A DNA stretch of 62,258 bases, taken from a virus (taxonomy: Duplodnaviria; Caudoviricetes). Numbering within the stretch: the first letter of the stretch is position 1; each line of letters begins with the position of its first letter. The stretch covers positions 1 to 62,258 of IMG/VR virus record IMGVR_UViG_3300043428_000132. One strand, written 5' to 3'. Below are positions 1 through 62,258 of this stretch, one piece after another. A program made the translations under genes and the position numbers. Under the pieces are notes generated by a model, which had not been told where the DNA came from, ran no database searches, and was given only the letters and a program-made list of their open reading frames with translations.

Positions 1-127
1 ACCGGGGCCTACTTCATCGGCCTTGCCGCCGTGCTGCCAGCGCTTGCCGCTGTACTCGGGCAACGGAGTGCCCAACTGCTCTTCGTAGATCAGGGCCAGA
101 AGGCCCCAGCAATCGCACCCGTCCCTG
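1..127. repeat. Terminal overlap identical to 62132-62258 (circular contig)
   Basis: Exact 127-bp direct repeat at both ends; a reading frame runs through the junction. Confidence 0.95.
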
Positions 128-186
128 TCGCGACCGTTCTCCCGGTACGGGATGCCGATGTACTCGTTCAACCAAACCGGGATCAT
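1..186 (-). CDS. NlpC/P60 tail-tip peptidase (lambda gpK-like), 5' part; joins 61910-62131 across the origin (135 aa)
   Basis: MIPVWLNEYIGIPYRENGRDRDGCDCWGL with catalytic DC motif; TGATG coupling to the upstream gene; HVG motif in the 3' part. Confidence 0.88.
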   Translation of the reverse strand, partial: MIPVWLNEYIGIPYRENGRDRDGCDCWGLLALIYEEQLGTPLPEYSGKRWQHGGKADEVGPG

Positions 187-656
187 CAGAACATCCCCGG
201 GAAGCGGTTAGGCGTCATCGTGAGCGTGACCGGCTCGGTGTAGATCGAATCGAAGGTGAGGTCTCCCGTTACCGTGCCAACATCGTATTGGGCGTTTCTC
301 AGTGTCATGTTTGTGAACGCCACTTCCACGTTGTCCGGTGCCGAGGCCAGAATCACCTCGACCGTCACCGTGGGCGGTGCGCTGATCGAGCGAATCGTTT
401 GAACTACCCGGCGATCCACGTTGTCGATCCGAAGCGATGCCTTTGGAGGTTGATCGGGGTCTTCCCCGGGCAACTCGATCTCGAAGGGGAACGCCAAGTA
501 CGTGTTGCTGCGGCTTGTCACGTTCTCGTTGTTGTTCACCAGCCTGATCGGCGTTCCAATCGTCGGGTGCGAGATCGTGAGCAACACCAGCCAAACCTCG
601 CTTGTGGCCTGTGCGTTGATCGACGCGAGCGCGGTGTTCGAAAGCGTGCGTGGCAT
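186..656 (-). CDS. Tail tip protein (DUF1833-like)
   Basis: LLTISHP...AFPFEIELP...IDNVDR motifs; lies between distal tail and NlpC genes. Confidence 0.75.
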   Translation of the reverse strand: MPRTLSNTALASINAQATSEVWLVLLTISHPTIGTPIRLVNNNENVTSRSNTYLAFPFEIELPGEDPDQPPKASLRIDNVDRRVVQTIRSISAPPTVTVEVILASAPDNVEVAFTNMTLRNAQYDVGTVTGDLTFDSIYTEPVTLTMTPNRFPGMF

Positions 657-1012
657 CAGACCGTCTCCATCACAAAACTCACGATCGAGTCAGAGCCGCC
701 GATGCTGGTGAAGGAGGGGGCGGGCTTGCGGAAACGAAAGCTGGTGCTGGCTCGAGTGAGCGGGTGCACCCAATCGAAGGGCAGGGAGCCGCCCAAGAGC
801 GTGTCCTGCCAGAACCCTTCGAACGTGGCCTTCTGCGTGGTCGTGAGGCGCATTTGCACGCTGAACGTGCGAATCTGCTTTGTGTAGCGGCGGCGAATCT
901 TGGGCGAACCCACATCGACCGGGCTTTCCATCGTTTGATCGTTCAACTTCTCTGAGTAGCCTTGCTCAAAGACGTAAGCCGGGAGCGTGCCGGGCCATGT
1001 TGCGTTTGCCAT
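656..1012 (-). CDS. Minor/distal tail protein (lambda gpM-like)
   Basis: WP..LP, RRRYT and GSLPFDWVHP motifs; follows tape measure gene. Confidence 0.7.
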   Translation of the reverse strand: MANATWPGTLPAYVFEQGYSEKLNDQTMESPVDVGSPKIRRRYTKQIRTFSVQMRLTTTQKATFEGFWQDTLLGGSLPFDWVHPLTRASTSFRFRKPAPSFTSIGGSDSIVSFVMETV

Positions 1013-4000
1013 TTACTTCCTCGCGATCTGTCGGCTTGCGCCAAAATTGGTCTGCATGGTGCGATCGAACTCGCCCGCACCCATCGACCGGCGAATCTCG
1101 TCGCGCACCATGATCTGAATCTGGCGAAGCCCGCCCGGGCCGGTCATGCTGGATGCCTCCACCGGGGCGCTGTCCTTGCCGGAGCGCATGTCGTTCACGA
1201 TGATCTGCACATCGCCACCACCACCGCCACCGGACACGCCCAGCTTGCCGTCCGGGCCACGGCGCAGCGGCATCACGGCCTCGGGGCCAGCTTCGCCCAT
1301 CACGCCCAATGCGCCGCCATTCGCGAACCGGAAGAGCGTCGGGCTGTCGTACAGGCCATTGGTGAACGTGCCGCCGTTGGCGAAGGCTTTAATGCCGCCT
1401 GAACCGAAGGCCATGCCGTTGGCGGCAAAGGTTGGCCCGACCGGCACGGAGCCAGCGTCGATGAAGCCGCCACCACCTGAGCCACCGCCAACACCCCCGC
1501 CACCCATGCCGAGGAACTGCGTGATGCCAGCCTTTGCAGCGTTCGCGGCCAACGCGACCAGCGGCTTGATAGCGATCTCGTAGGTCATCTCGGCACCGGC
1601 ACGCACGGCCATGTCGCCAATTGAGCCGAAGAACTCCTTGGCGCTGAACTCGCCGGTCTTGAAGGCCTTGACCCATGAATCCGCGAAGCTGCTCTTCACC
1701 GTGGAAGCCACGCTGTCGATCGAGCCGTGGATTGATTCAACGAGAGCACGTTGCTTGTCGTAGGCGATGTTCTGGCGTGCCAGTTGCTCGGTAAGCGCGA
1801 TCTGGGTGTCGTACTGCGCTTGGCCCGCCTGAAGGCCTTGTTGCTCGAGTTGAAGCTGCTTCTCGAGGATGGCCGTCTGCACGCGCAGTTCATCGGGCGG
1901 CAGGCCGATCAACCCACCACGGCGCTGTCCGCTTGTGATCTGGCGTTGCAGGCCACGGGTTTCGTTGGCGCGGTCGGCATTGAACTGAGCCGAGTCCTGT
2001 GCACGCATCTCACCGGCCAATGATTCGCCGTATTGCGTGCGGGCCTGCGGGGTGAGGTTGCGCTGGGCCGCTGCGATGTTGAACTCAAGCTGGGCCAACT
2101 GACGCTCGCGGTCGCTGCCCATCGAGCCGCCAAGAATCCGTTGCAGTTCAGTGTTGGACTTGATGCCTGCGATCTGGTTCTGCGCGTTCAGGCCCTCGAT
2201 GGCGTTGAACTTGTCAATCTCGCCGTCGAAAGTGCCCGGGCGCAACCGATCGGCCTCAGCGGCCCGCATGGAGGCCGCGATGGCACGTTGCAGGCCCGAG
2301 TTGCCTGCGGCACCGCCTTGGGCCTTGTTGATCGAGGCCTCGAGCGCGTTGGCGTAGTTGGCTTGGGCCACGGCGGCAGCGTCGGCAGCAATCTTCTGCT
2401 CGCGCATCGCGATCGTGAGCTTTCCGAAGAAGCCGTCGATCACGGGCGACTTCAGGTCGCCAAACATTTGGAAGCGCTTGAGCAACAACTCGTTGCTGAT
2501 CTCCAACTCGCGGGTCTGCTCGCGGGTACCACCCACGGCAGCGGCGAGCGCCGTCTGTTGCTGTACCTGAATGCCGAGCGTGCGAAGCTGATCGCCGCCC
2601 TTCATCACTTCCTGATTGATCAGCGTGCCCAAAGCGCCGCCACCGCTCATGCCGATCTTCTGCATCGATTCGGAGAGCTTCTGGGCTTGCTGGATCAGGC
2701 CAGTGGCCCCGCCGCCACCACCTTGCGCGATCGCTGCACTGAGCTTGCCAAAGTCGTCGGCGAGCGATTGCACGGGCGTTTTGGTGTCGTCCAGTTGCTT
2801 CTTGGCGATCCCCAGCGTGCGGTTGAACTGATCGAGTTGCTTGGTTTCGGCCTCAGTGAGCAAAGGCTTGGCCTGAAGCGCGGCGATCCCGGCCTCGAGT
2901 TGCTTGATGTTTCCGGTGATGGCGGTGATCTTCGAGGCACGGTCGTCCAAGTCCTTGGAGATCGAACTTGCATCGAGGATCGGCTTGTTCTGTCTGATCA
3001 AGTCCTCTTGTGCGGTGTCGTTCTCCATCGTGCGGAGATCGCGACGGGCCTGATCCTGAATGCGCTCGCGCTCGGCCTTGATCTCAGCAAGCCGTGCGGA
3101 GCGATCCACAATGGCGAAGCGCTTGATGTCGCCTTCTTCCTGATCCAAGGCGGCAAGGCGACCGCCCGGGCTGTTGTCGGGCATGGCACCTCGAGCGGCG
3201 TTGATAGCGCTGCGGGCCATGCGGGCGATGCCCTGCACCCAATCCGAAGAGTTGGTCTTCTTTCCAATGTCGGCGAGCAACTGATCCCACGCATCGCCCA
3301 CCTTCTGGAACTCGCGCTCGGCTGTGTTTGGCAGCGTCTTGAATTCCTCGTTCACCTTGTCGGATTGCTTGAGGATGGCCGCGAACACCTTCGAGCCAGT
3401 GAGTTCGCCTGCGGCACCCATCGCACGCATCTCGCCCACGGACTTGCCGAGGCCATCAGCGATGGCTTTGGCGAGCGCTGGCAAGTTCTCCATGATCGAG
3501 CGCAGTTCATCGCCGTTCAGACGGCCCGAGGCCAGCGCCTGCGACAACTGGATCATGCCGCTCGCAATCTCGCCTCGGCCTGCGCCGGAGATCAGGCCCA
3601 GCTTCTGCACTGTCTCGGAGAGCGTTTGAATCTCGCTGCGGGTGGCCCCGAGCGCTTCAGAGTTGCGGGCCAGCCGCAGGAACGAATCAGCGGCGGCAGC
3701 GAAGCCGGTACCAGTGTCCTGCGTGCTCTTGTAGAGCGACTGCATCGCATCGCGGGCAGCGTAGGTGGAACCCAGCGCATTCTTGAGCCGCGCCTCCATC
3801 AGGTTCGAGTCGTCGGCGAACTTGGCGAGTGCGGCAGCGGCGTCGTAGGTTTGCTTGCCCACGACGCCGATTGCCACCGCCGTGGCTCCCAGAATCATGC
3901 CGGTGGGGCCGAGTACCGAGGCCATGCGCCCGAAGCCGCCTGCGGCCACCTGCAAAGCGCTCCCAAGGCCACCGCCACCGCTGCCGCTGCCCAACGCACC

Positions 4001-4288
4001 GCTCATGGCTGCGGCGGCGTTTGTAGCGCCGCCCATCGCGCTTGTCATGCGGCCAATGTCGGAGGCGAACTGTTGCGCCCCTTGGTTCTGTGCTGCGGCT
4101 TGCTGCGTCTTCTTGATCGCATCCTCGAGCTTCTTCTGTTGCTCGGTTGCGAGAGCCGACTTTTGGCTCAGGTTCTGCTCGGCATCGCCAAGTTTTCCGA
4201 TGGCTTGGGCCGCATCAGCCGCTGCCGTCTTGGCGTTTGCCAGCGGCTTCGTATCGATATCAAACCCAAGGTGAAATTGCTCGGCCAT
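1013..4288 (-). CDS. Tail tape measure protein, 1091 aa
   Basis: QLSQALASGRLNGDELRSIMEN tape-measure motif; C-terminal FANGG...MGEAGPEAVMPL; Ala-rich helical. Confidence 0.95.
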   Translation of the reverse strand: MAEQFHLGFDIDTKPLANAKTAAADAAQAIGKLGDAEQNLSQKSALATEQQKKLEDAIKKTQQAAAQNQGAQQFASDIGRMTSAMGGATNAAAAMSGALGSGSGGGGLGSALQVAAGGFGRMASVLGPTGMILGATAVAIGVVGKQTYDAAAALAKFADDSNLMEARLKNALGSTYAARDAMQSLYKSTQDTGTGFAAAADSFLRLARNSEALGATRSEIQTLSETVQKLGLISGAGRGEIASGMIQLSQALASGRLNGDELRSIMENLPALAKAIADGLGKSVGEMRAMGAAGELTGSKVFAAILKQSDKVNEEFKTLPNTAEREFQKVGDAWDQLLADIGKKTNSSDWVQGIARMARSAINAARGAMPDNSPGGRLAALDQEEGDIKRFAIVDRSARLAEIKAERERIQDQARRDLRTMENDTAQEDLIRQNKPILDASSISKDLDDRASKITAITGNIKQLEAGIAALQAKPLLTEAETKQLDQFNRTLGIAKKQLDDTKTPVQSLADDFGKLSAAIAQGGGGGATGLIQQAQKLSESMQKIGMSGGGALGTLINQEVMKGGDQLRTLGIQVQQQTALAAAVGGTREQTRELEISNELLLKRFQMFGDLKSPVIDGFFGKLTIAMREQKIAADAAAVAQANYANALEASINKAQGGAAGNSGLQRAIAASMRAAEADRLRPGTFDGEIDKFNAIEGLNAQNQIAGIKSNTELQRILGGSMGSDRERQLAQLEFNIAAAQRNLTPQARTQYGESLAGEMRAQDSAQFNADRANETRGLQRQITSGQRRGGLIGLPPDELRVQTAILEKQLQLEQQGLQAGQAQYDTQIALTEQLARQNIAYDKQRALVESIHGSIDSVASTVKSSFADSWVKAFKTGEFSAKEFFGSIGDMAVRAGAEMTYEIAIKPLVALAANAAKAGITQFLGMGGGGVGGGSGGGGFIDAGSVPVGPTFAANGMAFGSGGIKAFANGGTFTNGLYDSPTLFRFANGGALGVMGEAGPEAVMPLRRGPDGKLGVSGGGGGGDVQIIVNDMRSGKDSAPVEASSMTGPGGLRQIQIMVRDEIRRSMGAGEFDRTMQTNFGASRQIARK

Positions 4289-4300
4289 GCGACGCTCCTG

Positions 4301-4651
4301 TCATTCCTGTGTGGATTCTAAATAGGCGTCGTCCAGCAAACCGATCACATCGACCTCCCACGGCTCCAATGCCACCCGACTTAGGCGGCACCAAGCCTCG
4401 ATCTCGGTGAACTGAATGGGGTTCACCCCCATCCCGCCACCACTGCGTGCCCTGTGCAGCGCGATGAACGTCCACCACAAGGGCCGCATTTCAGGGGCGA
4501 GGGTTGGGGCTTGCTGCACCGGCTTGCCGGTTGCGCGTGCGACGGCTGCGTAGTGGTCAGCAACCGCGCTCCCATCCTTGGCTCGCTTCCTGAGACCGAA
4601 CTGGTACTTGGCGAAATCGATCAGGCTTTGGACGACGCCTGCAAAAAATTT
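4301..4651 (-). CDS. Tail assembly chaperone, frameshifted (gpGT-like) extension
   Basis: The -1 frame is open from slippery AAATTTTTTG (4651-4642) to 4301; NPIQFTEIEAW motif. Confidence 0.8.
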   Translation of the reverse strand, partial: KFFAGVVQSLIDFAKYQFGLRKRAKDGSAVADHYAAVARATGKPVQQAPTLAPEMRPLWWTFIALHRARSGGGMGVNPIQFTEIEAWCRLSRVALEPWEVDVIGLLDDAYLESTQE

Positions 4652-5058
4652 GCTCGTTCGCTGATAAAGAGATCGACCTGCTCGCGCACCACGGGGTAGT
4701 TCTCGAAGAGTTTCAGCGCGTTCTCAGGCGTGCATGGAATCGGCTTCCCGGCCTTGTCCAGAATCCCGTTCCAGCCCACTGTGCAACCGGCGAGGATTTC
4801 CATCGCATCGTGGTCGGTTTCGTCCATGTCGGCATCGGTGAACTCGGTATTGCCTGCGGCTCGCTTGGCAAGGCGCTTGCGAATCTGAGTGCGCGAGAGC
4901 GACCGGTACTTGCCGCTGTCGGGGCCGAGAACTTTGATGCTCACGATCTCGCCGTTTGCGGCCTTCAATGGCTCGTTGGAGTTCAGTTTCTTGATCACCA
5001 CATCCACGCCTGATTCGGAGAGGGTTTTGGTGTCGATGCCGTCGAGTGCGAATTCCAT
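4621..5058 (-). CDS. Tail assembly chaperone (gpG-like)
   Basis: Between tail tube and tape measure genes; GPDS..Y, GWNG and REQVDLFISERANF motifs. Confidence 0.85.
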   Translation of the reverse strand: MEFALDGIDTKTLSESGVDVVIKKLNSNEPLKAANGEIVSIKVLGPDSGKYRSLSRTQIRKRLAKRAAGNTEFTDADMDETDHDAMEILAGCTVGWNGILDKAGKPIPCTPENALKLFENYPVVREQVDLFISERANFLQASSKA

Positions 5059-5087
5059 GTTGGTAGCTTTCAAGTGGAAGATGAAGT

Positions 5088-5120
5088 GAAAAGGGGCGGC
5101 GGCTCTTCACCGACCGCCCC
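5088..5120 (-). terminator. Rho-independent terminator after tail tube gene
   Basis: GGGGCGGTCGG-loop-CCGCCGCCCC followed by TTTT on minus strand. Confidence 0.6.
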
Positions 5121-5141
5121 GTGGGATGGTGTAAGCAGGGC

Positions 5142-6314
5142 TTACACGTTGCTGCGCTGGATCACCAAGGAGCCAGTGTCGTGCACGGTGGAGCCGCTCT
5201 TGAGCAAGGCTTGGAAGGGGAACTGAACGATCACGCCGCCATCGGGGCCGACGGTCTTGCTGGCACCAGTGAACTTCACACGGTTGATCGCCACGCACAT
5301 GAAGTCGGTCGAACCTGCGGCATCCAGTTGGGCCACGATATCGATCTCTTCCTCGTTCAAGAACACGTTCATGAAGTTCTCGTCTTGCAAGAACACGCTC
5401 ACGTTGCCGGTCACCACGGTGCGGCCATAGAAGATTTCCGGCACGATCTGCGAGCCGACCACGGGCTGGCTCGAGAGGTTGTTCTGCACTTGGAAATCCA
5501 GACCGGTCACGATCGCGCTGGCAGCGCCATCGATCAGCAGCGAACCATTCAGGCCAGCCAGAATGCCGGTCGTGGTTTCAGTGGCGGGGCTGGCGAAGTA
5601 GGGCGCGTTGGGCGAGGCAAGGTTCTGCCCGTCTTGGCCTTGGAAGTCAAAGCCGATGGTTGCCATGCCCGTGGGCGGCAGACCCATGCTCATGGACGAC
5701 ACACGGCAACCGAGGAACAACTCGCTGAAGTCGCTGTCGGGGTAGTTCTGCTCGATGGTGAAGGAGCGCTTCTGCACGCCCGTGGTCACCTTCTTGCCAG
5801 CGGTGGCGATCGTGAACGTGGTCTGCGCGGTCATCGCGGCAGGTGTTGGGAACACGGTCATGTTGGTGGCCGTGAGCGCGGTGATGCGGAAGTTCTTGCC
5901 CACGTTGGCGTGCGCGAAACCCGCCAAGCGCACCACATCGCCGATCTTGAAGCCTTGGGTGATGAAGCTGCCCGCAGCGGCCACGAAGGACGAACCGCTA
6001 ACGGTGAGGCTGGTGTGCTGGGTGTTGGAGCCAGTGCCGCCCGTTGCCCACGTGCCGCGCAGGGAGGCCTCGATGAAGGCATCCCATGTCTGGGTGCTCA
6101 GTTCACCTTGAATCCCACCAGCCACGCGACGCACGCCGTGGCGAGCATCGAACACCTGTTGGTCGGTGCGAACTTCGTTCGAAGTGAACGCATCCTTAGT
6201 GAGGTTCAGGGAAGACGACACACGGCGCAGCGCTTGGGCGCTTGTGCCAGCGACGCCGAAAGTGTTTTCGGGTGCGTACCGTACCGATACGTTTACGTTT
6301 GATTGCAAGGGCAT
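5142..6314 (-). CDS. Major tail tube protein
   Basis: E..FG, SNEVRTD and RSFTIEQ motifs; synteny. Confidence 0.85.
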   Translation of the reverse strand: MPLQSNVNVSVRYAPENTFGVAGTSAQALRRVSSSLNLTKDAFTSNEVRTDQQVFDARHGVRRVAGGIQGELSTQTWDAFIEASLRGTWATGGTGSNTQHTSLTVSGSSFVAAAGSFITQGFKIGDVVRLAGFAHANVGKNFRITALTATNMTVFPTPAAMTAQTTFTIATAGKKVTTGVQKRSFTIEQNYPDSDFSELFLGCRVSSMSMGLPPTGMATIGFDFQGQDGQNLASPNAPYFASPATETTTGILAGLNGSLLIDGAASAIVTGLDFQVQNNLSSQPVVGSQIVPEIFYGRTVVTGNVSVFLQDENFMNVFLNEEEIDIVAQLDAAGSTDFMCVAINRVKFTGASKTVGPDGGVIVQFPFQALLKSGSTVHDTGSLVIQRSNV

Positions 6315-6360
6315 GATGCTCTCCTAAGTTGATGTTTCCCGCAAAGCGGATCGGCTTTCT

Positions 6361-6777
6361 TTACCTGCTTGTGTACGCCACCACAGTGATGATCACCGCG
6401 CAGTTGATCCAATCCGGCTCTTGCACCAGAGGTGCACGTTCTGCCTGAATTACGACTGCGGTTGAAGCGCCGTAAGCCAGCGAAGAGCCGGGGCTGAATT
6501 TGTCCATGATTTTCGCCGCCATCACATCGATCGAAAGCGTGCCTTCGTCGGCGGGGTAGTGCAGCGTGAAGTTGGCGGTGCACGTGTGAGCGATCGTGCC
6601 GCCGATGCCGGTGGCTCGAACCACCGATGAAATCGGGCGGAATTGCTCGCTCACATAAGGGGTGCCCTTGGTGGGCTGGTACCGGCGAGCCTCCCAATGC
6701 TGGTCGGGCAGGCCCTTGATGGTGAGCAGCGCCTCACGGAAGGCGGCGCGAAGGTCTGCGTGCACGGTGAGCGTCAT
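6361..6777 (-). CDS. Tail terminator protein
   Basis: Start MTLTVHADL overlaps upstream stop; size and synteny. Confidence 0.65.
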   Translation of the reverse strand: MTLTVHADLRAAFREALLTIKGLPDQHWEARRYQPTKGTPYVSEQFRPISSVVRATGIGGTIAHTCTANFTLHYPADEGTLSIDVMAAKIMDKFSPGSSLAYGASTAVVIQAERAPLVQEPDWINCAVIITVVAYTSR

Positions 6778-7211
6778 TTGATCCCCAACTCGTTTGCGGT
6801 CTTGCTCACGATCTGGGGCCAGCGCTTCGCGTTGTCCGTCACCATGAAGCGGCCATTCATCTTTGTGGTGCCGAACTCCACGTGCAAGGCGTAGTTGGCG
6901 TTGTTCGAGAGAACGAACTTTTCGCCGAGTTTCATGTCCGTGATCGTCACGCCAATCGAGGCCAAAGCCTTCGCGGCGGCTGCGGAAGCACCCGAACCAC
7001 CCATGCCGAACTCTTTTCCAGAGCCTGCTTTGGGCGTGCCGATGGACGGTTGCCACGATGAGCGCAGAAAGCCGGTGTCGACCGGGGTGTCCACCACCAC
7101 CTGAAAGCACATTTGCTGGATCGACTGGCGTGCGAGGCCATCAAGCTGTTCGCCAGCCTTCGCGGCCCATGCGCCCAGCTTTGCTTTGAACTCGCGCCCG
7201 TTCGCCATCAC
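6774..7211 (-). CDS. HK97 gp10-like tail completion protein
   Basis: TPVDTGFLRSSW and NNANYALHVEFGT motifs. Confidence 0.85.
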   Translation of the reverse strand: MMANGREFKAKLGAWAAKAGEQLDGLARQSIQQMCFQVVVDTPVDTGFLRSSWQPSIGTPKAGSGKEFGMGGSGASAAAAKALASIGVTITDMKLGEKFVLSNNANYALHVEFGTTKMNGRFMVTDNAKRWPQIVSKTANELGIK

Positions 7212-7582
7212 CGCTCCCCGAACACGGTGTAGAGCACCGCGCCGTCAGCGGCTGGGTTGATAGGGTTCACGTGGCGCACCGTCCAGTTGCGGCCCGCCCA
7301 TGCGATCTGATCGCCGGGTTCAGGCTCGAACTTCGGGGTGGCCTTGTGGGCGAGGGTGAACTGAAGGCCGTTGCCGATGCTCAGGGTGCCGCCGTCGTAC
7401 TCGAGCGCCTTGCCCATCGGCAGGCCGATGCCAGCAAATGTCTCGGTGAGGCGGGTCTTGGTTTCGGCTTGGGTGATCGGGTCGAAGCCCTTGGAGTGAC
7501 GCAGGCGCGTGACCACCACGGGTGCACCCTTGGAGGCGAGCAACCCGTAGGCGGTGGACTGAAGGCCTGCGAACTTGCCCAT
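7208..7582 (-). CDS. Head closure / head-tail joining protein
   Basis: Synteny; FDPIT and PEPGD motifs. Confidence 0.65.
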   Translation of the reverse strand: MGKFAGLQSTAYGLLASKGAPVVVTRLRHSKGFDPITQAETKTRLTETFAGIGLPMGKALEYDGGTLSIGNGLQFTLAHKATPKFEPEPGDQIAWAGRNWTVRHVNPINPAADGAVLYTVFGER

Positions 7583-7585
7583 GCC

Positions 7586-8167
7586 TTACACCTGCCCCAG
7601 CAAGCCAGCGGGATCGAGCGGCGAAGTGCCGGGGTTGTCCGTCATGCCGGTTTGGAAGTACGGCTTGGAATCCTCGGCACCGAAGAACGGCACGCCGCGC
7701 ACCTCGGGATCGCGCACGTAAGGCTTGAGCAAGTTCCACGCGAACTGCCACACGGTGCCCGTGGGCGCGTCGTCGGCGTAGGTAACGGAGAGAGGCCCCA
7801 CGGATTCGCTCTTCACCTTGCCGCCACGGTTCTGATCGACGTACAGGTCAGCGGTGAGGGCCTTGAACGCCAGTTCAGCGCAGGCATCCTTCACGCGCTT
7901 GGGCAGGCCCTGAATGTCGTAGCCCGACCAGTCGATCAGGTTGATGCGGGGGAACTCGAGCGCTTGGGAACCGGTCTTGCGGTTGCCCTTGAAGCGAAAT
8001 TGGGAATCGATGTAGCCGCTGGCGAGGCGCAGCTTCTGCTCGATGAAGGAATCGGCGACGGTGGAGTAGTCGTAGCCACGCCCATCGGCGTAGGCCTTGA
8101 ACTGATCCACGGTGATGTAGCTCTCGGCCTCAGTTTGGCCGGTGCCGTCCTCCACGATCAGAGCCAT
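7586..8167 (-). CDS. Head-tail adaptor (DnaT-like annotated phage family)
   Basis: MALIVEDGTG..AESYITV, QALEFPR and VGPLSVTY motifs. Confidence 0.8.
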   Translation of the reverse strand: MALIVEDGTGQTEAESYITVDQFKAYADGRGYDYSTVADSFIEQKLRLASGYIDSQFRFKGNRKTGSQALEFPRINLIDWSGYDIQGLPKRVKDACAELAFKALTADLYVDQNRGGKVKSESVGPLSVTYADDAPTGTVWQFAWNLLKPYVRDPEVRGVPFFGAEDSKPYFQTGMTDNPGTSPLDPAGLLGQV

Positions 8168-8175
8168 CGTTCACC

Positions 8176-8577
8176 TCACTTCGCCAGCTTGTGGGCTTCA
8201 TCCTTGGAATGAGGCCCGGAAATTTCTTTGCCTTCTGCATCGATCACGAAGTACCGGCCAAAGCCACGGTAATCGACGCTCAGGGCGCTTTTGTTTGCCT
8301 CGGTGGGGGTTGCCTCCACCTTTGGCGCTTCGGCCTTCTGGGCCTTGGCTTCAGCCTTCTTGGCTGGTGCTTTCGCGGGGGCCGGTGCAGCCGGTGCCGC
8401 ATCCAGAATCGCTTCGATCATTCGGCTGTCGTACATCTGGCGCAAACGGCGCGTCTCGATGCCAGCCTTGTCGATCGGCATCCCAATCGTGTATTCGATC
8501 CCCTGCATCACGAAGGCGCGGGTGGCTCGGAACTCGTAGGAGGGCGAAAAGGGAAGTCGGTTGTAACGGTCTTGCAT
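8176..8577 (-). CDS. Hypothetical virion-region protein with Ala/Pro/Lys linker
   Basis: Clean ORF between capsid and adaptor genes. Confidence 0.7.
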   Translation of the reverse strand: MQDRYNRLPFSPSYEFRATRAFVMQGIEYTIGMPIDKAGIETRRLRQMYDSRMIEAILDAAPAAPAPAKAPAKKAEAKAQKAEAPKVEATPTEANKSALSVDYRGFGRYFVIDAEGKEISGPHSKDEAHKLAK

Positions 8578-8617
8578 GGGCAGCTTTCAAATGAAGGGCG
8601 TGGCGCTCATAGGCCAC

Positions 8618-8645
8618 AAGGGCAGGGGCCGAAGCCCCCGCCTTT
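8618..8645 (-). terminator. cUUCGg hairpin after capsid gene (terminator or stabiliser)
   Basis: GGCGGGGGC-TTCG-GCCCCTGCC on minus strand; short U tract. Confidence 0.55.
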
Positions 8646-8657
8646 GGTTTTCATCGC

Positions 8658-9644
8658 TTAGGCGACGATGCCGCTGAAGAACTGGCCCAGATCAGCCGAG
8701 ACCAGCTTCTGATCGAAGCACATGTCGATCTCGATGCGATCGGCACCCAGTTGTTCCATGCGGAACGACTTGATGCGGTTGCCTTCGCCACCGGCACCCA
8801 GCAAACCCGTCCAAGAGAACGTGTAGCCAGCGGTGGGGGTCATCAGGCCGGGAGCGGATGCGGCGTGAACCAACATCGCGTTCTTGCCACCGATGAAGCT
8901 GTGCGAAGCAGCAGCGCCTTCTTTGGCGGTGTTCTCCACGGCGTTCATCACCAGAATCTCTTCGACCTTGAACAGGGCGGCGAGGTCGCTGGTGGAGGTG
9001 TTGGCAACACCACCGGCGGTTTGGCCGTACTTCAGGCGGTCGATGATATCGGGGTGATCCAGCAGCGCGTCGTACACGGCACGGCCCAGAACCAGCTTGT
9101 TTGGCTCGAAGCCAGTGCGCTCGGCGATGGAGCGCTTGGCAGCACGAACCGATTCGATCGGGGTGCTGTTGGCGTCGTTCCATTGCAGCAAGTTCGCGCC
9201 GGAAGGGTTGGACGACACGCCGGTGTAGTCCACGCCCCACAGGCCAGCTTGGAAGAACTTCTGAACGAAGAGCTTCTCGCGCTTGATCAGGGCCTTGTGC
9301 GTCACGTAGGCGGTGGCCTCACGATCGGGGTTCAGCACTGCATCGGCGTTGGCACGCACTTCGTCGGGGATATCCTTGTGGAAGGAGAACCGGTTGGCGA
9401 AGTAGGTGGGGGTGTTGTCCAGCTTGTAGCCGCCGCCAACGGATTCGGTGGCGGGAGCACGCTCGGCCATCTCGTCGCGGTTGAAGTCACCACGCTCGTA
9501 CACGTAGTAACGGTCGCTCTGTTTCGTGACCGGGATGTTGGGGAACACACGGCTCGAAACGAAGTTGGCTGCGTTTTGCAGGAAGGCGATGCTGATATTG
9601 GTCAGCGGGGTGTTAACGTGAACGTCGCCGGGAGTGGGATTCAT
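8658..9644 (-). CDS. Major capsid protein
   Basis: 328 aa, DVHVNTPLTNISIA start, follows decoration and scaffold genes, strong RBS. Confidence 0.88.
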   Translation of the reverse strand: MNPTPGDVHVNTPLTNISIAFLQNAANFVSSRVFPNIPVTKQSDRYYVYERGDFNRDEMAERAPATESVGGGYKLDNTPTYFANRFSFHKDIPDEVRANADAVLNPDREATAYVTHKALIKREKLFVQKFFQAGLWGVDYTGVSSNPSGANLLQWNDANSTPIESVRAAKRSIAERTGFEPNKLVLGRAVYDALLDHPDIIDRLKYGQTAGGVANTSTSDLAALFKVEEILVMNAVENTAKEGAAASHSFIGGKNAMLVHAASAPGLMTPTAGYTFSWTGLLGAGGEGNRIKSFRMEQLGADRIEIDMCFDQKLVSADLGQFFSGIVA

Positions 9645-9672
9645 GATTCGATCTCCTTAGTCAGTTGATCCA

Positions 9673-10050
9673 TTACGCCAGAACGGCGAATGGGAATGCG
9701 TGAACGAGGATCGAAACGATCTCGCCGGAAGCGCCACCAGTCAGGGCCACGCCGATCACGGCATCGCCAGCACTGGAAGCGGCCACGATCTCGCCAGAGG
9801 CGTTCGCGGTGACGCGAGCGCCAGCGGCCACGGTGCCACCCAGCTTCGCCTTGGACACGCCGCCATAGGCAACGGTCGCGGCTTGGCCTGCGGCGGGGTT
9901 GTTTTGCACGATGCCGATCACTTGATCGTCAGCGTCCGCGATGGCAGCTTTGCCAGCGCTGTTCACGCCAACGGCGCAGAACTGCTTGGTGCTCAGGTCG
10001 CCAGCGGCAACCAGAGACACGCAGTGGTGGGAAACATTTTGGTAAGCCAT
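9673..10050 (-). CDS. Capsid decoration/cement protein (DUF2190-like)
   Basis: Small Ala/Gly-rich beta protein, IGIVQN.P..GQAATV; directly upstream of capsid gene. Confidence 0.8.
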   Translation of the reverse strand: MAYQNVSHHCVSLVAAGDLSTKQFCAVGVNSAGKAAIADADDQVIGIVQNNPAAGQAATVAYGGVSKAKLGGTVAAGARVTANASGEIVAASSAGDAVIGVALTGGASGEIVSILVHAFPFAVLA

Positions 10051-10079
10051 TTGAGTGCTCTCCTAAGTGGGTGTGGGGG

Positions 10080-10898
10080 TTAGGCCGAGCGACGCTTGGT
10101 CACGTAGGCGGTGTAGATCGCGGGGTTTTGCTCCACGGCCTTCGCATACGCTTGTTCCTTGGTCAGCTTGCCATCGGCAGCTTTCTCGATCTCGTCGGCT
10201 TTGGCCTTCAGCATGGCTTCGGGTTCAGCATCGGCGGCGGTATCGGAACCCAAGGCTTTGAACAGAGCGGCGGTTTGACCCTGCGCGTTCGCGGCTTTGA
10301 GCATGGTTTCCAGAGTGGTGGCGTCGTCTGCGGTCGTGAGGCCCTTGGCAACACGCAGCAGCAAGCCACCCACCTTGTCGGCGTCAGGTGCGCCCAGAGA
10401 CTTCGCCTTGGCGATGTACTCGGCAGCTTCCTGAGCAGCTTTGGCCTTCGCAACTTCCTCTTGAGCGGCTTTGGCTACGGCTTCAGCGTCCTCGAGGCGT
10501 TTGCGAATGCTTTCGGGCAAGCCCTTCATCACTTCCTCATCGGAAGGGGGGTTTGCAGCTTTGGTGATTTCCGCGATCTGATCGTCTTTCGACTTGATCA
10601 CTTCCTCGGCATCCTTGAGAGAGGCTTCTGCGTCGCTGGCACGCTTTTCCAGAGCGGCCAGTTTGGCTTCAGCATCGTCAAGAGCTTTGGAGAGGGTTTC
10701 AATGTCCATCTCGAACTCCTTGATTGAAGCCGCAGCCATAGCGGCTGCGTCTGGATTGCTGGGGTCAAAGCCCCCCTGCGCGGCTTGGCCGGTTTGGCCG
10801 GATTTCGCTTTGACGATCACCACGCGAGCATCCTCGTTGGCACCATCGTCAACGAGGCTGATCTCTTCGATCGTCATATCTGTGAGGTTCTGCGGCAT
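10080..10898 (-). CDS. Scaffolding protein with N-terminal EISLVD..AN protease-type motif
   Basis: Start MPQNLTD coupled via TGATG; coiled coil; internal start at 10709 with AAGGAG. Confidence 0.75.
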   Translation of the reverse strand: MPQNLTDMTIEEISLVDDGANEDARVVIVKAKSGQTGQAAQGGFDPSNPDAAAMAAASIKEFEMDIETLSKALDDAEAKLAALEKRASDAEASLKDAEEVIKSKDDQIAEITKAANPPSDEEVMKGLPESIRKRLEDAEAVAKAAQEEVAKAKAAQEAAEYIAKAKSLGAPDADKVGGLLLRVAKGLTTADDATTLETMLKAANAQGQTAALFKALGSDTAADAEPEAMLKAKADEIEKAADGKLTKEQAYAKAVEQNPAIYTAYVTKRRSA

Positions 10899-11293
10899 CA
10901 CTGCTCCACTTTGGTTCGACGGCCACGGCCACCGATGCTGAATGCGCGGAACTTGTTCTCGCGCACGCCCTTGCGGATTTCGGGTGAGTTGATCTTCATG
11001 CCGATCCACCACCCGCGCTTGCCGTCGGAGATGCCCATTGCTTTGGCGAATTCGTCATCGATGATCACGCTTTCAACAACATCACCGACCTGTTGCCCTG
11101 CGTGCATCGCCTTCGCCACTCGAGCATCGGAGATGAACTTGTGAGCCGCTTTTCGCAACTCGTCCATCGAGATTATGTCGCCCTGCGTATCTGTGACCGG
11201 TGCGCCATTCACGGCGACCACACTGGCCCAGCCACGCACGTAGCTGCCGTCGGTTTCGGCCTTTGCGAATTCGAATGTGCAGTTGAAGTCCAT
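10898..11293 (-). CDS. XkdF-like prohead serine protease
   Basis: VRGWASV, DTQGD, AMH, VVES and FSIGG motifs. Confidence 0.85.
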   Translation of the reverse strand: MDFNCTFEFAKAETDGSYVRGWASVVAVNGAPVTDTQGDIISMDELRKAAHKFISDARVAKAMHAGQQVGDVVESVIIDDEFAKAMGISDGKRGWWIGMKINSPEIRKGVRENKFRAFSIGGRGRRTKVEQ

Positions 11294-11346
11294 GCGTTCC
11301 CTTGAAACGATTGCCGGAATTCTCGGGCAGTGCTCAAGTGACGGGA

Positions 11347-11387
11347 CAAAAGAAAACGCCCCGGCCTGAGTGAGGCGGGGGCGTTTG
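11347..11387 (-). terminator. Rho-independent terminator
   Basis: AAACGCCCCCGCCT-loop-AGGCCGGGGCGTTT then TCTTTT on minus strand. Confidence 0.7.
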
Positions 11388-11484
11388 GGGTGCTGGATCA
11401 GCGCCGGGGGCTGCTTAGGATCAAACGGGCGACATTAGGGCGTTCCAGTGATACGGATGTGATAACGTCCGTATGGGTTACGGG

Positions 11485-12012
11485 TCATTCCCCCTCGGGG
11501 TCTTCGGCTTCGGCAGGCAAGCCGAGCAACGTGATCACGGCATCTTCCACCAGCGCATCGAGTTGGAACTGCGCGGCGTCATCCTCGAGTTCATCTTCTT
11601 CGTGCGCCTTGGCGATCTTCATCGTGTCGGCAGCGAGCCGCAGGAAGAGCGCTTCGCACGCAGCATCCTTGTCGCCTGCGCCTTCGTAGTTGGCCGCGAT
11701 GTGAGCACCGAGCGCCTCGGGCGTGTTCCACGGTGAGGCGGCATAGGCCTTGTCCTTGCCCATGAAGATCGCGGCGTAGCGCTTGGAGGCATCCTGCATC
11801 GCGTTCGTGCCTTGCTCGGGCGTGAAGCGCTCTTCATGGATTGCCAGTCGTGCATCGATGCACTCGCCGATGAACTGGCGAACCAGTCCCTCGACCACCT
11901 CGGCTGAGGCGAGTTGTTGGCCGTCTTGGGCGAAATACTCGAAGCCTTGTTCGCGGCCTCGATCGGCGGCTCGCTCAGGGGAGCCTTCAATGGTGCGTGG
12001 ATCGATTGTCAT
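11485..12012 (-). CDS. Acidic hypothetical protein, candidate immunity/antitoxin
   Basis: Directly downstream of the ART-tipped protein; function inferred from position only. Confidence 0.6.
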   Translation of the reverse strand: MTIDPRTIEGSPERAADRGREQGFEYFAQDGQQLASAEVVEGLVRQFIGECIDARLAIHEERFTPEQGTNAMQDASKRYAAIFMGKDKAYAASPWNTPEALGAHIAANYEGAGDKDAACEALFLRLAADTMKIAKAHEEDELEDDAAQFQLDALVEDAVITLLGLPAEAEDPEGE

Positions 12013-12073
12013 GGCGTGATGTTACCCCTGTGATACTTTTGTGGAAAGTGCCTTTTGCGTCAGATACTTACGA

Positions 12074-15000
12074 TCAGATTCCAAGGTCGCCGGGAGGCAG
12101 CATGAGCACAGTGATCTCCATGCGCGTGCCGCTGCCGGACTTGCCCGGAACCTCTTCCACCTTCTGAATCAGGAAACGGCTGTTGGGCAGCGTGGTGATC
12201 TCCTTCTCTGAGGCAAAGCCACCCGAGCCAAAGCTGTCCACCGCCTTTGCACCCTTGGCGTAGACGATGTTGATGCGGTGCGGGCCGAAGTGCGAAGTGG
12301 CCGTGGGCGACATGGAGGTGCACATCGAGCCGGTAGCTTGGAACACGGTGCCGGGGCCTGCCTGCTTGATCTTGTTGATCATGTCGGCGCTCATGTGCTG
12401 CCAGCGGTGCACCGTGGTGCCCTCGGGCTTCTCCTGTGCGTACTCGAGCGCGGCCTTCGCCACATCGGCGAGCTTGTTGCCAGCGTGATCGGTTTCTTTG
12501 CCGTCGCGGAAGAGATCGTTGTACGAACCCGATGCCTGAATGCCGTTGATGAAGGCCTTGGCGAGCTTGTTCGTCTTTGTTTTGGTGTCGTAATCGGTGT
12601 AGGCCTGCTTGATCGCCGCATCGGATACCGACATGGTTTTCTTCGGCATGAAGCGCTCAGGCTCGGCCACTTTGCCCAGCGCAACCCAGAAGCCCAACTT
12701 CTCGTTGGCCTTCACCTTGTTCACGGTCGTGCCAAACTTCTTCCCCGGCATGGCCGAGGCGATATCGGCAAGGCTCTTCGCCGCCGTGGCATCGAAATGC
12801 TTCAGAGGCTGCGGCGGGTAGGCCACCTCACGCATCACCGCGAGGGATGCGTCGAAGTAGGCCTTCATGTCCTTGGCCGGGTGATCGGCCATGTGCTTCT
12901 GGCCCACCACCTTGCCGGATTCCTTGTCCAGCACATCGAACGTCATCGAGGCGAGGTCGTGGTAGTTGCCCGCCAAGAACTTCGCCTGCACCTTGCTGGC
13001 GAGGGCGTTGTTCTGCTCGTTCACGTGCGCCTTGGACGACTTGTCGAACGTGGGCTTGGGCGGGCTTACCGCCTTGCTCATATCGAGCTTCGTCATGTCC
13101 GGCTTGCCGCCCACCGTTGCGGGGTGCGGCTGCGGCTGGGGCTGCTTCACGACGGTGGCAGCGGCTCGCACCTGTTGCACCGTCGCTCCACCCGTGATGG
13201 CCGAGTTGGAGTTCTTCTTTTGGCCCGGGGCCACCACGGCAGACGAACCCATCGCCTTCAATGCGCTGTTGGCGAGAGCCGCCTGCTTCTTGCCGTAGGT
13301 GTTGGTGCCGTAGGCGAGGGCCGCGATACCGGCTGCGTCGCCCTTGGCCGCGAGCGCCGCGATCAGTTCCACCTTCGGGTTGTGCGAGACGGCGTTGGAG
13401 TTGGTGGGCGGCAGCTTGTAGGCATCGAAGTTCGGCATGGCCGGGTTCGGTGCCTTGGCCTCCTTGGGCTTGGGCGGGTTGGGCAGCGGCTCGCTGATCG
13501 CCTTCTGCGCGGCCTGCGCGGTTGCCACCACGGTGGCTGCGGTTGAACCCTCGAGGGCCTGCGTGAGGCCTGCGTAGTAGGTTTGCAGCAGCTTCGAGTT
13601 GGGCGATGCGTGGCTGGTGAAATACTTGCCGTTCTTCTTGTCGGTGGCGAGGGCCTTCAGGCCTGCGAGATCGCCGCTTGCGTGCAGTGCGCCCGCCTGA
13701 TCGGCCAAAGCAGCGTAGAACTTGATCACGTTGGCGCTCACGGCCTTGAACTCGGGCTTGCTCACGCCACCCGAGAACAACACTGACATGTAGTCGGGGG
13801 CCGATTCGGCGATCTTCTTGGCGTTCTGCTCGATCTTGAACTTCGCCGCTTGGATGTGATCGGCGGCGTGCATGTAAATCGATGTGGCGAGATTGAGTTC
13901 CGACTGGTTCTTGGTTTTGTGCGCCACGTTCATGTTCATGCCTGCGGTCGCAGCGCAGGTGCCAAGCCCCTCGAGGTCGCCCTTGTCTGCGGCCAACTGG
14001 ATGGCTGAAGCGAGCGTCTTGTGCATACTGGCTGCGGAAGTTGGCAACGCCAGCGGAGACACCTTCTTGTCCTGCGCTGGCAGTTGGCTCACGATCTGCT
14101 TACCCTGCTCGGTGAGCGTGTCCACCATGCTCTTGAGCTTCTCCTTGTTCGGGATGCTGGGCTTGGCGGCGGGGGCCTGTGCGGGCTGCGCGGCTACGCC
14201 AACGGGGGCGAGTGCCTTGATGCCGGTCTTGGCGAGGATGGCGTCGCGGCGTGCGATCAGGTTCTGCGTGAGCGCGGCTTTGGCCTTGTCGTCGCCCGGG
14301 CCGTAGGTGCTCACCAGCTTGCCGATCGTGGCGTCATCGATGTTGGCGAGCTTCTGGGCACTGGCCTTCAGTTGCTCGCTGGTCATCGAGCCGAAAACCT
14401 TGATCTGCTCGGAGGTCGTCACGCGCATCGATTCGAACTCGGGCGCGGTGGCATCCAGCACGCCGTTCTTCACACCATGCTCAAAGCCCTTGGGCATCCC
14501 TTGGGCACGGAAGAGCAGGGCACCGCCCGGGTCGATGTTGATGGCCTTGCCGTTCTTGACCACGGTGTTGTCGAAGCCCATGCCGAGAACGTCGTAGTTC
14601 GCAAGCCACGCATGGACGGCGAAATCGGCCTGTGCAGCGGCCACGTGCGCGGGCGAGTTCGGGTTGAAGCCGTAGGCGTCGTTCACCATGAGCGAAGCCA
14701 CGCCAAGCCCGCCGCCGTGCTCCTTGCCCAGATCGACCAGCCCCATCGTGGGAGCGCCTACGCCTGCGGCGATCAGCAGCTTCGAAGAGAGCACCTCGTT
14801 TTTGGCGCGGTCATCGCTCACGGCCACCGTCACGTTGCCGGTTTGCAGTTGCTTGTTGCCCTTCACCAGATAGATGCTGTTCGGCTCGTCCGGGTGTTTG
14901 TAGAGCGCACCGGGGTTCGAGCCACCGGGCTTGCCACCCACCTGCTTGAACTCGGAGAGCTTCACCGGCCCTTGGATCGCATCGGCGCTCGCCGTGGCCT

Positions 15001-16249
15001 TGGTCTTTGCCTTCACATCGGCAGCGGCCTGCGTGGCGAACTGGTGCACCTGAGCGCCCCACTTCACGTGAGAACTGCTCTTCACGCCTTGGGAGAACTT
15101 GGTGGCGTGGCCTTGGTACTTGTCGATCGCGGATTGCAGCGCGGTGAGATCACCCGCCTGCGCGGCTGAGTAGGCGGCGTTCGCCACCTTCTGGTAGATC
15201 GAGTTCTTGCCCTCGAGGCCACCGGCGATCACGGGCGCTTGGGTGATGCCGTCCGCGCCCATCGTTTTCCACTGCCCGCCCAGCGCGGTGCCCTTTTCCC
15301 AGCGGGGTTGCGTCTCCCAAGCCCCGCCCTTGGCCTTGCCAGCGGGAGCGCCTGCGGCCTTGGAGATGCCCATGATGTTGGACAGGTCGTCCAGAATCGC
15401 CTTGTCGTGCGGCTTGTTCAGCAGCACGTGGGCATCCTTGAGCGGGGCAAGGCGCATGGCCTGCGATTCCCAGCCCATGTCCTTGGGCGTGCCACCCACG
15501 CGCTGCGCGATATACATGCGAGCCTTGGAGGTGTCGCGTTCGTAATCGCCCAGCACGCCCACGATCTTCACCTTGAGGCCTGTCTCTTCGTAGGCCTCCT
15601 TGATCGCGTTCTGTTGCAATGTGAGGCCCGATTCAGCGGTGCCCTTGGGGTAGGTGTTCTTGTAGCCGCCAAAGCTGTTGGTGGGGGCGGTGAGCCACAC
15701 CCGGCCATCGTCTTCAACGATCAGCACGCCAGCGCCCGTGCTCTTCGTGCGGTGCGGCTCGAAGGGGAAGTCGGCCTCGAGAGATTCGTCGGTACCGCCC
15801 ACCTTGGCCCAGCCGTCCTTCGGAGGGTTCCACGCCTTCATCGGCACGCCGTTCAGGATGGCAGGCGCATCGCCACCGGGCACGAACGAGGCAGTCTTGG
15901 CCGGATCAGTCCACGTGGAGGCGTGCGAGGGCTTGCTGGGCACGTTGATCGTCACGGGTTTGCCGTGATCGTTCAGTTGCGTGTGCGGCTTGGAGCCGGG
16001 AGGCGGTGCACTCGGCTTGGCCCACATGCCGGAGCCTGCCCAGCCGGTTTCTTGGAAGGTGTTGTTGGCACCGCCCGCCGACCACTTGGCCGCTGAGGGC
16101 GTGGATTGCAGGCCACCGGCCACCGTCTTGGGGGCGAACTGCCCGCCCTTGCTTTGCGGTGCACCGGAGGGCCAGCGGTTGATGGCCTTGAGCATCAAGG
16201 CCTTGGCCTTGAGGATGGAGAGTTGCGCCTTCAGGGAGGTGTTGTTCAT
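12074..16249 (-). CDS. Polyvalent head-associated protein: Nudix + PI3/4K-like kinase + helical repeats + C-terminal ADP-ribosyltransferase
   Basis: Nudix box GTAESGLTLQQNAIKEAYEETGL; GGSNPG..YLVK..NEVL..WLANYD..DN..IDPGG; HRW..CTS..EKE. Confidence 0.8.
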   Translation of the reverse strand: MNNTSLKAQLSILKAKALMLKAINRWPSGAPQSKGGQFAPKTVAGGLQSTPSAAKWSAGGANNTFQETGWAGSGMWAKPSAPPPGSKPHTQLNDHGKPVTINVPSKPSHASTWTDPAKTASFVPGGDAPAILNGVPMKAWNPPKDGWAKVGGTDESLEADFPFEPHRTKSTGAGVLIVEDDGRVWLTAPTNSFGGYKNTYPKGTAESGLTLQQNAIKEAYEETGLKVKIVGVLGDYERDTSKARMYIAQRVGGTPKDMGWESQAMRLAPLKDAHVLLNKPHDKAILDDLSNIMGISKAAGAPAGKAKGGAWETQPRWEKGTALGGQWKTMGADGITQAPVIAGGLEGKNSIYQKVANAAYSAAQAGDLTALQSAIDKYQGHATKFSQGVKSSSHVKWGAQVHQFATQAAADVKAKTKATASADAIQGPVKLSEFKQVGGKPGGSNPGALYKHPDEPNSIYLVKGNKQLQTGNVTVAVSDDRAKNEVLSSKLLIAAGVGAPTMGLVDLGKEHGGGLGVASLMVNDAYGFNPNSPAHVAAAQADFAVHAWLANYDVLGMGFDNTVVKNGKAINIDPGGALLFRAQGMPKGFEHGVKNGVLDATAPEFESMRVTTSEQIKVFGSMTSEQLKASAQKLANIDDATIGKLVSTYGPGDDKAKAALTQNLIARRDAILAKTGIKALAPVGVAAQPAQAPAAKPSIPNKEKLKSMVDTLTEQGKQIVSQLPAQDKKVSPLALPTSAASMHKTLASAIQLAADKGDLEGLGTCAATAGMNMNVAHKTKNQSELNLATSIYMHAADHIQAAKFKIEQNAKKIAESAPDYMSVLFSGGVSKPEFKAVSANVIKFYAALADQAGALHASGDLAGLKALATDKKNGKYFTSHASPNSKLLQTYYAGLTQALEGSTAATVVATAQAAQKAISEPLPNPPKPKEAKAPNPAMPNFDAYKLPPTNSNAVSHNPKVELIAALAAKGDAAGIAALAYGTNTYGKKQAALANSALKAMGSSAVVAPGQKKNSNSAITGGATVQQVRAAATVVKQPQPQPHPATVGGKPDMTKLDMSKAVSPPKPTFDKSSKAHVNEQNNALASKVQAKFLAGNYHDLASMTFDVLDKESGKVVGQKHMADHPAKDMKAYFDASLAVMREVAYPPQPLKHFDATAAKSLADIASAMPGKKFGTTVNKVKANEKLGFWVALGKVAEPERFMPKKTMSVSDAAIKQAYTDYDTKTKTNKLAKAFINGIQASGSYNDLFRDGKETDHAGNKLADVAKAALEYAQEKPEGTTVHRWQHMSADMINKIKQAGPGTVFQATGSMCTSMSPTATSHFGPHRINIVYAKGAKAVDSFGSGGFASEKEITTLPNSRFLIQKVEEVPGKSGSGTRMEITVLMLPPGDLGI

Positions 16250-16252
16250 GGA

Positions 16253-16894
16253 TCAGGCTTTCTTCGAGGCTTTGCGGCGGCGGGGCTTGGCGGGAGGCGT
16301 GTCGCCCATCGGTGCAGGCACGTGCACATCGCCCGGGCCGGGGCCGGTTGCGCCTTCGTCTTTCTGAACGCCGTAGGCGTTGCCATCGCCCTGCACGAAC
16401 GACTTGCCCTGAGCGGGCGGCTTGCCGTCGCCCATCACGTAGGCACCCTCGACCTTCTTCACCTTGTCGGCTGCGGCCACAACGCCAGCGGCCCACGATT
16501 TCCCGGCGTTGCCGCCCCAGAGGTACCAAGCGATCGTGCCCGCCGTGGGGCCACCGTCGGCCTCTTTCTTGTCGGGGGCGTAGTTCTTCGCGTGGCGGCT
16601 GAAAAAGGCGTTCATGCGGCGCACGGTGGCGAGCGAGAGCGCGTCGCCGTTCTTCAGGTTCGTGGCCCGTTGCACGCCAGAGCCGATGCCCTGATCGGAG
16701 GCCTGCGAGTTGGAGAGGCCACCGCGCTTCCACTTCTGCCGCAACTCGAGGCCTCGAGCCGCCGCACTGCGGACGCCTTCGGGCGGCGTGTGGGTGTTGT
16801 CGGACGCCTTCGCAAGTCGCATGGAGAGCACGATTGCGGTAGCGTTGATCTTCGCGATGCGTTGGCTCAGTTCGGCCAGTTTTTCGATGGTCAT
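16253..16894 (-). CDS. Head-associated protein (RM..FFSRH...IAW.LWGG domain)
   Basis: Motif recalled from phage head modules; RBS before MTIEKL. Confidence 0.7.
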   Translation of the reverse strand: MTIEKLAELSQRIAKINATAIVLSMRLAKASDNTHTPPEGVRSAAARGLELRQKWKRGGLSNSQASDQGIGSGVQRATNLKNGDALSLATVRRMNAFFSRHAKNYAPDKKEADGGPTAGTIAWYLWGGNAGKSWAAGVVAAADKVKKVEGAYVMGDGKPPAQGKSFVQGDGNAYGVQKDEGATGPGPGDVHVPAPMGDTPPAKPRRRKASKKA

Positions 16895-16941
16895 GGGCGC
16901 TCCTGTCACAATGGTGAGATTATCGCCACCCCATCATTCTG

Positions 16942-17109
16942 GTGAGAGACAAAACCGACCTCGATGTGTACCGGGCGCTCGAGCGCATAGCCGGTGAACT
17001 CGACGCCTTGGGCGAGCGGGCCGTCTCCCCACGCTCGAGCACCGCCCTTGCGGCGGCTGCGGCGCTCCTTCGGAAGCTGGCCCGGGCCGTCTACAAGGCG
17101 GGGATGTGA
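16942..17109 (+). CDS. Small 55-aa helical protein oriented against the head operon (not in ORF track)
   Basis: GTG..TGA ORF MRDKTDLDVYRALERIAGELDALG...VYKAGM fills the intergenic gap. Confidence 0.5.
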   Translation: MRDKTDLDVYRALERIAGELDALGERAVSPRSSTALAAAAALLRKLARAVYKAGM

Positions 17110-18261
17110 TCAGCCCTTGAGTTGGGCCGGTTCGTACACGCGCATGAACACCGTGCAACGGCAGTTCGGGTGCACAGGGGGCAGGTTGTAGGGGCCTTTG
17201 GGGGTGTTGAAGGGCGCACCGATCTTCACGCCCTGCTTGGGGTTCAGCTTCGGTACCGGCGAGCAAACCTCACACAAGCGCTCATCCCGGGCCACGATCC
17301 ACTGCTTTCTCACCAAGTCCTCGGGCACCTTCCCGGCCTCGATCGCCTGCCGCCACCCGTCCTGAATGCCCATGTTCGTGGTGCGAAGCGCCTCGGTGCG
17401 GGCAATCGTCCGTGAGCGGTACGCCAAGAACTTGCGCTGGTAGGCCGACACCATCTTGTCGATCTGAGCCTCGGAGAGCGGCTTGCCGCTGTTCATGGCC
17501 GTCTTGAGTTGCCCATCGAACCGGAAGTCGCGCAGGCGGCGGGCGTTGATGCCATCGCTGTTCAGGCCGTCCTCATCGGTGATCGACACCTGCGTGCCGT
17601 TCACTCGGTTCACCTTGTTGCCCAGCCCGTAGGAGCCAGCCGAGCGCTTGAGGTGGAAGGTCTGAAGTTCCTTGCGGTAGTTCTGGACGGCCTTGGCCTG
17701 CTTCTCGGTGAGGCCGATGATCTGCTTCACCTCTTGGGCCACCACCTTGGGGTTCTTGCCTGCGGTCATGCCTTCAACGAGGTACTGCCGCACGGCATCA
17801 CGGGTCTGGTCGTTGATCTGTTGGATCAGGTTGAACGAGTAGGCCTGAAGCCATGAGATCAGGCGCGGGTTCAACTGCCCGAAGCTGAAGCTGGCCCCGG
17901 TGGCCTGCACGATCTGCGAGGCCGCATAGGCCCCTGCGGCGTACACCCCGGCCTGCACCGTAGGCTGAAGCGCGGCGAAGGCATCAGCGGCCTTGTCCAG
18001 CGCCAGCAAGCCCAGCACCTTGCCCACATCGCCCGATTCGAGCGCGGCGATCAGCATGTTCATGTCGATGGCCTCAGCCGTCGTGGTGAGGCCCATGAGA
18101 ATCGCCTTGTAGAGGCCCGGCTCGAGCTTATCGGCCAACTGCTCGATCTTGGTCAACTGATCGCCGGAGGCTTTGAACACCAGTTCGCTCGGTGAAACGA
18201 GGGGTTGGCGGTAGCGCTTGTAAGGCCCGTGGCCGGTATCGGTGAGTGAGGTGTGTTGCAT
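17110..18261 (-). CDS. MuF / SPP1 gp7-like head morphogenesis protein
   Basis: RSRTIARTE, KQW...D.RLC..C and PPVHPNCRC motifs. Confidence 0.92.
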   Translation of the reverse strand: MQHTSLTDTGHGPYKRYRQPLVSPSELVFKASGDQLTKIEQLADKLEPGLYKAILMGLTTTAEAIDMNMLIAALESGDVGKVLGLLALDKAADAFAALQPTVQAGVYAAGAYAASQIVQATGASFSFGQLNPRLISWLQAYSFNLIQQINDQTRDAVRQYLVEGMTAGKNPKVVAQEVKQIIGLTEKQAKAVQNYRKELQTFHLKRSAGSYGLGNKVNRVNGTQVSITDEDGLNSDGINARRLRDFRFDGQLKTAMNSGKPLSEAQIDKMVSAYQRKFLAYRSRTIARTEALRTTNMGIQDGWRQAIEAGKVPEDLVRKQWIVARDERLCEVCSPVPKLNPKQGVKIGAPFNTPKGPYNLPPVHPNCRCTVFMRVYEPAQLKG

Positions 18262-18287
18262 GGTTTCCCCTTGGTTCTTGGGGGAAT

Positions 18288-18388
18288 TATCACCCCTCTG
18301 ATAAAAAAACTTGCAAAGCGGTGTGAATCTGCGTTAAAGTATCACCACGGTGACAACAAAGGCACCGGGCAACACAGGAGAAAACGCA
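18288..18388 (+). promoter_or_regulatory. Early promoter with two operator-like palindromes and GGAGAAAACGCA RBS
   Basis: TATCACCCCTCTGATA 18288, TTGCAA-N18-TAAAGT, TATCACCACGGTGACA 18340, RBS 18377. Confidence 0.65.
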
Positions 18389-18535
18389 ATGAACCACCAC
18401 TCAATACACGCCGATGTTCGCAGCATCGAGCAAACGATGATCAACCGCCGCCCCACGCCCGTGCGTGATGTGGCGCTGGCCTTGGCGATCGGCCTTTCGC
18501 TGGCATGGATGCTGATCGAGGGCCTCACACGATGA
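18389..18535 (+). CDS. Small membrane protein
   Basis: ATG after conserved RBS; C-terminal hydrophobic helix. Confidence 0.65.
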   Translation: MNHHSIHADVRSIEQTMINRRPTPVRDVALALAIGLSLAWMLIEGLTR

Positions 18536-18729
18536 ACCGCCCTCAACTGATCACGTTCTTCGTGGCCCAGAAGAACCAGCGCGGCGAGATGCTGCTTTCG
18601 CCCCAGAACTTCGCCACCCGGGCACAGGCGCAGGGCTTCATCGAAAACGTCCTCGGCGGTCACGGCACCTTGGTGCTGGTGGCCGGTGCCGTGGAGATCA
18701 CCCCCGTTCTCACGGAGGTGCTTGCATGA
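18532..18729 (+). CDS. Hypothetical protein
   Basis: ATGA-coupled on both sides. Confidence 0.6.
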   Translation: MNRPQLITFFVAQKNQRGEMLLSPQNFATRAQAQGFIENVLGGHGTLVLVAGAVEITPVLTEVLA

Positions 18730-19715
18730 GCGAGAACTCACTGGTCGAGATCAGACCCACCTCGGCTCTCGAGGTGTTCACCACCCCCGAAAAGATCGAG
18801 GCCGTGCTGGCCCGTGTGGAGGCCAAGGCACGCAAGGAAGTGGTCGGCACGATCGACACGGCCAAGGGCCGCAAGGAGATCGCCAGCCTTGCCTACAAGG
18901 TGGCCCAGACCAAGACCTACATCGACACGGTGGGCAAGGACTTGGTGGCCGAGATGAAGGAACTGCCCAAGCAGATCGATGCCAGCCGCAAGGTGTTTCG
19001 AGAGCGCCTCGATGCCCTGCGGGACGAACTGCGTGCCCCGCTGGATGCGTGGGAAGCCGAGCAGGAGCGCATCGAGCGCGAGAAAGCCGAGGCCAAGGCC
19101 GCTGAAGAGGCCCGGGCCGCTCGGATCGCCGCCGACATAGCCGCCTTCATGGCTGCGCCCACCGTTGTGTTCGGCAAGAGCGCCAGCGCCATCGAGGCGC
19201 AGTTGAATGGGTTCGCCGGTATGCGGCCCATGCCCGAAGCCTTTGGCGATCGCTTGGAAGAGGCCACGCAAGTGTGGTCGACGGCCATCGAATCGCTTCG
19301 GGTGATGCTCGAGCAACGCAAGCAGATCGAGGCCTTCGAGCAAGAGCAGCGCGAGCGCGTCCTTGTGGCCGAGGCCGAAGAGCGTGCCCGCAAGGCTGCG
19401 GAGCAACAAGTGATCGACGCGAAGCTGGCCCAAGAGCGTGCCGAGCGTGAAAAGGTGGAGGCCGAGCAACGTGCCCACGTGGCCGCTGAGGAAGCCACCG
19501 CCCGAGAGCGTGCCCGGGCTTCGGAAGAGCAGCGCAAGGCCGATGCCGAGGCCGCAAAGCGTGCCGCCGACCTCGAGCACCGCAAGCGCGTGAACAACGC
19601 CGCCTTGAGCGATCTGCTCATCCAGAGCGGCCTCAGCCTCACCGTGGATCAGGGCAAAGCCTTGATCAAGGCGATCGCCAGCGGCAAGGTCGCGCACATC
19701 ACCATCAGCTACTGA
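18726..19715 (+). CDS. Phage coiled-coil protein
   Basis: KGRKEIASLAYKVAQTKTYID...LRDELRAPL..WE motif; long E/A/R coiled coil. Confidence 0.75.
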   Translation: MSENSLVEIRPTSALEVFTTPEKIEAVLARVEAKARKEVVGTIDTAKGRKEIASLAYKVAQTKTYIDTVGKDLVAEMKELPKQIDASRKVFRERLDALRDELRAPLDAWEAEQERIEREKAEAKAAEEARAARIAADIAAFMAAPTVVFGKSASAIEAQLNGFAGMRPMPEAFGDRLEEATQVWSTAIESLRVMLEQRKQIEAFEQEQRERVLVAEAEERARKAAEQQVIDAKLAQERAEREKVEAEQRAHVAAEEATARERARASEEQRKADAEAAKRAADLEHRKRVNNAALSDLLIQSGLSLTVDQGKALIKAIASGKVAHITISY

Positions 19716-19725
19716 AGGAGACACC

Positions 19726-20723
19726 ATGAAGCAAAGTCCATACACAACCCGTTCAGGCGTGAAGATTGGCCTCATGTATGAGCCGCCAAAGCGCTACGAA
19801 TCCAGCCACGACATGGATCGGTTGCAAACCGCTCTTCTGGGTGAGCACATCGGTGTGCGCCGGTTCCTGAGCGAATGGCGCGACTACATCTTGCTGTTGG
19901 TCGCGATCTTCGCGGCGTTCTTCGTCGCAAGCTGCACGGGGAGCCTTTGATGATCGGCACACGTTCGAGCTTCTATGACGACGACGGCCCAGATTACGAC
20001 CTCGAGGATGCACGCCAAGAGGCTCGGTTCGAGCGCCGCCGCCAAAACCTGCTCATGCGCTACCCAGACTGCCGCGACCCGGATCACCCGGGCTGCGAGT
20101 GCTGCGAAGAGGGGGACGAAGAATGAAGCGAACTCTTGTTGCCATCACCGCGATGGCACTCTTCGCATTGATGTGGTGGGCGATGATTTCTCTTGCCCAT
20201 CAGATTCAACCGGGACGAGGGCAAACCTACGACTGTTCGTTGGCCGAGTTCCACCCGGACTTCCCCACTGAAGTGCGGAAGAAGTGCAGGGAGATTCGCA
20301 AGGCGAGGCTGCTATGAATGAGTGGCAACTCGAGCAACTCAAGCGCGACGCCGCACGCTACAACTACGTGCGGACGATGAACCCTCGGGAGTTCAGCGCT
20401 TTGTGGGAAACGAATCTACGTGGGGGGTATCGATTCGATGAACTGGTCGATGCCCGGATCAATGAGCGGGAGAACGCATGGAATACCCAAAAGCGCTTCG
20501 GTGCCAGCTAAAGCACTATGAGGCCCACGGCTTCACGCCGGTGGAGGCAAAACCCAGATCGGGGTCGCACTGGCTGGTGCGCTTTGCCGAGTTCACCCAG
20601 CCTCAGATCGTCACCTGTTGCAAGACGGACTGGCGAGGCTGGAAGAACAACCTCGCCCGGTACCGCAGGCTGGCCTCTCAGGCCATGACCGGCTCGCCGA
20701 TGGACGCCAGCACCTTCTCGTAG
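19726..20723 (+). other. Five small coupled hypothetical genes: 19726-19950, 19950-20126, 20123-20317, 20314-20511, 20478-20723
   Basis: Tandem ORFs with RBS and stop-start overlaps; two have hydrophobic segments, one has a Cys/His cluster. Confidence 0.6.
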
Positions 20724-21397
20724 CGTGCCTTGCGGTCGGCCAAGCCGATCGTGCCGCCGTTGATCTTCTTGGTGAGCGCGGTGAAGTCATCGGCCATCGA
20801 TGCGCGGGTGCACTGCGGCCCGTCGATCAGCTTGTTGCAGGCGTTGGAGTACCAGAACCACGCCGCCGACCGTGCGGCGTACTCGGGTTGCAAAAGCAGA
20901 TCGGGCGAGGCCACCAGATCGGCGTTCAGCGCCTTGCCGCACCGTGTGTAGTTGTCCTTGCCGGTGAGTTGCTTCAGGCCCCGTCCACGGTACTTCCAGC
21001 CCTCTGCGCTTTCGGTAGGGCCGTTGCCCATGCGCGAGGCGTAGACCACGTTGGCGATCGCCTCGGGCTTGCGCTCGAGGGCCAGCGCGAACTTGTTGGG
21101 GATGTTCGCGCCCTTCTCCTTTTTCGGGCGCGTTTTCCCGGGCTTGGTGGGGTCGGGTTCCTGCACGGCGAAGCGGGCGGGCCAGCACACGGCCATCGTC
21201 GCGGCGCGGTAGTTTAGGTTCTCTTCGAGCATCGTGTACCCACCCGATTCGTGGGCGGTCTGAGCCAGCCACCCAGCCACGGCCTTGGGGCTGTCGATGT
21301 TGAACTCGGCGAGCGCCTTCACCACGTGAGGAAGCCAGCGCTCGGCCACCTCACGCTTGATGCCTGCGGCCATTAGGTGCTCGAGGGTCGGCGTCAT
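20678..21397 (-). CDS. Endolysin, glycoside hydrolase family 19
   Basis: LAQTAHESGG..LEENLNY, YRGRGLKQLTGKDNY and TKKINGG motifs. Confidence 0.92.
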   Translation of the reverse strand: MTPTLEHLMAAGIKREVAERWLPHVVKALAEFNIDSPKAVAGWLAQTAHESGGYTMLEENLNYRAATMAVCWPARFAVQEPDPTKPGKTRPKKEKGANIPNKFALALERKPEAIANVVYASRMGNGPTESAEGWKYRGRGLKQLTGKDNYTRCGKALNADLVASPDLLLQPEYAARSAAWFWYSNACNKLIDGPQCTRASMADDFTALTKKINGGTIGLADRKARYEKVLASIGEPVMA

Positions 21398-21870
21398 TTC
21401 TTGTCCTTGTTGCGGCTACCCAGCGAAGAGCCGAGCAGGAACTGGAACATCCCGGCCACGATGGTGCCGAGCAGAAATCCTTGGAAAGCGTCGGCGAAAC
21501 GCATTTGGCTCTCGGGGATCGGCACCCAGATCAGGCAGGGGATGATCGTGATCGCGAAAAGCGACCAGCACCCCATGAAGTAGTAGGCGAAGCGGCGCAC
21601 CAGCGGATCGTCGGAGTGCATCGCGGCAAGCTGCATGTTGCGAGCGCCGTCCATGTTCTTCTGATCCATTTCAGCCATGAACTCTTCGTGCTTGGCTGCG
21701 GCCTCATTCCACTTGGCGTAGTCCTCCTTGGTGGCTTCGCCTTCGGGCTTGAGCGTGATGCCCATCTTGTCCTGCACGTAGTCCACGCCCTTTTCAATCA
21801 CGGCGTCGGCTACCTTGGGCATTCCGTTGGCGATCAGCCCGGAAACGATCGATGCAATCATGGGGAGCAT
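21394..21870 (-). CDS. Holin-like membrane protein
   Basis: D..GAR.MQ motif then two TM helices, F.LGSS.GS end; adjacent to endolysin. Confidence 0.7.
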   Translation of the reverse strand: MLPMIASIVSGLIANGMPKVADAVIEKGVDYVQDKMGITLKPEGEATKEDYAKWNEAAAKHEEFMAEMDQKNMDGARNMQLAAMHSDDPLVRRFAYYFMGCWSLFAITIIPCLIWVPIPESQMRFADAFQGFLLGTIVAGMFQFLLGSSLGSRNKDKK

Positions 21871-22172
21871 TACTTGGCCTCCTTGGGTTCGTCTTGTTTG
21901 GCGGGTTCATCGCCCTTGGGCGGCAGCATCTCTTTGATGGCGTCCTTGCCCTTGATCGCGAGCAGGGTGCCCAGCGAGCCGAGGATGTACTTGCTCATGT
22001 CAGAAAGCAGAAAGAAAAACTGCTTGTCTGCGGGCGCGATGCCACTCATGGGCTGAGTGACGAACACCAGCGAGTACATCGAGAGAAACACCATGCCTGC
22101 GATCGTGAGGCAGAAGGTGATGGCGATGAAGAGCTTGATCTTCGATTCAACGTGCTCAGGGTTCCAGTTCAT
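21870..22172 (-). CDS. Two-TM membrane protein
   Basis: Start MNWNPEH with RBS; two hydrophobic helices. Confidence 0.7.
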   Translation of the reverse strand: MNWNPEHVESKIKLFIAITFCLTIAGMVFLSMYSLVFVTQPMSGIAPADKQFFFLLSDMSKYILGSLGTLLAIKGKDAIKEMLPPKGDEPAKQDEPKEAK

Positions 22173-22495
22173 CGGATTTCCCCTTTCAGTTCTTCGGGTT
22201 TGTAGAGTTGGTCGGGGCAGGTTTGCGTGGCGGTGCACAGAGGGCGCTTGCACTCTTCACGCTCCCAGTTCTTCGGGTCTTGGCAGGGGTAGCGATAACG
22301 CTCTTGGCAGGCTGCGAGGGATGCGAACACCAGCATGAGCGTGACGCCCACGGCGGCGGCGACGATCCAGCGAATCACGCGCTCGAGGGCGTACTCGAAG
22401 CCCGCATAGAAGCAGCGGCGCATGAGCGGCGTGGCCGGGTAGCCGTCCTTGTTCTGGCTCCACCAGTGGTTGAAATCTTCCTCGTTTGCTTTCAT
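22169..22495 (-). CDS. Cys-rich lipoprotein-like protein
   Basis: Hydrophobic stretch then LAAC lipobox; RYRYPCQDP..W...EC..P.C....CP. Confidence 0.65.
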   Translation of the reverse strand: MKANEEDFNHWWSQNKDGYPATPLMRRCFYAGFEYALERVIRWIVAAAVGVTLMLVFASLAACQERYRYPCQDPKNWEREECKRPLCTATQTCPDQLYKPEELKGEIR

Positions 22496-23043
22496 CACTT
22501 GCCTTTCAATGATCCCGCCCCGATGGAGTCGATCGCGTTCCACTGCGAGTCCACATCCTTCTTCAACGAGGCCATGTCTTTCTGCACGCCCACCATGCTT
22601 TCGCGCAGGCCCTGCACATCGCGGGTGAACACCTGTACGCCATCGACGGATGTTTTCAACGTGGCGATTGCGCCTTGAATTTTCGACACATCGTTGGCTT
22701 CCATGAGCCTTGAGATGGACTGCACATCGCTCGAGAGACGGCCCACGATCGCTTGATTGTCGGCCACGGCCTGCGAGAGGTTCGTCTGCGCGTTTTCAAG
22801 CTGGCTCACCTGTTCGATGAGCTTCACCAGCGGCTCGCCGTCGGGCATCTTGATGCTGTCCACGCGCTTGATCAGCGCTTGGTACTCGCCCCACACCTGC
22901 CCTGCGGCGTAGATCGAGCCGCCCACCGCAGACACGGCAGCGGCGAACCAAACGATGTAGGCACCCTTCAGATTGACCCCGCCCACCTTCAGTTCGGTGG
23001 AGGCGAGATCGATCTTGTCCGTGGGTTTGTTCTCGTCAGCCAT
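22495..23043 (-). CDS. Membrane-anchored coiled-coil protein (i-spanin-like architecture)
   Basis: N-terminal TM then long heptad coiled coil. Confidence 0.6.
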   Translation of the reverse strand: MADENKPTDKIDLASTELKVGGVNLKGAYIVWFAAAVSAVGGSIYAAGQVWGEYQALIKRVDSIKMPDGEPLVKLIEQVSQLENAQTNLSQAVADNQAIVGRLSSDVQSISRLMEANDVSKIQGAIATLKTSVDGVQVFTRDVQGLRESMVGVQKDMASLKKDVDSQWNAIDSIGAGSLKGK

Positions 23044-23861
23044 CAGCGGAACGGATTGACCACGCTTGTGTAGAAGGCGTTGCTGCCCTGCGTGAACTGG
23101 TTGAGCATCCCCTCTTGGGTGATCTGCAAGCCGTCGGCCCAAGCGAGCGTGATCGCGGTGTTGGAGTAGGCCGCAGTGGTTGTCACGTAGTTCAAGTCCT
23201 TGGCGTAGGTGTTCACGAAGTTGTCCACGTTCGTGGTGAGCGTCACGTTCTGCGCGGCACGCATGAACAAAGCGGCTTGCGAGGCGTAGCTGTTCACGTT
23301 CGCCAAGCTGGTGTTGTAGGCGCTCACCTGCTGAGTGGTCACATCGGTGCTCAGGCCTGCGTTCAGGATCGCCGTCTGCGTGGCTCGAGCGGTGGGCACA
23401 TCGGTGATCGAGTTCACCATCTGGTTCACCGTCACCACCTTTTGCAGGTCGACGGTGGCAGCGGCAAGATCAGAGATCGAGGTTCGCATCGAGGCCAAGT
23501 TGTTCGAGGCCTGCGTCTCGAAGTATTGGCGCGAGCCGTTGAAGTTGGTCGTGTTGAAGGCGCGTGCGGCGGTGTTGTACGTCGTGCGCTGGCCTTCACT
23601 GATAGCGGCGGTCTGCCATGCGGTTGGGTCAACGATCGTGCCGGTGGAGGCGGCGGTCGAGAGCGAGGTGCTGTAACGCGCACCGAGGCTCAGTTGCCCC
23701 TTGATGGTGTCACTTGCGCTGCTCAGGTTGTTGACCACCTGCCGCTGGTTCGGCAGAAGCGTTTGAGCGCTTGCTGGCGCGATAGCGGTCAGAAAGAGAG
23801 CCGCCGTCATCAGCGCGAACGCCAGAAGAGAGCGAAATGGGTTTGAGCGGTTGGATCGCAT
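23043..23861 (-). CDS. Secreted helical Thr/Ala/Asn-rich protein
   Basis: Signal peptide ending ASA-Q. Confidence 0.65.
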   Translation of the reverse strand: MRSNRSNPFRSLLAFALMTAALFLTAIAPASAQTLLPNQRQVVNNLSSASDTIKGQLSLGARYSTSLSTAASTGTIVDPTAWQTAAISEGQRTTYNTAARAFNTTNFNGSRQYFETQASNNLASMRTSISDLAAATVDLQKVVTVNQMVNSITDVPTARATQTAILNAGLSTDVTTQQVSAYNTSLANVNSYASQAALFMRAAQNVTLTTNVDNFVNTYAKDLNYVTTTAAYSNTAITLAWADGLQITQEGMLNQFTQGSNAFYTSVVNPFR

Positions 23862-24372
23862 AGTCGGGCCTCGATTCGGGGTTTTGTTGCCAAAGCAAAG
23901 TAGCTTGCTTCCCGATTGCCCCAAGGTAGGGGCACGGTGTTCCAGCCATTGCCATCGCTTGGAACACCCGGGGGTCTTGGCACAAGGTCGCGACTGCGGC
24001 CACCTTCAAGCCAAACTCGTTGAGTGTTTTGGCGAGCTTCAGTAGCTCGCACTGGTCGTCACGCTTGTACGTGCCGCCACTGATCCCGATTATCGAACTA
24101 CTGACTGCGCCGGAGACCCCAAGCAGGCAGCTATCGGAGCCTCCCCCCATGTACGCCGGAGCCATTGCCGTGGGTGGCGGCGTGTGGTTGCCCGGGGCGT
24201 TGCCGTTGTACGTGTTCGTCGTGCTGTTGACGGGGTTGTTCGAGTTACTGTTGTTCGTGATGTTGCTGCCCTGCTGATTGGTGGAGAGGTTGTCCACCGT
24301 TGCGCTGTTCTGGGCGTAAGTTGTCCCTGTCGCGATCGCGACGGCGCAAAAAAGCAGTGCTCTGGGCCACAT
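23710..24372 (-). CDS. Secreted Cys-containing protein
   Basis: Signal peptide MWPRALLF..TYA-Q; Asn-rich linker; PPPTA.AP..DSC...CE.LKL...LCQD..V..AM...GTPCP. Confidence 0.7.
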   Translation of the reverse strand: MWPRALLFCAVAIATGTTYAQNSATVDNLSTNQQGSNITNNSNSNNPVNSTTNTYNGNAPGNHTPPPTAMAPAYMGGGSDSCLLGVSGAVSSSIIGISGGTYKRDDQCELLKLAKTLNEFGLKVAAVATLCQDPRVFQAMAMAGTPCPYLGAIGKQATLLWQQNPESRPDYAIQPLKPISLSSGVRADDGGSLSDRYRASKRSNASAEPAAGGQQPEQRK

Positions 24373-24608
24373 CAGCGGCCATTGAAGAACGGCAGGAATT
24401 TGGCGATCATGCCCCCGGCAGCGGCAGACGCCCCGGCGATCCACATCATGGTTCGCCAGCCACCCTTCGCTTCGGAAAGCGTGTTGCTGATCTGCTCGAG
24501 CTTTTCAAACACTCGGCGAAGATCAGCCTTCATCTCTTGCATGTCACGTTCGAGGGCTTCGATTTGGGCGTCGTGCTTTCCGAGATCGCGTTGGAGTTCA
24601 GCGGTCAT
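24372..24608 (-). CDS. Small coiled-coil + C-terminal TM protein (holin/XhlA-like)
   Basis: Coiled coil followed by KGGW and a hydrophobic helix. Confidence 0.6.
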   Translation of the reverse strand: MTAELQRDLGKHDAQIEALERDMQEMKADLRRVFEKLEQISNTLSEAKGGWRTMMWIAGASAAAGGMIAKFLPFFNGR

Positions 24609-24621
24609 GCTGCTGGGCCTT

Positions 24622-27198
24622 TCATGCTGCTTTGAGTTCAAGTTCTTTGAGTCGTGCCTCCAGTTGGATCACGCGCTGGGAGAGGGCTACGGCTGCGGCA
24701 AGCGCCACGTTGCCGTAGGCCACGGAGAGGTTGCCTTGGGCATCACGAAGGACGCCTTCTGCTGCCACGCCTTCGAGCGATTGTGCCGAAACACCGATCT
24801 GGCGAAGGCCGTTGTCGATACGGGTGTAGAGGCCGGACTTCACGACGGCGAGGCGCTCCACGAAATCGTGAGCCAGATCGGCCCAGTCGGTCTTCAGGCG
24901 CTCATCGGAGTATGCGGTGACGTTGCCGTTGGCCGTGAAGTTTCCAGAGCCATCCAATGTGGCGCGTGAAACCATTGAGTCCGAACTGCGAACCCAGAAA
25001 CTCATGGTGGCAGCGATGTAGTCAGCGGTGACGGGCGTAGCGTAGATCGCCGCCACATCCTTTACCGTGCCTACGGTGTCGGTGGCTTGCAGGCCAAGAG
25101 CGACCGCCTTGGTTGTGTTGTTTGCGCTGCTGGTGTTGCGGGCAATGATCGGAACGCCACCTGTGGTACTTGATGTGAGGCCCAAGTGCAGGGTCGCGTT
25201 CAGCGTGCCGGTGCTCGGGTTGAAGGACAGGCTGCTGCTGCTGATCTTTGCGGCTGTGCCGCTACTGGTGCCGGTAGCCCAGAGCGGATACACCAGCGCG
25301 TTCGTTGTCGTATCGTTGGCGACGACGATCGTTGAAGCCGCTGTTGCCGTCGCGGCGTTGCCACTCACTGAAATGCCCCATGTGCCGGAGGCACCGGAGC
25401 CGGTCAGCGATGGCGAATAGTTTGTGAAGTTGCCAGAGTTCACCCCCACCGACCACGGTTGCCAGTCTGCGGCGTTGTACTTGGCCCGAGTCCAGATCGT
25501 GACGGGACTGGTGTGGGTGTAATACTGCTGAACCACGATGTTTCCATTCGTGGAGATCACAAGCTGGCCGTATGGGTATGCGGACGAAGGCGTGTTTGCG
25601 CCGGTAAACGAGGCCGCGCCGATTGAATAAATGCCCGCTGTTGTGAGCGTGTTCCAATCGACCGCCGATGATGCCCCACCTTTATCAAGCAGAACCGCGC
25701 TTGTGGTGTAGACGCCGTTCGTTACCGTGCCCGCATTCCCACTGATCGACCCACTGCTTGTGATGTAGCCGTTCGGGTTCGTCGCGTTGTACGGGGTGTA
25801 GCCCAGCGCCGTGGTCACATCGCTCGAGGTGAGCGTGACGGCCCCTGTGCGGGTGTTGAAACTGGTGACGCCACCGGCCGAGCCGCTCGAGGCTGCGGTG
25901 ATGCGTCCTTGGGCATCGACCGTGATGCTGGCGTTGGTGTAGCTGCCAGCGGTCACCGTGGTGTTTGCCAGCGCGATCGTGCCGCTGGTTACGATCGTGC
26001 CGCCCGACAAGCCGGTGCCAGCCGTAATGCCGGTCACCGTGCCGGTAGTGCTCGAGGTGCCAGCGCCGATGGCGGTGCGGAATGTGGCCGCATCCAATGC
26101 GCTCACGCTGTTGTCGGCATTGATGCGCGGGAAGCTGATCGCTGCGACGTTTGCCAGCGTGAACAGGTTCGAGCCGAGCGTGGTTGCGCCAAGATTCGTG
26201 CGTGCTGCTGCTGCTGTCGTGGCTCCCGTGCCCCCGTTTGCAATAGCCACGGTTCCGCTCACGTTGGCGGCGGTTCCGGCGCTGGTGATGTATCCCGACG
26301 GGTTTGTGCTGTTGTACGGCGTGAAGCCGAGGCCCGTGGTGATCTGGCTCGAGGTGAGCGTGCCGCCGTAGGTGCCGGTGATCGAGGCTGCGCTACCCGT
26401 GATCGAGATGCCCCAGCTACCCGAAGCCCCGGTGCCCGTCAGAGTGGGGGCGTAGCTGTTGAAATTGCCGGAATGCAGAATTGTCCGCAGCGAGTTCCAA
26501 GTGCTTCCAATGCCGCTGCGTAAGTAGAATGTTTCGGGCGCAGAGGTCGAGGAAGGCCCAAGAAGCTGCCACGACGCATAGGTGCCAGCCGTCCAGCCAG
26601 TAAAGCTGACGCCAGATACCCAATCCCCTGTGATCTGGTTGGTGAACTCGTACATCGCCCGGTAGCTGGAATAGCCACTGGGGAGAATCTGAGCGGCGCG
26701 AGTATCCTGAATTTCGCTCAGGCGAGCCGAGCCTGTGATAGAGCCGCTGCTGGTGATGAACCCGCTCGGGTTGCTCGCAGCGTAGGCACCAAGCGCGGTC
26801 AGTGCTCCCGCTGCCGTCGTGGCCCCTGTGCCGCCGTTTGCGATCGCCAGAGTTCCAGCCAGCGTGATCGTGCCGCTCGTGGTGATCGGCCCGCCCGAGG
26901 TCGTGAGGCCCGTTGTGCCACCCGAGAGCGCCACTGAAGTAACGGTGCCTGATCCCGCTGCCGACGGCACGAACTGCGTGCCGTTCCATGAGATCGAGTT
27001 GCCGGTGGCGAGGCCGGTCATGTTCACATCGCCCAACGCCGAAAGCAGGCCCGCGCCTACTTGAACGACGGCGGTGCCGTTGTTGATGTAAATCTTGCGG
27101 TCGGCCATGTTGACGCCGAGTTCGCCGGAGGCGAGATCGGTCGTCGTTGGCACCTTCGCTGCGGTAGCCGAGCGCTTCGGCTTGAGGACGTTTGCCAT
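24622..27198 (-). CDS. Fibre protein with C-terminal S74 intramolecular chaperone
   Basis: KRS..A.KVP...L..GELGVN anchor; [11 protein letters not shown] repeats; AYSDERLK. Confidence 0.85.
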   Translation of the reverse strand: MANVLKPKRSATAAKVPTTTDLASGELGVNMADRKIYINNGTAVVQVGAGLLSALGDVNMTGLATGNSISWNGTQFVPSAAGSGTVTSVALSGGTTGLTTSGGPITTSGTITLAGTLAIANGGTGATTAAGALTALGAYAASNPSGFITSSGSITGSARLSEIQDTRAAQILPSGYSSYRAMYEFTNQITGDWVSGVSFTGWTAGTYASWQLLGPSSTSAPETFYLRSGIGSTWNSLRTILHSGNFNSYAPTLTGTGASGSWGISITGSAASITGTYGGTLTSSQITTGLGFTPYNSTNPSGYITSAGTAANVSGTVAIANGGTGATTAAAARTNLGATTLGSNLFTLANVAAISFPRINADNSVSALDAATFRTAIGAGTSSTTGTVTGITAGTGLSGGTIVTSGTIALANTTVTAGSYTNASITVDAQGRITAASSGSAGGVTSFNTRTGAVTLTSSDVTTALGYTPYNATNPNGYITSSGSISGNAGTVTNGVYTTSAVLLDKGGASSAVDWNTLTTAGIYSIGAASFTGANTPSSAYPYGQLVISTNGNIVVQQYYTHTSPVTIWTRAKYNAADWQPWSVGVNSGNFTNYSPSLTGSGASGTWGISVSGNAATATAASTIVVANDTTTNALVYPLWATGTSSGTAAKISSSSLSFNPSTGTLNATLHLGLTSSTTGGVPIIARNTSSANNTTKAVALGLQATDTVGTVKDVAAIYATPVTADYIAATMSFWVRSSDSMVSRATLDGSGNFTANGNVTAYSDERLKTDWADLAHDFVERLAVVKSGLYTRIDNGLRQIGVSAQSLEGVAAEGVLRDAQGNLSVAYGNVALAAAVALSQRVIQLEARLKELELKAA

Positions 27199-27212
27199 GA
27201 GTATCTACCCAG

Positions 27213-27241
27213 AAAAAACCCCGGACATGTGCCGGGGGGTT
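27213..27241 (-). terminator. Rho-independent terminator between fibre genes
   Basis: CCCCGG stem then TTTTTT on minus strand. Confidence 0.6.
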
Positions 27242-27245
27242 GAAC

Positions 27246-28850
27246 TTAGAACGTGCCGCCGTCGATGGTGATGCCATCGAAAGTGGTGAGGTTCGTGATC
27301 GAGCCACCTGTGATCGAAACGCCCGATGCGGCCTGAGTGGACATGGTGCCCAGCCCGGTGATATCGGTGTTCGGGATCGTCGCCGACGCCGTGAACGCGC
27401 TGGTGCCGTTGCCCTTGAGGTAGCCGGTGAGCGAGGTAGCGCCCGAGCCGCCGTTGGCAACTGCGATCGTGGTGCCGTTCCAAGTGCCGGTCGTGATCGT
27501 GCCCAGCGTGGTGATGCTGGTTTGGCCCACGTAGTTCGAGGCGATATCGATGCCGCCTGCGCCCACGGTGATGCGGTTGGCGGTGCCCACTGCGGCGAAC
27601 GTGCTGCCGGTGAGGCTCAGGCCGTTGCCAGCGAGGTAACTGCCAGCACCCGAGAACTGAGCGAACGTGACGTTCGTGGTGCCCAGCGTGCCGCCCTGAT
27701 CGACCGTGCACACCCAGCCGGTGTCGCCGTTGACGGTGCCTTGCTCCACGAACACAAAGCCCGAGATCAACTCGGCCCATGCGTCGTTATCGGTTGCGCG
27801 TGTCCATGCCGAGGCCGAGGCCACGTAGATGCCGTTTTGGCTCGCAGTGGTCTGGTTCTTCACCAGCACGCGATCGCCAGCGATCACGGAGATGCCGTCG
27901 ATCGTTTGCGTGGCCGACAACGTGATGTTGGCCGTGGTGGCGACCTTCACGGATGCCTTCACATCGAGGCCTTGGGCCACGCTGTCCACGTAGTTCTTCG
28001 TGGCGGCGTCCTGTGCGCCGACTGGATCGGCCACGTTGGTGATCTTGAAGCCACCGTTGGAGATATCGGCGATCGGTGCAGTGATATCGCTGCGGCTCGC
28101 CGTAGCGCCCACCGTAACCCGGCCCTTGGCGTCCACCGTTACCTTGGTGTAAGTGCCAGCGGTGACGCCGCTCGCGGCCAAGGTGAGCGCGATGCTTGTG
28201 GTACCGGAGCCAGTGGCATCACCCGTGACGGAGATCGACTGGTTGGCGGTGAGGTAGGTGGCGGTGTCCAGCGTCCACGTGTTGGCTGCGGTTTTCCGCA
28301 GGAAGCCAGTGGTGCCAGCCAGCGCGGCGATCGCATCCAGATCGCCATCCCAAGCCTGCACGTTCGTGCCGATGGCAAGGCCCAAGTTCGTGCGGGCCGT
28401 GGCCGCATCGGTGGCACCTGTACCGCCGTTGGCGACCGTGAGGGCCGCGCCCGACCAGTTGCCGTTGTTGATGCTCGAGAGCGTCGCCAGCGTGCCGAGG
28501 CCGAGGTTCGTGCGTGCGGCAGCGGCTGTGGTTGCGCCAGTACCGCCGTTGGCGATGGCGACGGTGCCCGTTACGTTGGCAGCGTTGCCCGAGATATCGC
28601 CGCTGATCTTGGAGCCAGCCAGCGAGGTGATGAAGGAGGGGTTCGCATAGCTGCCACCCAACTGCACCGCCCAGCCGGAGCCAGCGATGGCTTTGACGAC
28701 CGTTGCGCTGCCGCCCGAGCCACCCGTGCCGTAGCCGTAGTAGAGGACGTCATCCTGTTCGTTGTAGGCCAGTTCGGCGTTCGCCAGTGAAGCCGGAGCG
28801 CCTGCTGCGCCACCTGCGGCGCGTCGTTTGATTCGAAGCGTGTTTGCCAT
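27246..28850 (-). CDS. Fibre protein, 534 aa
   Basis: IKRR..P.SL..AELAYNE anchor; DAATKNYVD; [17 protein letters not shown]; IDGGTF end. Confidence 0.85.
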
Positions 28851-29167
28851 CAGAAATTACCTCCATCGGTGAGATTGGCTTGCGGGTTGTTCACCCATTG
28901 GTTGCTTGAAAAGGCAAGAACGTCGCCGTTCGCAGGGGTGCCGTTCAACTGAATCGGGTAAGCCCCGATCGTGTTCGGCCCGGGATCACCTTGATCGCCC
29001 TTGTTGCCCTGATCGCCTTTGTCGCCCTTTGGGCCGCTTGCAGCCAAACCCGTTTCAATCGAAATCGTGCTGGCGATCACAGTCACATCGACGGAGGAAC
29101 CCGCCCACGTTTCCGTGATCTCGATGGAGGATGTAGTCCAGTTCTGCTCGATGGTGATGCTGTCCAT
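28850..29167 (-). CDS. Short collagen-like fibre adaptor
   Basis: [20 protein letters not shown]; LTDGGNF end. Confidence 0.75.
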
Positions 29168-29170
29168 GCC

Positions 29171-29506
29171 TTACACCCGAGTAATGTCCTGAACCGTTGG
29201 GATCACGAAGGTGTCGGTGGATCGAACCACCCCACCATCGCTCACTTGGATATCGCAGAAGAGATCAACGTCAGCGGGCCACGACTGCGTGCCGCCCGTC
29301 ACGGCAAGGTAGAACTTGCCCACGTTTGCCACCTGATTTGCGGCCACCGTCACGTTCAACGTGGCGACCAAAGCGCCTTCTTCGGTGCGAACCTGAGAGG
29401 CGAAGGTCTGCGTGGTGATGGCCGTAGGAACGCCAGCCACCTTGTAGGTGGCGGTCAGTCCAAAGGTATCGCCCACCTTCAGGGGCGCGGTGCGGGGGTA
29501 GGTCAT
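29171..29506 (-). CDS. Small beta-sandwich structural protein (BppU N-terminal-like)
   Basis: K.GDTF..., DIQ...G.V.ST..F......DIT motif. Confidence 0.6.
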   Translation of the reverse strand: MTYPRTAPLKVGDTFGLTATYKVAGVPTAITTQTFASQVRTEEGALVATLNVTVAANQVANVGKFYLAVTGGTQSWPADVDLFCDIQVSDGGVVRSTDTFVIPTVQDITRV

Positions 29507-29516
29507 CGGCGGGGCC

Positions 29517-30881
29517 TCACTCTTCTTCGTTGGCCTCGATTGTCGGATCAGCGGCCACCGCAGAAGGATCGCCCTCGTCGTCTGCGGCCTCTTCGGGTGC
29601 AGGCGGCAGGCCAGCGATATCGCGCAAGTGATTCTCGAGATCACGGTCGGGGAACAGTTGCGCCCCGGCCCCGGTGAGCTTGCCGAGGAAGTCGCCCAAC
29701 TCAGAGAGGTTCGGCTTCTCGAGGTCGGCGGGCACCAGCTTGGGCATGTACTCATGCTCCATGCCGTTCAACTTCCAGAGGCGCGGGAGCAGGTGGCGGT
29801 TGAAGGTGTCGGCGATCTTCTGCGTGAATGCGCCCACCGCAGTGGCGAAGAGCGCCGTCTTGTCGCTCGAGAGGGCAAAGCTGCCGACCGATTGTTGGCC
29901 GAGGAAGATGAAATCGGCCAAGACCGAGGTGGCGATGGCGCGGTTGTAGCGATCAACGATCTTCGTGGTGTCGAAGGTTCGAGAGCCGCCGGTTGAAAGC
30001 AGCTTGATATCGAACATGAGTTGTCCGTGTGAGTCACGGTCAGAGGGCAGCAAAATGCCTTCTTGCTGGTCGCGGCGCACCTGAGTGATCAGGCGCTTCC
30101 ATGCCCCGAGGGTTTGCTTTTGCAGAGCATCGGCGCTCGGGTCGAAGTATTGGCCCGGGATGTAAGCCACCGGCAGGCCAGCCAGATCGCGCTCCACACC
30201 GATGCCCTCGATCTCTTCGATGCGCTTCTTGAAGTACCAAGGGCGGTACCCCGTCCGCAGGATCGAACGGCCTTCTGGGTTGTTGCGGGCGTCCACCGTG
30301 CGGAAGAGCAAGAGCTTCTCGATGGGGATCATCACCATCGGGCGGGCAATGGGCTGCTGCCACATGCCGTCGATCGAGCCATCCAGCGGATCGATCACCC
30401 ACTTCACGATCGTGTTCTGGGCACGCAGGGCGATGTTGCGGATGCCGATCTTGCCGTCGGTGTAGGCCGAGCGATTCGCGCCGTCGGTGGCGTCCGGGCC
30501 ACCGCGCTTCTTCCAGATGATCTCCATCGGCGCGTAGCCGTAGGTGAACATCGTGCAGGCCTCTTCGATCACGGTGCTGAATGGCACGCTCATGTCGGCG
30601 AACACCTCTTCAGCGAACGTCTTGGCATCCTCGGCCTCGATCGAGTCGTCGCAGGCTTGGAAGTTCCACTTGGCCTGCCGGATCAGCATCGTGATGGCGT
30701 AGAGCACGGCACCCACGATCGGGTCGTTGTCCTCCATCTCCCGGTAGGTTTTGGCCCCGTTCAGGCCCCGCAGTTCCTTGAGGAATTCTTCTGCGATGTA
30801 GCCGCCGTATTGGCGAAGGCCTGTGTCGCCCAGCGTCTCGGGGGAGAACACCAGCTTGTTCGGTTGCGCTTCTTCACTCAT
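29517..30881 (-). CDS. Portal protein (DUF935 / Mu gp29-like)
   Basis: Follows terminase; NNPEGRSILR..YRPWYFK; ERDLAGLPV. Confidence 0.9.
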   Translation of the reverse strand: MSEEAQPNKLVFSPETLGDTGLRQYGGYIAEEFLKELRGLNGAKTYREMEDNDPIVGAVLYAITMLIRQAKWNFQACDDSIEAEDAKTFAEEVFADMSVPFSTVIEEACTMFTYGYAPMEIIWKKRGGPDATDGANRSAYTDGKIGIRNIALRAQNTIVKWVIDPLDGSIDGMWQQPIARPMVMIPIEKLLLFRTVDARNNPEGRSILRTGYRPWYFKKRIEEIEGIGVERDLAGLPVAYIPGQYFDPSADALQKQTLGAWKRLITQVRRDQQEGILLPSDRDSHGQLMFDIKLLSTGGSRTFDTTKIVDRYNRAIATSVLADFIFLGQQSVGSFALSSDKTALFATAVGAFTQKIADTFNRHLLPRLWKLNGMEHEYMPKLVPADLEKPNLSELGDFLGKLTGAGAQLFPDRDLENHLRDIAGLPPAPEEAADDEGDPSAVAADPTIEANEEE

Positions 30882-32151
30882 CCTGATCTCCTGCGTTTTC
30901 AAAGGCCCCCAGCCAAGGGCTGATTCGGGCGAGGTTTGAGGGCTGTGCCCCGTACACCGACGGGTTCACGGCCCTAAGTTTTTCCACCGCGAGGGCCAAG
31001 GCCATCACGCAATCGTCGTGATAGCCCACGGGTGCCGAGTATCGGACACCGGTTCGCGTGTAGACGTACTCGAAGTTCTCCAACTCGGCCCGGATGGGGC
31101 CATCGGGGAACTTCACTAGGCCGGTTTGGATGGCGACAACGAGGCCTTCCATCAACCGTTGCTTGCTCGTTGCCGAGAACTTGAAGCCCTCGAACACGTT
31201 GTGGCGTTTCTTTTGCAGACGCTCGACCACCGGATCGCCCACCCCGGTGGAGTCAACGAGGGTGGGGGTGCGCCCCACAATCCCCAGAATTTTCGTCTCT
31301 GTGTCTTCCCACGGTGACTGCCAGCGCTCGAATCCGCAGGTGACGCCGTGCCGATCCAGCCCGATTGCCACGGCCCAATCGATGCTCTTGGCGAGGTCGA
31401 TGCCGATCGCGGCGGCGGGTGCGGTGGACATGGGAGCCACGCAGGCCCGGATGAAGGCCATGCCGAAGGGGTTGCCCTCGTCGTCGCTGGGTTCGGCCAA
31501 GTACAGTTCCCGGAACACGTTCTCGGGCAGCACGCGCTTGGCGTCCTCGATCTCCTTGATATCCAGCACGCCACCGGCAGCGGCGTCGTAGGCGTTGAGC
31601 TTGGCGTAGCTCATCCCCGGCTCACCGGCCTCGGCCTTGCGTGCCAGCTTGAAGTGCCAGTTGGTGCGGCCCTTCACGTTCCCGATGATCCTCACCTTGC
31701 CCTTGGTGGCGGTGAGCGTGGAGCGGACGGCAATCCACGATTCTTCCCGGCAGCGCGAGGCCTCATCGACCACGGCGGCGAAAACGTCCTCACCGTAGAG
31801 GTTGTCGGGCTTCTCAGCCGACTTGAACCACACCACCGCCCCATTGGGCAGTTCAAGGCTCATCTCGGTCTCGTTGGCCTTGAACATGGCCTTGGGCAGG
31901 CCGCGCTTAATGCGTCGGAAGGCAATCTTGGCCTGTGGGTAGACCGGAGCCACCCACCAGTAGTTCCGCCCCGGCTTGCCGTGGATGAAGGCCTGCTCCA
32001 TGAGCCATGCCATGCACCCTACGGTCTTGCCCGCCTTCGTGGAGGCCTCGATCAGCGCGTATCGGGCCGGGTTGCCCTCACAGTCCACGCAATCGAAGAT
32101 CGCCTCACGCTGGCGATCGTAGAGCCACGGGCGAACGTACTCAGCCCTCAC
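30874..32151 (-). CDS. terL: Terminase large subunit
   Basis: Walker A ASTKAGKT, Walker B VVDEA, nuclease IGIDLA..D and HDDCVMALAL. Confidence 0.93.
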   Translation of the reverse strand: MRAEYVRPWLYDRQREAIFDCVDCEGNPARYALIEASTKAGKTVGCMAWLMEQAFIHGKPGRNYWWVAPVYPQAKIAFRRIKRGLPKAMFKANETEMSLELPNGAVVWFKSAEKPDNLYGEDVFAAVVDEASRCREESWIAVRSTLTATKGKVRIIGNVKGRTNWHFKLARKAEAGEPGMSYAKLNAYDAAAGGVLDIKEIEDAKRVLPENVFRELYLAEPSDDEGNPFGMAFIRACVAPMSTAPAAAIGIDLAKSIDWAVAIGLDRHGVTCGFERWQSPWEDTETKILGIVGRTPTLVDSTGVGDPVVERLQKKRHNVFEGFKFSATSKQRLMEGLVVAIQTGLVKFPDGPIRAELENFEYVYTRTGVRYSAPVGYHDDCVMALALAVEKLRAVNPSVYGAQPSNLARISPWLGAFENAGDQDE

Positions 32152-32647
32152 CGCGCTCCCCGATCTTCAGCGTGAAGGTCATCACCTGCTCAGTGCCATC
32201 GGTGGCCGTTTGGGTGGCCTTCACCTGAGCGCTCATCCCGTCATCACGCCAGCCGTGTTGCTTGAGGATGAAGATCGCGGCGGTGTTCGCGGCCTTCATG
32301 TCCCGGGTCTGGGTGGCGTTCGAGTAGAGGTTGTTCACCACCCGGGCCAGCATCTTTGCCTTGCCGTCGGTGAGTTCGGCTGCGTAGTGCTTCTCGAGCG
32401 TGTGCTTGGCGATCCCCACCACGGCTGCGGCCTGTTCGTGGGTCATGTTGGCGAACATGCACAGGGCCACCAGCGCCCGGGCCTGATCGGTGGGCACGTG
32501 GGCAACACCCGGGTTCCTCTTTTTTTCCTTGGGGGCAAGGTGAGGGGGCAGAGGTGCGATCGCGGCTGTGGGGTTCGCGGGTTTCGCGGCTTTCTTCGCT
32601 GGGGCCTTGGTGGCTTTCGCGGGGGCTTTCTGTGGAGTGGCTTTCAT
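32141..32647 (-). CDS. terS: Terminase small subunit
   Basis: Upstream of terL; HTH then TL.KHY..EL..G and AAIF.LK...GW. Confidence 0.85.
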   Translation of the reverse strand: MKATPQKAPAKATKAPAKKAAKPANPTAAIAPLPPHLAPKEKKRNPGVAHVPTDQARALVALCMFANMTHEQAAAVVGIAKHTLEKHYAAELTDGKAKMLARVVNNLYSNATQTRDMKAANTAAIFILKQHGWRDDGMSAQVKATQTATDGTEQVMTFTLKIGERGEG

Positions 32648-32665
32648 AGGCTCTCATTATCGTGT

Positions 32666-32749
32666 TATCAGCCTATTGACACTTTCTCATTTCGACGGTG
32701 TAATATCACCACTGTGATACGGAAAGCACAGGAAACAGGAGAAAACGCA
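32666..32749 (+). promoter_or_regulatory. Early promoter with operator-like palindromes and GGAGAAAACGCA RBS
   Basis: TTGACA 32676, TGTAAT/TAATAT near 32699-32706, TATCACCACTGTGATA 32704, RBS 32738. Confidence 0.7.
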
Positions 32750-32750
32750 A

Positions 32751-34879
32751 ATGGAACAAGCAACACAAACCAACGGCCTTGTGGAGGCCCTCGAACTGGT
32801 GCAGGAGCGGGTGGAGGCGATCGGCTTCCCACGCATCAGCCCTGAATCACTCATGGCGCTGGGTGAGCAACTCGATGATGAAAGCGAGAACGTGTGCCGT
32901 GCCTACCGCAAGGTGATGGCTGGCTTCCGTACCTTGCTCGCCCCCGTGGAGGCCGCATGAACTTCGCCGCCACTGAGAAGGCGCTCGACAAGCTGATCGA
33001 GCAACGCCCTTGGATCGCCTCGATCGATACCGATGAACCCGGCACGTTCATCGTTACCCTGCACCAGCCTTGGTGCTTCTACCTCGATCCCGGCTGTGGG
33101 GTGCGAGGGTTCGACACCCTTGCTGAGGTGAGGAAGAGCACTACCGATCTGGATGTGTACCAGAAGGTGCCGAGCGCAACTTTTGAGAAAGTAGAAGCGC
33201 ACGAAGTGACACCGGAGGTCGAATCTTTGATCCTGAAGATCGCCAACGGCATCGCCAGCGTGAAGCTGGCATCGGCCAAGAAGCGCGGTCGCAAGTCGAT
33301 GCTCACCCCGGTGATCGAAGGCCTCGAGAAGGGCGAGGTGCTGCCGCTCGAGTTCGCCAGCGAGGCCAACTACACCTACAACCGGCACGCTGATCGGCTG
33401 CACAAGCTGGCCTTGGAGGGCAACCTCGAGGCGCTCGAGGCGACCGAGATCGGCGGGGTGAACACCTATGCCAAGGCCCTGCGTGGGTACCGCGATCTGC
33501 TGATCCAGCACTTGCTCAAGAAGGCAGGTGCAGCATGACCCGCAAGGATGCCGAAGACCTGCGCTTCATCACCCGCGATCAGGCGGTCGATGTGGTGATC
33601 AGGCTCATGGAAGAACGCGATGCGTGCGTGAACGCCCTGTACCTGTACCTGAAGGCAGGCGTTGGCAACTCCACATGCTTCGCGCTCCAACTCCAAGCCG
33701 ATCAAATGGCCCGGGACGCCATTGCGAAGGCTCAGAACTAATTTTCCGAAAGTAGAACGATGAAAACTGATAACCGAGAGAAGCAAACGAACCTTGCGGT
33801 GGCGTTGGCAAGAATGACGATGGGCGCGGGCGAAGAGATGGGCCTGAGCGGCGCGGAGATCATCGAGGCGACGGTGTATGCCCTCGCGATGACCTGCTGC
33901 GATATGACCAGCCCTGAGAATCGAAGCCTGTGCGTGAACGAGGCCGCAAAGCTGCTGTCCACCTACGCCACCCCGGTGACCGTCACCAGCCCCCTGCAAA
34001 GCCTTGCCACCCACTGAAGGAGACCTCATGGCATCAATCTGGATTCAACGAAGCGGCGAGGCTCAGGCCACGAAGCTGAAGGGCCACCTCGACACGGCGA
34101 TCGCCAAGCGCCTGTTCGACCAGTACCTCACTTGGTGGGATCAAGACGAAAAGCAGCGAGCCGAGCGGGTGTTCAAGTACGAGGCGCTGCTCAAGCGAAA
34201 AAATAAGATCAAGGCTCTGATCTACGTCGAGTTCCACTCGGTGCCCAGCGCGGAGGAACCCGGTCAGCCAAAGCGAAAGGCCACCGCATGAGCAAGGCAC
34301 AACAAGTTTTCGAGGCCATCATGCGAGTGAAGGGCCACACTGACTTCACCGTGAACAAGAACGGCAAGTACAACGTGCCAGCCTTGCAAGTGCGCTGGGG
34401 CTACTTCCAGTTGGGGTGGGAGATGCGCGAGGTGACGGCATGACGCCCGAGCGCTACTTCTGCGAGCGATGCGGCAAGCGCGTGGGCGGCGGTGAGTGGG
34501 ATATCCACACCTGCACACCGCCTGCCGATGTTTCCCTCACCAGTGAGGGTAAGAAGCATGGGCCGACGGACGAACAAGCCGAGGCGGCGTTCAACGAGTT
34601 CGCGGCCAAGTACGACACGTTTTCCGATCGCTGGCAGGACATGGCGAGCAACGAATACTTCACGGCGGGCTACAAAGCCGGGTGGAAAGCCGCGAAAGGC
34701 CAGCCATGACCGACCTCACCTACATGATCTACGGGATGCTTTTCGTACTCGTCACAAGGCTGCTTTTCAAGCTGCTGCTGCCGCCAAAACAAACCGTCGA
34801 CCCCAACTGCCCGCACTGCCGAGGCATCGGGTACGACGCGAGCGGCTACGCTTGCACCTGCATCAAGGAATCACCATGA
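32751..34879 (+). other. Early cassette of small genes: 32751-32960, 32957-33538, 33535-33741, 33760-34017, 34028-34291, 34288-34443, 34440-34709, 34706-34879
   Basis: Tandem, mostly ATGA-coupled ORFs with RBS; last two have CxxC zinc motifs. Confidence 0.65.
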
Positions 34880-35121
34880 ACATCACGATCTACACAAAAT
34901 CCAACTGCCCCAACTGCATCGAGGCCAAGCGGCTGCTCGAGCGCCACAAGCTGCGTCATATCGCCATAAGCCTCGATGACCCGAACGCCCTTGCTCAGTT
35001 CGTGACGGAGAACCCGGGCGTGCGCCAAATGCCCCAGATTTACTTCAACGACCAGCGCGTGGGTGGCCTTGCTGGCCTGAAGGCGGCGATGGTGCAGGCC
35101 AAGATCGTGGAGGCTCCATGA
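34876..35121 (+). CDS. Glutaredoxin
   Basis: IYTKSNCPNC active site; R.MPQIY...VGG. Confidence 0.9.
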   Translation: MNITIYTKSNCPNCIEAKRLLERHKLRHIAISLDDPNALAQFVTENPGVRQMPQIYFNDQRVGGLAGLKAAMVQAKIVEAP

Positions 35122-35276
35122 AGATCACCACACGGCTTCGTCGCCTCCAATGCTGGCTCAAGGGGCACATTCGCGAGGATTTCGTCGTCTGGGCCACCGG
35201 GAAGAGGAAGCACACAAAGCGCTTCGAGTACCGGTGCGTGCGGTGCGGCCTCAAACTGACGAAGGAGCAGGCATGA
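35118..35276 (+). CDS. Small zinc-binding protein
   Basis: C...GH and CVRCG motifs; ATGA-coupled. Confidence 0.55.
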   Translation: MKITTRLRRLQCWLKGHIREDFVVWATGKRKHTKRFEYRCVRCGLKLTKEQA

Positions 35277-35728
35277 GAAAGCGCACCCGTCGCAAGGTCT
35301 GGAACCTGCTGAACCCCGTGCAGCACGCGATCGAGGGCGCGGCCTACGTGCCCGAGGCCCTGCTCGCGCCCCTGCGTCTGCGCGAACTCGCGGCGATAGA
35401 GGCTTTCCGCACCGGCACTGCCGGGTTGCATGAGTGGCACGATGTGAACGCGATGCACGGCCTGTGCGAGACGATGGCCCGGCAGGGCGTTGGCCCCGAG
35501 GCGCTTGAGGCCTGCGAACGTGCGGAGCACCACCTCATCGAGGCGGCACGTCGGTTCGAGAAGACCGGCAAGATGGGCATCAGCGGCCCGGGCTTGCAGG
35601 CGTTTCGCGATGTGTTCCAGTACCACGACCTGCAACGGCAAAGCGTGGCCCGGGCCACCTACGATCAAATGATCAGGCTCGCGACGGCCCGAATCCGATC
35701 ACAAGCCCCCGGCATCACCGTTCTTTGA
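35273..35728 (+). CDS. Phage hypothetical protein
   Basis: MRKRTRRKVW.L.NP..HAI.GA start recalled from proteobacterial phages. Confidence 0.65.
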   Translation: MRKRTRRKVWNLLNPVQHAIEGAAYVPEALLAPLRLRELAAIEAFRTGTAGLHEWHDVNAMHGLCETMARQGVGPEALEACERAEHHLIEAARRFEKTGKMGISGPGLQAFRDVFQYHDLQRQSVARATYDQMIRLATARIRSQAPGITVL

Positions 35729-37027
35729 GGCCTTGGCCTTTTTGGCCTTGGCTTGCTTTTTGTCCTGCTGCCCCTGCTGGTTCCCGACCAGCTTGCCCGG
35801 GGCACGCTCCCCCATCACCTCGGTGAAGGTGCGCCCGTCGGCCTCGAGGATGGCGTGCTGGCCCGTGAAGGCCTGCCAGCGCAACACCCCCACATCGACG
35901 TAGGCAGGCTCGAGTTCGAGCGCGTGGCAAGTGCGGCCCGTCATCTCGCACGCGATGATCGTGGTACCGGAGCCGGAGAACGGCTCATAGATGGCATGGC
36001 CCGGGCTTGAGTTGTTCTCGATCGGGCGCTTCATGGCATCGACGGGCTTCTGGGTACCGTGGCCGGTGTCGCTCTTGGCGTGATCGATCTGCCACACCGT
36101 CGTCTGCGAGCGATCGCCAGCCCAATGGCCGGTTGCGCCGTCGCGCACCACGTACCAAGCCGATTCATGCTGCGGGTGATAGTGGCCCCGCGAGAGCACC
36201 ATGCGGCTCTTGGCCCACACGATCTGAGCACGAATCTTGAAGTTCGCGGCGATCAGGCTGTCGGCCACCGTGTGCGCGTGGATCATGCCGTGCCACACAT
36301 AGGCCACATCCCCGGGGAAGAGCGCCCACGCCTCACGCCAGTCGGCGCGGTCGTCGTTCTGCACCTTACCCTCGGCACGCTTTGCGCCATCCTTGAGCGC
36401 CTTGGATCGCCAATCGGGGTCGTACTCCACGCCGTAGGGTGGGTCGGTCACCATCAGGTGAGGCTTCACGCCGTTCAAGGCCTTACTCACGGCGTCCGCG
36501 CTGGTTGAATCGCCGCACACCAGCCGGTGACGGCCCAGCACCCACACATCCCCGGGCACGGCTACGGGGAAGTCCGGGGTGGGCGGCACATCGTCGGGGT
36601 CGGTGTTGCCATCGGTGCCCAGCGGGGCCAGCAACTTGTCCAGTTCATCCACGCTGAAGCCGATCAGGCCGAGATCGAAGTTCGCGGTGTTGAGATCGGC
36701 CAACTCGAGGCGCAGGAGGTTCATGTCCCAGCCAGCGTTCTCGGCCAACTTGTTGTCGGCGATCACCAGTGCGCGGCGTTGCTCGGGCGAGAGGCCTTCG
36801 ATCGTGATCGTGGGCACATCGGCCATGCCCAGCTTCTGAGCCGCCATGAGCCGCCCGTGGCCCGCAATGATCTCGCCAGCCTCGTCGCACAGGATCGGGT
36901 TCGTCCAGCCCCATTCCTTGATCGCCGCCGCGATCTGCGCCACCTGAAGGTCGGAGTGAGTGCGCGAGTTCTGTGCGTAGGGCACAAGCGCGGCGACGGC
37001 GCGGTAGGTGACGGCGAGTTTTTGCAT
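35699..37027 (-). CDS. ParB-N domain fused to N6A/N4C DNA methyltransferase
   Basis: PYAQNSRTHS..IIAGHGR..ADNK; TDPPY; HGTQKP; EPFSGSGTT. Confidence 0.92.
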   Translation of the reverse strand: MQKLAVTYRAVAALVPYAQNSRTHSDLQVAQIAAAIKEWGWTNPILCDEAGEIIAGHGRLMAAQKLGMADVPTITIEGLSPEQRRALVIADNKLAENAGWDMNLLRLELADLNTANFDLGLIGFSVDELDKLLAPLGTDGNTDPDDVPPTPDFPVAVPGDVWVLGRHRLVCGDSTSADAVSKALNGVKPHLMVTDPPYGVEYDPDWRSKALKDGAKRAEGKVQNDDRADWREAWALFPGDVAYVWHGMIHAHTVADSLIAANFKIRAQIVWAKSRMVLSRGHYHPQHESAWYVVRDGATGHWAGDRSQTTVWQIDHAKSDTGHGTQKPVDAMKRPIENNSSPGHAIYEPFSGSGTTIIACEMTGRTCHALELEPAYVDVGVLRWQAFTGQHAILEADGRTFTEVMGERAPGKLVGNQQGQQDKKQAKAKKAKASKNGDAGGL

Positions 37028-37042
37028 CTTTTGGCTTGGCGT

Positions 37043-37067
37043 AAAAAAAGCGCCACGTGGGCGCTTT
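37043..37067 (-). terminator. Rho-independent terminator directly upstream of the methylase gene
   Basis: AAAGCGCC-CACGT-GGCGCTTT plus T run on minus strand. Confidence 0.75.
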
Positions 37068-37200
37068 GACATTGAATTGCCCCAAGGGGGGCCACCGAGC
37101 GGGAGGTTTGGGAGAAAACGCAGGGATCGCCCGGTGGCCTAAGCGCTCTTGCAAGCCCGGAGAAGCAACAACAACGCTGTGCCGCAATCGTATCGGCGAA
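37043..37200 (-). ncRNA. Candidate anti-RBS small RNA (5' end uncertain)
   Basis: 12-bp stem 37090-37101/37128-37139 with G-U pair on minus strand; loop UGCGUUUUCUCC antisense to the repeated RBS; ends in terminator. Confidence 0.55.
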
Positions 37201-37275
37201 TGAGTGCGCCGTGTGATGGAAATCTCATAGGCGTGATGAAAACCGATCTTTTTCCGTCTTTTTTGCTTTTTCCTC

Positions 37276-37369
37276 TTGATGGTTCTCACAGAAGTGATAC
37301 AGTCAAGCCATCGAAACACTTTTCCAAAAGTAGTTTCGGTGAAATTGATAACCAACCGGAGAAAACGCA
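37276..37369 (+). promoter_or_regulatory. Promoter/operator and GGAGAAAACGCA RBS
   Basis: AT-rich; TCTCACAGAAGTGATA 37284; RBS 37358. Confidence 0.6.
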
Positions 37370-38533
37370 ATGACCCACGTGATCGATCACACCAAAGGCC
37401 AGATGGTCGGTGCAGTGAGTGCCCAATGGGCCAGCCGCCCCGATGATCAGAAGTTCCTCAGCCTGAGCGAGCTTCGCGGCAAGGTGGCCCAATACGCCAC
37501 CGAAAGCCGCACCATCGATGTGCTGCCCCAAGAGATCGTCGCCAGCTACGACGCCGCCAACCCCTCGATCCTGCGCCTCGGCATGAACGGCTGCGCCGAC
37601 CTCGAGCCAACCCATTGGGGCTTCGATCAGATCGCTCGAGTGGCCGGTGCACCTGCCAGCTACCTGCGCGAGTTGCCCGGGCCTCTGGCTGCGCTGAACC
37701 TGAACTACGGCCTCAAGGTGGCCGATGCCAAGCCCGTGCAGGCCTACGTTCGCGAGAACGGCACCACCAGCCTGCGCGGCATCACCTCCACCAAGTACGG
37801 TCGCATCCTCGACCGCGATGTGGCCGATGCCGTGATCAACGTGGCAGGCGACGGCACGGGCGACACCCGCTGGAAGGTTCCCGGCGTGATCGAGTGGGGC
37901 AACAAGTTCGGGGTTTCCTACAACCCCAACGTGGATATCACCCGCGAGAACACCACGCTCTACGCCAGCGACCGCGATCTGTTCATCTTCCTCGTTGACG
38001 ACCTGAACCCGATCGAAGTGGGCAAGCTGGCGAACGGCCAGCCCGACCTCATGTTCCGGGGCTTCTACGTGTGGAACTCTGAGGTGGGTTCCCGCACCTA
38101 CGGCTTTGCCTCGATGTACCTGCGCGGCGTGTGCCAGAACCGCAACCTGTGGGGCGTGGAGGGCTTCAACGAGATCGTGTTCAAGCACACCTCGATGGCC
38201 CCCGAGCGCTTCGAGGTGGAAGCCGAGCCTGCGCTGGTGGAGTTTGCAGGCGGCTCGACCGACAAGGTTGTGAAGGGCGTTGCCGCTGCCAAGAAGGCGA
38301 TCGCAGCCAAGACCGACGAAGAGCGCCTCGAGTTCCTCGGCAAGCTGGGGTTCTCCCAGAAAGCGGCCAAGAACGTGATCGACACGGCATTGATCGAAGA
38401 GCAGTGCCCGCCCTCGAGCATGTGGGACTTTGCTCAGGCCATCAGCGCCAGCGCCCGCAAGCTGGATTTCCAAGATGCCCGCCTGAAGATGGAAGCCATC
38501 GCTGGTGCAGTTCTCGACAAGGTGGCCGCATGA
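37370..38533 (+). CDS. DUF932-like protein
   Basis: W.SRPDDQKFLSL, PTHW.F.Q, LYASDRD.F.FL, WNSEVG and VCQNR motifs. Confidence 0.8.
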   Translation: MTHVIDHTKGQMVGAVSAQWASRPDDQKFLSLSELRGKVAQYATESRTIDVLPQEIVASYDAANPSILRLGMNGCADLEPTHWGFDQIARVAGAPASYLRELPGPLAALNLNYGLKVADAKPVQAYVRENGTTSLRGITSTKYGRILDRDVADAVINVAGDGTGDTRWKVPGVIEWGNKFGVSYNPNVDITRENTTLYASDRDLFIFLVDDLNPIEVGKLANGQPDLMFRGFYVWNSEVGSRTYGFASMYLRGVCQNRNLWGVEGFNEIVFKHTSMAPERFEVEAEPALVEFAGGSTDKVVKGVAAAKKAIAAKTDEERLEFLGKLGFSQKAAKNVIDTALIEEQCPPSSMWDFAQAISASARKLDFQDARLKMEAIAGAVLDKVAA

Positions 38534-40243
38534 CCCGAATCTATGACGACCACCTGCACATCATGGAAGTGCAGGGCGGCAGCTTCGTGAAGGCGCTTGC
38601 ACACCTGTTCTACATGGCAGACGGCAAAAACAAGCCGCGAGTTCGCGCCGCCTTCCCCGAGTATTTCGAAGAATACGAACGGCGGTACCAAGATCATGTT
38701 GCCAGCACTGCTCGACACCTGCCAGCCGACGACACGGAAGGCGGTGACCTGTGAAAGTGATCAAAGACGAGATGGCAACCTTGAAGCGCCATCGCCGGGT
38801 GACGGTCGAACTGCGCCCGCATGAGCAACTGATCGCGATCGATGATCGCCTGCACTACCAACTCGGCGATCCGATCAGTGATGTTGTTCCCGGACACATC
38901 GTCTCAAATGCGGTGGCAGTGTATTGGTGCCCTGTTGGGCAAGAATGGGTTGTTTCATGACGTTCAAGGTTCCAAACAAGTACCGGGTGCGCGAGGGCCG
39001 CATGGCGAGCGACGAATCCTTCGGCAACAACGGCGCATTCATCGTGTCCCTGCGGCACAAGCAGGATGTGTTCGTGATCGCAAGCGAAGGCCTCGGCTGG
39101 GAGCACGTGAGCGTGAGCCGCCGCGATCGATGCCCCACGTGGGAAGAGATGTGCCAGATCAAAGACCTGTTCTGGGACGCTGAAGACTGCGTGGTGCAGT
39201 TTCACCCGCCTGCGAGCGAGTACGTGAACAACCACCCGCGATGCCTGCACCTGTGGCGGCAGATCGGCTCTGAGTTCCCGCTGCCAAATAGCCTTCTGGT
39301 GGGCATCAAGGGCGCGATCGCCAGCATGAAGGAGGCAGCATGAACAAGTGGCCCGACGGCACCCCCAAGAGCACCGGCAACGCCTTTGACTGGCGTGATC
39401 GTGGCCCCAGCATCTTCTTGAAGCCGAACCTCGGCAACAAGATCGCAAACGGCATGGCGAAAGCTGCCGCTCAAGGTAAGGCCCCCGGCAATACCCAAGG
39501 CAAGGCGATCACCATCAAGCCCAAGAAGCAGTGAAGCACTACCCGACACCGGTCTTCAACGACGATATCGAGCGGGCCGAACAAGCTGCCAAGCAACGTG
39601 CAGAAGAGCGCGAGCGCAAACGCCAGCAAGTTCGAGCCGACTTCCCGATCGTGACGGCTGAGGCCGACTACTGGAACAACCTCTTTCCCGGCACGAAGAT
39701 CGTGTGGGCGATCGAGGGAGACAACGAGATCGGGCCTGTACCGCCCGAAGAGCGCGAGGCCTTCAAAGCCCGCCAACAAGCGCAGGAAACTGCGCCAGCG
39801 CCCGCAGAACGGGTGCAGCCATCGGCATATGAGCGTGCTCTTGCCGAGATGAACAAACTCAAAACAACCAAGCGCACCAAGCGCTGAAGGAGAAAATTAT
39901 GTGGCTTTGCCTTCCAGACGCCTTCCTCTCGATCGTTCACAAAGAATGCGCCGACGACGAACTGCTCGTTCGCGCCCGCCGACGGGGTGATATCGAGCGA
40001 GTGTTCCCTCACGCCAAGGTTGTGGTCAATCGCAACACCGACTACATGTTCCGCGCTCGAGTGAAGCGCACCGATGTGGCCGATGCCTTGATGACCCAAG
40101 CGGCAACAATCGATTACCCGAACTTCAAAAACGAAGTGGCCGACGATCACCTCCACAACGCCTATTCGGCAATCTGGAACGTGATGTACCGGCTTCAGAA
40201 CGCCTTGATCGGCGATCGACGCCAACGCCCCATGTTCTACTGA
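38530..40243 (+). other. Six small early genes: 38530-38754, 38751-38960, 38957-39343, 39340-39534, 39531-39887, 39899-40243
   Basis: Coupled ORFs; 38957-39343 has WEHVSVS...CPTWEEMC..K..FW...YVN.HP.CLHLW; 39899-40243 has LLVRAR..DY.FR..IDY.NFK. Confidence 0.65.
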
Positions 40244-40274
40244 GGCACATCAGCCCGCCACGGCGGGCACCAAG

Positions 40275-40308
40275 AAAGCAGGCTCACCCCATGAGCCTGC
40301 TTTTTTTT
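40275..40308. terminator. Terminator between convergent operons (likely bidirectional)
   Basis: AAAGCAGGCTCA-loop-TGAGCCTGCTTTTTTTT. Confidence 0.85.
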
Positions 40309-40312
40309 CGCC

Positions 40313-41776
40313 TCAGTCTTTCCCGGTGACCAGTGGCTCGAAGCGGCGAGCTTCGAAGTGGTAGCGAGTGAGGAACTCGCCCGGGATGCCGATCTCGTCG
40401 TGGTAGCGGCTCTTCGCCACCTTGATCAACGTGAGGTTGTCGCTCTCACGGTGAACCACCACCCCCAGATCGGCCTTGTTGTACCAGTGAGCCGAATCGG
40501 AAATGTCGTAGAGGGTGGGCACACGGTAGTTGCCCTTCTCGTCCTTCTGCGGCTTGGCAGGGTGGGCGACGATGATCAGGTGAACCATCAGCTTGCGAGC
40601 GAAGCGCTTGAGCGTCTTGATGGCGCGGCCCACGTACTCGGTGAGGCTCTCGCCTTGAGCCTTCGCGTGATCCATCTCGTTCCACGGGTCGATCACCACG
40701 ATCTTGCACCCGTGCTGAATCACGGCGGCTTCCATGCGATCGAGCACCCAATCGAGGCTCACATCGTCGTCTTCGCTGGGCACCATGAACGTGAAGTGCT
40801 GGTCGATCCAGCGATCAGCGGCCTTCAGTTCTTCCACGGTGCAATACTGGACGGGCCTGCCGCACTTCCATGTCCGAAGGTTGCGTTTGTGATCGCGCTG
40901 GGGCGACTGCTCGAACGAAGCGAAGGCCACGTTCAGGCCGTGGTTCTCGACCAAGCGGCAGCACACATCGTTTGCCAGCGAGGACTTGCCGTGCGAGGGG
41001 ATGCCCGTCCACACGGCCATGTCGCCCAGCCGCGCCTTGTAGTGATCGCGGAACACCGGCATCCCAACGTCGTAGATCGGGGCCTGCACCACGGGAGGCA
41101 ACTCGCTCATGCGGTAGATGCCATCCACCTTCATCCATGAGGCCCGCTCGAGCGTCTTCTTCACGCCCGCTTGCCCGTAGTGCTGAAGCACCTCGTTCAA
41201 GTCCTTCAGGCGGTTGATCCCGTCCGGGTGCATCGGGTAGGTGAGGAACTTGCAACGGTACTTGCCGAGCCGAATGCTCAAATCGTGAAGCAGGTTCGCC
41301 CCGGGTTCGTCGCCATCGACGGCGAGGATGATCTCGGGCACCCGGTCGACCGCAAAGAGGCCCTTGGCCCCATCGAGGAAGCTGTACTTCACCGAGTTCT
41401 CGTCCACGATGATCTCGGCAGGCGCACCGTCGGGCACGCTCACCGTGCGCGTGAACCCGCACTGGATGGCTGTGAGGGCATCGATCTCGCCCTCGGTGAT
41501 GATCAGAGGCTTGCCAAAGAGCGCCTCTTCGCGCAGAACATCCTCGTTCCACACGCACTTGATGCCGCCCTTGTCCTGCCAGAACTTCTTCTGTGCCCCG
41601 AGGGTGCGGAACTTGCGGTTGACCACCTTCCCTTCGCGGTAGAAGGGGATGACCAGCGCATCGCTACCAGAACCGCTTTGGAGGGCGTGCAGGCCCTTTT
41701 CCGAAGCCAGTACCCGGTCGATTCCCCGCTCTTCCAGTTTTGAAGCCAGCGCCTCCGTGAGTTGTGTTGTTTCCAT
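40313..41776 (-). CDS. TOPRIM primase + SF4 (DnaB/T7 gp4/Twinkle-like) helicase
   Basis: ITEGEIDALT, SVPDGA, DGDEPG, KDLNE; Walker A TGIPSHGKS; IDPWN; VAHP; SAHWYNKAD. Confidence 0.92.
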   Translation of the reverse strand: METTQLTEALASKLEERGIDRVLASEKGLHALQSGSGSDALVIPFYREGKVVNRKFRTLGAQKKFWQDKGGIKCVWNEDVLREEALFGKPLIITEGEIDALTAIQCGFTRTVSVPDGAPAEIIVDENSVKYSFLDGAKGLFAVDRVPEIILAVDGDEPGANLLHDLSIRLGKYRCKFLTYPMHPDGINRLKDLNEVLQHYGQAGVKKTLERASWMKVDGIYRMSELPPVVQAPIYDVGMPVFRDHYKARLGDMAVWTGIPSHGKSSLANDVCCRLVENHGLNVAFASFEQSPQRDHKRNLRTWKCGRPVQYCTVEELKAADRWIDQHFTFMVPSEDDDVSLDWVLDRMEAAVIQHGCKIVVIDPWNEMDHAKAQGESLTEYVGRAIKTLKRFARKLMVHLIIVAHPAKPQKDEKGNYRVPTLYDISDSAHWYNKADLGVVVHRESDNLTLIKVAKSRYHDEIGIPGEFLTRYHFEARRFEPLVTGKD

Positions 41777-42005
41777 TCCCAAATCCTCCATGCCAGCCGC
41801 AGTGCAAACAGTTCCAGACGGCCTCTCCTTGATCCAACATTCCCGATGTGATTTTCGTTGGCCCTACGGCCACACTCAGGCACTTTTTGCGTCGATTGAT
41901 GCCCTTGCGCGAGTCGCTGCACTGAGGGCATGTCGTGTAGTGGTTTCCCGGCGTCGTGGGCACATCGATGCCCTGATCGCGCAGCTTGGTGTCCACATCG
42001 GCCAT
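41664..42005 (-). CDS. Stand-alone primase zinc-binding domain
   Basis: CPQCS..RK...KCLSV...WNCLHCGWHG. Confidence 0.8.
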   Translation of the reverse strand: MADVDTKLRDQGIDVPTTPGNHYTTCPQCSDSRKGINRRKKCLSVAVGPTKITSGMLDQGEAVWNCLHCGWHGGFGNGNNTTHGGAGFKTGRAGNRPGTGFGKGPARPPKRFW

Positions 42006-42880
42006 CACCCACCCCCCGCAGCCATCGGCAGGTACGACGGGTTGTTCTCGAGCATGTAGCGCTCGGTCGCGGTGAGCGGCCTGCCGTTCCACGTGCCGGT
42101 CGCAAGCGCCTGTTGGCGTGGATCGGTGGGCGTGAGCGGCTGATCATCCCAGCGGCCTTGGTTCAGCCACGTGGTGGGGTGGGCGATGTACTGCGGGTCT
42201 TTGGTGGCGTTGGCGATGGCAAAGGCGTTCGCGGCCTGCGTGAGGCGATCGGCAGCATCGGGGGAGCCGATCAACTTCACGGCCCGCTCGAAGGCCTTGG
42301 CGGCGGCGAGCTTGCCTTCACGGCGTGGGTATGCGGCCCAGAAGAGTTCGAAGCCCTTCGGCAGCTTGGCCGTAGGTTTCGACACACGCTCCCCCTTGGG
42401 GGTAGGGGGTGTTTCAGGAATCAGTGAATCAGGAATCAGTGAATCAGGATTCAGGGTGTTAGGGACTGGTTTCTTAACAGTTAAACCACTGTTGGCAGAC
42501 TGTTGTTCACCTGTGATGTAACCGTTTTTGCCACGTTGGTGAACTGTGAGGCACCCGTTTGCATCAGGCAGTTCACTGTCGCGCTCTGTGCCATGAGGGG
42601 TTTGGTGCTTCGCGAAGTTCACCACTTGGATGATCGAAACACCTCCAACGGTGTACCGCTGGATGAAGCCGTGGGCTTCCAGTTCATCCAGCAACTCGAC
42701 CACATCGATGTTGTCGAAGGGCAGAAGTTCGAGCTTGATGCGCTTGGGCCGATCCTCGAGCCGCCCTTCACGGTCGGCGAGGCACCACAAGCCCACGAAG
42801 AGCAGCCGGGTGCTGGGCGACAACTCGGCCAACACCTCGTTCTTGAAGAACCCGGGTTTGATGTTGCGTGCCCGTGCCAT
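42005..42880 (-). CDS. Phage replication initiation protein
   Basis: MARARNIKPGFF..LW..ADREGR; C-terminal FW.AYPR..K..A and HPTTWLNQ.RW.D. Confidence 0.88.
   Translation of the reverse strand: MARARNIKPGFFKNEVLAELSPSTRLLFVGLWCLADREGRLEDRPKRIKLELLPFDNIDVVELLDELEAHGFIQRYTVGGVSIIQVVNFAKHQTPHGTERDSELPDANGCLTVHQRGKNGYITGEQQSANSGLTVKKPVPNTLNPDSLIPDSLIPETPPTPKGERVSKPTAKLPKGFELFWAAYPRREGKLAAAKAFERAVKLIGSPDAADRLTQAANAFAIANATKDPQYIAHPTTWLNQGRWDDQPLTPTDPRQQALATGTWNGRPLTATERYMLENNPSYLPMAAGGG
42414..42590. repeat. Putative replication origin with iteron-like repeats inside the initiator gene
   Basis: TCAGGAATCAGTGAA x2 plus a partial third copy; AT-rich TTAACAGTTAA; several ACTGT motifs. Confidence 0.5.
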
Positions 42881-42960
42881 CAGACGGCCCCCCTTGGGCG
42901 GCGTCGGCGCGAGCAAAGCCTGTGCGAACTGGCCCGATAGGCCAGCGGATGTGATTGCAT
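42880..42960 (-). CDS. 26-aa leader peptide coupled to the initiator gene
   Basis: GGAGGTT RBS, ATG 42960, TGATG overlap with initiator start. Confidence 0.5.
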   Translation of the reverse strand: MQSHPLAYRASSHRLCSRRRRPRGAV

Positions 42961-42988
42961 GGCAACCTCCAAAGCCTCCACAAAAGGA

Positions 42989-43053
42989 TTCGCAGGGCAG
43001 GCGGGAGGTTCGCTCTTCAGCCCGGGGAGCTACCCCGGGCCTAGCCCTGCGAA
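42989..43053 (-). ncRNA. c4/CI-like structured antisense RNA
   Basis: Perfect 10-bp closing stem, 8-bp inner hairpin, second loop AACCUCC complementary to RBS at 42964-42970. Confidence 0.55.
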
Positions 43054-43235
43054 AGACGCACTTGCTGCATTGGACGCAACAAGCAGTTACCGTTTCGGGT
43101 GATGCTCACGTATCATGCTTGCGATACTTTGGTGCATCGGCAATGAGGTGATGTTGAGCACACCCGAGGGGCCGACTGTATCACCGGAATGAGAATCCCG
43201 ACCACTTTGTGCGACCAAAAGTGGTGTTCTTTGCG

Positions 43236-43586
43236 TCAGAAAACCTCGTTCAGTTCTATGCCGTGGATAGCCAGCATCAGCTTCTTCTTGAGCCGATACA
43301 CATCGGTGATGGTGGGTTTGCTCTTCACATCCTCCACGACGATCTCACCGGAAGCGACACGCCGGTAACGGAAGTCCGCAACGTAGGTCGCCAGCTTCAC
43401 ACCGTTCAGCGTGAGCGGGTAGCGCGGCTGGCACTCCAACTCCACGATCTCACCGATCCGCTGAAGCAGCTTCAGTTCGGCGTACCGGGAGGCTTCGCGC
43501 TTGCTCGCGAACGTGATGCCATCGATCTCGGTGCGACGGTTGTGGAACTTCGATGATGACGATTTCTGGAATGAGATGGCTGGCAT
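43236..43586 (-). CDS. DUF1064-like endonuclease
   Basis: KFHNRRTEIDGITFASKREA, YVADFRY and VEDVKS motifs. Confidence 0.88.
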   Translation of the reverse strand: MPAISFQKSSSSKFHNRRTEIDGITFASKREASRYAELKLLQRIGEIVELECQPRYPLTLNGVKLATYVADFRYRRVASGEIVVEDVKSKPTITDVYRLKKKLMLAIHGIELNEVF

Positions 43587-43663
43587 AGGCGATGTGAGTT
43601 GATCCCAGATCAAGACGATCTGTTGCGCTGCATTCTCACTGATTTGATAAGGGGCAAGAATCG

Positions 43664-44284
43664 ATGGCAACCTCCAAAGACACGGCCAAGGTTGTGGCCC
43701 TTAAGCGGTTCATGGAAACGCAAGGGCTAAAGCCTCACCCGTGGGCGCAAGCCGCTGGCCTTCGCAGCAGCACGCTTTACAACTTCCTCTCTGGAAAGTC
43801 TCTGAGCCTCTCTGGCGATACCCTCGAGCGTTTGGCGAAGGCCGCTGGCAGTACGGTGGACGAGATTCTCTCGGGAGAGAAGACCAACAACATCAAGCGT
43901 GGAAGCCCCGTTTCCGTGCCGTACACGGTCGGGGTGTACGGGAGGCTTTTTGAGATGGATCGTCCTTTGCAGGTGCAACGGCCCGCAGGAGTGCCCGATG
44001 AAGTCGAAGTTCTCGCGGCTCGCATTGACGGCGATGGCCTTCACCCGGTACCGGGTGGCTGGCTTGTGTACTTTGAGGCCCTGCCTCGAGATGCCGAGAC
44101 TTTGATCGGCAAGCTGTGCGTGGTTCAGGTGGCAGGAGGCCAGCGCCTGATCCGCGAGATTCGCAAGGGCCAGAACCCCGGCCTCTACACGCTGCTTTCG
44201 TGGTCGGCAAGCCCAATGGAGAACGCGCAGGTGCAAGCGGCGCACTTGGTGATATCGATCGCGCAGATCACCATTCCAGTGTGA
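43664..44284 (+). CDS. CI-like repressor (HTH + degenerate S24 domain)
   Basis: N-terminal XRE HTH; C-terminal GDGLHP where GDSMxP is expected. Confidence 0.75.
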   Translation: MATSKDTAKVVALKRFMETQGLKPHPWAQAAGLRSSTLYNFLSGKSLSLSGDTLERLAKAAGSTVDEILSGEKTNNIKRGSPVSVPYTVGVYGRLFEMDRPLQVQRPAGVPDEVEVLAARIDGDGLHPVPGGWLVYFEALPRDAETLIGKLCVVQVAGGQRLIREIRKGQNPGLYTLLSWSASPMENAQVQAAHLVISIAQITIPV

Positions 44285-44310
44285 GGAAGTGAGAATTTAG
44301 ACGGAGAAAG

Positions 44311-44395
44311 TATCACCGAAAGGATAAAAACAGCTTGTAGGGTATCACCGCGATGATATAGTTCTTCCTGTCAACAATGACATGGAGAAAACGCA
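44311..44395 (+). promoter_or_regulatory. Early promoter with two operator-like palindromes and GGAGAAAACGCA RBS
   Basis: TATCACCGAAAGGATA 44311, TTGTAG-N16-TATAGT, TATCACCGCGATGATA 44343, RBS 44384. Confidence 0.7.
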
Positions 44396-44397
44396 TC

Positions 44398-45402
44398 GTG
44401 GCAAGCATCCCAATCCAAAACGAGGCCGAATGGCACTCGGTTCGTGAGCGATTCATCGGCGGCTCGGAAGTCGCCGCGCTCTTCTACCGCTGGCAACTGC
44501 CGGATGGCTCAGAGGTCATCAGGCACATGTACGACGCCCCGCCCGGGGCGATGGTGATCGAGTGCCTCAGCCCGTATTCCACGGGCATGGCGCTCTACAA
44601 CGCCAAGGCTGGCATCGTGATGCCCGAGGATTTCGCCTCGGAACGCATCGACGCTGGCACCTTCCTCGAGCCTGCGCTCGCCCAATGGGCCACCAAGAAG
44701 TGGGCCATGAAGCTGCGGAAGGTGCGCCGGTACACGGCACACGAAGAAGTCGATGGCTGGGGCGCGAGCCTCGACTATGAAGTTCACGGCGACGGCGAAT
44801 CCGGCACGCCCGTGGAGTTCAAGAACGTCGACTGGCTGATCTTTCAGCGCGAATGGGTGGGCGAGGGCGAAGAGATCATCACGCCGCCGATCCACATCAA
44901 CATCCAACTGCAACACCAGATCGGGGCCGTCGAGGCCGACCACGGCTGGATCGTGGCGTGCGTTGGTGGCAACGAACTCAAACGCGGTCGCATCGAGCGC
45001 CACGAACCCACGCAGGAGAAGATCGCCGAGGCCATCGAGGCCTTCTGGGCGAACGTGCGTGCCGGTATCCCCCCGGTGGCCGTGGCCGACTACACCGCCG
45101 TGGCGAAGGCCTATGCCGAGGGCGACAAGGCCCTTGTGGCCGATCTCACCCACATGGATGCCCTGCCGGTGCTGATCTCGCGCTACCTGCGCTGGAAGAA
45201 GCACTTCGAGCGGCTCGAGACGAACCTCGAAACCATGAAGGGCCAGATCGCGCTCTCGATGGGCGAGGCCAGCAAGGGCAACGCCGTGGGCTACCGCCTC
45301 TCTTGGCCGGTGATCAACCGCGCAGAGAAGGAAATCCCGGCCCGCATTCAGAAGGCGCTCACCTATCGCGGCGCATTGACCATCACACGGGAGAAGGCAT
45401 GA
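44398..45402 (+). CDS. YqaJ-like recombination exonuclease
   Basis: W...R..FIGGSE, G..LEP, ASLD, EFKN and QLQHQ motifs; GTG start after conserved RBS. Confidence 0.88.
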   Translation: MASIPIQNEAEWHSVRERFIGGSEVAALFYRWQLPDGSEVIRHMYDAPPGAMVIECLSPYSTGMALYNAKAGIVMPEDFASERIDAGTFLEPALAQWATKKWAMKLRKVRRYTAHEEVDGWGASLDYEVHGDGESGTPVEFKNVDWLIFQREWVGEGEEIITPPIHINIQLQHQIGAVEADHGWIVACVGGNELKRGRIERHEPTQEKIAEAIEAFWANVRAGIPPVAVADYTAVAKAYAEGDKALVADLTHMDALPVLISRYLRWKKHFERLETNLETMKGQIALSMGEASKGNAVGYRLSWPVINRAEKEIPARIQKALTYRGALTITREKA

Positions 45403-46241
45403 CCGAGGCAGCAACCACCACCGCAGAAGACACCATCGTTCAAACCGGATTCGCCGCGCAGGAAACCACCATGCCGCTCGCTCCCGTTGCTGAAGCCCCC
45501 AAGAAAGCCGCCCTCACCACGGGTGGCTTCGCCAAGGCCATCGTGCCGCAGAACATCGAAGAGGCCTTCCGTCTCGCCAAGGTGATCGCGATGGCGAAGT
45601 GGGCACCGAAGTCGTACCAGATCGACCCCAAGAACGCCAACGCCGGGTTCGATGAGAACAAGATTCTGCTCGGCATCATGCACGGCCTCGAGGTGGGCCT
45701 CACCCCGATCGCGGCCCTGCAATCGATCGCCGTGATCAACGGCACGCCCTCGATCTGGGGCGACGGTGCGCTCGCGATCGTGCAGGCCTCGGGGATGCTC
45801 GAGGACTTCAAGGAACTGCCGCTGTTCGATGACAAGCAGCGAATCACCGGGTACCAGTGCGCGGCCAAGCGCCGTGGCGTGCCCACGCCCTTCGTCTCGC
45901 AGTTCACGCTTGACGATGCCGCCAAGGCCGACTTGCTCGGCAAGAGCGGCCCGTGGCAGCAGTACCGAACCCGAATGCTTCAGATGCGTGCCCGTGCGTG
46001 GACGCTGCGAGCCGGGTTCGCCGACGTTTTGCGCGGCCTCAGCATTGCCGAGGAAGCGCAAGACACCCCCGTGGAGGCAGCACCGGCCAACAAGGTGTCG
46101 CCGCTGAAGCGAGCGCCCAGCGCCCGCTCGGCTCTCGATGCGTTCGCCACCGATGCGCCTCCCGCAACCCCCGACGCGAAAGCCGAAGGAACCACCGCAG
46201 GAGAAACCACCGATGGCAACCAAGCCTCAGCCCAAGGGTGA
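45399..46241 (+). CDS. RecT-like single-strand annealing protein
   Basis: G.EVGL.P..ALQSIAVING.PSIWGD; A..A.L.GK.GPW..Y..RML.MRAR. Confidence 0.85.
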   Translation: MTEAATTTAEDTIVQTGFAAQETTMPLAPVAEAPKKAALTTGGFAKAIVPQNIEEAFRLAKVIAMAKWAPKSYQIDPKNANAGFDENKILLGIMHGLEVGLTPIAALQSIAVINGTPSIWGDGALAIVQASGMLEDFKELPLFDDKQRITGYQCAAKRRGVPTPFVSQFTLDDAAKADLLGKSGPWQQYRTRMLQMRARAWTLRAGFADVLRGLSIAEEAQDTPVEAAPANKVSPLKRAPSARSALDAFATDAPPATPDAKAEGTTAGETTDGNQASAQG

Positions 46242-46464
46242 AGTGGAGATGGCGCTCGGCGAGCAATTTCGCGCCGTGCGTCGTCGTCAGAAAGTATGGC
46301 TGCGCGATCTGGCTGCAAAGCTGGAGTGCTCGGTCAACACCGTCCGATGGCATGAAGCGGGTGCGCGAATGATGCGTGCCGACATGATCATCAAATCAGC
46401 CGAGTTCATGGGCGTATCAGCCGATGAACTCATGCAAATCAGGAGTGAACCAAATGGCAGTTAA
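46213..46464 (+). CDS. XRE-family HTH regulator
   Basis: LGEQFRAVRR...LAAKLECSVNTVRWHEAG. Confidence 0.8.
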   Translation: MATKPQPKGEVEMALGEQFRAVRRRQKVWLRDLAAKLECSVNTVRWHEAGARMMRADMIIKSAEFMGVSADELMQIRSEPNGS

Positions 46465-46792
46465 GAAAACCCACGATCTCGCCGTGAAGACCGGCTCTTA
46501 CGTTGACCGCGATGGCAACTCGAAGGGCCGCTACGTGAACATCGGCAACGTCTGGGAGAAGGACGACGGCTCCACGTTCATCACGATCCTTCGCACGTTC
46601 AACCCGGCTGGCGTGCCCAACCCGGAGAACAAGGATTCGATCGTGATCTCGCGCTTTGAAATCCGCGACAAGAACTCCCAGCAAGGCAACGCCCCTCAAG
46701 GGCAGGCCGCACCTCAGCGCCAGCCACGCCCACAAGCGGCGGCACCGGCAGGCGGCGGCTTCGATGACATGGACGACGACATTCCGTTCTGA
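46454..46792 (+). CDS. Single-stranded DNA-binding protein
   Basis: Acidic DDMDDDIPF C-terminal tail; in recombination operon. Confidence 0.8.
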   Translation: MAVKKTHDLAVKTGSYVDRDGNSKGRYVNIGNVWEKDDGSTFITILRTFNPAGVPNPENKDSIVISRFEIRDKNSQQGNAPQGQAAPQRQPRPQAAAPAGGGFDDMDDDIPF

Positions 46793-46800
46793 GCATTGCC

Positions 46801-48665
46801 ATGCAGCCCGAAACCTCGAAGCCGTTCTTCGGCACGCTCTGGAACAAGCTGGCACGCCGGGGCGACCCGGACACCAGCCACGAAGCCGCTCAGGCGGTGG
46901 ACACCTCCAAGCTGGAATCGCTCGTCTACGAAGCGATCCGCAGCTTCGGCGATCAAGGCTGCATCAGCGACGACGTTCGAGCGCTGTTCCCCAACTTGCC
47001 GTACTCGAGCGTCACCGCTCGGTACAAGGCCCTGATCGACAAGGGCTACATCGAAGACACCGGCACTCGCCGTGAGGGCCATTCAGGCCGCTCTCAGCGC
47101 GTGCTTCGTGCAACCAAAGAAACCACCACCAAGGAGATGCAATGACCGAAGAGAACACCCAAGAGTTGGCGCAAGCCGCCGCTGAAGCCACCGCTGAAGC
47201 CACCCCTGAAGCCACCCTTCAAGCCACCGTCGACGCCACCCCTCAAGCCGGGGTTCAAGCCACGGCTGAAGCCACCCTTGAGCCAGCCTCTGAAGCTACC
47301 CCGGAGCCTACCCCGGAGGTCGCCACCGAAGCCCCCGCTGAAGCGCAGGAAGTGGAGTTGCGAACCGATGCGAACACCGCAGAGGGCGTTTCCGCAATGT
47401 CCCCTGAAGTGACCACCGCCGTGCTGCACGCCGCTGTGATCGGGCTGGAAATCGGCGTCGATGCGTTGGCCGAAGCGCAAGCCGAGGTCAACAAGCTGCG
47501 GGCCGCGCTCGAGAACTGCCGCCTGTATGCCGCCCGTCACGCACGCCGCGAAGAATGGGCACGCACGATTGGTCGCTTCTGCGAAGAGGCTGGCGTCACA
47601 GGCTCACCCCTGCGGGGCTGAAGTGAGCGGCGAAGCGTCTCGCACTGAGTTCGAACGGCGCACGGGCGGCTTCATCGCTCCCGTGGCCGAGATGGTCTAC
47701 GGCGGCAATGGGCAATGCGTTGCCACGTTCCCGCACGGTGGCCTCACGGTGCTCGATCAGTTTGCCATCTCTTTGATGGACGGCCTGATCAGCGGCGCAA
47801 CCATCATCGATTGGGATCGAGTGGCCGAAGAAGCCTATCTGGGCGCATCGGCGATGCTCGAGCGCAAGCGAATCATCGAAGGGACGTAATGCCGATTCGC
47901 CGCGAGGACACCAGCCACATGCGTTTGCTCATGGCCGCACTGAACTCTGGACAAGAGATCGATGTGTTTATCGCGGCATCGGTGGCCTTCCTCTCGGAGA
48001 AAGAAGCGCGTCGCTACCTGTACTACCTGCACGGCAAAAAAATGATCCACATCGACCATTGGAACCGGGGCAAGAACGGCCCGTACTTCCCTGTGTTCGT
48101 GATCGGTGAGGGCGAGGATGCCCCGCGACCACGCATGAGCAATGCGGAAAAAGCACGCCGCTCACGCGATCGCAATCGGGTGCCAAAGCCCGACGCGCTG
48201 TTGCGAGCATTCATGAGAAAGACACCACCCGATGGCCGCGCTCACTGATCGCTGCACTCGGTGCAATCGAAAGATCACTAACCCTGAAAGTGTGATCAAC
48301 GGCATGGGGCCGGTCTGCTTCACAAAGCACATCGGCTCGGCCCAACGATCGCTCTTTGATGACGAGGAAGAGGCCAGCAAGCCTTTCCAAGAACTGCCCG
48401 GGGCCATCCCCGATCAGATCGCCACGTTGGTGGGCCTGCTCAAGGAAGCGCGAGCAAAACTCACCGATGCACGCCTATGCAAGCGCATCGACAAATTCTT
48501 TAGGACGGACAAATGAAAGACCTGTTCACCCTGCTCACGGGCTTCGTGGGTGGCTCGATCGCCGTTGTACTGATTCTGGTTGTCTACATCGGCATCGTCG
48601 CCACGTTCGGCTTTGCGCTTGGCCTCGGCTGGCAAGCCGCAATCCAACTTTGGAGCACCACATGA
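46801..48665 (+). other. Small early genes: 46801-47145 (winged-HTH-like), 47142-47621, 47623-47889, 47889-48248, 48232-48516 (Cys motif), 48513-48665 (TM)
   Basis: Coupled ORFs; ARR.DP.TS..AA motif in the first; C.RC.R.I...S...G.GP.C in the fifth. Confidence 0.6.
47172..47345 (+). repeat. Degenerate 12-bp tandem repeat encoding (A-T-x-E/Q)n
   Basis: Repeated GCCACC(G/C)CTGAA units. Confidence 0.7.
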
Positions 48666-48922
48666 ACCAAGTCACCAAAGAATCCATCACCGCCAAGATC
48701 ACCAAGGTGGCCTACCACCAGTTTCGCGGCACCACGCTCACCGTCTGCGTTATCACCGTGGAGAACGGCTTCACCGTGACCGGCGAATCAGCCTGCGTTG
48801 ACCCGGCCAACTTCAACCAAGAGATCGGCGAGTCGATCGCCTACGACAACGCTTTCGAGAAGCTGTGGGCGCTCGAGGGATACCTGCTGAAGCAGCGAAT
48901 CCACGTACAAAAAAGTTTCTAA
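48662..48922 (+). CDS. Gp49-family phage protein
   Basis: LTVCV...NGFTVTGESAC.DP.NF..EIG...A..NA..KLW.LEGY. Confidence 0.85.
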   Translation: MNQVTKESITAKITKVAYHQFRGTTLTVCVITVENGFTVTGESACVDPANFNQEIGESIAYDNAFEKLWALEGYLLKQRIHVQKSF

Positions 48923-48937
48923 CCAAAGGAGAAAACC

Positions 48938-49294
48938 ATGAGCCATCAATCAACCTCAGCAGCCACCGATGTGTCCGAGTTCATCAGCGAACTCGATGGC
49001 GGCGTCTTCGAACGCAAGCTGTCGATCGCGCTGTCCACCGTTGCCGCATCAGTTGTGGACAACGAACGCATGGGCAAGGTCACCATCGAGTTCAACCTCT
49101 CGAAGATTCCCGGCACATCGCAAGTCCACTGCGGCCACACGCTGAAGTTCACCCGCCCAACGATGGACGGCGAGGCCAGCGAGAAGGAAAAGCGCAGCAC
49201 CCCGATGCACGTGGGCAAGTTCGGCAAGCTGTCGATCACCCCCGAGAACCAACTGCAAATGTTCGAAACCAAGGCCAAGGCCAACGAAGCCTAA
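48938..49294 (+). CDS. YfdP-like protein
   Basis: TDV.EF..ELDGGVF..K; TPMHV...GKL; paired with the DUF2303 gene. Confidence 0.75.
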   Translation: MSHQSTSAATDVSEFISELDGGVFERKLSIALSTVAASVVDNERMGKVTIEFNLSKIPGTSQVHCGHTLKFTRPTMDGEASEKEKRSTPMHVGKFGKLSITPENQLQMFETKAKANEA

Positions 49295-49326
49295 GCCCTT
49301 CCTCCACTCGATAGAAAGACACCACC

Positions 49327-50151
49327 ATGTTCGACAAAGATGCAATCGAAGCGCTTGCCGAAGGCGCTGCAATCAGCCAAGCCGAAGAAGCCGTCACGCA
49401 CGCCCTGCAAGCCGAAGGCGCTGCCGCTCTTCCTGAGCACTTCAAGATGCACGACCTCGAGGGCTACATGCCCACCCGCCGTCGTGCTCGCGGCACCATG
49501 TCCACCAGCGCCGTTGCCGACTTCGCTTCCTACGTGAAGACCAACCTCGAAGCGGGCGCTGCGGTGTTCGTGGATGCCGACGCCATGTCGGCCACTGCGG
49601 TGCTGAATCTGGGCACGCCTACCGCCCCGGGCCACGCCGACAACAAGGCCGTGGTGAAGGCCAAGATCACCGCCGCATACGAAGCCCTCAAGGCACACGC
49701 CAACGGTCGCGGCATCGGCCAAGCGAGCGTTGCCGAGTTCTTCGAGGATTGGGCCGGGTACCTGTTGTTCTTCAAGGATAGCGAGAGCGTGTCGCCCCCC
49801 AAGGCGATCGCGGCCATTCGCAAGATCACGATCGAGTCGATGCGAAAGCTGGAAAGCGAAGAGAAGTCGCTCAGTGCAAGCCGCAGCACCTTCGAGAACG
49901 TGCAGGCCACCAGCGCCGACCCGATCCCCACCACCATCTACTTCAACTGCACGCCGTATCACGGCCTCATGGAACGCAACTTCGTGCTGCGCCTGAGCGT
50001 GATCACCAGCAACGACAAGCCGTCGATCAGCCTGCGAATCGTGAAGCAGGAAGAGCACGACGAAGCGATGGCGCAAGAGTTCGCTCGCTTGGTTGACACC
50101 AGCCTGCGCGGTGAAGTGCCCGTGATGTTGGGCAGCTACGCAACTCGATAA
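49327..50151 (+). CDS. YfdQ / DUF2303-like protein
   Basis: R.RG...T....DF, LNLG....PGHAD and F.C.PY.GL..R motifs. Confidence 0.85.
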   Translation: MFDKDAIEALAEGAAISQAEEAVTHALQAEGAAALPEHFKMHDLEGYMPTRRRARGTMSTSAVADFASYVKTNLEAGAAVFVDADAMSATAVLNLGTPTAPGHADNKAVVKAKITAAYEALKAHANGRGIGQASVAEFFEDWAGYLLFFKDSESVSPPKAIAAIRKITIESMRKLESEEKSLSASRSTFENVQATSADPIPTTIYFNCTPYHGLMERNFVLRLSVITSNDKPSISLRIVKQEEHDEAMAQEFARLVDTSLRGEVPVMLGSYATR

Positions 50152-50158
50152 AGGTTTC

Positions 50159-50226
50159 GGGCCGAAAGCGGATGCTGGCGTGCTGGGGGAACCCGGTGCA
50201 GCGCAACCAGTGCAGCGAGTAGGCCC
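50159..50226 (+). ncRNA. Candidate structured RNA element
   Basis: GGGCC/GGCCC closing stem, GAA/AGUA internal loop, GGG-GGAA-CCC GNRA hairpin. Confidence 0.45.
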
Positions 50227-50252
50227 ACCATCAACTAAGTGGAGAAGACGCA

Positions 50253-50606
50253 ATGAAAGAAATTCAGATTCGCGAACTGCAACGGGTCATTCGATTCCTC
50301 GAGGGCATCGACTGCCAGTACGCAATCATCACGGACGACAACGAGTTGTTCAGCAACGGCCTCGAGGTGAAGCAACGTAAGTCACGTTCACCACTGGCGT
50401 TCCCCTACGGCGAAGTGAAATCGTTCATTCAACCCCAGATCAACTTAGCCGCCGATATTGGTAGCGTGCAGGAGATCAACGTAGGCAAGTACGGTGCCGA
50501 GCGCGTGCGCTCTGGCGTGTGCTCGATCCTGTCCTCGCAATGGGGCAAGGAAACCTACACAACCTCGCTCAGTGAGCACACGGTCGAGGTTCTTCGCATT
50601 TCGTGA
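50253..50606 (+). CDS. Hypothetical protein
   Basis: ORF with GGAGAAGACGCA RBS. Confidence 0.65.
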   Translation: MKEIQIRELQRVIRFLEGIDCQYAIITDDNELFSNGLEVKQRKSRSPLAFPYGEVKSFIQPQINLAADIGSVQEINVGKYGAERVRSGVCSILSSQWGKETYTTSLSEHTVEVLRIS

Positions 50607-50657
50607 ACGCGCAATGCAATCACACATTCACTGCATCAAGCATTTAAGGAGAAAACC

Positions 50658-50807
50658 ATGAAGAAGGCACTGATTGCCCTTTGGATCGCAACCACCTCTT
50701 CGCTCGTCTGGGCAAGCTGCGTCACGAACACCTACTTCGTGAACGGCAGAACCACGATCTGCACCACGTGCTGCTACGGCTCCAACTGCACAACCACCTG
50801 CTCATGA
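50658..50807 (+). CDS. Secreted 6-Cys micro-protein, 49 aa (not in ORF track)
   Basis: AAGGAG RBS; MKKALIALWIATTSSLVWA-SCVTNTYFVNGRTTICTTCCYGSNCTTTCS. Confidence 0.75.
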   Translation: MKKALIALWIATTSSLVWASCVTNTYFVNGRTTICTTCCYGSNCTTTCS

Positions 50808-51079
50808 TTTTTCGGAGCGAAGCGTTTCGACGCCTTGTGTGCGAACTGCCATGCCAGCACTGCGGCACGGCAGGGCGTACCCAACCAGCCCACCGCAATC
50901 GCGGCAAGGGCATGGGCATCAAGGTGTCGGACGCACTCTGCGCGGCTCTGTGCGTGGAGTGCCACCGCGAACTCGATCAGGGCAAAGACATGAAACGGCA
51001 GGAGCGGCATGAGATGTGGGATCAAGCCTATATCCGCACCGTTCAACTGCTCATCGAACAAGGACACCTCAAACCATGA
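50804..51079 (+). CDS. Small zinc-finger HNH-like protein
   Basis: LPCQHCG...AH.N.GKGMGIK.SD....LC..CH. Confidence 0.75.
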   Translation: MIFRSEAFRRLVCELPCQHCGTAGRTQPAHRNRGKGMGIKVSDALCAALCVECHRELDQGKDMKRQERHEMWDQAYIRTVQLLIEQGHLKP

Positions 51080-51531
51080 CCAATTTCCAACGCACCGCAG
51101 CATGGCTCAAGGCCTGCGGCAAATCGCAAACCATCAAGAACACCTCGGTGCAAATCGGGTGCGACTTCGAAGAGCAAGCCGAGTTTCTTGCCTGCCTCGA
51201 ACTCGATGATGGCGACATGAACCTGATCAACGATCGCCTGCGCTTTGTGGTGAGCGAGTTGAACTCGTTGGGCTACCTGCTCAAGAAGCAACTCATCGCC
51301 GCGCACATCCCCTACGGGCGACGCGCCGAAGCGCTTGATGCGCTGTGCGATCGCAACGTGACCGGCGACGGCATCGCCTACCTCGCCGACATGAACAAGG
51401 ATGGCGCTGATCAGGCCGTGCTCGATGCCAACGACGCCAAGCTGGTGGACGGCAAGCCCGTGATCCTCGCAGGCGGCAAGATCGGCAAGCCCGAAGGCTG
51501 GACACCGGCCAACATCACCCCATTCGTCTGA
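51076..51531 (+). CDS. MazG-like NTP pyrophosphatase
   Basis: EE..EF, LDALCD..VT.G, V..AN..K and GKI.KP.GW motifs. Confidence 0.7.
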   Translation: MTNFQRTAAWLKACGKSQTIKNTSVQIGCDFEEQAEFLACLELDDGDMNLINDRLRFVVSELNSLGYLLKKQLIAAHIPYGRRAEALDALCDRNVTGDGIAYLADMNKDGADQAVLDANDAKLVDGKPVILAGGKIGKPEGWTPANITPFV

Positions 51532-51556
51532 TTTCATCAACCCGCAAGGAGCAACC

Positions 51557-51862
51557 ATGCAAGAGCAAACCACCCCCCAACCCGTGATCGCCTTCACCGA
51601 CCTGTCGATCGATGAGGCCAATGCGATCTTCGCGGCATTGGATCAATCCGAACTGCCGCACAAGATCGTGACCCGCCTCGTTGCCAAGCTGGTGGCGCAA
51701 GCGAACGCGCAACTGAATCCTGCGCCTGCTCAAAGCGCACAAAGCGCACAAGACGCACAAAGCGCACAAAGCGCACAAGGCGCTGCCGAGCCTCCCCAAA
51801 CTCCTGCTGGTGAAAATGGCGAGACGGAGGTACCGGCTCCCGGCCTCAGCGACCCCGAGTAA
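51557..51862 (+). CDS. Hypothetical protein with AQS repeat tail
   Basis: RBS; 9-bp CAAAGCGCA tandem at about 51731-51780. Confidence 0.65.
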   Translation: MQEQTTPQPVIAFTDLSIDEANAIFAALDQSELPHKIVTRLVAKLVAQANAQLNPAPAQSAQSAQDAQSAQSAQGAAEPPQTPAGENGETEVPAPGLSDPE

Positions 51863-51863
51863 C

Positions 51864-52187
51864 GTGGAGCGCATCTCGGCCAAGGAAGCGGCCCAGCACA
51901 TGGGCCTGTCGGTGAGAGCCGTTCAGGCCATGTGCGACCGAGGCGAGATTCCCGGCGCGGTGCAGTTCGCCGCCCGGGGCAAGTGGGCTATCTGTAAAGC
52001 CCGGTTTCTGGATTGGATCGCACTTCGGGAGAAAGAGCGGTGCAGCAAGAGGACGGCATCTATTGGCGCAACGGCGTCGCCTACGGCAGGCTCTGGGTCA
52101 AGGGCACCGGGGAAGTACGACGAAGCCTTCGAACACGTGATCCGCAAAGGGCGCGATCAGCCTTCGAGGAATTCAAGGCAGAAGTGA
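51864..52187 (+). CDS. xis: Excisionase-like HTH protein
   Basis: ISAKEAAQHMGLS...MC.RGEIPGA...W; overlaps integrase start. Confidence 0.75.
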   Translation: MERISAKEAAQHMGLSVRAVQAMCDRGEIPGAVQFAARGKWAICKARFLDWIALREKERCSKRTASIGATASPTAGSGSRAPGKYDEAFEHVIRKGRDQPSRNSRQK

Positions 52188-53146
52188 CCGGCGCACCGGT
52201 CGAACACCCCACCTTCAAGCAGGCCGTGGTCAACTGGAACGAAGTGATCGCGCAGGCCAAGCCCGGAGAGGGCATCAAAGAGACCACCCGCGAGCGCTAC
52301 CTCGGCTCGATCAGGATGCTTTCGGCCATGTTCGCGGACTATCGGCTCGCCGATATCGATACCCGGGCCATCGGTGAGTTCGTGAAAGCCCGCAGGAAGG
52401 GCGTTCTGGTGCTGGATGGGGTGAAGGTACCCGCCACCTCGAATGCCACCATCAGGCGCGATCTGACCGCGCTGTCGCAGGTGTTCCGTGCGGCGGTGGC
52501 CTTTGGCGTGTGGCATGAGAACCCCGTGAAGGCATGGGATCGAGGCGTGATCCCCGAAACCCGTGCCCCGTTCTACGTGCCTACCGTGGCCGAGATCGAA
52601 CTGGTGGCCGCTCAGGCCAGCCCCAGCTTTGCCGGTCTGATACGGTTTGCCGCCTATACAGGATGCAGGCAGGGCGAAGCCGTGGGCCTCACGTGGCGGG
52701 ATGTGCGGCTCGAACGGGGTGAGGTGCGGTTCTTCCACACCAAGACCACCCGGCCCCGGGTCTGTGCGCTGAAGAACCCGGCAGGCGATGCCACGGCCAC
52801 GCTCTCGAGCCAGCCCCGGCGCATCGGGCAACCGCTGGTCTTCTGGCACGGCATGGGGGAGGTGTTCACGGGGGCGGCTGGGCTGTGGGGGAGACTGGCC
52901 CGTCAAGCGATGGCCGAAGAGTCCAAGGCGGGGCGCTCGGTGGCCTACTTCAGCTTCCACAAGCTGCGGCACGCCTTCGCGATCCGCTGGCTCGAGCAGG
53001 GCGGCGATATCTATGCGCTGTCCGGGCACCTCGGCCATACTTCGGTGAAGACCACTGAGATTTACCTCGACTACATTCGCAAGGGGTACGGCTCGAACAC
53101 GGCATGGGACGAGGCCGAGATGGCCGCTGAAGCCTCATCCAAGTGA
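52040..53146 (+). CDS. int: Tyrosine integrase
   Basis: TGCRQGE (R), TKT (K), HKLRH, LGHTS and Y (EIYL). Confidence 0.95.
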   Translation: MQQEDGIYWRNGVAYGRLWVKGTGEVRRSLRTRDPQRARSAFEEFKAEVTGAPVEHPTFKQAVVNWNEVIAQAKPGEGIKETTRERYLGSIRMLSAMFADYRLADIDTRAIGEFVKARRKGVLVLDGVKVPATSNATIRRDLTALSQVFRAAVAFGVWHENPVKAWDRGVIPETRAPFYVPTVAEIELVAAQASPSFAGLIRFAAYTGCRQGEAVGLTWRDVRLERGEVRFFHTKTTRPRVCALKNPAGDATATLSSQPRRIGQPLVFWHGMGEVFTGAAGLWGRLARQAMAEESKAGRSVAYFSFHKLRHAFAIRWLEQGGDIYALSGHLGHTSVKTTEIYLDYIRKGYGSNTAWDEAEMAAEASSK

Positions 53147-53166
53147 GGGGGTGTCATGCCCGTTAC

Positions 53167-53555
53167 GGCACACACTCGCACAGTTTTGACCGGGCCAAAA
53201 CCCTGCGCTGTGGACAAGCTGTTGATCCGCAAGCGCAAGTCGGCTGTGGAAAACCGGTGAACCAAGGCTCAAACGGTCTTGAAATCCTCCCGGCGGTATC
53301 ATCAGCGTGAGAGTTTCTCGGTGGAGTGGCCGAGCGGTTTAAGGCAGCGCTCTTGAAAAGCGCCGAAGTTTCAACGACTTCCGTGGGTTCGAATCCCACC
53401 TCCACCGCCATCACCAGAAGCGCAATCTGCGTCGCCTGCGTATCATCACTCGCACAAACCCTCGCACAAGCCAGCTTGTCGGGGGTTTTTTCATGGGTTT
53501 CTATCCAGCCTCGCACACTGTGCGGCACAAAAGCGTGCTCAAGGGGTAGGCACAA
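53167..53555. promoter_or_regulatory. attP region with arm-type direct repeats
   Basis: CTCGCACA at 53175, 53449, 53461, 53510; GGCACA variants at 53167, 53524, 53549; flank the tRNA just downstream of int. Confidence 0.65.
53320..53410 (+). tRNA. tRNA-Ser (anticodon TGA)
   Basis: Acceptor GGTGGAG/CTCCACC, anticodon arm GCGCT-CTTGAAA-AGCGC, long variable arm, GGTTCGAATCC, G discriminator, CCA. Confidence 0.95.
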
Positions 53556-53615
53556 ACGTGTCCGCATCAACTGAGGTGCGCCCGGTACGCTCGCCGCTTC
53601 CACATTGGAGGCGAG

Positions 53616-53942
53616 ATGCCCAACACGTACTCATGGCAGTTCCTCACGCTTGAAAGCCGCCTTGCCGAAGCTGGCCTTCAGGATGTGGTCAAGCGCGTGG
53701 TTTGCTTGCTCAAGGCCGACAACGGGGACGGGGTGATCGTGGATCAACTCTTGAACTTGCAGATCGGCGCGGTCGATCCGATGGCATTCACCGAGTTTGC
53801 AGACCTCACGGCCATCGAGGTGCAGGGCTGGGTCGAGGCAGCGCTTGGCGCTCCATCGATTGCAAGCTGGCAGGCTGTGCTCGACGCGAAGATCGATGAA
53901 CTCACACAGAACCGGGCACTGTCCCCGCCTTGGGTCACCTAA
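53616..53942 (+). CDS. Fibre-associated small protein
   Basis: YSW....L......DVVK.V...FTEFADLT...V.GWV...LG...PPW; GGAGG RBS. Confidence 0.7.
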   Translation: MPNTYSWQFLTLESRLAEAGLQDVVKRVVCLLKADNGDGVIVDQLLNLQIGAVDPMAFTEFADLTAIEVQGWVEAALGAPSIASWQAVLDAKIDELTQNRALSPPWVT

Positions 53943-53975
53943 AAAAAGGCCCCCGGCTTCAGAGGCGCGGGGGCC
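53941..53975 (-). terminator. Terminator ending the late/tail operon
   Basis: GGCCCCC stem with T7 on minus strand. Confidence 0.7.
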
Positions 53976-54006
53976 AAAGTCCTTCATGGCAACCGGAAAC
54001 GGGTGA

Positions 54007-54543
54007 TCAGCTTTCGATCAGGCGGTGGGCAAGCAGATCGACCGACTTGATCATGTCGGCGATGCTGGTGGCGTTGTTGATCAAGGCGTCCTCGGTGATC
54101 TTGTTCTGGGCACGCTCTGAGCCGTGATCCATCGTGGCAAGGCCCGGGCGGTAGACGCGCCAGATTACGCCGCCCAGATCGCGCACGGCCTGCGCCTCGT
54201 TGGGGTAGCGCAGATCGTCGGCCACGATCAAGCCGTCGAGGTCTTGGGTGCTGCGCTTCCAAGCCGTGGCCCACACATCGGGGTGAATCATCCTGCGGCC
54301 CCACTCATGGCCGAGAGACTGCATCAGGTGGCGCGGTGTGGCACCGCCAAGGGCCTCGAGAGGCTCCATCTTGGCGTTGCCGTCCACCTGCTCATCGGTG
54401 AGGCCAAGCCCCACCTTCAGCATGTTCTTGAGCGGCCCCGCAAAGCGCGTGCGCTGAAAGCCGTAGGCCTCCACAAGATGGCGAGCGACCAGCGTCTTGC
54501 CGCTTCCGGCCACACCAAGGATGGCTACGATTTTTCGGGTCAT
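54007..54543 (-). CDS. Deoxynucleoside monophosphate kinase
   Basis: GVAGSGKT P-loop, FAGPLK, TPR.LMQ.LG.EWGR, DDLRYPNE and H.SE motifs. Confidence 0.9.
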   Translation of the reverse strand: MTRKIVAILGVAGSGKTLVARHLVEAYGFQRTRFAGPLKNMLKVGLGLTDEQVDGNAKMEPLEALGGATPRHLMQSLGHEWGRRMIHPDVWATAWKRSTQDLDGLIVADDLRYPNEAQAVRDLGGVIWRVYRPGLATMDHGSERAQNKITEDALINNATSIADMIKSVDLLAHRLIES

Positions 54544-54555
54544 GTGGGCTTTCGG

Positions 54556-55380
54556 TTATTCAGTGAAAACGTGTGGTTCCCACGTTTCGCTTTCGTCTTC
54601 GTTGATGGTGATCTTCACGACCGTGACGGAGGCTTTGGCCGTCGATCTGGCGTTGAAAAGCTCCTGCTCGCGCAAGTTGGCGACCTCGAACTTGATCTCG
54701 CTAGGCCATTCAACCTCTGGCACAAGGTACGGCGGCAGGTACTCCACGATCAGGCCATAAGCCTTTTCAGAGTAAGCGGTGATCGTTTCCTTGTAGGGCA
54801 TGTCGCCGACGGCTTGCACAACTTCCAGCGGCATCTCTGCGAGCGGCATGAAGTGCGTTTCAACGACGGGCGCTGTTGGCTCGAGCAGGTTGCGCTTTTG
54901 CAGCGTGCCCGGTGAACTGAGTTCGTAGACCTCGATCGGCTCACCCGTTGCAAGGTCAAACGCGACCCACTCATAAGTTTGGCCGTTCACTTCACCATTC
55001 TTCTCATACCAATCTGTGACCTGTGAGTCGTGAACTTTGATGTGGAAGGTTTTGCCACCAGCGCCAATGTAAGCAAAGGTGTTTGACCAGCGCTCCCCGG
55101 TTGTTGTGTTGAACACGGAATGCGCGTGCGTAAGGACTGCCAACCCAACGGTGGCGAGAACGTCGGTTACGGCAGTTTCGTGCTTCGCGCAGTAGAACGC
55201 ATAAGCCACATCAAAATCAGCCGCCCACGCTGCGTCGTACAAATAACGGCCTTGCACAAACGGGTTCTGCGTGAAGTGAGCGGCTGTTGCAACAATGGTG
55301 CTGGCCCACAATTCTCTTGCCGATGATTCGCTGGTGGCTTCTTGATGAAGTCCTGTGAGCGGATTGAAAATCTTGAACAT
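54556..55380 (-). CDS. Hypothetical protein, probably tail-fibre associated
   Basis: FNPLTG start; coupled to the Gly-rich tail gene; lower GC. Confidence 0.6.
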   Translation of the reverse strand: MFKIFNPLTGLHQEATSESSARELWASTIVATAAHFTQNPFVQGRYLYDAAWAADFDVAYAFYCAKHETAVTDVLATVGLAVLTHAHSVFNTTTGERWSNTFAYIGAGGKTFHIKVHDSQVTDWYEKNGEVNGQTYEWVAFDLATGEPIEVYELSSPGTLQKRNLLEPTAPVVETHFMPLAEMPLEVVQAVGDMPYKETITAYSEKAYGLIVEYLPPYLVPEVEWPSEIKFEVANLREQELFNARSTAKASVTVVKITINEDESETWEPHVFTE

Positions 55381-56414
55381 TACGAAACACTCCCGTACAC
55401 GTTAGCCGATCCAGCAAGCCAAGTGACGGCGTTGCCGCTGGTGTTGATCGCTTTACCGCCTGCGGCACCAGTTCCCAACGCTCCAGCGGAGCCGCCATTA
55501 CCGCCAGACGCTCCATAGCCGCCACCGCCACCGCCAGCGCCAGCAACACTGCTTGAAGTGCCGGAGCCGCCCGCGCCACCCGCGCTACCGCCCGCACCAG
55601 ATGTAGCGTTATTGACGGATGAACTGTTCTTGTAATAGACGGAGCCAGAACCGCCTGCACCGCCGCCATTACCGCCAACGTATGTGTCTCCACCATACGG
55701 GTTGCTTGCTCCAGCCACACTGATCGCCGCGCCGCCTGTTCCGGGCATGATTCGGCCACCACCACCGCCGACCTGACCGCCGCCCGTACCTGCGCTACCG
55801 GGGCCACCACCGGCGTTGAAGGTATTTGGGAAGCCGGTAAAGCGACCGCCCTCACCGCCGCCTGCGCCACCGCCGCCTGTGTACGAACTGGTGTTAATGC
55901 CACCGGCACCGCCACCACCGCCGCCGCCGATGTAGCCGTTGTTCTGGACGCTGATCGGGCGAGTGATGCTCATTGCTGGGCCACCTGCTGTTGCGGCAGT
56001 GGTTGCGTTCCAGCCGCCGTTACCACCTTGACCCATGATGAAGCCGTTGTTCACGACCTTGATGGTGTCACCCGTGGTGCCACCCGAGATAGCGATTGCA
56101 GGGCTTGCCGTGGAGGTCGAATAGACATACACACCGCTGTTCACAGTGATAGTGATATCAGTCGTCCCGGCCACATAACCACTGAGCGTGGAGACGTTGA
56201 TCGTGGTTTGAGTTGCGTTCGCGGCGAACACATAGCTTGCCGTGGCGCGGTTTGATTTTCCGTAGCCGTTGGACATGCTGATCGCGCCGCTTGCAACGGC
56301 GAAGAGCGTTCGAACCGCGCTCTCGTTCATGCTGATCGCGGCTGTTGAAGACCGGCCAAGTTCGACGTTGACCTGCGAAAGCGAGATCGAATTGGGTGAT
56401 ACTGGAAGCGTCAT
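55380..56414 (-). CDS. Glycine-rich receptor-binding/tail protein
   Basis: ISLSQVNVELG...ISMS..YGK start; GGGGGG polyglycine repeats. Confidence 0.8.
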   Translation of the reverse strand: MTLPVSPNSISLSQVNVELGRSSTAAISMNESAVRTLFAVASGAISMSNGYGKSNRATASYVFAANATQTTINVSTLSGYVAGTTDITITVNSGVYVYSTSTASPAIAISGGTTGDTIKVVNNGFIMGQGGNGGWNATTAATAGGPAMSITRPISVQNNGYIGGGGGGGAGGINTSSYTGGGGAGGGEGGRFTGFPNTFNAGGGPGSAGTGGGQVGGGGGRIMPGTGGAAISVAGASNPYGGDTYVGGNGGGAGGSGSVYYKNSSSVNNATSGAGGSAGGAGGSGTSSSVAGAGGGGGGYGASGGNGGSAGALGTGAAGGKAINTSGNAVTWLAGSANVYGSVS

Positions 56415-56417
56415 GGC

Positions 56418-57449
56418 TTACCCTTTCAATGCTGCGATCTCTGTCTTGAGCAGCAACACTTCGCGAGCCAGAGCCACGCACGCTGCAAGCGCAGCGTTGC
56501 CATAAGAGACGGAGAGAATGCCGCCCGCGCCCTCGAGAACGGCCATTGGCATGGCTTCGTCACGAAGGCTTTGAGCACCAACACCAACTTGCGTGTGGCC
56601 GCTGTCTTTGCGGTCGTAGATGCCCATCTTCACGCGAGCAAGGCGTTCAATGAAATCCAAGGGGAGATCACGCCAGTTTTGCTTCAGGCGTTCATCGGAG
56701 TAGGCGGTTACGTCGCCAGCAAAAGTACCGTTACCCGATCCATCGATCGAAAGCAGCGATGTGGATGCAACGCCTGATCCGTTGGTTGTAGAGAGGCGAA
56801 CAACGCCACTCGTGTCCAGATAGAAGCCTCTGGCGTGCGCTCCCGGAATTTCCATCTCCCACATCGCATAACCGGCATTTGATACCTTGGCTCGAGCGGC
56901 GCTAAAAGACTTCACGCCACCGATCGTTTGATCGCCTGTCGTGTAGACGCCGTTCGTCACACTTCCGGCATTGCCGGAGATGGCGATTGACCAAGTACCC
57001 GATGCCCCTGTTCCGTCTGCTTTGGGGGCACCAACGGAGTTGTAGGAGATCGTGATGGCCGTGCCGCCATTGAATGTCGTGCCGCTCGCACTGCCACTGC
57101 CGCCGTTGTTGAACGTGATCGCCTGAGTGGTGCTGGCGGTGACCGTGATGTTCGCAGACCCGTTGAAGCTGGTTCCGTTGATCGTCCGAGCCGTTGCAAG
57201 CGTTGTTGCTGTCGCTGCATTCCCAGAGATATCGATGGCGTAAGACGATGAAAGCGCAGCCCATGCAGTGCCGTTGTACTTCTCCCAGCGGTTGGTTGCG
57301 CTGTTCCAACGAACCGAGCTTGTCGGCGCGTTGGTTACGGTTGTGAGCGCAGGATCGAGGCCATACGCAAGATCGTCGAGCCGCGCATCGAGGTAGGCTA
57401 AGAAGTTTGCGTAGGTGTCGGTAAGCGACGGTTGATTCCAATTTGCCAT
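56418..57449 (-). CDS. Tail fibre with C-terminal S74 chaperone
   Basis: LATARTING.SFNG.ANI; GDQTIGGVKSF; AYSDERLK. Confidence 0.85.
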   Translation of the reverse strand: MANWNQPSLTDTYANFLAYLDARLDDLAYGLDPALTTVTNAPTSSVRWNSATNRWEKYNGTAWAALSSSYAIDISGNAATATTLATARTINGTSFNGSANITVTASTTQAITFNNGGSGSASGTTFNGGTAITISYNSVGAPKADGTGASGTWSIAISGNAGSVTNGVYTTGDQTIGGVKSFSAARAKVSNAGYAMWEMEIPGAHARGFYLDTSGVVRLSTTNGSGVASTSLLSIDGSGNGTFAGDVTAYSDERLKQNWRDLPLDFIERLARVKMGIYDRKDSGHTQVGVGAQSLRDEAMPMAVLEGAGGILSVSYGNAALAACVALAREVLLLKTEIAALKG

Positions 57450-57450
57450 A

Positions 57451-60400
57451 TCAGTAGCCTTTCACCGACCACGAAACATCACCGCTCACGCGAGTGCCGG
57501 AGGTCGAGAACAACAAAATTTTGAACGATGTGGGGTTAGGCACATCGGTGAAGTCGTACATTGCGATCACGGGGCTTGTGCCCTTTGGCGTCACCTCGAT
57601 GCTCACAACATCCACGAACGGGGTGTTGAAGTTCACCACAGTGCCACCAGCATCAGCGGCATTGCACGTGGCATTCCCGGCATCGTTGATCAGCTTCGAA
57701 TCAACCCGCAGGTTCAAACCTGAGATGCGATAAACCGATGTAGTCGATCCACCCGTGACCGTTACTCTGTACTTCACATACCGGAAGTTCGAGCCGAAGA
57801 TCGATGTGACGTTATCGAAGTCCGTCCACGTTGAGTTGTCCGGGCTAATCGAGAGCTTTGTAGTCACAGTGATGGTGCCAGATACCGTCGAACCGTTGAC
57901 CGCGAGAGAAACCTTTGATCCGGCAACCGATGCCCCCAGATCGATGATCTCTTCGTAGTATCCAGTCGTGACCGTGGGCTGAATGAACAACGGGAAGCCC
58001 GCATCCACCTGATTCTGCGGCGTTGTCCATGACCTTGAGGTGAAGTGAGCCTGATAGGTTTCAGAGGTGTTGACGGGCAGAAGCCATCCACCATCGCCCG
58101 AGGCCGCCATGTTGGATTTCGTGCCGCCAAACGCGCTGAATGAGTCGATCTTCAACACGTAATCTGGTGGCTGGTTCACCTTCGTGCTGACGCTTCCTGC
58201 GGTGCCATAGTTGCCTGCGGTATCGACCGCTGCAATCCAATAGGTGTACGTGCCGGAAACTACTTCGAACACCGAAGTGAAGATGCCGGACTTGGTGCCG
58301 ATGACAGTGCCACCGGCCCACGTTGCACCCTTGCGGATTTCATACGTCTGGGTGGGCAACGATCCAACAACATCGTTCCAGTAGAGCAGCACGTTGTTGT
58401 CCACCACCTGAGTGGTGATCGCTGGTGCCTGCGCCAGCGCGACGTTGGCCTCTACCGTGCCGATTGAGCCGAGGTTCTTGTTTGCATCGATTGCGCGAAC
58501 GCAGAAAGTGCGAGAGCCGCCCCAATTCGCCTTCGTGGAGAACGTGGTGGCCTTGATTGTTCCAATGGCTACAAGCAGCGTTCCGGTGCGAGTGAACGAT
58601 CCAGTTACCGTGAAGGTGAATGTGTTCGCGGTCTTTGCCGTGATCGTGTAGATGCCGTCTGTTGGCGTGGCTGAATCACTGCCTGTAAGGAAGTCGATCT
58701 CCACCACGCCGCCAACGGCATATCGGTGATCGTTGATCGTTACCGTGACGGATGTGCCACTCTGTGAGAACGTGCCGAAGATGCCCACACCGTAGGAATC
58801 GATCGGAAGCAGCGATACCGGGGCGCTCCATCGCAGAACAACTTGATCAGAAGAGAACGACGACTGAGGTGTCGGCGCGAGAGGGCCTGTCAATGTGTAG
58901 CTTGCCGAAGTCGCTGTCGTTGAAAGCAAGCCAATGCTGTCCACCGCCTTAACCAGCCAAGTGAGCGTGCCAAGCGCAGCAGGCGCAACTCGAAGCGTGG
59001 TCGATCGTACTCGGCCAACTGAGGTCGCCGTGTTCCATGTAGTGCCGTAGCGAACCTCGTACTCGGAGAGATCAAGGTCAGGAACTGCGGCCCAAGAAAG
59101 CAGAATTTGCCCACCATCGAGCGTCGCTGTCATCGAACCGACGGCGCTTGGCGGGGTCGTCTTGCCGATCACCAAATGCGTGGTTGTTGCGGTGTAGTCG
59201 CTCGCTGCGCCGTAGCGGCTCACGGCTCGAATGCGGAACTCGTACTGCTTGCCGGAAAGCACGGGGGACAAGTAGATCGGGCTGTCTTTTGCCGTTGATT
59301 GAACGGCCCAGCTTCGTTCCCCCACGGCCCGCCATTGTGTTTCGTAGGTTTCCACCGCAGAGAAGGAAGCGGCTGGAGAGTTCATGTCGATCGCAATGCG
59401 ATCTTGCAAGGTGCCATCGGAGAGGCGCAGCAACACGGTTTCGTTCGACCGCACGTTGGCGATTGAAGGCGTACTTGGCCGAACCTGCTCAATCGGAGTC
59501 TGCACCGAGATGAAGCTGGAAAACGCAGGGATTGAACCAGAGTCGGCGGTGTAGATGCCGCTTTGTGCGTCCACCAGCGTGAGGCGAGCCGTGAAGTCCG
59601 GGCCGTTCTCGATGCGCTTCACGATCATCGGCGCAGATTCAAGCGACGATTCGCCGAACATCACCAGATCGCCATCGCGAATCCCAGAGCCTACGTAGCC
59701 CAGCAGCGAAGTGACCGTTACCTGATCGGTGATCGTGTTGCCCGGGTTCAGAACTGAGATCACCGTAGAGGTGCCGAAGGCGTTGCGAACCCGCAGCGCA
59801 TAGTTCTTGCCTGCTTCGAACTGAACCTGATCCTCGAGAAAGATTTCAGTGATCGAGCCTACATTCAAGGTCATCGTGCGGATGCGCGTGGAGGCCAAGC
59901 CGATCGAGATCGCATCGTGCGAGAACCGAACGAGATCGCCTTGAGTGCAGCGAACCGATTCGATATCCATGTTCACCACATGCTCTTCGGGCCGCAGGCG
60001 ACCGGCTGCGATCAGGTAGCGGCCCTCACGCCATGCTTGCGATGCAGAAGTGCAACCGGGCAACTCGAGTGATTCAAACTTGCTGGCGTTTGAGGCGTTG
60101 TAGCCATCGTCGTACACGATGACCTCGTCCTCTTGGAAGTTGGCGGCTGCGTTCACGAACTGCACGCGCAGTGCGTGTGGGTAGTCCAAGAACTGCTTTG
60201 TGCCTTGATAGCCGGAAGAGTTGCGTGGAGTGATGTGCTGCACAGGCACGGTCTGTTCGACCTCGCGAACGATGGAATACTTGCCATCGCGCACCGTGAA
60301 CGTGGCTCGAGCGTGAGCGGCAATCTGCCTCAGTGCTGAGAACACAGAGCCGCCCTCGATCACCCCGTCGAAACACCAACGAGGCTCTGAGGCGTTTGGA

Positions 60401-61908
60401 GCCGTTGCCGCGCAGGCAGTAGCCCATGCGGTAATTGCCGCGAGATCGATTCGGCTGTCTGGGATGATCTGCTCGGGGCCACGGTAGCGCAGCGCATGTG
60501 CATAGGCCCATGCGGGATTGCGGCTGATCGCCCACGACCACGTGGAGCCGTTGTAGACCGGCAGGTAGCTTTCAGCCAAGCAGTTGATCGTGTTGGGCAC
60601 GCCGTTCAACTGGCCCGAGGCCTTCATGCGAATCGCGATCAGGGCAAGGCCGGTTTGCTGGATTGGGTTCGACGGCTGAATGCTGCGAAGAACCGTCCAG
60701 TAGGCCGCTTCAACGTAGCGGCTCCCACGCTCTGTTGTCGTCTTGCGAACGCGCACTTCCCACTGCGCTGTGCCACCGGGAAGAAACCGACCAGAAACAC
60801 GAACCGCAGACGTATCGGCTGCGCTCACTGTGATCAGGCCGGGGGTCTCAAAGCCCGTTTCCGCGCTCAACCATGTTGGCGAAGAAAAGTTCACCGTGCC
60901 GACTTGCCGGTACTGAACTTCAAACGTAACAGAGATGGAATCTCGGCCACCGCTGTCATTGAAGTAGGCAAGACCGGAGGGAAGCGAGAGATCAAGGATG
61001 ATCTCGTTGGTGTTGGTGTCAGTGGTGCGCGTGCTCCAGTTCGCAGCACTTTCGGTCGGCTTCTCCAAGAGCACAGAGAACTGTTGCTCAGTCACCGTTT
61101 GGGTGAACTTGGTGAGCGGCGCGTCGGTATCCCAGCCCTCGCGAACCTCGTACTCCACGCCTTCATAAGCCGTGATCGGCGTTTCGCCGATGCGGATATC
61201 AGTGATTCGTACAGGCCCCCAGCCCACTACCAGAGCGATGCGAAGGTACTCGTCGTTGCCCTGCGTCTCGGAGTAGGGGCGAGCGGCCATGAGCGGATAC
61301 ATGCGGCGCTTGCCGAACACTCGCGGGATCGTGGCATAAGGCTCGAAGCGGTTCTGCGTGCCGGTGAGTTGATACCGAGGCGAACCCATGCTGCCAAATT
61401 CTGGGCTTGTGGGCAGTTGGGGCGGGATCAGCGCGTTCAACGCCATGTTGCCAAGCATGTTCACGCCGACCGTGATCGTGGCTGCAACCACTTGACCCGT
61501 CGTGGTGAGCACCGTGGCCCCCGCTGCATTCAGCGTCGTGAAGCCCATCTCGGCTGCGTAGTATTGCCCTGTCGCAACCGCTGCAACCGCAATCGCGATC
61601 GACAACACGGTGCGGAGCATCTTGTTGCCGCCACCGCCGTGAGCCATCACGCGCACGTACACCGTGCGGCCTTCCTTGGGCTTTACCCGGCCCCAATACT
61701 CGGCAGGCACCTCGTAGTCATCGACCCACACGCGCACGTACTGCTGCACCACCAAGGGCAACTCGAGCGCCTCAAGAATCTCGCGGATGTTGCGGCCTTG
61801 AGGCGTGATGCCGGTGGAGTAGGCGCTCGAGAATGCGTGGGGCTGGCAAACGACCGGCAGGCCCCCAGAGGGAGCCTTGGTTGTGATCAGGTCGGTCGTT
61901 TGCTGCAT
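57451..61908 (-). CDS. Central tail tip / host specificity protein J-like, with N-terminal gpI-like segment and FN3 repeats
   Basis: IPRVFG, SRNPAW, GDLVRFSHD motifs; FN3-like repeats; start MQQTTDL after NlpC stop. Confidence 0.9.
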   Translation of the reverse strand: MQQTTDLITTKAPSGGLPVVCQPHAFSSAYSTGITPQGRNIREILEALELPLVVQQYVRVWVDDYEVPAEYWGRVKPKEGRTVYVRVMAHGGGGNKMLRTVLSIAIAVAAVATGQYYAAEMGFTTLNAAGATVLTTTGQVVAATITVGVNMLGNMALNALIPPQLPTSPEFGSMGSPRYQLTGTQNRFEPYATIPRVFGKRRMYPLMAARPYSETQGNDEYLRIALVVGWGPVRITDIRIGETPITAYEGVEYEVREGWDTDAPLTKFTQTVTEQQFSVLLEKPTESAANWSTRTTDTNTNEIILDLSLPSGLAYFNDSGGRDSISVTFEVQYRQVGTVNFSSPTWLSAETGFETPGLITVSAADTSAVRVSGRFLPGGTAQWEVRVRKTTTERGSRYVEAAYWTVLRSIQPSNPIQQTGLALIAIRMKASGQLNGVPNTINCLAESYLPVYNGSTWSWAISRNPAWAYAHALRYRGPEQIIPDSRIDLAAITAWATACAATAPNASEPRWCFDGVIEGGSVFSALRQIAAHARATFTVRDGKYSIVREVEQTVPVQHITPRNSSGYQGTKQFLDYPHALRVQFVNAAANFQEDEVIVYDDGYNASNASKFESLELPGCTSASQAWREGRYLIAAGRLRPEEHVVNMDIESVRCTQGDLVRFSHDAISIGLASTRIRTMTLNVGSITEIFLEDQVQFEAGKNYALRVRNAFGTSTVISVLNPGNTITDQVTVTSLLGYVGSGIRDGDLVMFGESSLESAPMIVKRIENGPDFTARLTLVDAQSGIYTADSGSIPAFSSFISVQTPIEQVRPSTPSIANVRSNETVLLRLSDGTLQDRIAIDMNSPAASFSAVETYETQWRAVGERSWAVQSTAKDSPIYLSPVLSGKQYEFRIRAVSRYGAASDYTATTTHLVIGKTTPPSAVGSMTATLDGGQILLSWAAVPDLDLSEYEVRYGTTWNTATSVGRVRSTTLRVAPAALGTLTWLVKAVDSIGLLSTTATSASYTLTGPLAPTPQSSFSSDQVVLRWSAPVSLLPIDSYGVGIFGTFSQSGTSVTVTINDHRYAVGGVVEIDFLTGSDSATPTDGIYTITAKTANTFTFTVTGSFTRTGTLLVAIGTIKATTFSTKANWGGSRTFCVRAIDANKNLGSIGTVEANVALAQAPAITTQVVDNNVLLYWNDVVGSLPTQTYEIRKGATWAGGTVIGTKSGIFTSVFEVVSGTYTYWIAAVDTAGNYGTAGSVSTKVNQPPDYVLKIDSFSAFGGTKSNMAASGDGGWLLPVNTSETYQAHFTSRSWTTPQNQVDAGFPLFIQPTVTTGYYEEIIDLGASVAGSKVSLAVNGSTVSGTITVTTKLSISPDNSTWTDFDNVTSIFGSNFRYVKYRVTVTGGSTTSVYRISGLNLRVDSKLINDAGNATCNAADAGGTVVNFNTPFVDVVSIEVTPKGTSPVIAMYDFTDVPNPTSFKILLFSTSGTRVSGDVSWSVKGY

Positions 61909-61909
61909 G

Positions 61910-62131
61910 TCAGGCCAAGTATCGGTAGAAGCCAAGAACCCGCTTTTCCCACTCGGGCCTGCGGTACTGCTCGAGGCAGGCATCGGCACCTTCGTGGGCG
62001 TGAATCATCACGCCGGGTTCCACCACCATGCCCACGTGAAGTGGGTGGCCTCTCATTCTAATGAGTACCCCGTCGCCGAGGCGCTCGGTGCCCGGCTCGA
62101 TAGGCTCGAACATCGAGGCATAGGTCGCGGC
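61910..62131 (-). CDS. NlpC/P60 tail-tip peptidase, 3' part (joins 1-186)
   Basis: GD.VL......HVG......MIH motif. Confidence 0.88.
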   Translation of the reverse strand, partial: AATYASMFEPIEPGTERLGDGVLIRMRGHPLHVGMVVEPGVMIHAHEGADACLEQYRRPEWEKRVLGFYRYLA

Positions 62132-62258
62132 ACCGGGGCCTACTTCATCGGCCTTGCCGCCGTGCTGCCAGCGCTTGCCGCTGTACTCGGGCAACGGAGT
62201 GCCCAACTGCTCTTCGTAGATCAGGGCCAGAAGGCCCCAGCAATCGCACCCGTCCCTG
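62132..62258. repeat. Terminal overlap identical to 1-127
   Basis: Exact repeat of the window start. Confidence 0.95.

Follow-up and report, generated by a model that had tools for sequence, protein, structure and literature searches.

The temperate siphophage whose complete 62,258-bp record, with terminal repeats, was analysed here over its whole length (the window) encodes a 1391-residue protein, P0001, that joins a Nudix hydrolase, an atypical protein-kinase-like domain and a mono-ADP-ribosyltransferase (ART) in one chain. P0001 belongs to a widespread Nudix-kinase-ART family that, together with the small partner gene (dn175) following its ART part, has not previously been studied. On balance we favour the reading that P0001 is a polyvalent effector, with three competent enzymes, that is made late, loaded into the capsid and released into the next host.

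Domain architecture of P0001

The P0001 gene (12074..16249 including the stop codon; this and all features below lie on the minus strand) was taken from the ORF list and its translation. As an earlier sequence-only reading of this DNA had reported, it is open across all 1391 codons, and each motif named in that reading was found where it had been placed, once residue numbers were converted. A chance ORF is unlikely, since 205 database proteins match P0001 at E <= 0.001, the top homologue being 83% identical at 100% coverage. Among 224 stored proteins, each catalytic residue is kept by 86-100% of those relatives that align at its position, in most cases by >95%. Every domain of P0001 is basic (pI 8.0-9.8).

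The Nudix domain (15380..15754; aa ~166-290), which had been called from sequence alone, is borne out by both its Pfam profile (PF00293, E 3.8e-10, 40.3 bits against a cut-off of 21.1) and its conserved catalytic residues. In the Nudix box (G203-L225, nt 15575-15643) K-E-x-x-E-E replaces R-E-x-x-E-E, and K217 is retained in 164/166 relatives, E218 in 166/166, E221 in 165/166 and E222 in 166/166. Against the PDB the domain matches the Ap4A hydrolase 3i7u (E 3.8e-6); the closest solved relatives by sequence are Ap4A/Ap6A hydrolases and uncharacterised MutT-like proteins, the weak NCBIfam matches are RNA pyrophosphohydrolases, and ADP-ribose pyrophosphatases are absent from the PDB match lists for the domain and for the family profile. 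The enzyme would hydrolyse nucleoside-diphosphate-X compounds, these relatives favouring dinucleoside polyphosphates or the 5' ends of RNA over ADP-ribose. The name 'ADP-ribose pyrophosphatase YjhB' given by JGI was assigned automatically.

The kinase-like domain (14210..14968; aa ~428-680) represents a kinase family without a Pfam model, which is new here: the region has no match in Pfam at E <= 1 or among PDB sequences at E <= 10, and sub-threshold Pfam HipA_C matches occur in some relatives (E 6e-5 to 6e-4). Its AF2 model (pLDDT 94.5) is nearest to CtkA, PI4KII, CotH, MavQ and HipA; all 50 of the 50 VIA matches listed are kinase-fold proteins, and the best structural matches include CtkA of Helicobacter pylori (3akj_A, Z 15.3, 205 aligned, rmsd 3.3) and the HipA/HipT toxin kinases (HipA, Z 11.1). 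The top Foldseek match is again CtkA (E 4.6e-5). The P0001 kinase has no significant sequence similarity to CtkA and HipA but shares with them the expected secondary-structure elements and the canonical order of glycine-rich loop, Lys, Glu, catalytic-loop Asp/Asn and metal-binding Asp, the corresponding motifs being GGSNPG (aa 442), YLVK (460), NEVL (484), WLANYD (548), FDN (559) and IDPGG (572), which together span nt ~14522-14926. Its catalytic loop, N-Y-D...D-N, lacks the His of HRD-type loops. Fold, both structural searches and the conservation of K463 (206/216), E485, D553 and D573 (each 217/217) and N561 (215/217) thus agree with the kinase-like call made from the sequence. Protein phosphorylation is nevertheless an assumption, because this fold can also support other chemistries, and lipid and sugar kinases (PI4KII, MavQ, NahK) are among the structural matches.

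The C-terminal domain (12092..12652; aa ~1200-1386) is a C3/VIP2-type R-S-ExE mono-ADP-ribosyltransferase, as had been proposed. Its catalytic motifs are R1282 (HRW, aa 1281, nt 12401-12409), C1310-T1311-S1312 (CTS, nt 12314-12322) and E1348-K-E1350 (EKE, nt 12200-12208), and relatives retain R1282 in 126/146, S1312 in 126/145, E1348 in 141/143 and E1350 in 143/143 cases. This form of the ExE catalytic loop is that of T4 Alt, VIP2 and iota toxin, and in the alignment VIP2 is identical over the 'GGFASEKEI' around the motif. Pfam PF03496 matches P0001 itself with E 0.02, under the cut-off for that family, whereas the family profile finds VIP2 (1qs1, E 3.5e-9) in the PDB, followed by Vis, C3larvin, CDTa and iota Ia. 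The ART model matches the fold of the PF03496 toxins C3, C2-I, iota Ia, VIP2 and CDTa with Z 12.3-13.9 over 172-180 aligned residues at only 13-23% identity (C3bot2, Z 13.9, 172 aligned, rmsd 3.0; VIP2, Z 12.9, 23% identity), the R, S-T-S-like and ExE motifs being in register; Foldseek adds Plx2A (E 1.5e-6). Two differences from these toxins stand out: they are secreted binary toxins or exoenzymes, whereas this ART ends a phage multi-enzyme chain and its target is presumably bacterial; and their S-T-S begins with Ser, where P0001 has Cys (relatives: Cys in 54/145, Ser in 54/145).

Further parts of the chain are conserved to different degrees. An N-terminal motif, RWPSGAPQSKGGQF (16136..16177; aa 25-38), is conserved and recurs as RWEKGTALGGQW (15269..15304; aa 316-327) where the helical-plus-kinase module begins; its near-invariant positions are R, GG, Q and F. 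A regular-expression scan of the six-frame translation of the window found exactly two motifs of this type, both inside the P0001 gene, and 125/225 stored proteins carry two copies; in the insertion-bearing homologues P0089 and P0079 the second keeps its distance of ~105 aa ahead of the kinase domain. An extension ahead of the Nudix fold (15755..15985; aa ~89-165) has a consensus that is conserved in A1, and aa 89 is where tblastn alignments with the stand-alone Nudix genes of ~90-kb phages begin. The middle region (13031..14152; aa ~700-1073) has recurring A..GD..GL motifs and is mostly helices in a model of aa 691-1391 (pLDDT 91.3), its fold matches being generic helical bundles only. It varies in length, relatives carrying insertions there: BLAST coverage falls to about 35 of the 120 homologues listed across aa 700-825, and P0013 has a WGR domain in it (aa 697-759), while the ART-PolyVal domain of P0079 sits between Nudix and kinase instead. 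Between the middle region and the ART core lies a small alpha/beta subdomain (12653..13030; aa ~1074-1199), delimited by secondary structure at model residues 384-510, for which no fold match was found, few rows of the fold listings reaching this part.

Family architecture

The order Nudix-kinase-ART is kept in 116 of the 120 P0001 homologues listed. Among 104 further kinase representatives, 40 have all three domains in one chain and 28 have kinase and ART without Nudix; in ~90-kb phages the three are encoded by adjacent genes. Wherever the kinase domain occurs it forms part of a giant phage protein, and its fold is also found in an HK97 portal-annotated protein and in ART proteins from phages of Gordonia and Mycobacterium. 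Such recurrent linkage, in one chain or in adjacent genes, suggests a shared task. One form of that task, the writer-and-eraser idea of the sequence-only reading, would be a single substrate chain, in which the ART marks an arginine, the Nudix domain trims the mark to phosphoribose or reverses or limits it, and the kinase acts on the same target. Some Nudix enzymes do convert protein-ADP-ribose to phosphoribose. However, the relatives of this Nudix domain described above offer no sequence evidence for ADP-ribose specificity, and the 28 kinase-ART proteins without Nudix indicate that the ART does not need it, so that we regard a single substrate chain as quite improbable.

A small gene linked to the ART

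A conserved ORF, dn175 (P0226; 11485..12012), begins 61 nt past the ART stop codon and encodes an acidic protein of 175 aa (pI 4.3) with no Pfam, PHROG or PDB relative. In 59 of the 62 viral loci with downstream room a homologue starts about -20 to +110 nt from the end of the ART gene, and within those 62 loci none occurs anywhere else; 10 of 12 further loci also have it next to the ART gene, and the arrangement is seen on two different phage backbones. This linkage across viral loci is new here. The divergence of dn175 correlates with that of the ART (r 0.74) more than with that of the kinase (r 0.46), and the partial correlation with the ART, kinase controlled, is 0.74, a value reached by 0/2000 permutations. 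ART and dn175 diverge fastest (mean distance 0.70 for the ART, 0.77 for dn175 and 0.57 for the kinase), and kinase and ART divergence barely co-vary (r 0.22). The co-variation could stem from physical adjacency and cassette recombination alone.

Fast divergence and co-variation of ART and dn175 without the kinase is what an exchangeable toxin-immunity cassette would show, and the locus might accordingly be read as a phage-borne polymorphic toxin, the ART (with the kinase) acting against competitors or to the benefit of the lysogen and dn175 conferring immunity. The phage is temperate, with an integrase (Pfam E 1.8e-17) beside tRNA-Ser, and relatives also turn up in bacterial contigs as long as 891 kb. 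In MuF polymorphic toxins, as far as the available text of Jamet et al. 2017 (PMC5576092) describes them, a toxin-like C-terminal enzyme is likewise encoded by a MuF head gene of a temperate phage, with a small, conserved, immunity-gene-like ORF directly downstream, as dn175 is here. In the same account, however, MuF is part of the toxin and defines the family, whereas P0001 has no N-terminal MuF domain, the MuF of this locus being a separate gene two ORFs upstream, and the toxins' C-terminus is polymorphic, whereas no swap to another toxin type was seen in the P0001 family: an ART was found in 66/80 viral loci, and of the other 14, six end before the 3' part and eight have room yet give no match. 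Moreover, the dn175 homologue of Yersinia phage fHe-Yen8-01 is annotated as particle associated, which would be unusual for an immunity protein, and no separate promoter-like site precedes dn175, although this is a weak test. A toxin-immunity pair therefore seems to us unlikely. Under the effector reading dn175 would be devoted to the ART domain, its most probable role being that of an inhibitor or chaperone, which either protects the producing cell from the ART or aids ART loading.

Genomic setting

On the minus strand the gene order is MuF, up218, P0001, dn175, a scaffold-like ORF, cement protein and major capsid protein. The sequence-only reading had placed P0001 between MuF and a prohead protease. 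The MuF-like head morphogenesis protein is indeed there (17110..18261; Pfam Phage_Mu_F E 1.3e-8, phrog_3517 E 3.1e-60), with a 218-aa ORF intervening, but on the other side dn175 and the scaffold-like ORF take the place of the protease: ORF 10080-11012, following dn175, is coiled-coil, matches phrog_13547 (function not assigned) and has no protease family match in Pfam/PHROG. The intervening ORF, up218 (P0227; 16253..16909; 218 aa, pI 10.1; phrog_2859 E 7.9e-18), ends 3 nt before the P0001 gene, separates MuF from the P0001-type gene in many ~60-kb loci, and is fused into the polyvalent protein in P0085 (aa 3-156, 54% identity) and P0059 (aa 438-542, 74%); it is a further module of the P0001 system. 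The MuF-to-scaffold position of the P0001-type gene is fixed across ~60-kb loci. In KPP23 and RDJL Phi 1, cultured phages related through their capsid protein, only small genes occupy this slot, which makes the P0001 gene accessory cargo within the head module. In ~90-kb phages the homologous genes are sometimes outside the head module, as in Aeromonas phage ST4, where they lie among methylase and nuclease genes.

Packaging and role

T4 Alt is loaded via a capsid-targeting sequence that is cut by the prohead protease. Pfam/PHROG searches of P0001 itself reveal neither a MuF or portal domain nor a known capsid-targeting one, and no protease able to process it was found among the window ORFs with the same profiles. 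These absences, the position of the ST4 genes and the Acb1 anti-CBASS phosphodiesterase inserted beside Nudix in P0089 (aa 287-436, E 3.1e-39), an activity useful in the cytoplasm at any time, would suit an unpackaged protein with a late cytoplasmic role, degrading nucleotide immune signals and modifying host or phage proteins while particles are assembled, or excluding superinfecting phages. We think this doubtful: a late-only counter-defence enzyme would come too late for the producing cell, the position between MuF and scaffold is fixed, the kinase fold recurs in the portal-annotated protein, and a relative, P0161, has MuF, kinase and ADPrib_exo_Tox in a single chain. In addition, the three split homologues of Yersinia phage fHe-Yen8-01 (kinase-ART protein, dn175 homologue and Nudix protein) are each annotated in GenBank as 'phage particle associated protein'; a literature search found no paper on this phage.

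The protein class is already known in outline, and P0001 fits it. Polyvalent proteins of phages and conjugative elements (Iyer, Burroughs, Anand, de Souza, Aravind 2017, PMC5512222; follow-up PMC9503650), in the portions of these papers available, likewise carry several unrelated enzymatic domains in a large chain, are encoded with virion genes and have packaging and injection as their predicted fate, Alt/VIP2 ARTs and Nudix domains often being encoded with or fused to head proteins. Their marker domains LPD38 and ART-PolyVal occur in P0001 relatives, both in P0127. Within the same portions, PMC5512222 sets typical polyvalent ARTs apart from the Alt/VIP2 R-S-E clade, to which the P0001 type belongs, and mentions Nudix once only, in another context; its kinase, mainly from Verrucomicrobia, Chlamydia and Bacteroidetes, has lost the whole C-terminal subdomain and has a His-Asp pair, whereas the P0001 kinase keeps a helical C-lobe and is nearest to CtkA. 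The P0001 architecture may be among those in the figures or supplements of that paper. T4 Alt, as far as both papers describe it, is a phage R-S-ExE ART like that of P0001, encoded by a late gene, its proposed action on host proteins coinciding with DNA entry; it is a single-enzyme protein, however, where P0001 has three enzymes, and the 10 records of the tblastn listing (E <= 1e-5) include no T4-like phage.

The injected multi-enzyme effector proposed from the sequence is thus plausible. P0001 would be made late, alongside the head proteins, enter the capsid close to MuF and the portal, and travel with the phage DNA into the next host cell. There the ART would mono-ADP-ribosylate arginines of host proteins with NAD+ as donor and the CtkA/HipA-like kinase would phosphorylate host proteins, so that, with the Nudix domain, the three enzymes may jointly take over or disarm the host ahead of any phage gene expression.

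A large gene in the head module

On the minus strand, the ORF that runs from 16249 to 12074 is open throughout and, judging by its sequence and its relatives, is a real gene. Of 7998 candidates scored, 205 match its 1391-residue product, referred to here as the big protein, at E ≤ 0.001; the top ones share 83% identity across the full length and lie on contigs of about 60 kb. All of the motifs named in a previous, sequence-only reading were found in the translation where that reading had placed them, namely the Nudix box at residues 203–225, the kinase-region motifs GGSNPG, YLVK, NEVL, WLANYD, FDN and IDPGG at residues 442, 460, 484, 548, 559 and 572, respectively, and the ADP-ribosyltransferase (ART) motifs HRW, CTS and EKE at residues 1281, 1310 and 1348.

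The record is complete, with 62,258 bases and terminal repeats, and its predicted genes mark it as siphovirus-type: terminase (30874–32151), portal (29517–30902), MuF (17110–18261, minus strand), major capsid protein (8658–9644, minus strand), tape measure (1013–4288) and a J-like tail protein (57451–61989). Because a tyrosine integrase (52013–53146, Pfam E 1.8e-17) directly adjoins a complete tRNA-Ser(tga) (53320–53410), the phage is taken as temperate, with a tRNA-Ser as its probable integration site. The segments 44377–46241 and 49327–50151, with a YqaJ-like exonuclease/RecT-like annealing protein pair and a DUF2303 protein, are an ordinary temperate-phage early region, and the minus-strand gene at 35699–37072 joins a ParB-like domain to a DNA methyltransferase (phrog_498, E 1.1e-138).

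The minus-strand order around the big gene is MuF, up218 (a basic 218-residue ORF, 16253–16909), the big gene itself, which starts 3 nt past the up218 stop, dn175 (an acidic 175-residue ORF, 11485–12012), a coiled-coil scaffold-like ORF (10080–11012), a cement/scaffold protein and the major capsid protein. The gene had been described as lying between MuF and a prohead protease; MuF is confirmed as a neighbor, with up218 intervening, but the protease is not, since no protease family was found for ORFs 11485–12012, 10080–11012 or 16253–16909. Two homologues of the big protein include an up218 homologue in their own chain, and up218 is therefore probably a further module of the same system. By capsid protein, the nearest cultured phages are Pseudomonas KPP23/RSP (58%) and Roseobacter RDJL Phi 1 (56%), and as these have only small genes in the MuF-to-scaffold slot, we take the big gene to be accessory cargo there. 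A megablast search of 5000–25000 against cultured phages returned nothing, and a promoter and terminator scan of 9500–19000 gave counts at or under the shuffled expectation.

Some further features of this part of the genome were recorded. About 11 kb (18300–29500) separate the portal and MuF genes, which are near-adjacent in KPP23 and RDJL Phi 1, and ORFs in this stretch include a 534-residue protein with head-decoration and tail-fibre PHROG matches, an 858-residue fibre-like protein, a GH19 endolysin (20678–21397) and further ORFs without an assignment. An internal Met, residue 38, is the probable start of the minus-strand scaffold-like ORF, which has a short N-terminal EEISLVDDGANEDA segment ahead of its coiled coil; a 131-residue ORF in another frame (10898–11293) overlaps its listed start, and about 470 nt between it and dn175 have no assigned gene.

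Three enzyme domains in one chain

The proposed Nudix domain is borne out by Pfam, with NUDIX (PF00293) matching residues 171–286 at E 3.8e-10 and 40.3 bits against a curated cut-off of 21.1. The Nudix box has the consensus GX5EX7REUXEEXGU, which includes metal-binding glutamates. The big protein keeps G203, E218, E221, E222, G224 and L225 and departs from the consensus twice, in K217, which replaces the R and is the family norm (K in 164/166 relatives), and in an L in place of E at box position 7; the EUXEE core is intact, and E218, E221 and E222 are conserved in 165–166 of 166 relatives. The top PDB sequence matches are the Ap4A hydrolase 3i7u, the best solved relative (E 3.8e-6 with the big protein as query), DR1025 (1sjy) and Ndx1 (1vc8), and no ADP-ribose pyrophosphatase is found among the PDB matches at E ≤ 1 of either the big protein or the family profile. 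Judged by such relatives, dinucleoside polyphosphates or RNA 5′ ends are better candidate substrates than ADP-ribose.

For the kinase-like region, a PDB sequence search with residues 421–690 gave 0 matches at E ≤ 10, and no Pfam match was obtained at E ≤ 1, HipA_C (PF07804) and PI3_PI4_kinase (PF00454) included. Modeling nonetheless upheld the assignment. An AlphaFold2 model built from a 47-row alignment (pLDDT 94.5, pTM 0.92) has Helicobacter pylori CtkA as its top structural match (VIA Z 15.3, 205 residues, rmsd 3.3), followed by PI4K II-alpha (Z 13.2), CotH (12.9), MavQ (12.8) and HipA (11.1) and then by Rio and Fam20 kinases; every one of the best 50 VIA matches is a kinase-fold protein, and Foldseek concurs (CtkA, E 4.6e-5, TM 0.57). 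The predicted structure is a bilobal protein-kinase-like fold with the full set of catalytic residues: G442/G443 between strands 1 and 2 (Gly-rich loop), K463 at the end of strand 3 (beta3 Lys), E485 in the next long helix (alphaC Glu), D553 and N561 in the loop preceding two short strands (catalytic-loop Asp and Asn), and D573 just past those strands (metal-binding Asp). None of them varies in the 47-row alignment, and among stored relatives they are conserved in 206/216 to 217/217.

At E ≤ 0.001 this domain has matches in 2720 cluster representatives (50% identity), most of them proteins 1000–7000 residues long and a few of them stand-alone forms of about 250 residues. Its Atlas neighbors share no common Pfam family, the nearest named ones being LepB_N, PI3_PI4_kinase and HipA_2, and some relatives have sub-threshold HipA_C matches (20–23 bits against a cut-off of 30.5). 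It is a kinase family without a Pfam model, predicted to work like the HipA_C and PI3_PI4_kinase enzymes yet not a member of either family by sequence.

The C-terminal R-S-E ART was recognized most clearly by profile and structure. On the big protein itself Pfam ADPrib_exo_Tox (PF03496) remains below threshold (14.6 bits against 23.4, E 0.02); many relatives have a precomputed match to it (P0079, E 1.3e-10). Searched against the PDB, the family profile finds VIP2 at E 3.5e-9 over about 175 positions and also matches Vis, C3larvin, CDTa, iota Ia, C2-I, C3 and SpvB. In a model of residues 691–1391 (pLDDT 91.3), the domain matches C3bot2 (VIA Z 13.9, 172 residues, rmsd 3.0), CPILE-a (Z 13.5), C3stau2 (13.3) and VIP2 (12.9, at 23% identity), with Plx2A as the best Foldseek match (E 1.5e-6). 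R1282, C-T-S 1310–1312 and E-K-E 1348–1350 align in register with the R, S-T-S and E-K-E of VIP2, the first Ser of the S-T-S motif being Cys in the big protein, and the nine residues GGFASEKEI are identical in the two. Conservation is high at R1282 (126/146, with K in 17), S1312 (126/145), E1348 (141/143) and E1350 (143/143). The predicted fold is thus that of a C3/VIP2/Alt-type ART, in which the Arg, Ser-Thr-Ser-like and Glu-x-Glu motifs are aligned. Arginine-specific enzymes have the ExE form, and the domain would act as an arginine-specific mono-ART. With a Nudix domain and an ART in one chain, a competing but less likely reading is that of a coupled pathway in which the ART would write and the Nudix enzyme would trim.

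Between the kinase and the ART, residues ~700–1073 are helical and are an insertion site in relatives. Within the 701-residue model, this region and the alpha/beta subdomain that follows (residues 1074–1199) gave generic helical-bundle matches only. An SMC protein is the top PDB match of the family profile (E 1.1e-14, profile 620–1180); the match covers alanine-rich helices and was treated as compositional. A near-invariant motif, RWPxG(2–7 aa)GGQ[F/W], occurs twice in the big protein, at the N-terminus (residues 25–38; 16136–16177, minus strand) and about 105 residues ahead of the kinase domain (residues 316–327; 15269–15304, minus strand). Exactly two copies are present in 125/225 stored proteins and none in 74; one conceivable role is that of a signal for loading or docking.

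Architecture of the family

The order Nudix-kinase-ART is kept in 116 of 120 listed homologues. Among 104 further kinase representatives, some of which may be fragments, 40 have all three domains, 28 kinase and ART, 13 Nudix and kinase, and 23 kinase only. Domains added in relatives are WGR, Acb1, ART-PolyVal, LPD38, Zeta toxin, ChaB and DUF5824. In P0089 an Acb1 anti-CBASS phosphodiesterase is inserted past the Nudix domain (E 3.1e-39); among P0089, P0013, P0117 and P0144, WGR is found after the kinase and Zeta-toxin/AAA_33 at the N-terminus, and another of these relatives carries a Scabin-like ART with a self-cleaving Peptidase_C80 domain.

In cultured phages of about 90 kb the module takes the form of three genes, a kinase-ART, a small ORF and a Nudix. 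Phages with this split module include Aeromonas ST4, the Pseudomonas putida phages Dolphis and Jeremy, Yersinia fHe-Yen8-01 and Morganella Mecenats66, the last a myovirus according to PMC9503643; the Mecenats66 paper has nothing on these genes. The fused form was not found among cultured phages by tblastn with the big protein, since the 10 records that matched all fall short of 80% coverage. Six IMG/VR loci of the ~90-kb type (L058, L061, L064, L072, L080 and L083) have two kinase-bearing genes, in the order kinase-ART, partner ORF and Nudix fused to a second copy of the kinase.

Three observations bear indirectly on delivery. A distant relative, P0161, has MuF as its N-terminal domain; a BFVD protein annotated as an HK97 portal shows this kinase fold, as do ART proteins of Gordonia and Mycobacterium phages; and in the record of fHe-Yen8-01, for which no paper was found, all three split genes are annotated as phage particle associated. 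A less likely reading is that of a late cytoplasmic enzyme that stays unpackaged. With the MuF fusion, the portal annotation and the particle annotation in view, the best-supported reading is that the big protein would be a head-packaged polyvalent effector, injected with the DNA.

A partner ORF linked to the ART

The distribution of dn175 was surveyed in 80 IMG/VR loci fetched via the kinase alignment, several of them near-duplicates. By a local ART profile, 66 of these have a kinase-bearing ORF with a C-terminal ART; of the other 14, 6 stop short of the 3′ part, while 8 are long enough and give no ART match. In 62 cases the sequence extends 550 nt or more past the end of the ART ORF, and a dn175 homologue lies directly downstream in 59 of them (55 by script and 4 whose start overlaps the ART stop); the three that lack it have weak ART matches. 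No dn175 homologue was found away from the ART in the surveyed loci. Twelve further loci, from 2 cultured phages and 10 genome contigs, have the kinase (12), the ART (11) and the partner (10), always adjacent. A prophage relative in Geminicoccus harenae CPCC 101083 (L092) carries kinase, ART and dn175.

The two also diverge together. Across 55 non-redundant triplets, pairwise divergence correlates at r 0.74 for partner and ART, 0.46 for partner and kinase, and 0.22 for kinase and ART; the partner-ART partial correlation with the kinase controlled is 0.74, a value reached in 0/2000 permutations. Adjacency and cassette recombination alone could produce this co-variation. The partner is acidic (pI 4.3), the big protein basic in all its parts (pI 8.0–9.8). 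The dn175 profile has no sequence match in the PDB better than E 0.59, no Pfam family is found in more than 3 of 33 members, and a complex prediction of dn175 with the ART region (residues 380–701 of the 691–1391 model), run without controls, scored 0.00 and speaks neither for nor against an interaction. The linkage is consistent with a protein dedicated to binding the ART, which could be an inhibitor, an immunity protein or a loading chaperone. A toxin-immunity module serving bacterial competition is a competing, less likely reading; the injected effector remains the reading that we favor.

Relation to known systems and biological meaning

Polyvalent proteins have been described (Iyer et al., 2017; PMC5512222), and PMC9503650 treats ART and Nudix domains that are packaged, among them Alt/VIP2 ARTs in fusion with MuF, so that the concept of a polyvalent effector is already known. 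A polyvalent protein combines at least two biochemically disparate domains in a single phage or conjugative-element chain encoded among virion or transfer genes. The big protein fits this description, joining three unrelated enzymes in one chain inside a head module, and its relatives carry LPD38 and ART-PolyVal, domains of that class. It differs in that the relevant passages of PMC5512222 and PMC9503650 contrast polyvalent ARTs with the Alt/VIP2 clade, to which type its own ART belongs, describe a polyvalent kinase of a different group that lacks a C-lobe and occurs in other phyla, and mention Nudix only in passing. In MuF polymorphic toxins, MuF is the N-terminal domain of the same chain; the big protein has no Phage_Mu_F match, and its MuF is a separate gene (17110–18261). 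Literature searches on the Nudix-kinase-ART architecture, covering text outside figures and supplements in the library searched, found no paper on it; apart from unrelated papers, they returned the two Aravind-group analyses and a jumbo-phage overview. On these passages, the combination with its partner ORF appears to be an undescribed variant and not a new kind, and figures or supplements may list the architecture.

We suggest that such an effector would combine an arginine-specific mono-ART, a CtkA/HipA-like kinase and a Nudix hydrolase, acting by analogy with its relatives on dinucleoside polyphosphates or RNA 5′ ends, with a protein partner specific to the ART. A more elaborate proposal, to which we give little credence, is that kinase, ART and acidic partner form a mobile three-part capsid-borne unit of sipho-, myo- and actinophages, in which the partner is a co-packaged safety catch that silences the arginine-ART until ejection, and that in Proteobacterial phages the Nudix trims the mark to phosphoribose, beyond the reach of host ADP-ribosyl-hydrolases. 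Were the trimming to occur, it would be a two-enzyme route to an irreversible mark of the Legionella SidE kind.

The family is large, with a conserved architecture and three tractable enzymes that retain all catalytic residues, and it offers a kinase-fold enzyme family without a Pfam model, a probable phage arginine-ART outside the T4 group, and a conserved candidate ART inhibitor or chaperone without known relatives. To our knowledge, almost none of the proteins that phages inject have been characterized besides T4 Alt and a few others. That relatives swap in Acb1, WGR, ChaB or Zeta-toxin domains suggests a general role of the scaffold in carrying counter-defence enzymes. Proteins injected with the phage DNA act ahead of all reading of phage genes and so decide survival against the first host defences.

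Follow-up and report, generated by a model that had tools for sequence, protein, structure and literature searches.

A methylase-leader RNA as a candidate translational regulator of several early operons in an uncultured freshwater phage

In an uncultured freshwater phage, the minus-strand leader of a DNA methyltransferase gene contains a hairpin whose loop sequence, UGCGUUUUCUCC, is the exact complement of four ribosome-binding sites (RBSs). Judged from sequence comparison, the arrangement as a whole is probably, though by a wide way not certainly, explained by a minus-strand methylase-leader RNA whose loop would pair with early-operon initiation regions and block their translation. A sequence-only reading had proposed that one small RNA silences several dispersed early operons. 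The comparisons described here partly support that interpretation, and they strongly support the predicted pairing relation between leader and RBS. In this phage, the minus-strand leader is probably also a terminated small RNA, and in related phages the RNA may often be only a 5' untranslated region.

The window, meaning the whole stretch of DNA that was analysed, is a complete virus genome of 62,258 bp with direct terminal repeats and 61% G+C. Most structural genes lie on the minus strand. Four plus-strand gene blocks start at approximately 18389, 32751, 37370, and 44398, and upstream of each lies a sigma-70-like promoter bearing one or two 16-bp palindromes of the form TATCAC-N4-GTGATA. This operator type also occurs in five related records, and a reversed control pattern gave no matches. 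A CI-like helix-turn-helix (HTH) protein is encoded at 43664-44284. Directly downstream of this repressor gene lies the RecE/YqaJ-like exonuclease gene, which has two operators upstream. The methylase gene is divergent from the DUF932-like gene at 37370, and its product matches Pfam PF01555 (5.6e-17), PF02195 weakly, and phrog_498 (3.4e-138). The features considered here are listed in Table 1.

Table 1. Coordinates of the leader element, its gene, and its proposed targets in the window
Feature	Position	Strand	Basis or remark
ParB-N-domain / N6-N4 DNA methyltransferase gene (ATG 37027)	35699..37027	-	Pfam, phrog
Intrinsic-terminator-like hairpin GCGCC-CACGU-GGCGC + U7	37043..37067	-	sequence, looser scan
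GGCCCCCCUUGGG, between hairpin and terminator, overlapping the stem	37081..37093	-	complementary to 13 nt at replication-initiator RBS; tentative
Hairpin, 12-bp stem (37090-37101/37128-37139) and 26-nt loop	37090..37139	-	sequence and minus-strand fold
Second loop segment AACCUCC	37102..37108	-	complementary to replication-leader-peptide RBS
Main candidate anti-RBS seed UGCGUUUUCUCC in the loop, complement of the shared 12-mer	37111..37122	-	sequence, fold
Promoter-like TTGATG-16-TACAGT of the divergent early operon	37276..37303	+	sequence scan
Operator TCTCACAGAAGTGATA overlapping the TTGATG-16-TACAGT promoter	37284-37299	+	sequence
Proposed target RBS, first gene (48 aa, ATG 18389), operator-bearing promoter	18377..18388	+	motif position
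Proposed target RBS, first gene (69 aa, ATG 32751), operator-bearing promoter	32738..32749	+	motif position
Proposed target RBS, 387-aa DUF932-like gene (ATG 37370)	37358..37369	+	motif position
Proposed target RBS, RecE/YqaJ-like exonuclease gene (GTG 44398)	44384..44395	+	motif position
One-mismatch copy GGAGAAGACGCA, RBS of a 117-aa gene (start 50253)	50241..50252	+	motif position
CCCAAGGGGGGCC at replication-initiator RBS (ATG 42880)	42886..42898	-	complementary to GGCCCCCCUUGGG; possible second site
GGAGGUU, RBS of replication-operon leader peptide	42964..42970	-	complementary to AACCUCC; possible target

The shared 12-mer GGAGAAAACGCA occurs exactly at 18377, 32738, 37111, 37358, and 44384, and a copy with one mismatch starts at 50241. 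All six lie on the plus strand, each at the place previously claimed for it. No other 12-mer is as frequent in the genome. A search of the whole record gave five forward matches, with none in the reverse orientation and none for the control. The six copies compare with a dinucleotide-shuffle mean of 0.37 (maximum 2), and none of 100 shuffles reached six. In five of them (18377, 32738, 37358, 44384, and 50241), an ATG or GTG follows within 0-2 nt; the copy at 37111 has no start codon after it. The spacer part of the shared RBS motif is AAAACGCA. The four exact copies that are first-gene RBSs lie 34-89 nt downstream of TATCAC-N4-GTGATA-like operators. An operator is absent upstream of the 50241 site, where the mismatch would form a U.G pair. 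A simple duplex-energy ranking of the loop against 2853 candidate starts placed the four exact sites only 12th to 21st. GC-rich spurious duplexes score higher, and a ranking of this kind discriminates usefully only if accessibility and a real gene list are taken into account.

Repeated boundary motifs may also arise without function. The copies could be remnants of duplicated promoter-RBS modules or of junction recombination, with the copy in the loop being accidental. Mosaic phage genomes carry short shared boundary sequences, and in a close relative, the IMG/VR record G001, the gene behind one copy of the 12-mer is a different gene. This explanation is nevertheless very improbable, given that the sequence flanks of the copies are unrelated to each other and that independent lineage-specific matches occur in 14 lineages and at further operons, as described below. 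The conservation of the motif itself also argues against it. G001, whose DUF932-like protein is 95% identical to that of the window, carries the same 12-mer five times at homologous places. Across these five copies, 0 of 60 motif positions differ between the two genomes, compared with 30 of 150 positions in the upstream 30 nt, in an ungapped flank comparison in which one site is inflated by an indel.

The same relative delimits the element. The hairpin and the terminator are each 92% identical in G001, whereas the adjacent spacers reach 60-77% and the DNA upstream of the hairpin (37140-37260) 67-74%. The conserved unit is thus approximately 37139-37043. The hairpin stems are identical in G001, which provides the only close pair. 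An exact 19-nt stem probe of IMG/VR found only G001, a blastn search with the leader matched one of five related complete genomes, and a search of a phage collection returned methylase-coding matches only.

On the minus strand, the hairpin folds as a continuous 12-bp stem with a G-U pair at 37131/37098, a place where the plus strand is broken by A.C. Sequence and folds therefore confirm an earlier description of this structure, which had reported a 12-bp stem, a 26-nt loop, and full pairing on the minus strand only. The fold of the hairpin core is of modest stability, with a z-score of -2.41 and 6 of 200 shuffles folding as well. Fold energies favour neither strand across 16 leaders, where the minus-minus-plus difference in minimum free energy (MFE) spans -14.5 to +11.8 kcal/mol and a trend is absent. 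Besides the main seed, the loop exposes AACCUCC, which is complementary to GGAGGTT at 42970-42964, as had been reported. A third anti-Shine-Dalgarno segment, UUGCUUCUCC (37168-37159), is likewise present, but its proposed role as a seed found no support: an RBS partner was not found, and it sits in a poorly conserved part (74% identity to G001, compared with 92% for the hairpin). It was dropped for these two reasons. An antiterminator was also considered, as AAGAGCGCUU would pair with the 3' arm of the terminator in the fold; it is not conserved in G001 and was dropped.

The terminator previously placed at 37043-37067 is visible in the sequence, with its GCGCC/GGCGC stem extended by A-U pairs, and was recovered by a looser terminator scan; a stricter consensus scan of 36000-38500 called neither promoters nor terminators. 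Its end lies 15 nt before the methylase ATG, which makes the 37139-37043 element the 5' leader of the methylase gene. Any promoter of the methylase can only lie upstream of the element, and hence the minus-strand sequence is in RNA whenever the gene's own promoter is used. Among 16 related leaders, this terminator scan detected a terminator-like hairpin with a U-run on the minus strand in seven and on the plus strand in none. It found no clear terminator in the remaining nine, of which two (L006 and L014) appear terminator-like by eye. The minus-only terminators and the position upstream of a minus-strand gene place the anti-RBS sequence in RNA, and the nine leaders indicate that a free small RNA is not general among these phages.

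Promoter evidence is divided between the window and its relatives. Near the element, consensus and looser promoter scans found no minus-strand sigma-70-like promoter with a good -10. The looser promoter scan returned two promoter-like matches: a minus-strand candidate, TTGACT-16-AACCAT, which is poor, is not conserved in G001, and was rejected, and the plus-strand promoter. Several relatives have TTGTGC-N17-GATAAA-like minus-strand promoters, read by eye, that are overlapped by the operator. This overlap of a divergent minus-strand promoter with the operator suggests that in such phages the RNA would be induced together with the early genes.

Metatranscriptome data provide further indications about the transcript. 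Contigs were available from two RNA runs and represent a relative 90-95% identical to the window; such contigs show neither strand nor true ends. One RNA-library contig (X23) covers 36899-37146, that is, the methylase 5' end, the terminator, and the hairpin. In both runs, a contig begins exactly at 37333, and 37147-37332 has no RNA contig in either. A DNA-run contig spans 36905-37389. Together, these boundaries give a weak hint of transcripts starting near 37146 and 37333. An RNA of approximately 150-200 nt had been proposed; conservation and the RNA-library contig suggest instead a core of approximately 100 nt (37139-37043). Separately, run X14 is probably DNA.

The close association of the element with the methylase gene raises the possibility of a reversed or purely cis-acting arrangement. 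Here, the hairpin would be an attenuator-type leader of the methylase, and abundant early mRNAs would pair with its loop and act on the methylase mRNA through termination, stability, or translation. In that case, the early operons would be the signal and the methylase the regulated gene. Several observations fit this scenario. The element immediately precedes the methylase ATG in every syntenic lineage, the terminator is located within the methylase leader, and in several lineages lacking a terminator the leader runs on into the gene. Moreover, the RNA-library contig links the hairpin to the 5' coding region, and the methylase start has little or no Shine-Dalgarno (SD) sequence. Set against these, an identical extended RBS of 9-12 nt at three to five dispersed operon heads would be a heavy constraint to maintain for one gene. 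Complementarity between the loop and the methylase's own initiation region is absent, and the antiterminator pairing seen in the fold of the window is not conserved in G001. We consider such a reversed arrangement unlikely, yet the most credible of the alternatives to a trans-acting leader RNA.

The strongest evidence for pairing between leader and RBS comes from comparison across lineages. Among 26 viral loci, 16 have the order methylase, leader, operators, and DUF932-like gene; among 32 metagenome loci, seven do, comprising three new lineages and four duplicates of viral contigs. Leaders of distant lineages cannot be aligned with that of the window, and a search for a consensus structure over eight hairpin segments gave nothing alignable and no pairs. 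On the minus strand, each distant leader nevertheless contains a stretch rich in C and U that usually falls within a hairpin loop, and loops of 26-28 nt occur in the window and in L010, L007, L076, and L008. Covariation was scored by taking the 150-nt leader RNA and positions -25 to -1 of the cognate DUF932-like gene and finding their longest exact complementary stretch. The sample comprised 14 non-redundant lineages, after exclusion of L006; L012, L009, L013, L060, L062, L066, and L092; L018; L063; and L019 as near-duplicates or leaderless. With segment lengths that were chosen after the pattern had been seen, the cognate sum was 126, compared with 86.8 +/- 5.3 for permuted assignments, and none of 200,000 permutations reached 126. 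A same-sense control showed no excess (78 compared with 80.2). A reversed-sequence control was slightly raised, at 90 compared with 83.7, with 10,877 of 200,000 permutations at or above the observed value. The sequence-only reading had asked for covariation of loop and RBS in relatives, and across these 14 lineages the outcome is strongly positive.

The matches between leader and DUF932 RBS extend beyond the SD core in a lineage-specific manner. The longest are 12 nt, in the window (GGAGAAAACGCA) and in L076 (ACCACGGAGCCA). Matches of 11 nt occur in L010 (AGGAGAAGCAG), L008 (GGAGAAAGCCA), and L064 (GCCAAGAGGAG), and matches of 9 nt in L014 (GGAGAGAAC) and L061 (GGAGAAAGC). A further group of lineages has common GGAGGAAG-type matches of 8 nt. 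Three lineages fit poorly, namely L017, with a longest match of 5 nt, and L020 and L030, with 7 nt each.

Complementarity is not confined to the neighbouring operon. When the other operator-proximal first genes of six genomes were compared with the DUF932 RBS excluded, the cognate leader assignment ranked first among all 720 permutations. The leader loop of G002, the L010 genome, contains AGGAGAAGCA(G), which recurs at three post-operator gene starts (21393, 39238, and 47723), with shorter copies at four more starts. GGAGAAAGC is found at four starts in G006, and GGAGGAAA at four operator-proximal starts in G004. G003 carries GGAGAGAA at four starts and in the leader, and GGAGAGAG in two places, the first-gene RBS and the terminator-hairpin loop of the leader. 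Methylase genes of this type were also sampled from other phage contexts as a control. Of 46 ParB-methylase loci, the 27 whose match begins within the first 15 residues were examined; one lacked a start codon, leaving 26, and L094 was omitted because it duplicates G001. All 26 lack a CU-core repeat of at least 9 nt beside a divergent start codon, so the leader/RBS repeat is not general to such methylase genes.

A shared sequence may alternatively be recognised by a protein. A phage protein could bind the motif, either in double-stranded DNA or in plus-strand RNA, with the leader copy acting as a decoy or autoregulatory site and with no pairing between RNAs. The copy in the loop has the same sense as the RBSs, and the hairpin loop on the plus strand holds several GGA motifs, whose resemblance to CsrA/RsmA sites we assume here. 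In addition, two comparisons gave no positive sign of RNA pairing, namely the strand energies given above and a G-U-tolerant extension of the pairing. The latter was unsupported, with sums of 128 for Watson-Crick pairs, 140 when G-U was allowed, and 158 for an A-C control; the purine-rich composition renders this wobble-asymmetry test uninformative. A protein site is improbable in view of the remaining data. Its specificity would need a matched change in each of seven or more lineages, and CsrA-type recognition leaves the covarying spacer bases unexplained. In every case the site takes in the SD and stops 0-2 nt short of the start codon, which fits a function at the RNA level. The leader copy is in the non-template sense for a plus-strand RNA, terminators are minus-only, and 37147-37332 is devoid of RNA contigs. 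Finally, the copy lies consistently in the loop or in an unpaired stretch of the minus-strand fold.

The favoured mechanism is one of a leader RNA acting in trans. The course of events that we infer, from the start of transcription and the efficiency of termination to in vivo pairing, the direction of the effect, and its role, would be as follows. Transcription would start upstream of the ParB-methylase gene and produce an RNA with 37139-37043 as its conserved core. In this phage, transcription would probably stop in most cases at the terminator, 15 nt short of the methylase start codon, giving an RNA of approximately 100 nt or somewhat more, and read-through of the terminator would yield the methylase mRNA. 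The large hairpin loop would expose UGCGUUUUCUCC and AACCUCC and base-pair in trans with the initiation regions of the CI-operator-controlled first genes at 18389, 32751, 37370, and 44398. Weaker pairing may occur with the 50253 gene and the replication operon. Such pairing would block 30S binding, so that early protein synthesis would be capped or delayed. The role could be that of a threshold against leaky early expression or of a timed shut-off. If the RNA is induced with its targets, as the operators on both divergent promoters of relatives suggest, a threshold or pulse-limiting role would fit better than expression in the lysogen.

Within the replication operon, two sites are possible additional targets. 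The first is the RBS of the leader peptide, in a leader that carries its own AACCUCCCGC (43010-43001). The second is the RBS of the gene at 42880, a replication initiation protein (phrog_16167); 12 of the 13 nt of its complement are kept in G001 within a diverged context. Four other chance matches of 12-14 nt occur between leader and genome, and since such chance matches do occur, the replication-operon targets are regarded as tentative.

Two features of trans-acting small RNAs were found in the leader, namely covarying complementarity to the initiation regions of the proposed targets and an intrinsic terminator-like hairpin of its own. The best point of comparison is the c4 RNA of phages P1 and P7. 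It controls a single operon (ant) and is cut from a transcript shared with its target, whose sites lie downstream of the RNA in that operon. According to a published account, c4 is a short structured RNA whose loops pair with the ribosome-binding region of the target and block its translation, and changes matched between RNA and target determine its specificity, which results in heteroimmunity (PMC12197685). The phage leader resembles c4 in having a loop complementary to an RBS region and a specificity that appears to be set by matched changes. It differs from c4 in being the leader of a methylase gene and in its proposed targets, which comprise four or more dispersed operons with other promoters, mostly on the opposite strand and up to 19 kb away. 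We read the arrangement as a c4-like phage antisense control reaching several operons, which would be new relative to c4. To our knowledge, the known phage antisense RNAs (c4, sar, OOP, and P4 CI) each control one gene or operon. Our literature search, in which subscription journals were incompletely covered, returned no account of a phage RNA directed against the RBSs of several operons. The source cited for c4 also presents P22 sar and lambda OOP as small phage RNAs that lower the expression of early regulatory genes by pairing with mRNA (PMC12197685). Those RNAs are transcribed opposite to their target and overlap it, in contrast to the leader described here, which is intergenic and overlaps none of its proposed targets.

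Searches of Rfam, through which novelty was to be judged, found no family for the element at the gathering threshold or at E-values up to 10. At the gathering threshold, the whole window gave one tRNA only. The C4 family had no match in the whole window at that threshold and none in 36900-37450 at E-values up to 10. By E-value, the scan of 36900-37450 returned chance-level matches only, to RF00519 and to a eukaryotic lncRNA model. RF00519 (mmgR/suhB) aligns weakly with minus 37036-37137, at 14.7 bits compared with a gathering threshold of 41 (E = 2.3), and the element is not a member of this family.

Anti-SD loops are nonetheless familiar from bacterial chromosomes. In alphaproteobacterial mmgR/suhB and in staphylococcal RsaE and RNAIII, a C/U-rich loop pairs with the SDs of several mRNAs and is followed by an intrinsic terminator. 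The phage leader likewise has a C/U-rich anti-SD hairpin loop and a terminator. Those RNAs are chromosomal and mainly address the SD core, whereas the phage leader matches an extended, phage-specific RBS. A functional analogue on the phage side is RegA of T4, a protein of loose sequence specificity that shuts off the translation of many early mRNAs by binding their initiation regions. One phage product would act on many early initiation regions in either case; RegA is a protein, and the agent proposed here is an RNA that matches 9-12 nt exactly and in a lineage-specific way. The doubling of a terminated leader as a trans regulator also has precedents. SreA and SreB of Listeria are terminated riboswitch leaders that act in trans. 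The leader proposed here would share this terminated form and trans action with SreA and SreB and also with IsrK of Gifsy-1, for which a further source describes a dual form, a terminated leader RNA and a read-through mRNA (PMC4825925). It differs from SreA and SreB in that its targets would be the phage's own early operons, and neither a ligand-sensing domain nor an Rfam riboswitch was found in it.

At the level of the whole group, a broader proposition can be formulated, which we hold to be quite possible but somewhat short of likely. In a freshwater family of temperate-type phages, one methylase-leader RNA would read the phage-specific extended RBS code of every repressor-controlled early operon. 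It would thereby form a second layer of control, potentially with heteroimmunity, and co-evolve with four to six targets. If this is true, a single RNA sets the translation of all repressor-controlled early operons through a co-evolving RBS extension, and the early genes of a phage can be placed under an RBS code private to that phage. Operator-based transcriptional control and RNA-based post-transcriptional control would then share one regulon. The system would extend the c4 principle to several operons and be the RNA equivalent of T4 RegA. Such regulons would also be findable from sequence alone, as a loop copy of an over-represented RBS k-mer. The compact and orthogonal RNA/RBS pairs, of which the relatives offer at least seven distinct ones, would lend themselves to direct testing in reporter systems.

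As a separate observation on the distribution of these lineages, a scan of genome contigs returned one 7.6-kb MAG contig of the L012 lineage, which is labelled Gammaproteobacteria bacterium.

The leader of the replication operon and the hairpin loop of the methylase leader, which lies 5' of the ParB-domain DNA methylase gene, have the 10-mer GCGGGAGGTT in common, and the replication-operon leader is kept in the close relative G001. An anti-SD of its own, AACCUCCCGC, is also found in this leader, approximately 35 nt upstream of GGAGGUU. The latter motif is the RBS of a short ORF whose stop codon overlaps the ATG of the replication-initiator gene (TGATG). The same leader, which is on the other strand, also contains a second copy of ATGGCAACCTCCAAAG, the initial 16 nt of the CI-like repressor gene.

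Resemblance to the methylase-leader loop extends to the RBS region of a late gene encoding 454 aa, GAAAACGCAGGAG; the stretch in common with the loop is 11 nt long in the window and 9 nt long in G001. This likeness may reflect chance or an additional target. In L107, a ParB-methylase locus from another phage, the methylase leader displays CCGCG-UCCUUCCUCA-CGCGG, a small hairpin whose loop is an anti-SD; a search of L107 for a divergent RBS matching this loop by at least 9 nt found none.

Contigs from two independent RNA libraries, derived from a close relative, begin at exactly the same position; the predicted start of the plus-strand transcript lies about 22 nt upstream of it. The shared contig start may represent a processed 5' end.

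Positions of the features discussed (window coordinates unless stated)
Feature	Position	Strand
RBS region of late gene	30881-30907	-
First position of RNA contigs	37333	
Replication-operon leader	42880-43060	-
ATGGCAACCTCCAAAG, second copy	42959-42974	
RBS of short ORF	42970-42964	-
Anti-SD of replication-operon leader	43010-43001	-
ATGGCAACCTCCAAAG, repressor gene start	43664-43679	
CAAAGCGCACAA array	51731-51778	
CAAAGCGCACAA copies	51731, 51740, 51758, 51767	
tRNA gene	53320-53407	
Methylase leader of L107	L107:700-856	

Four copies of CAAAGCGCACAA, spaced by 9 or 18 nt, form an iteron-like array, which may serve as an origin or for binding of a protein. Roughly 50 nt upstream of a tRNA gene (Rfam, 58.8 bits) lies an operator-like palindrome, and the whole record of G005, a related 65-kb phage, holds nine sites of the palindromic 12-mer CTCGAGCTCGAG.
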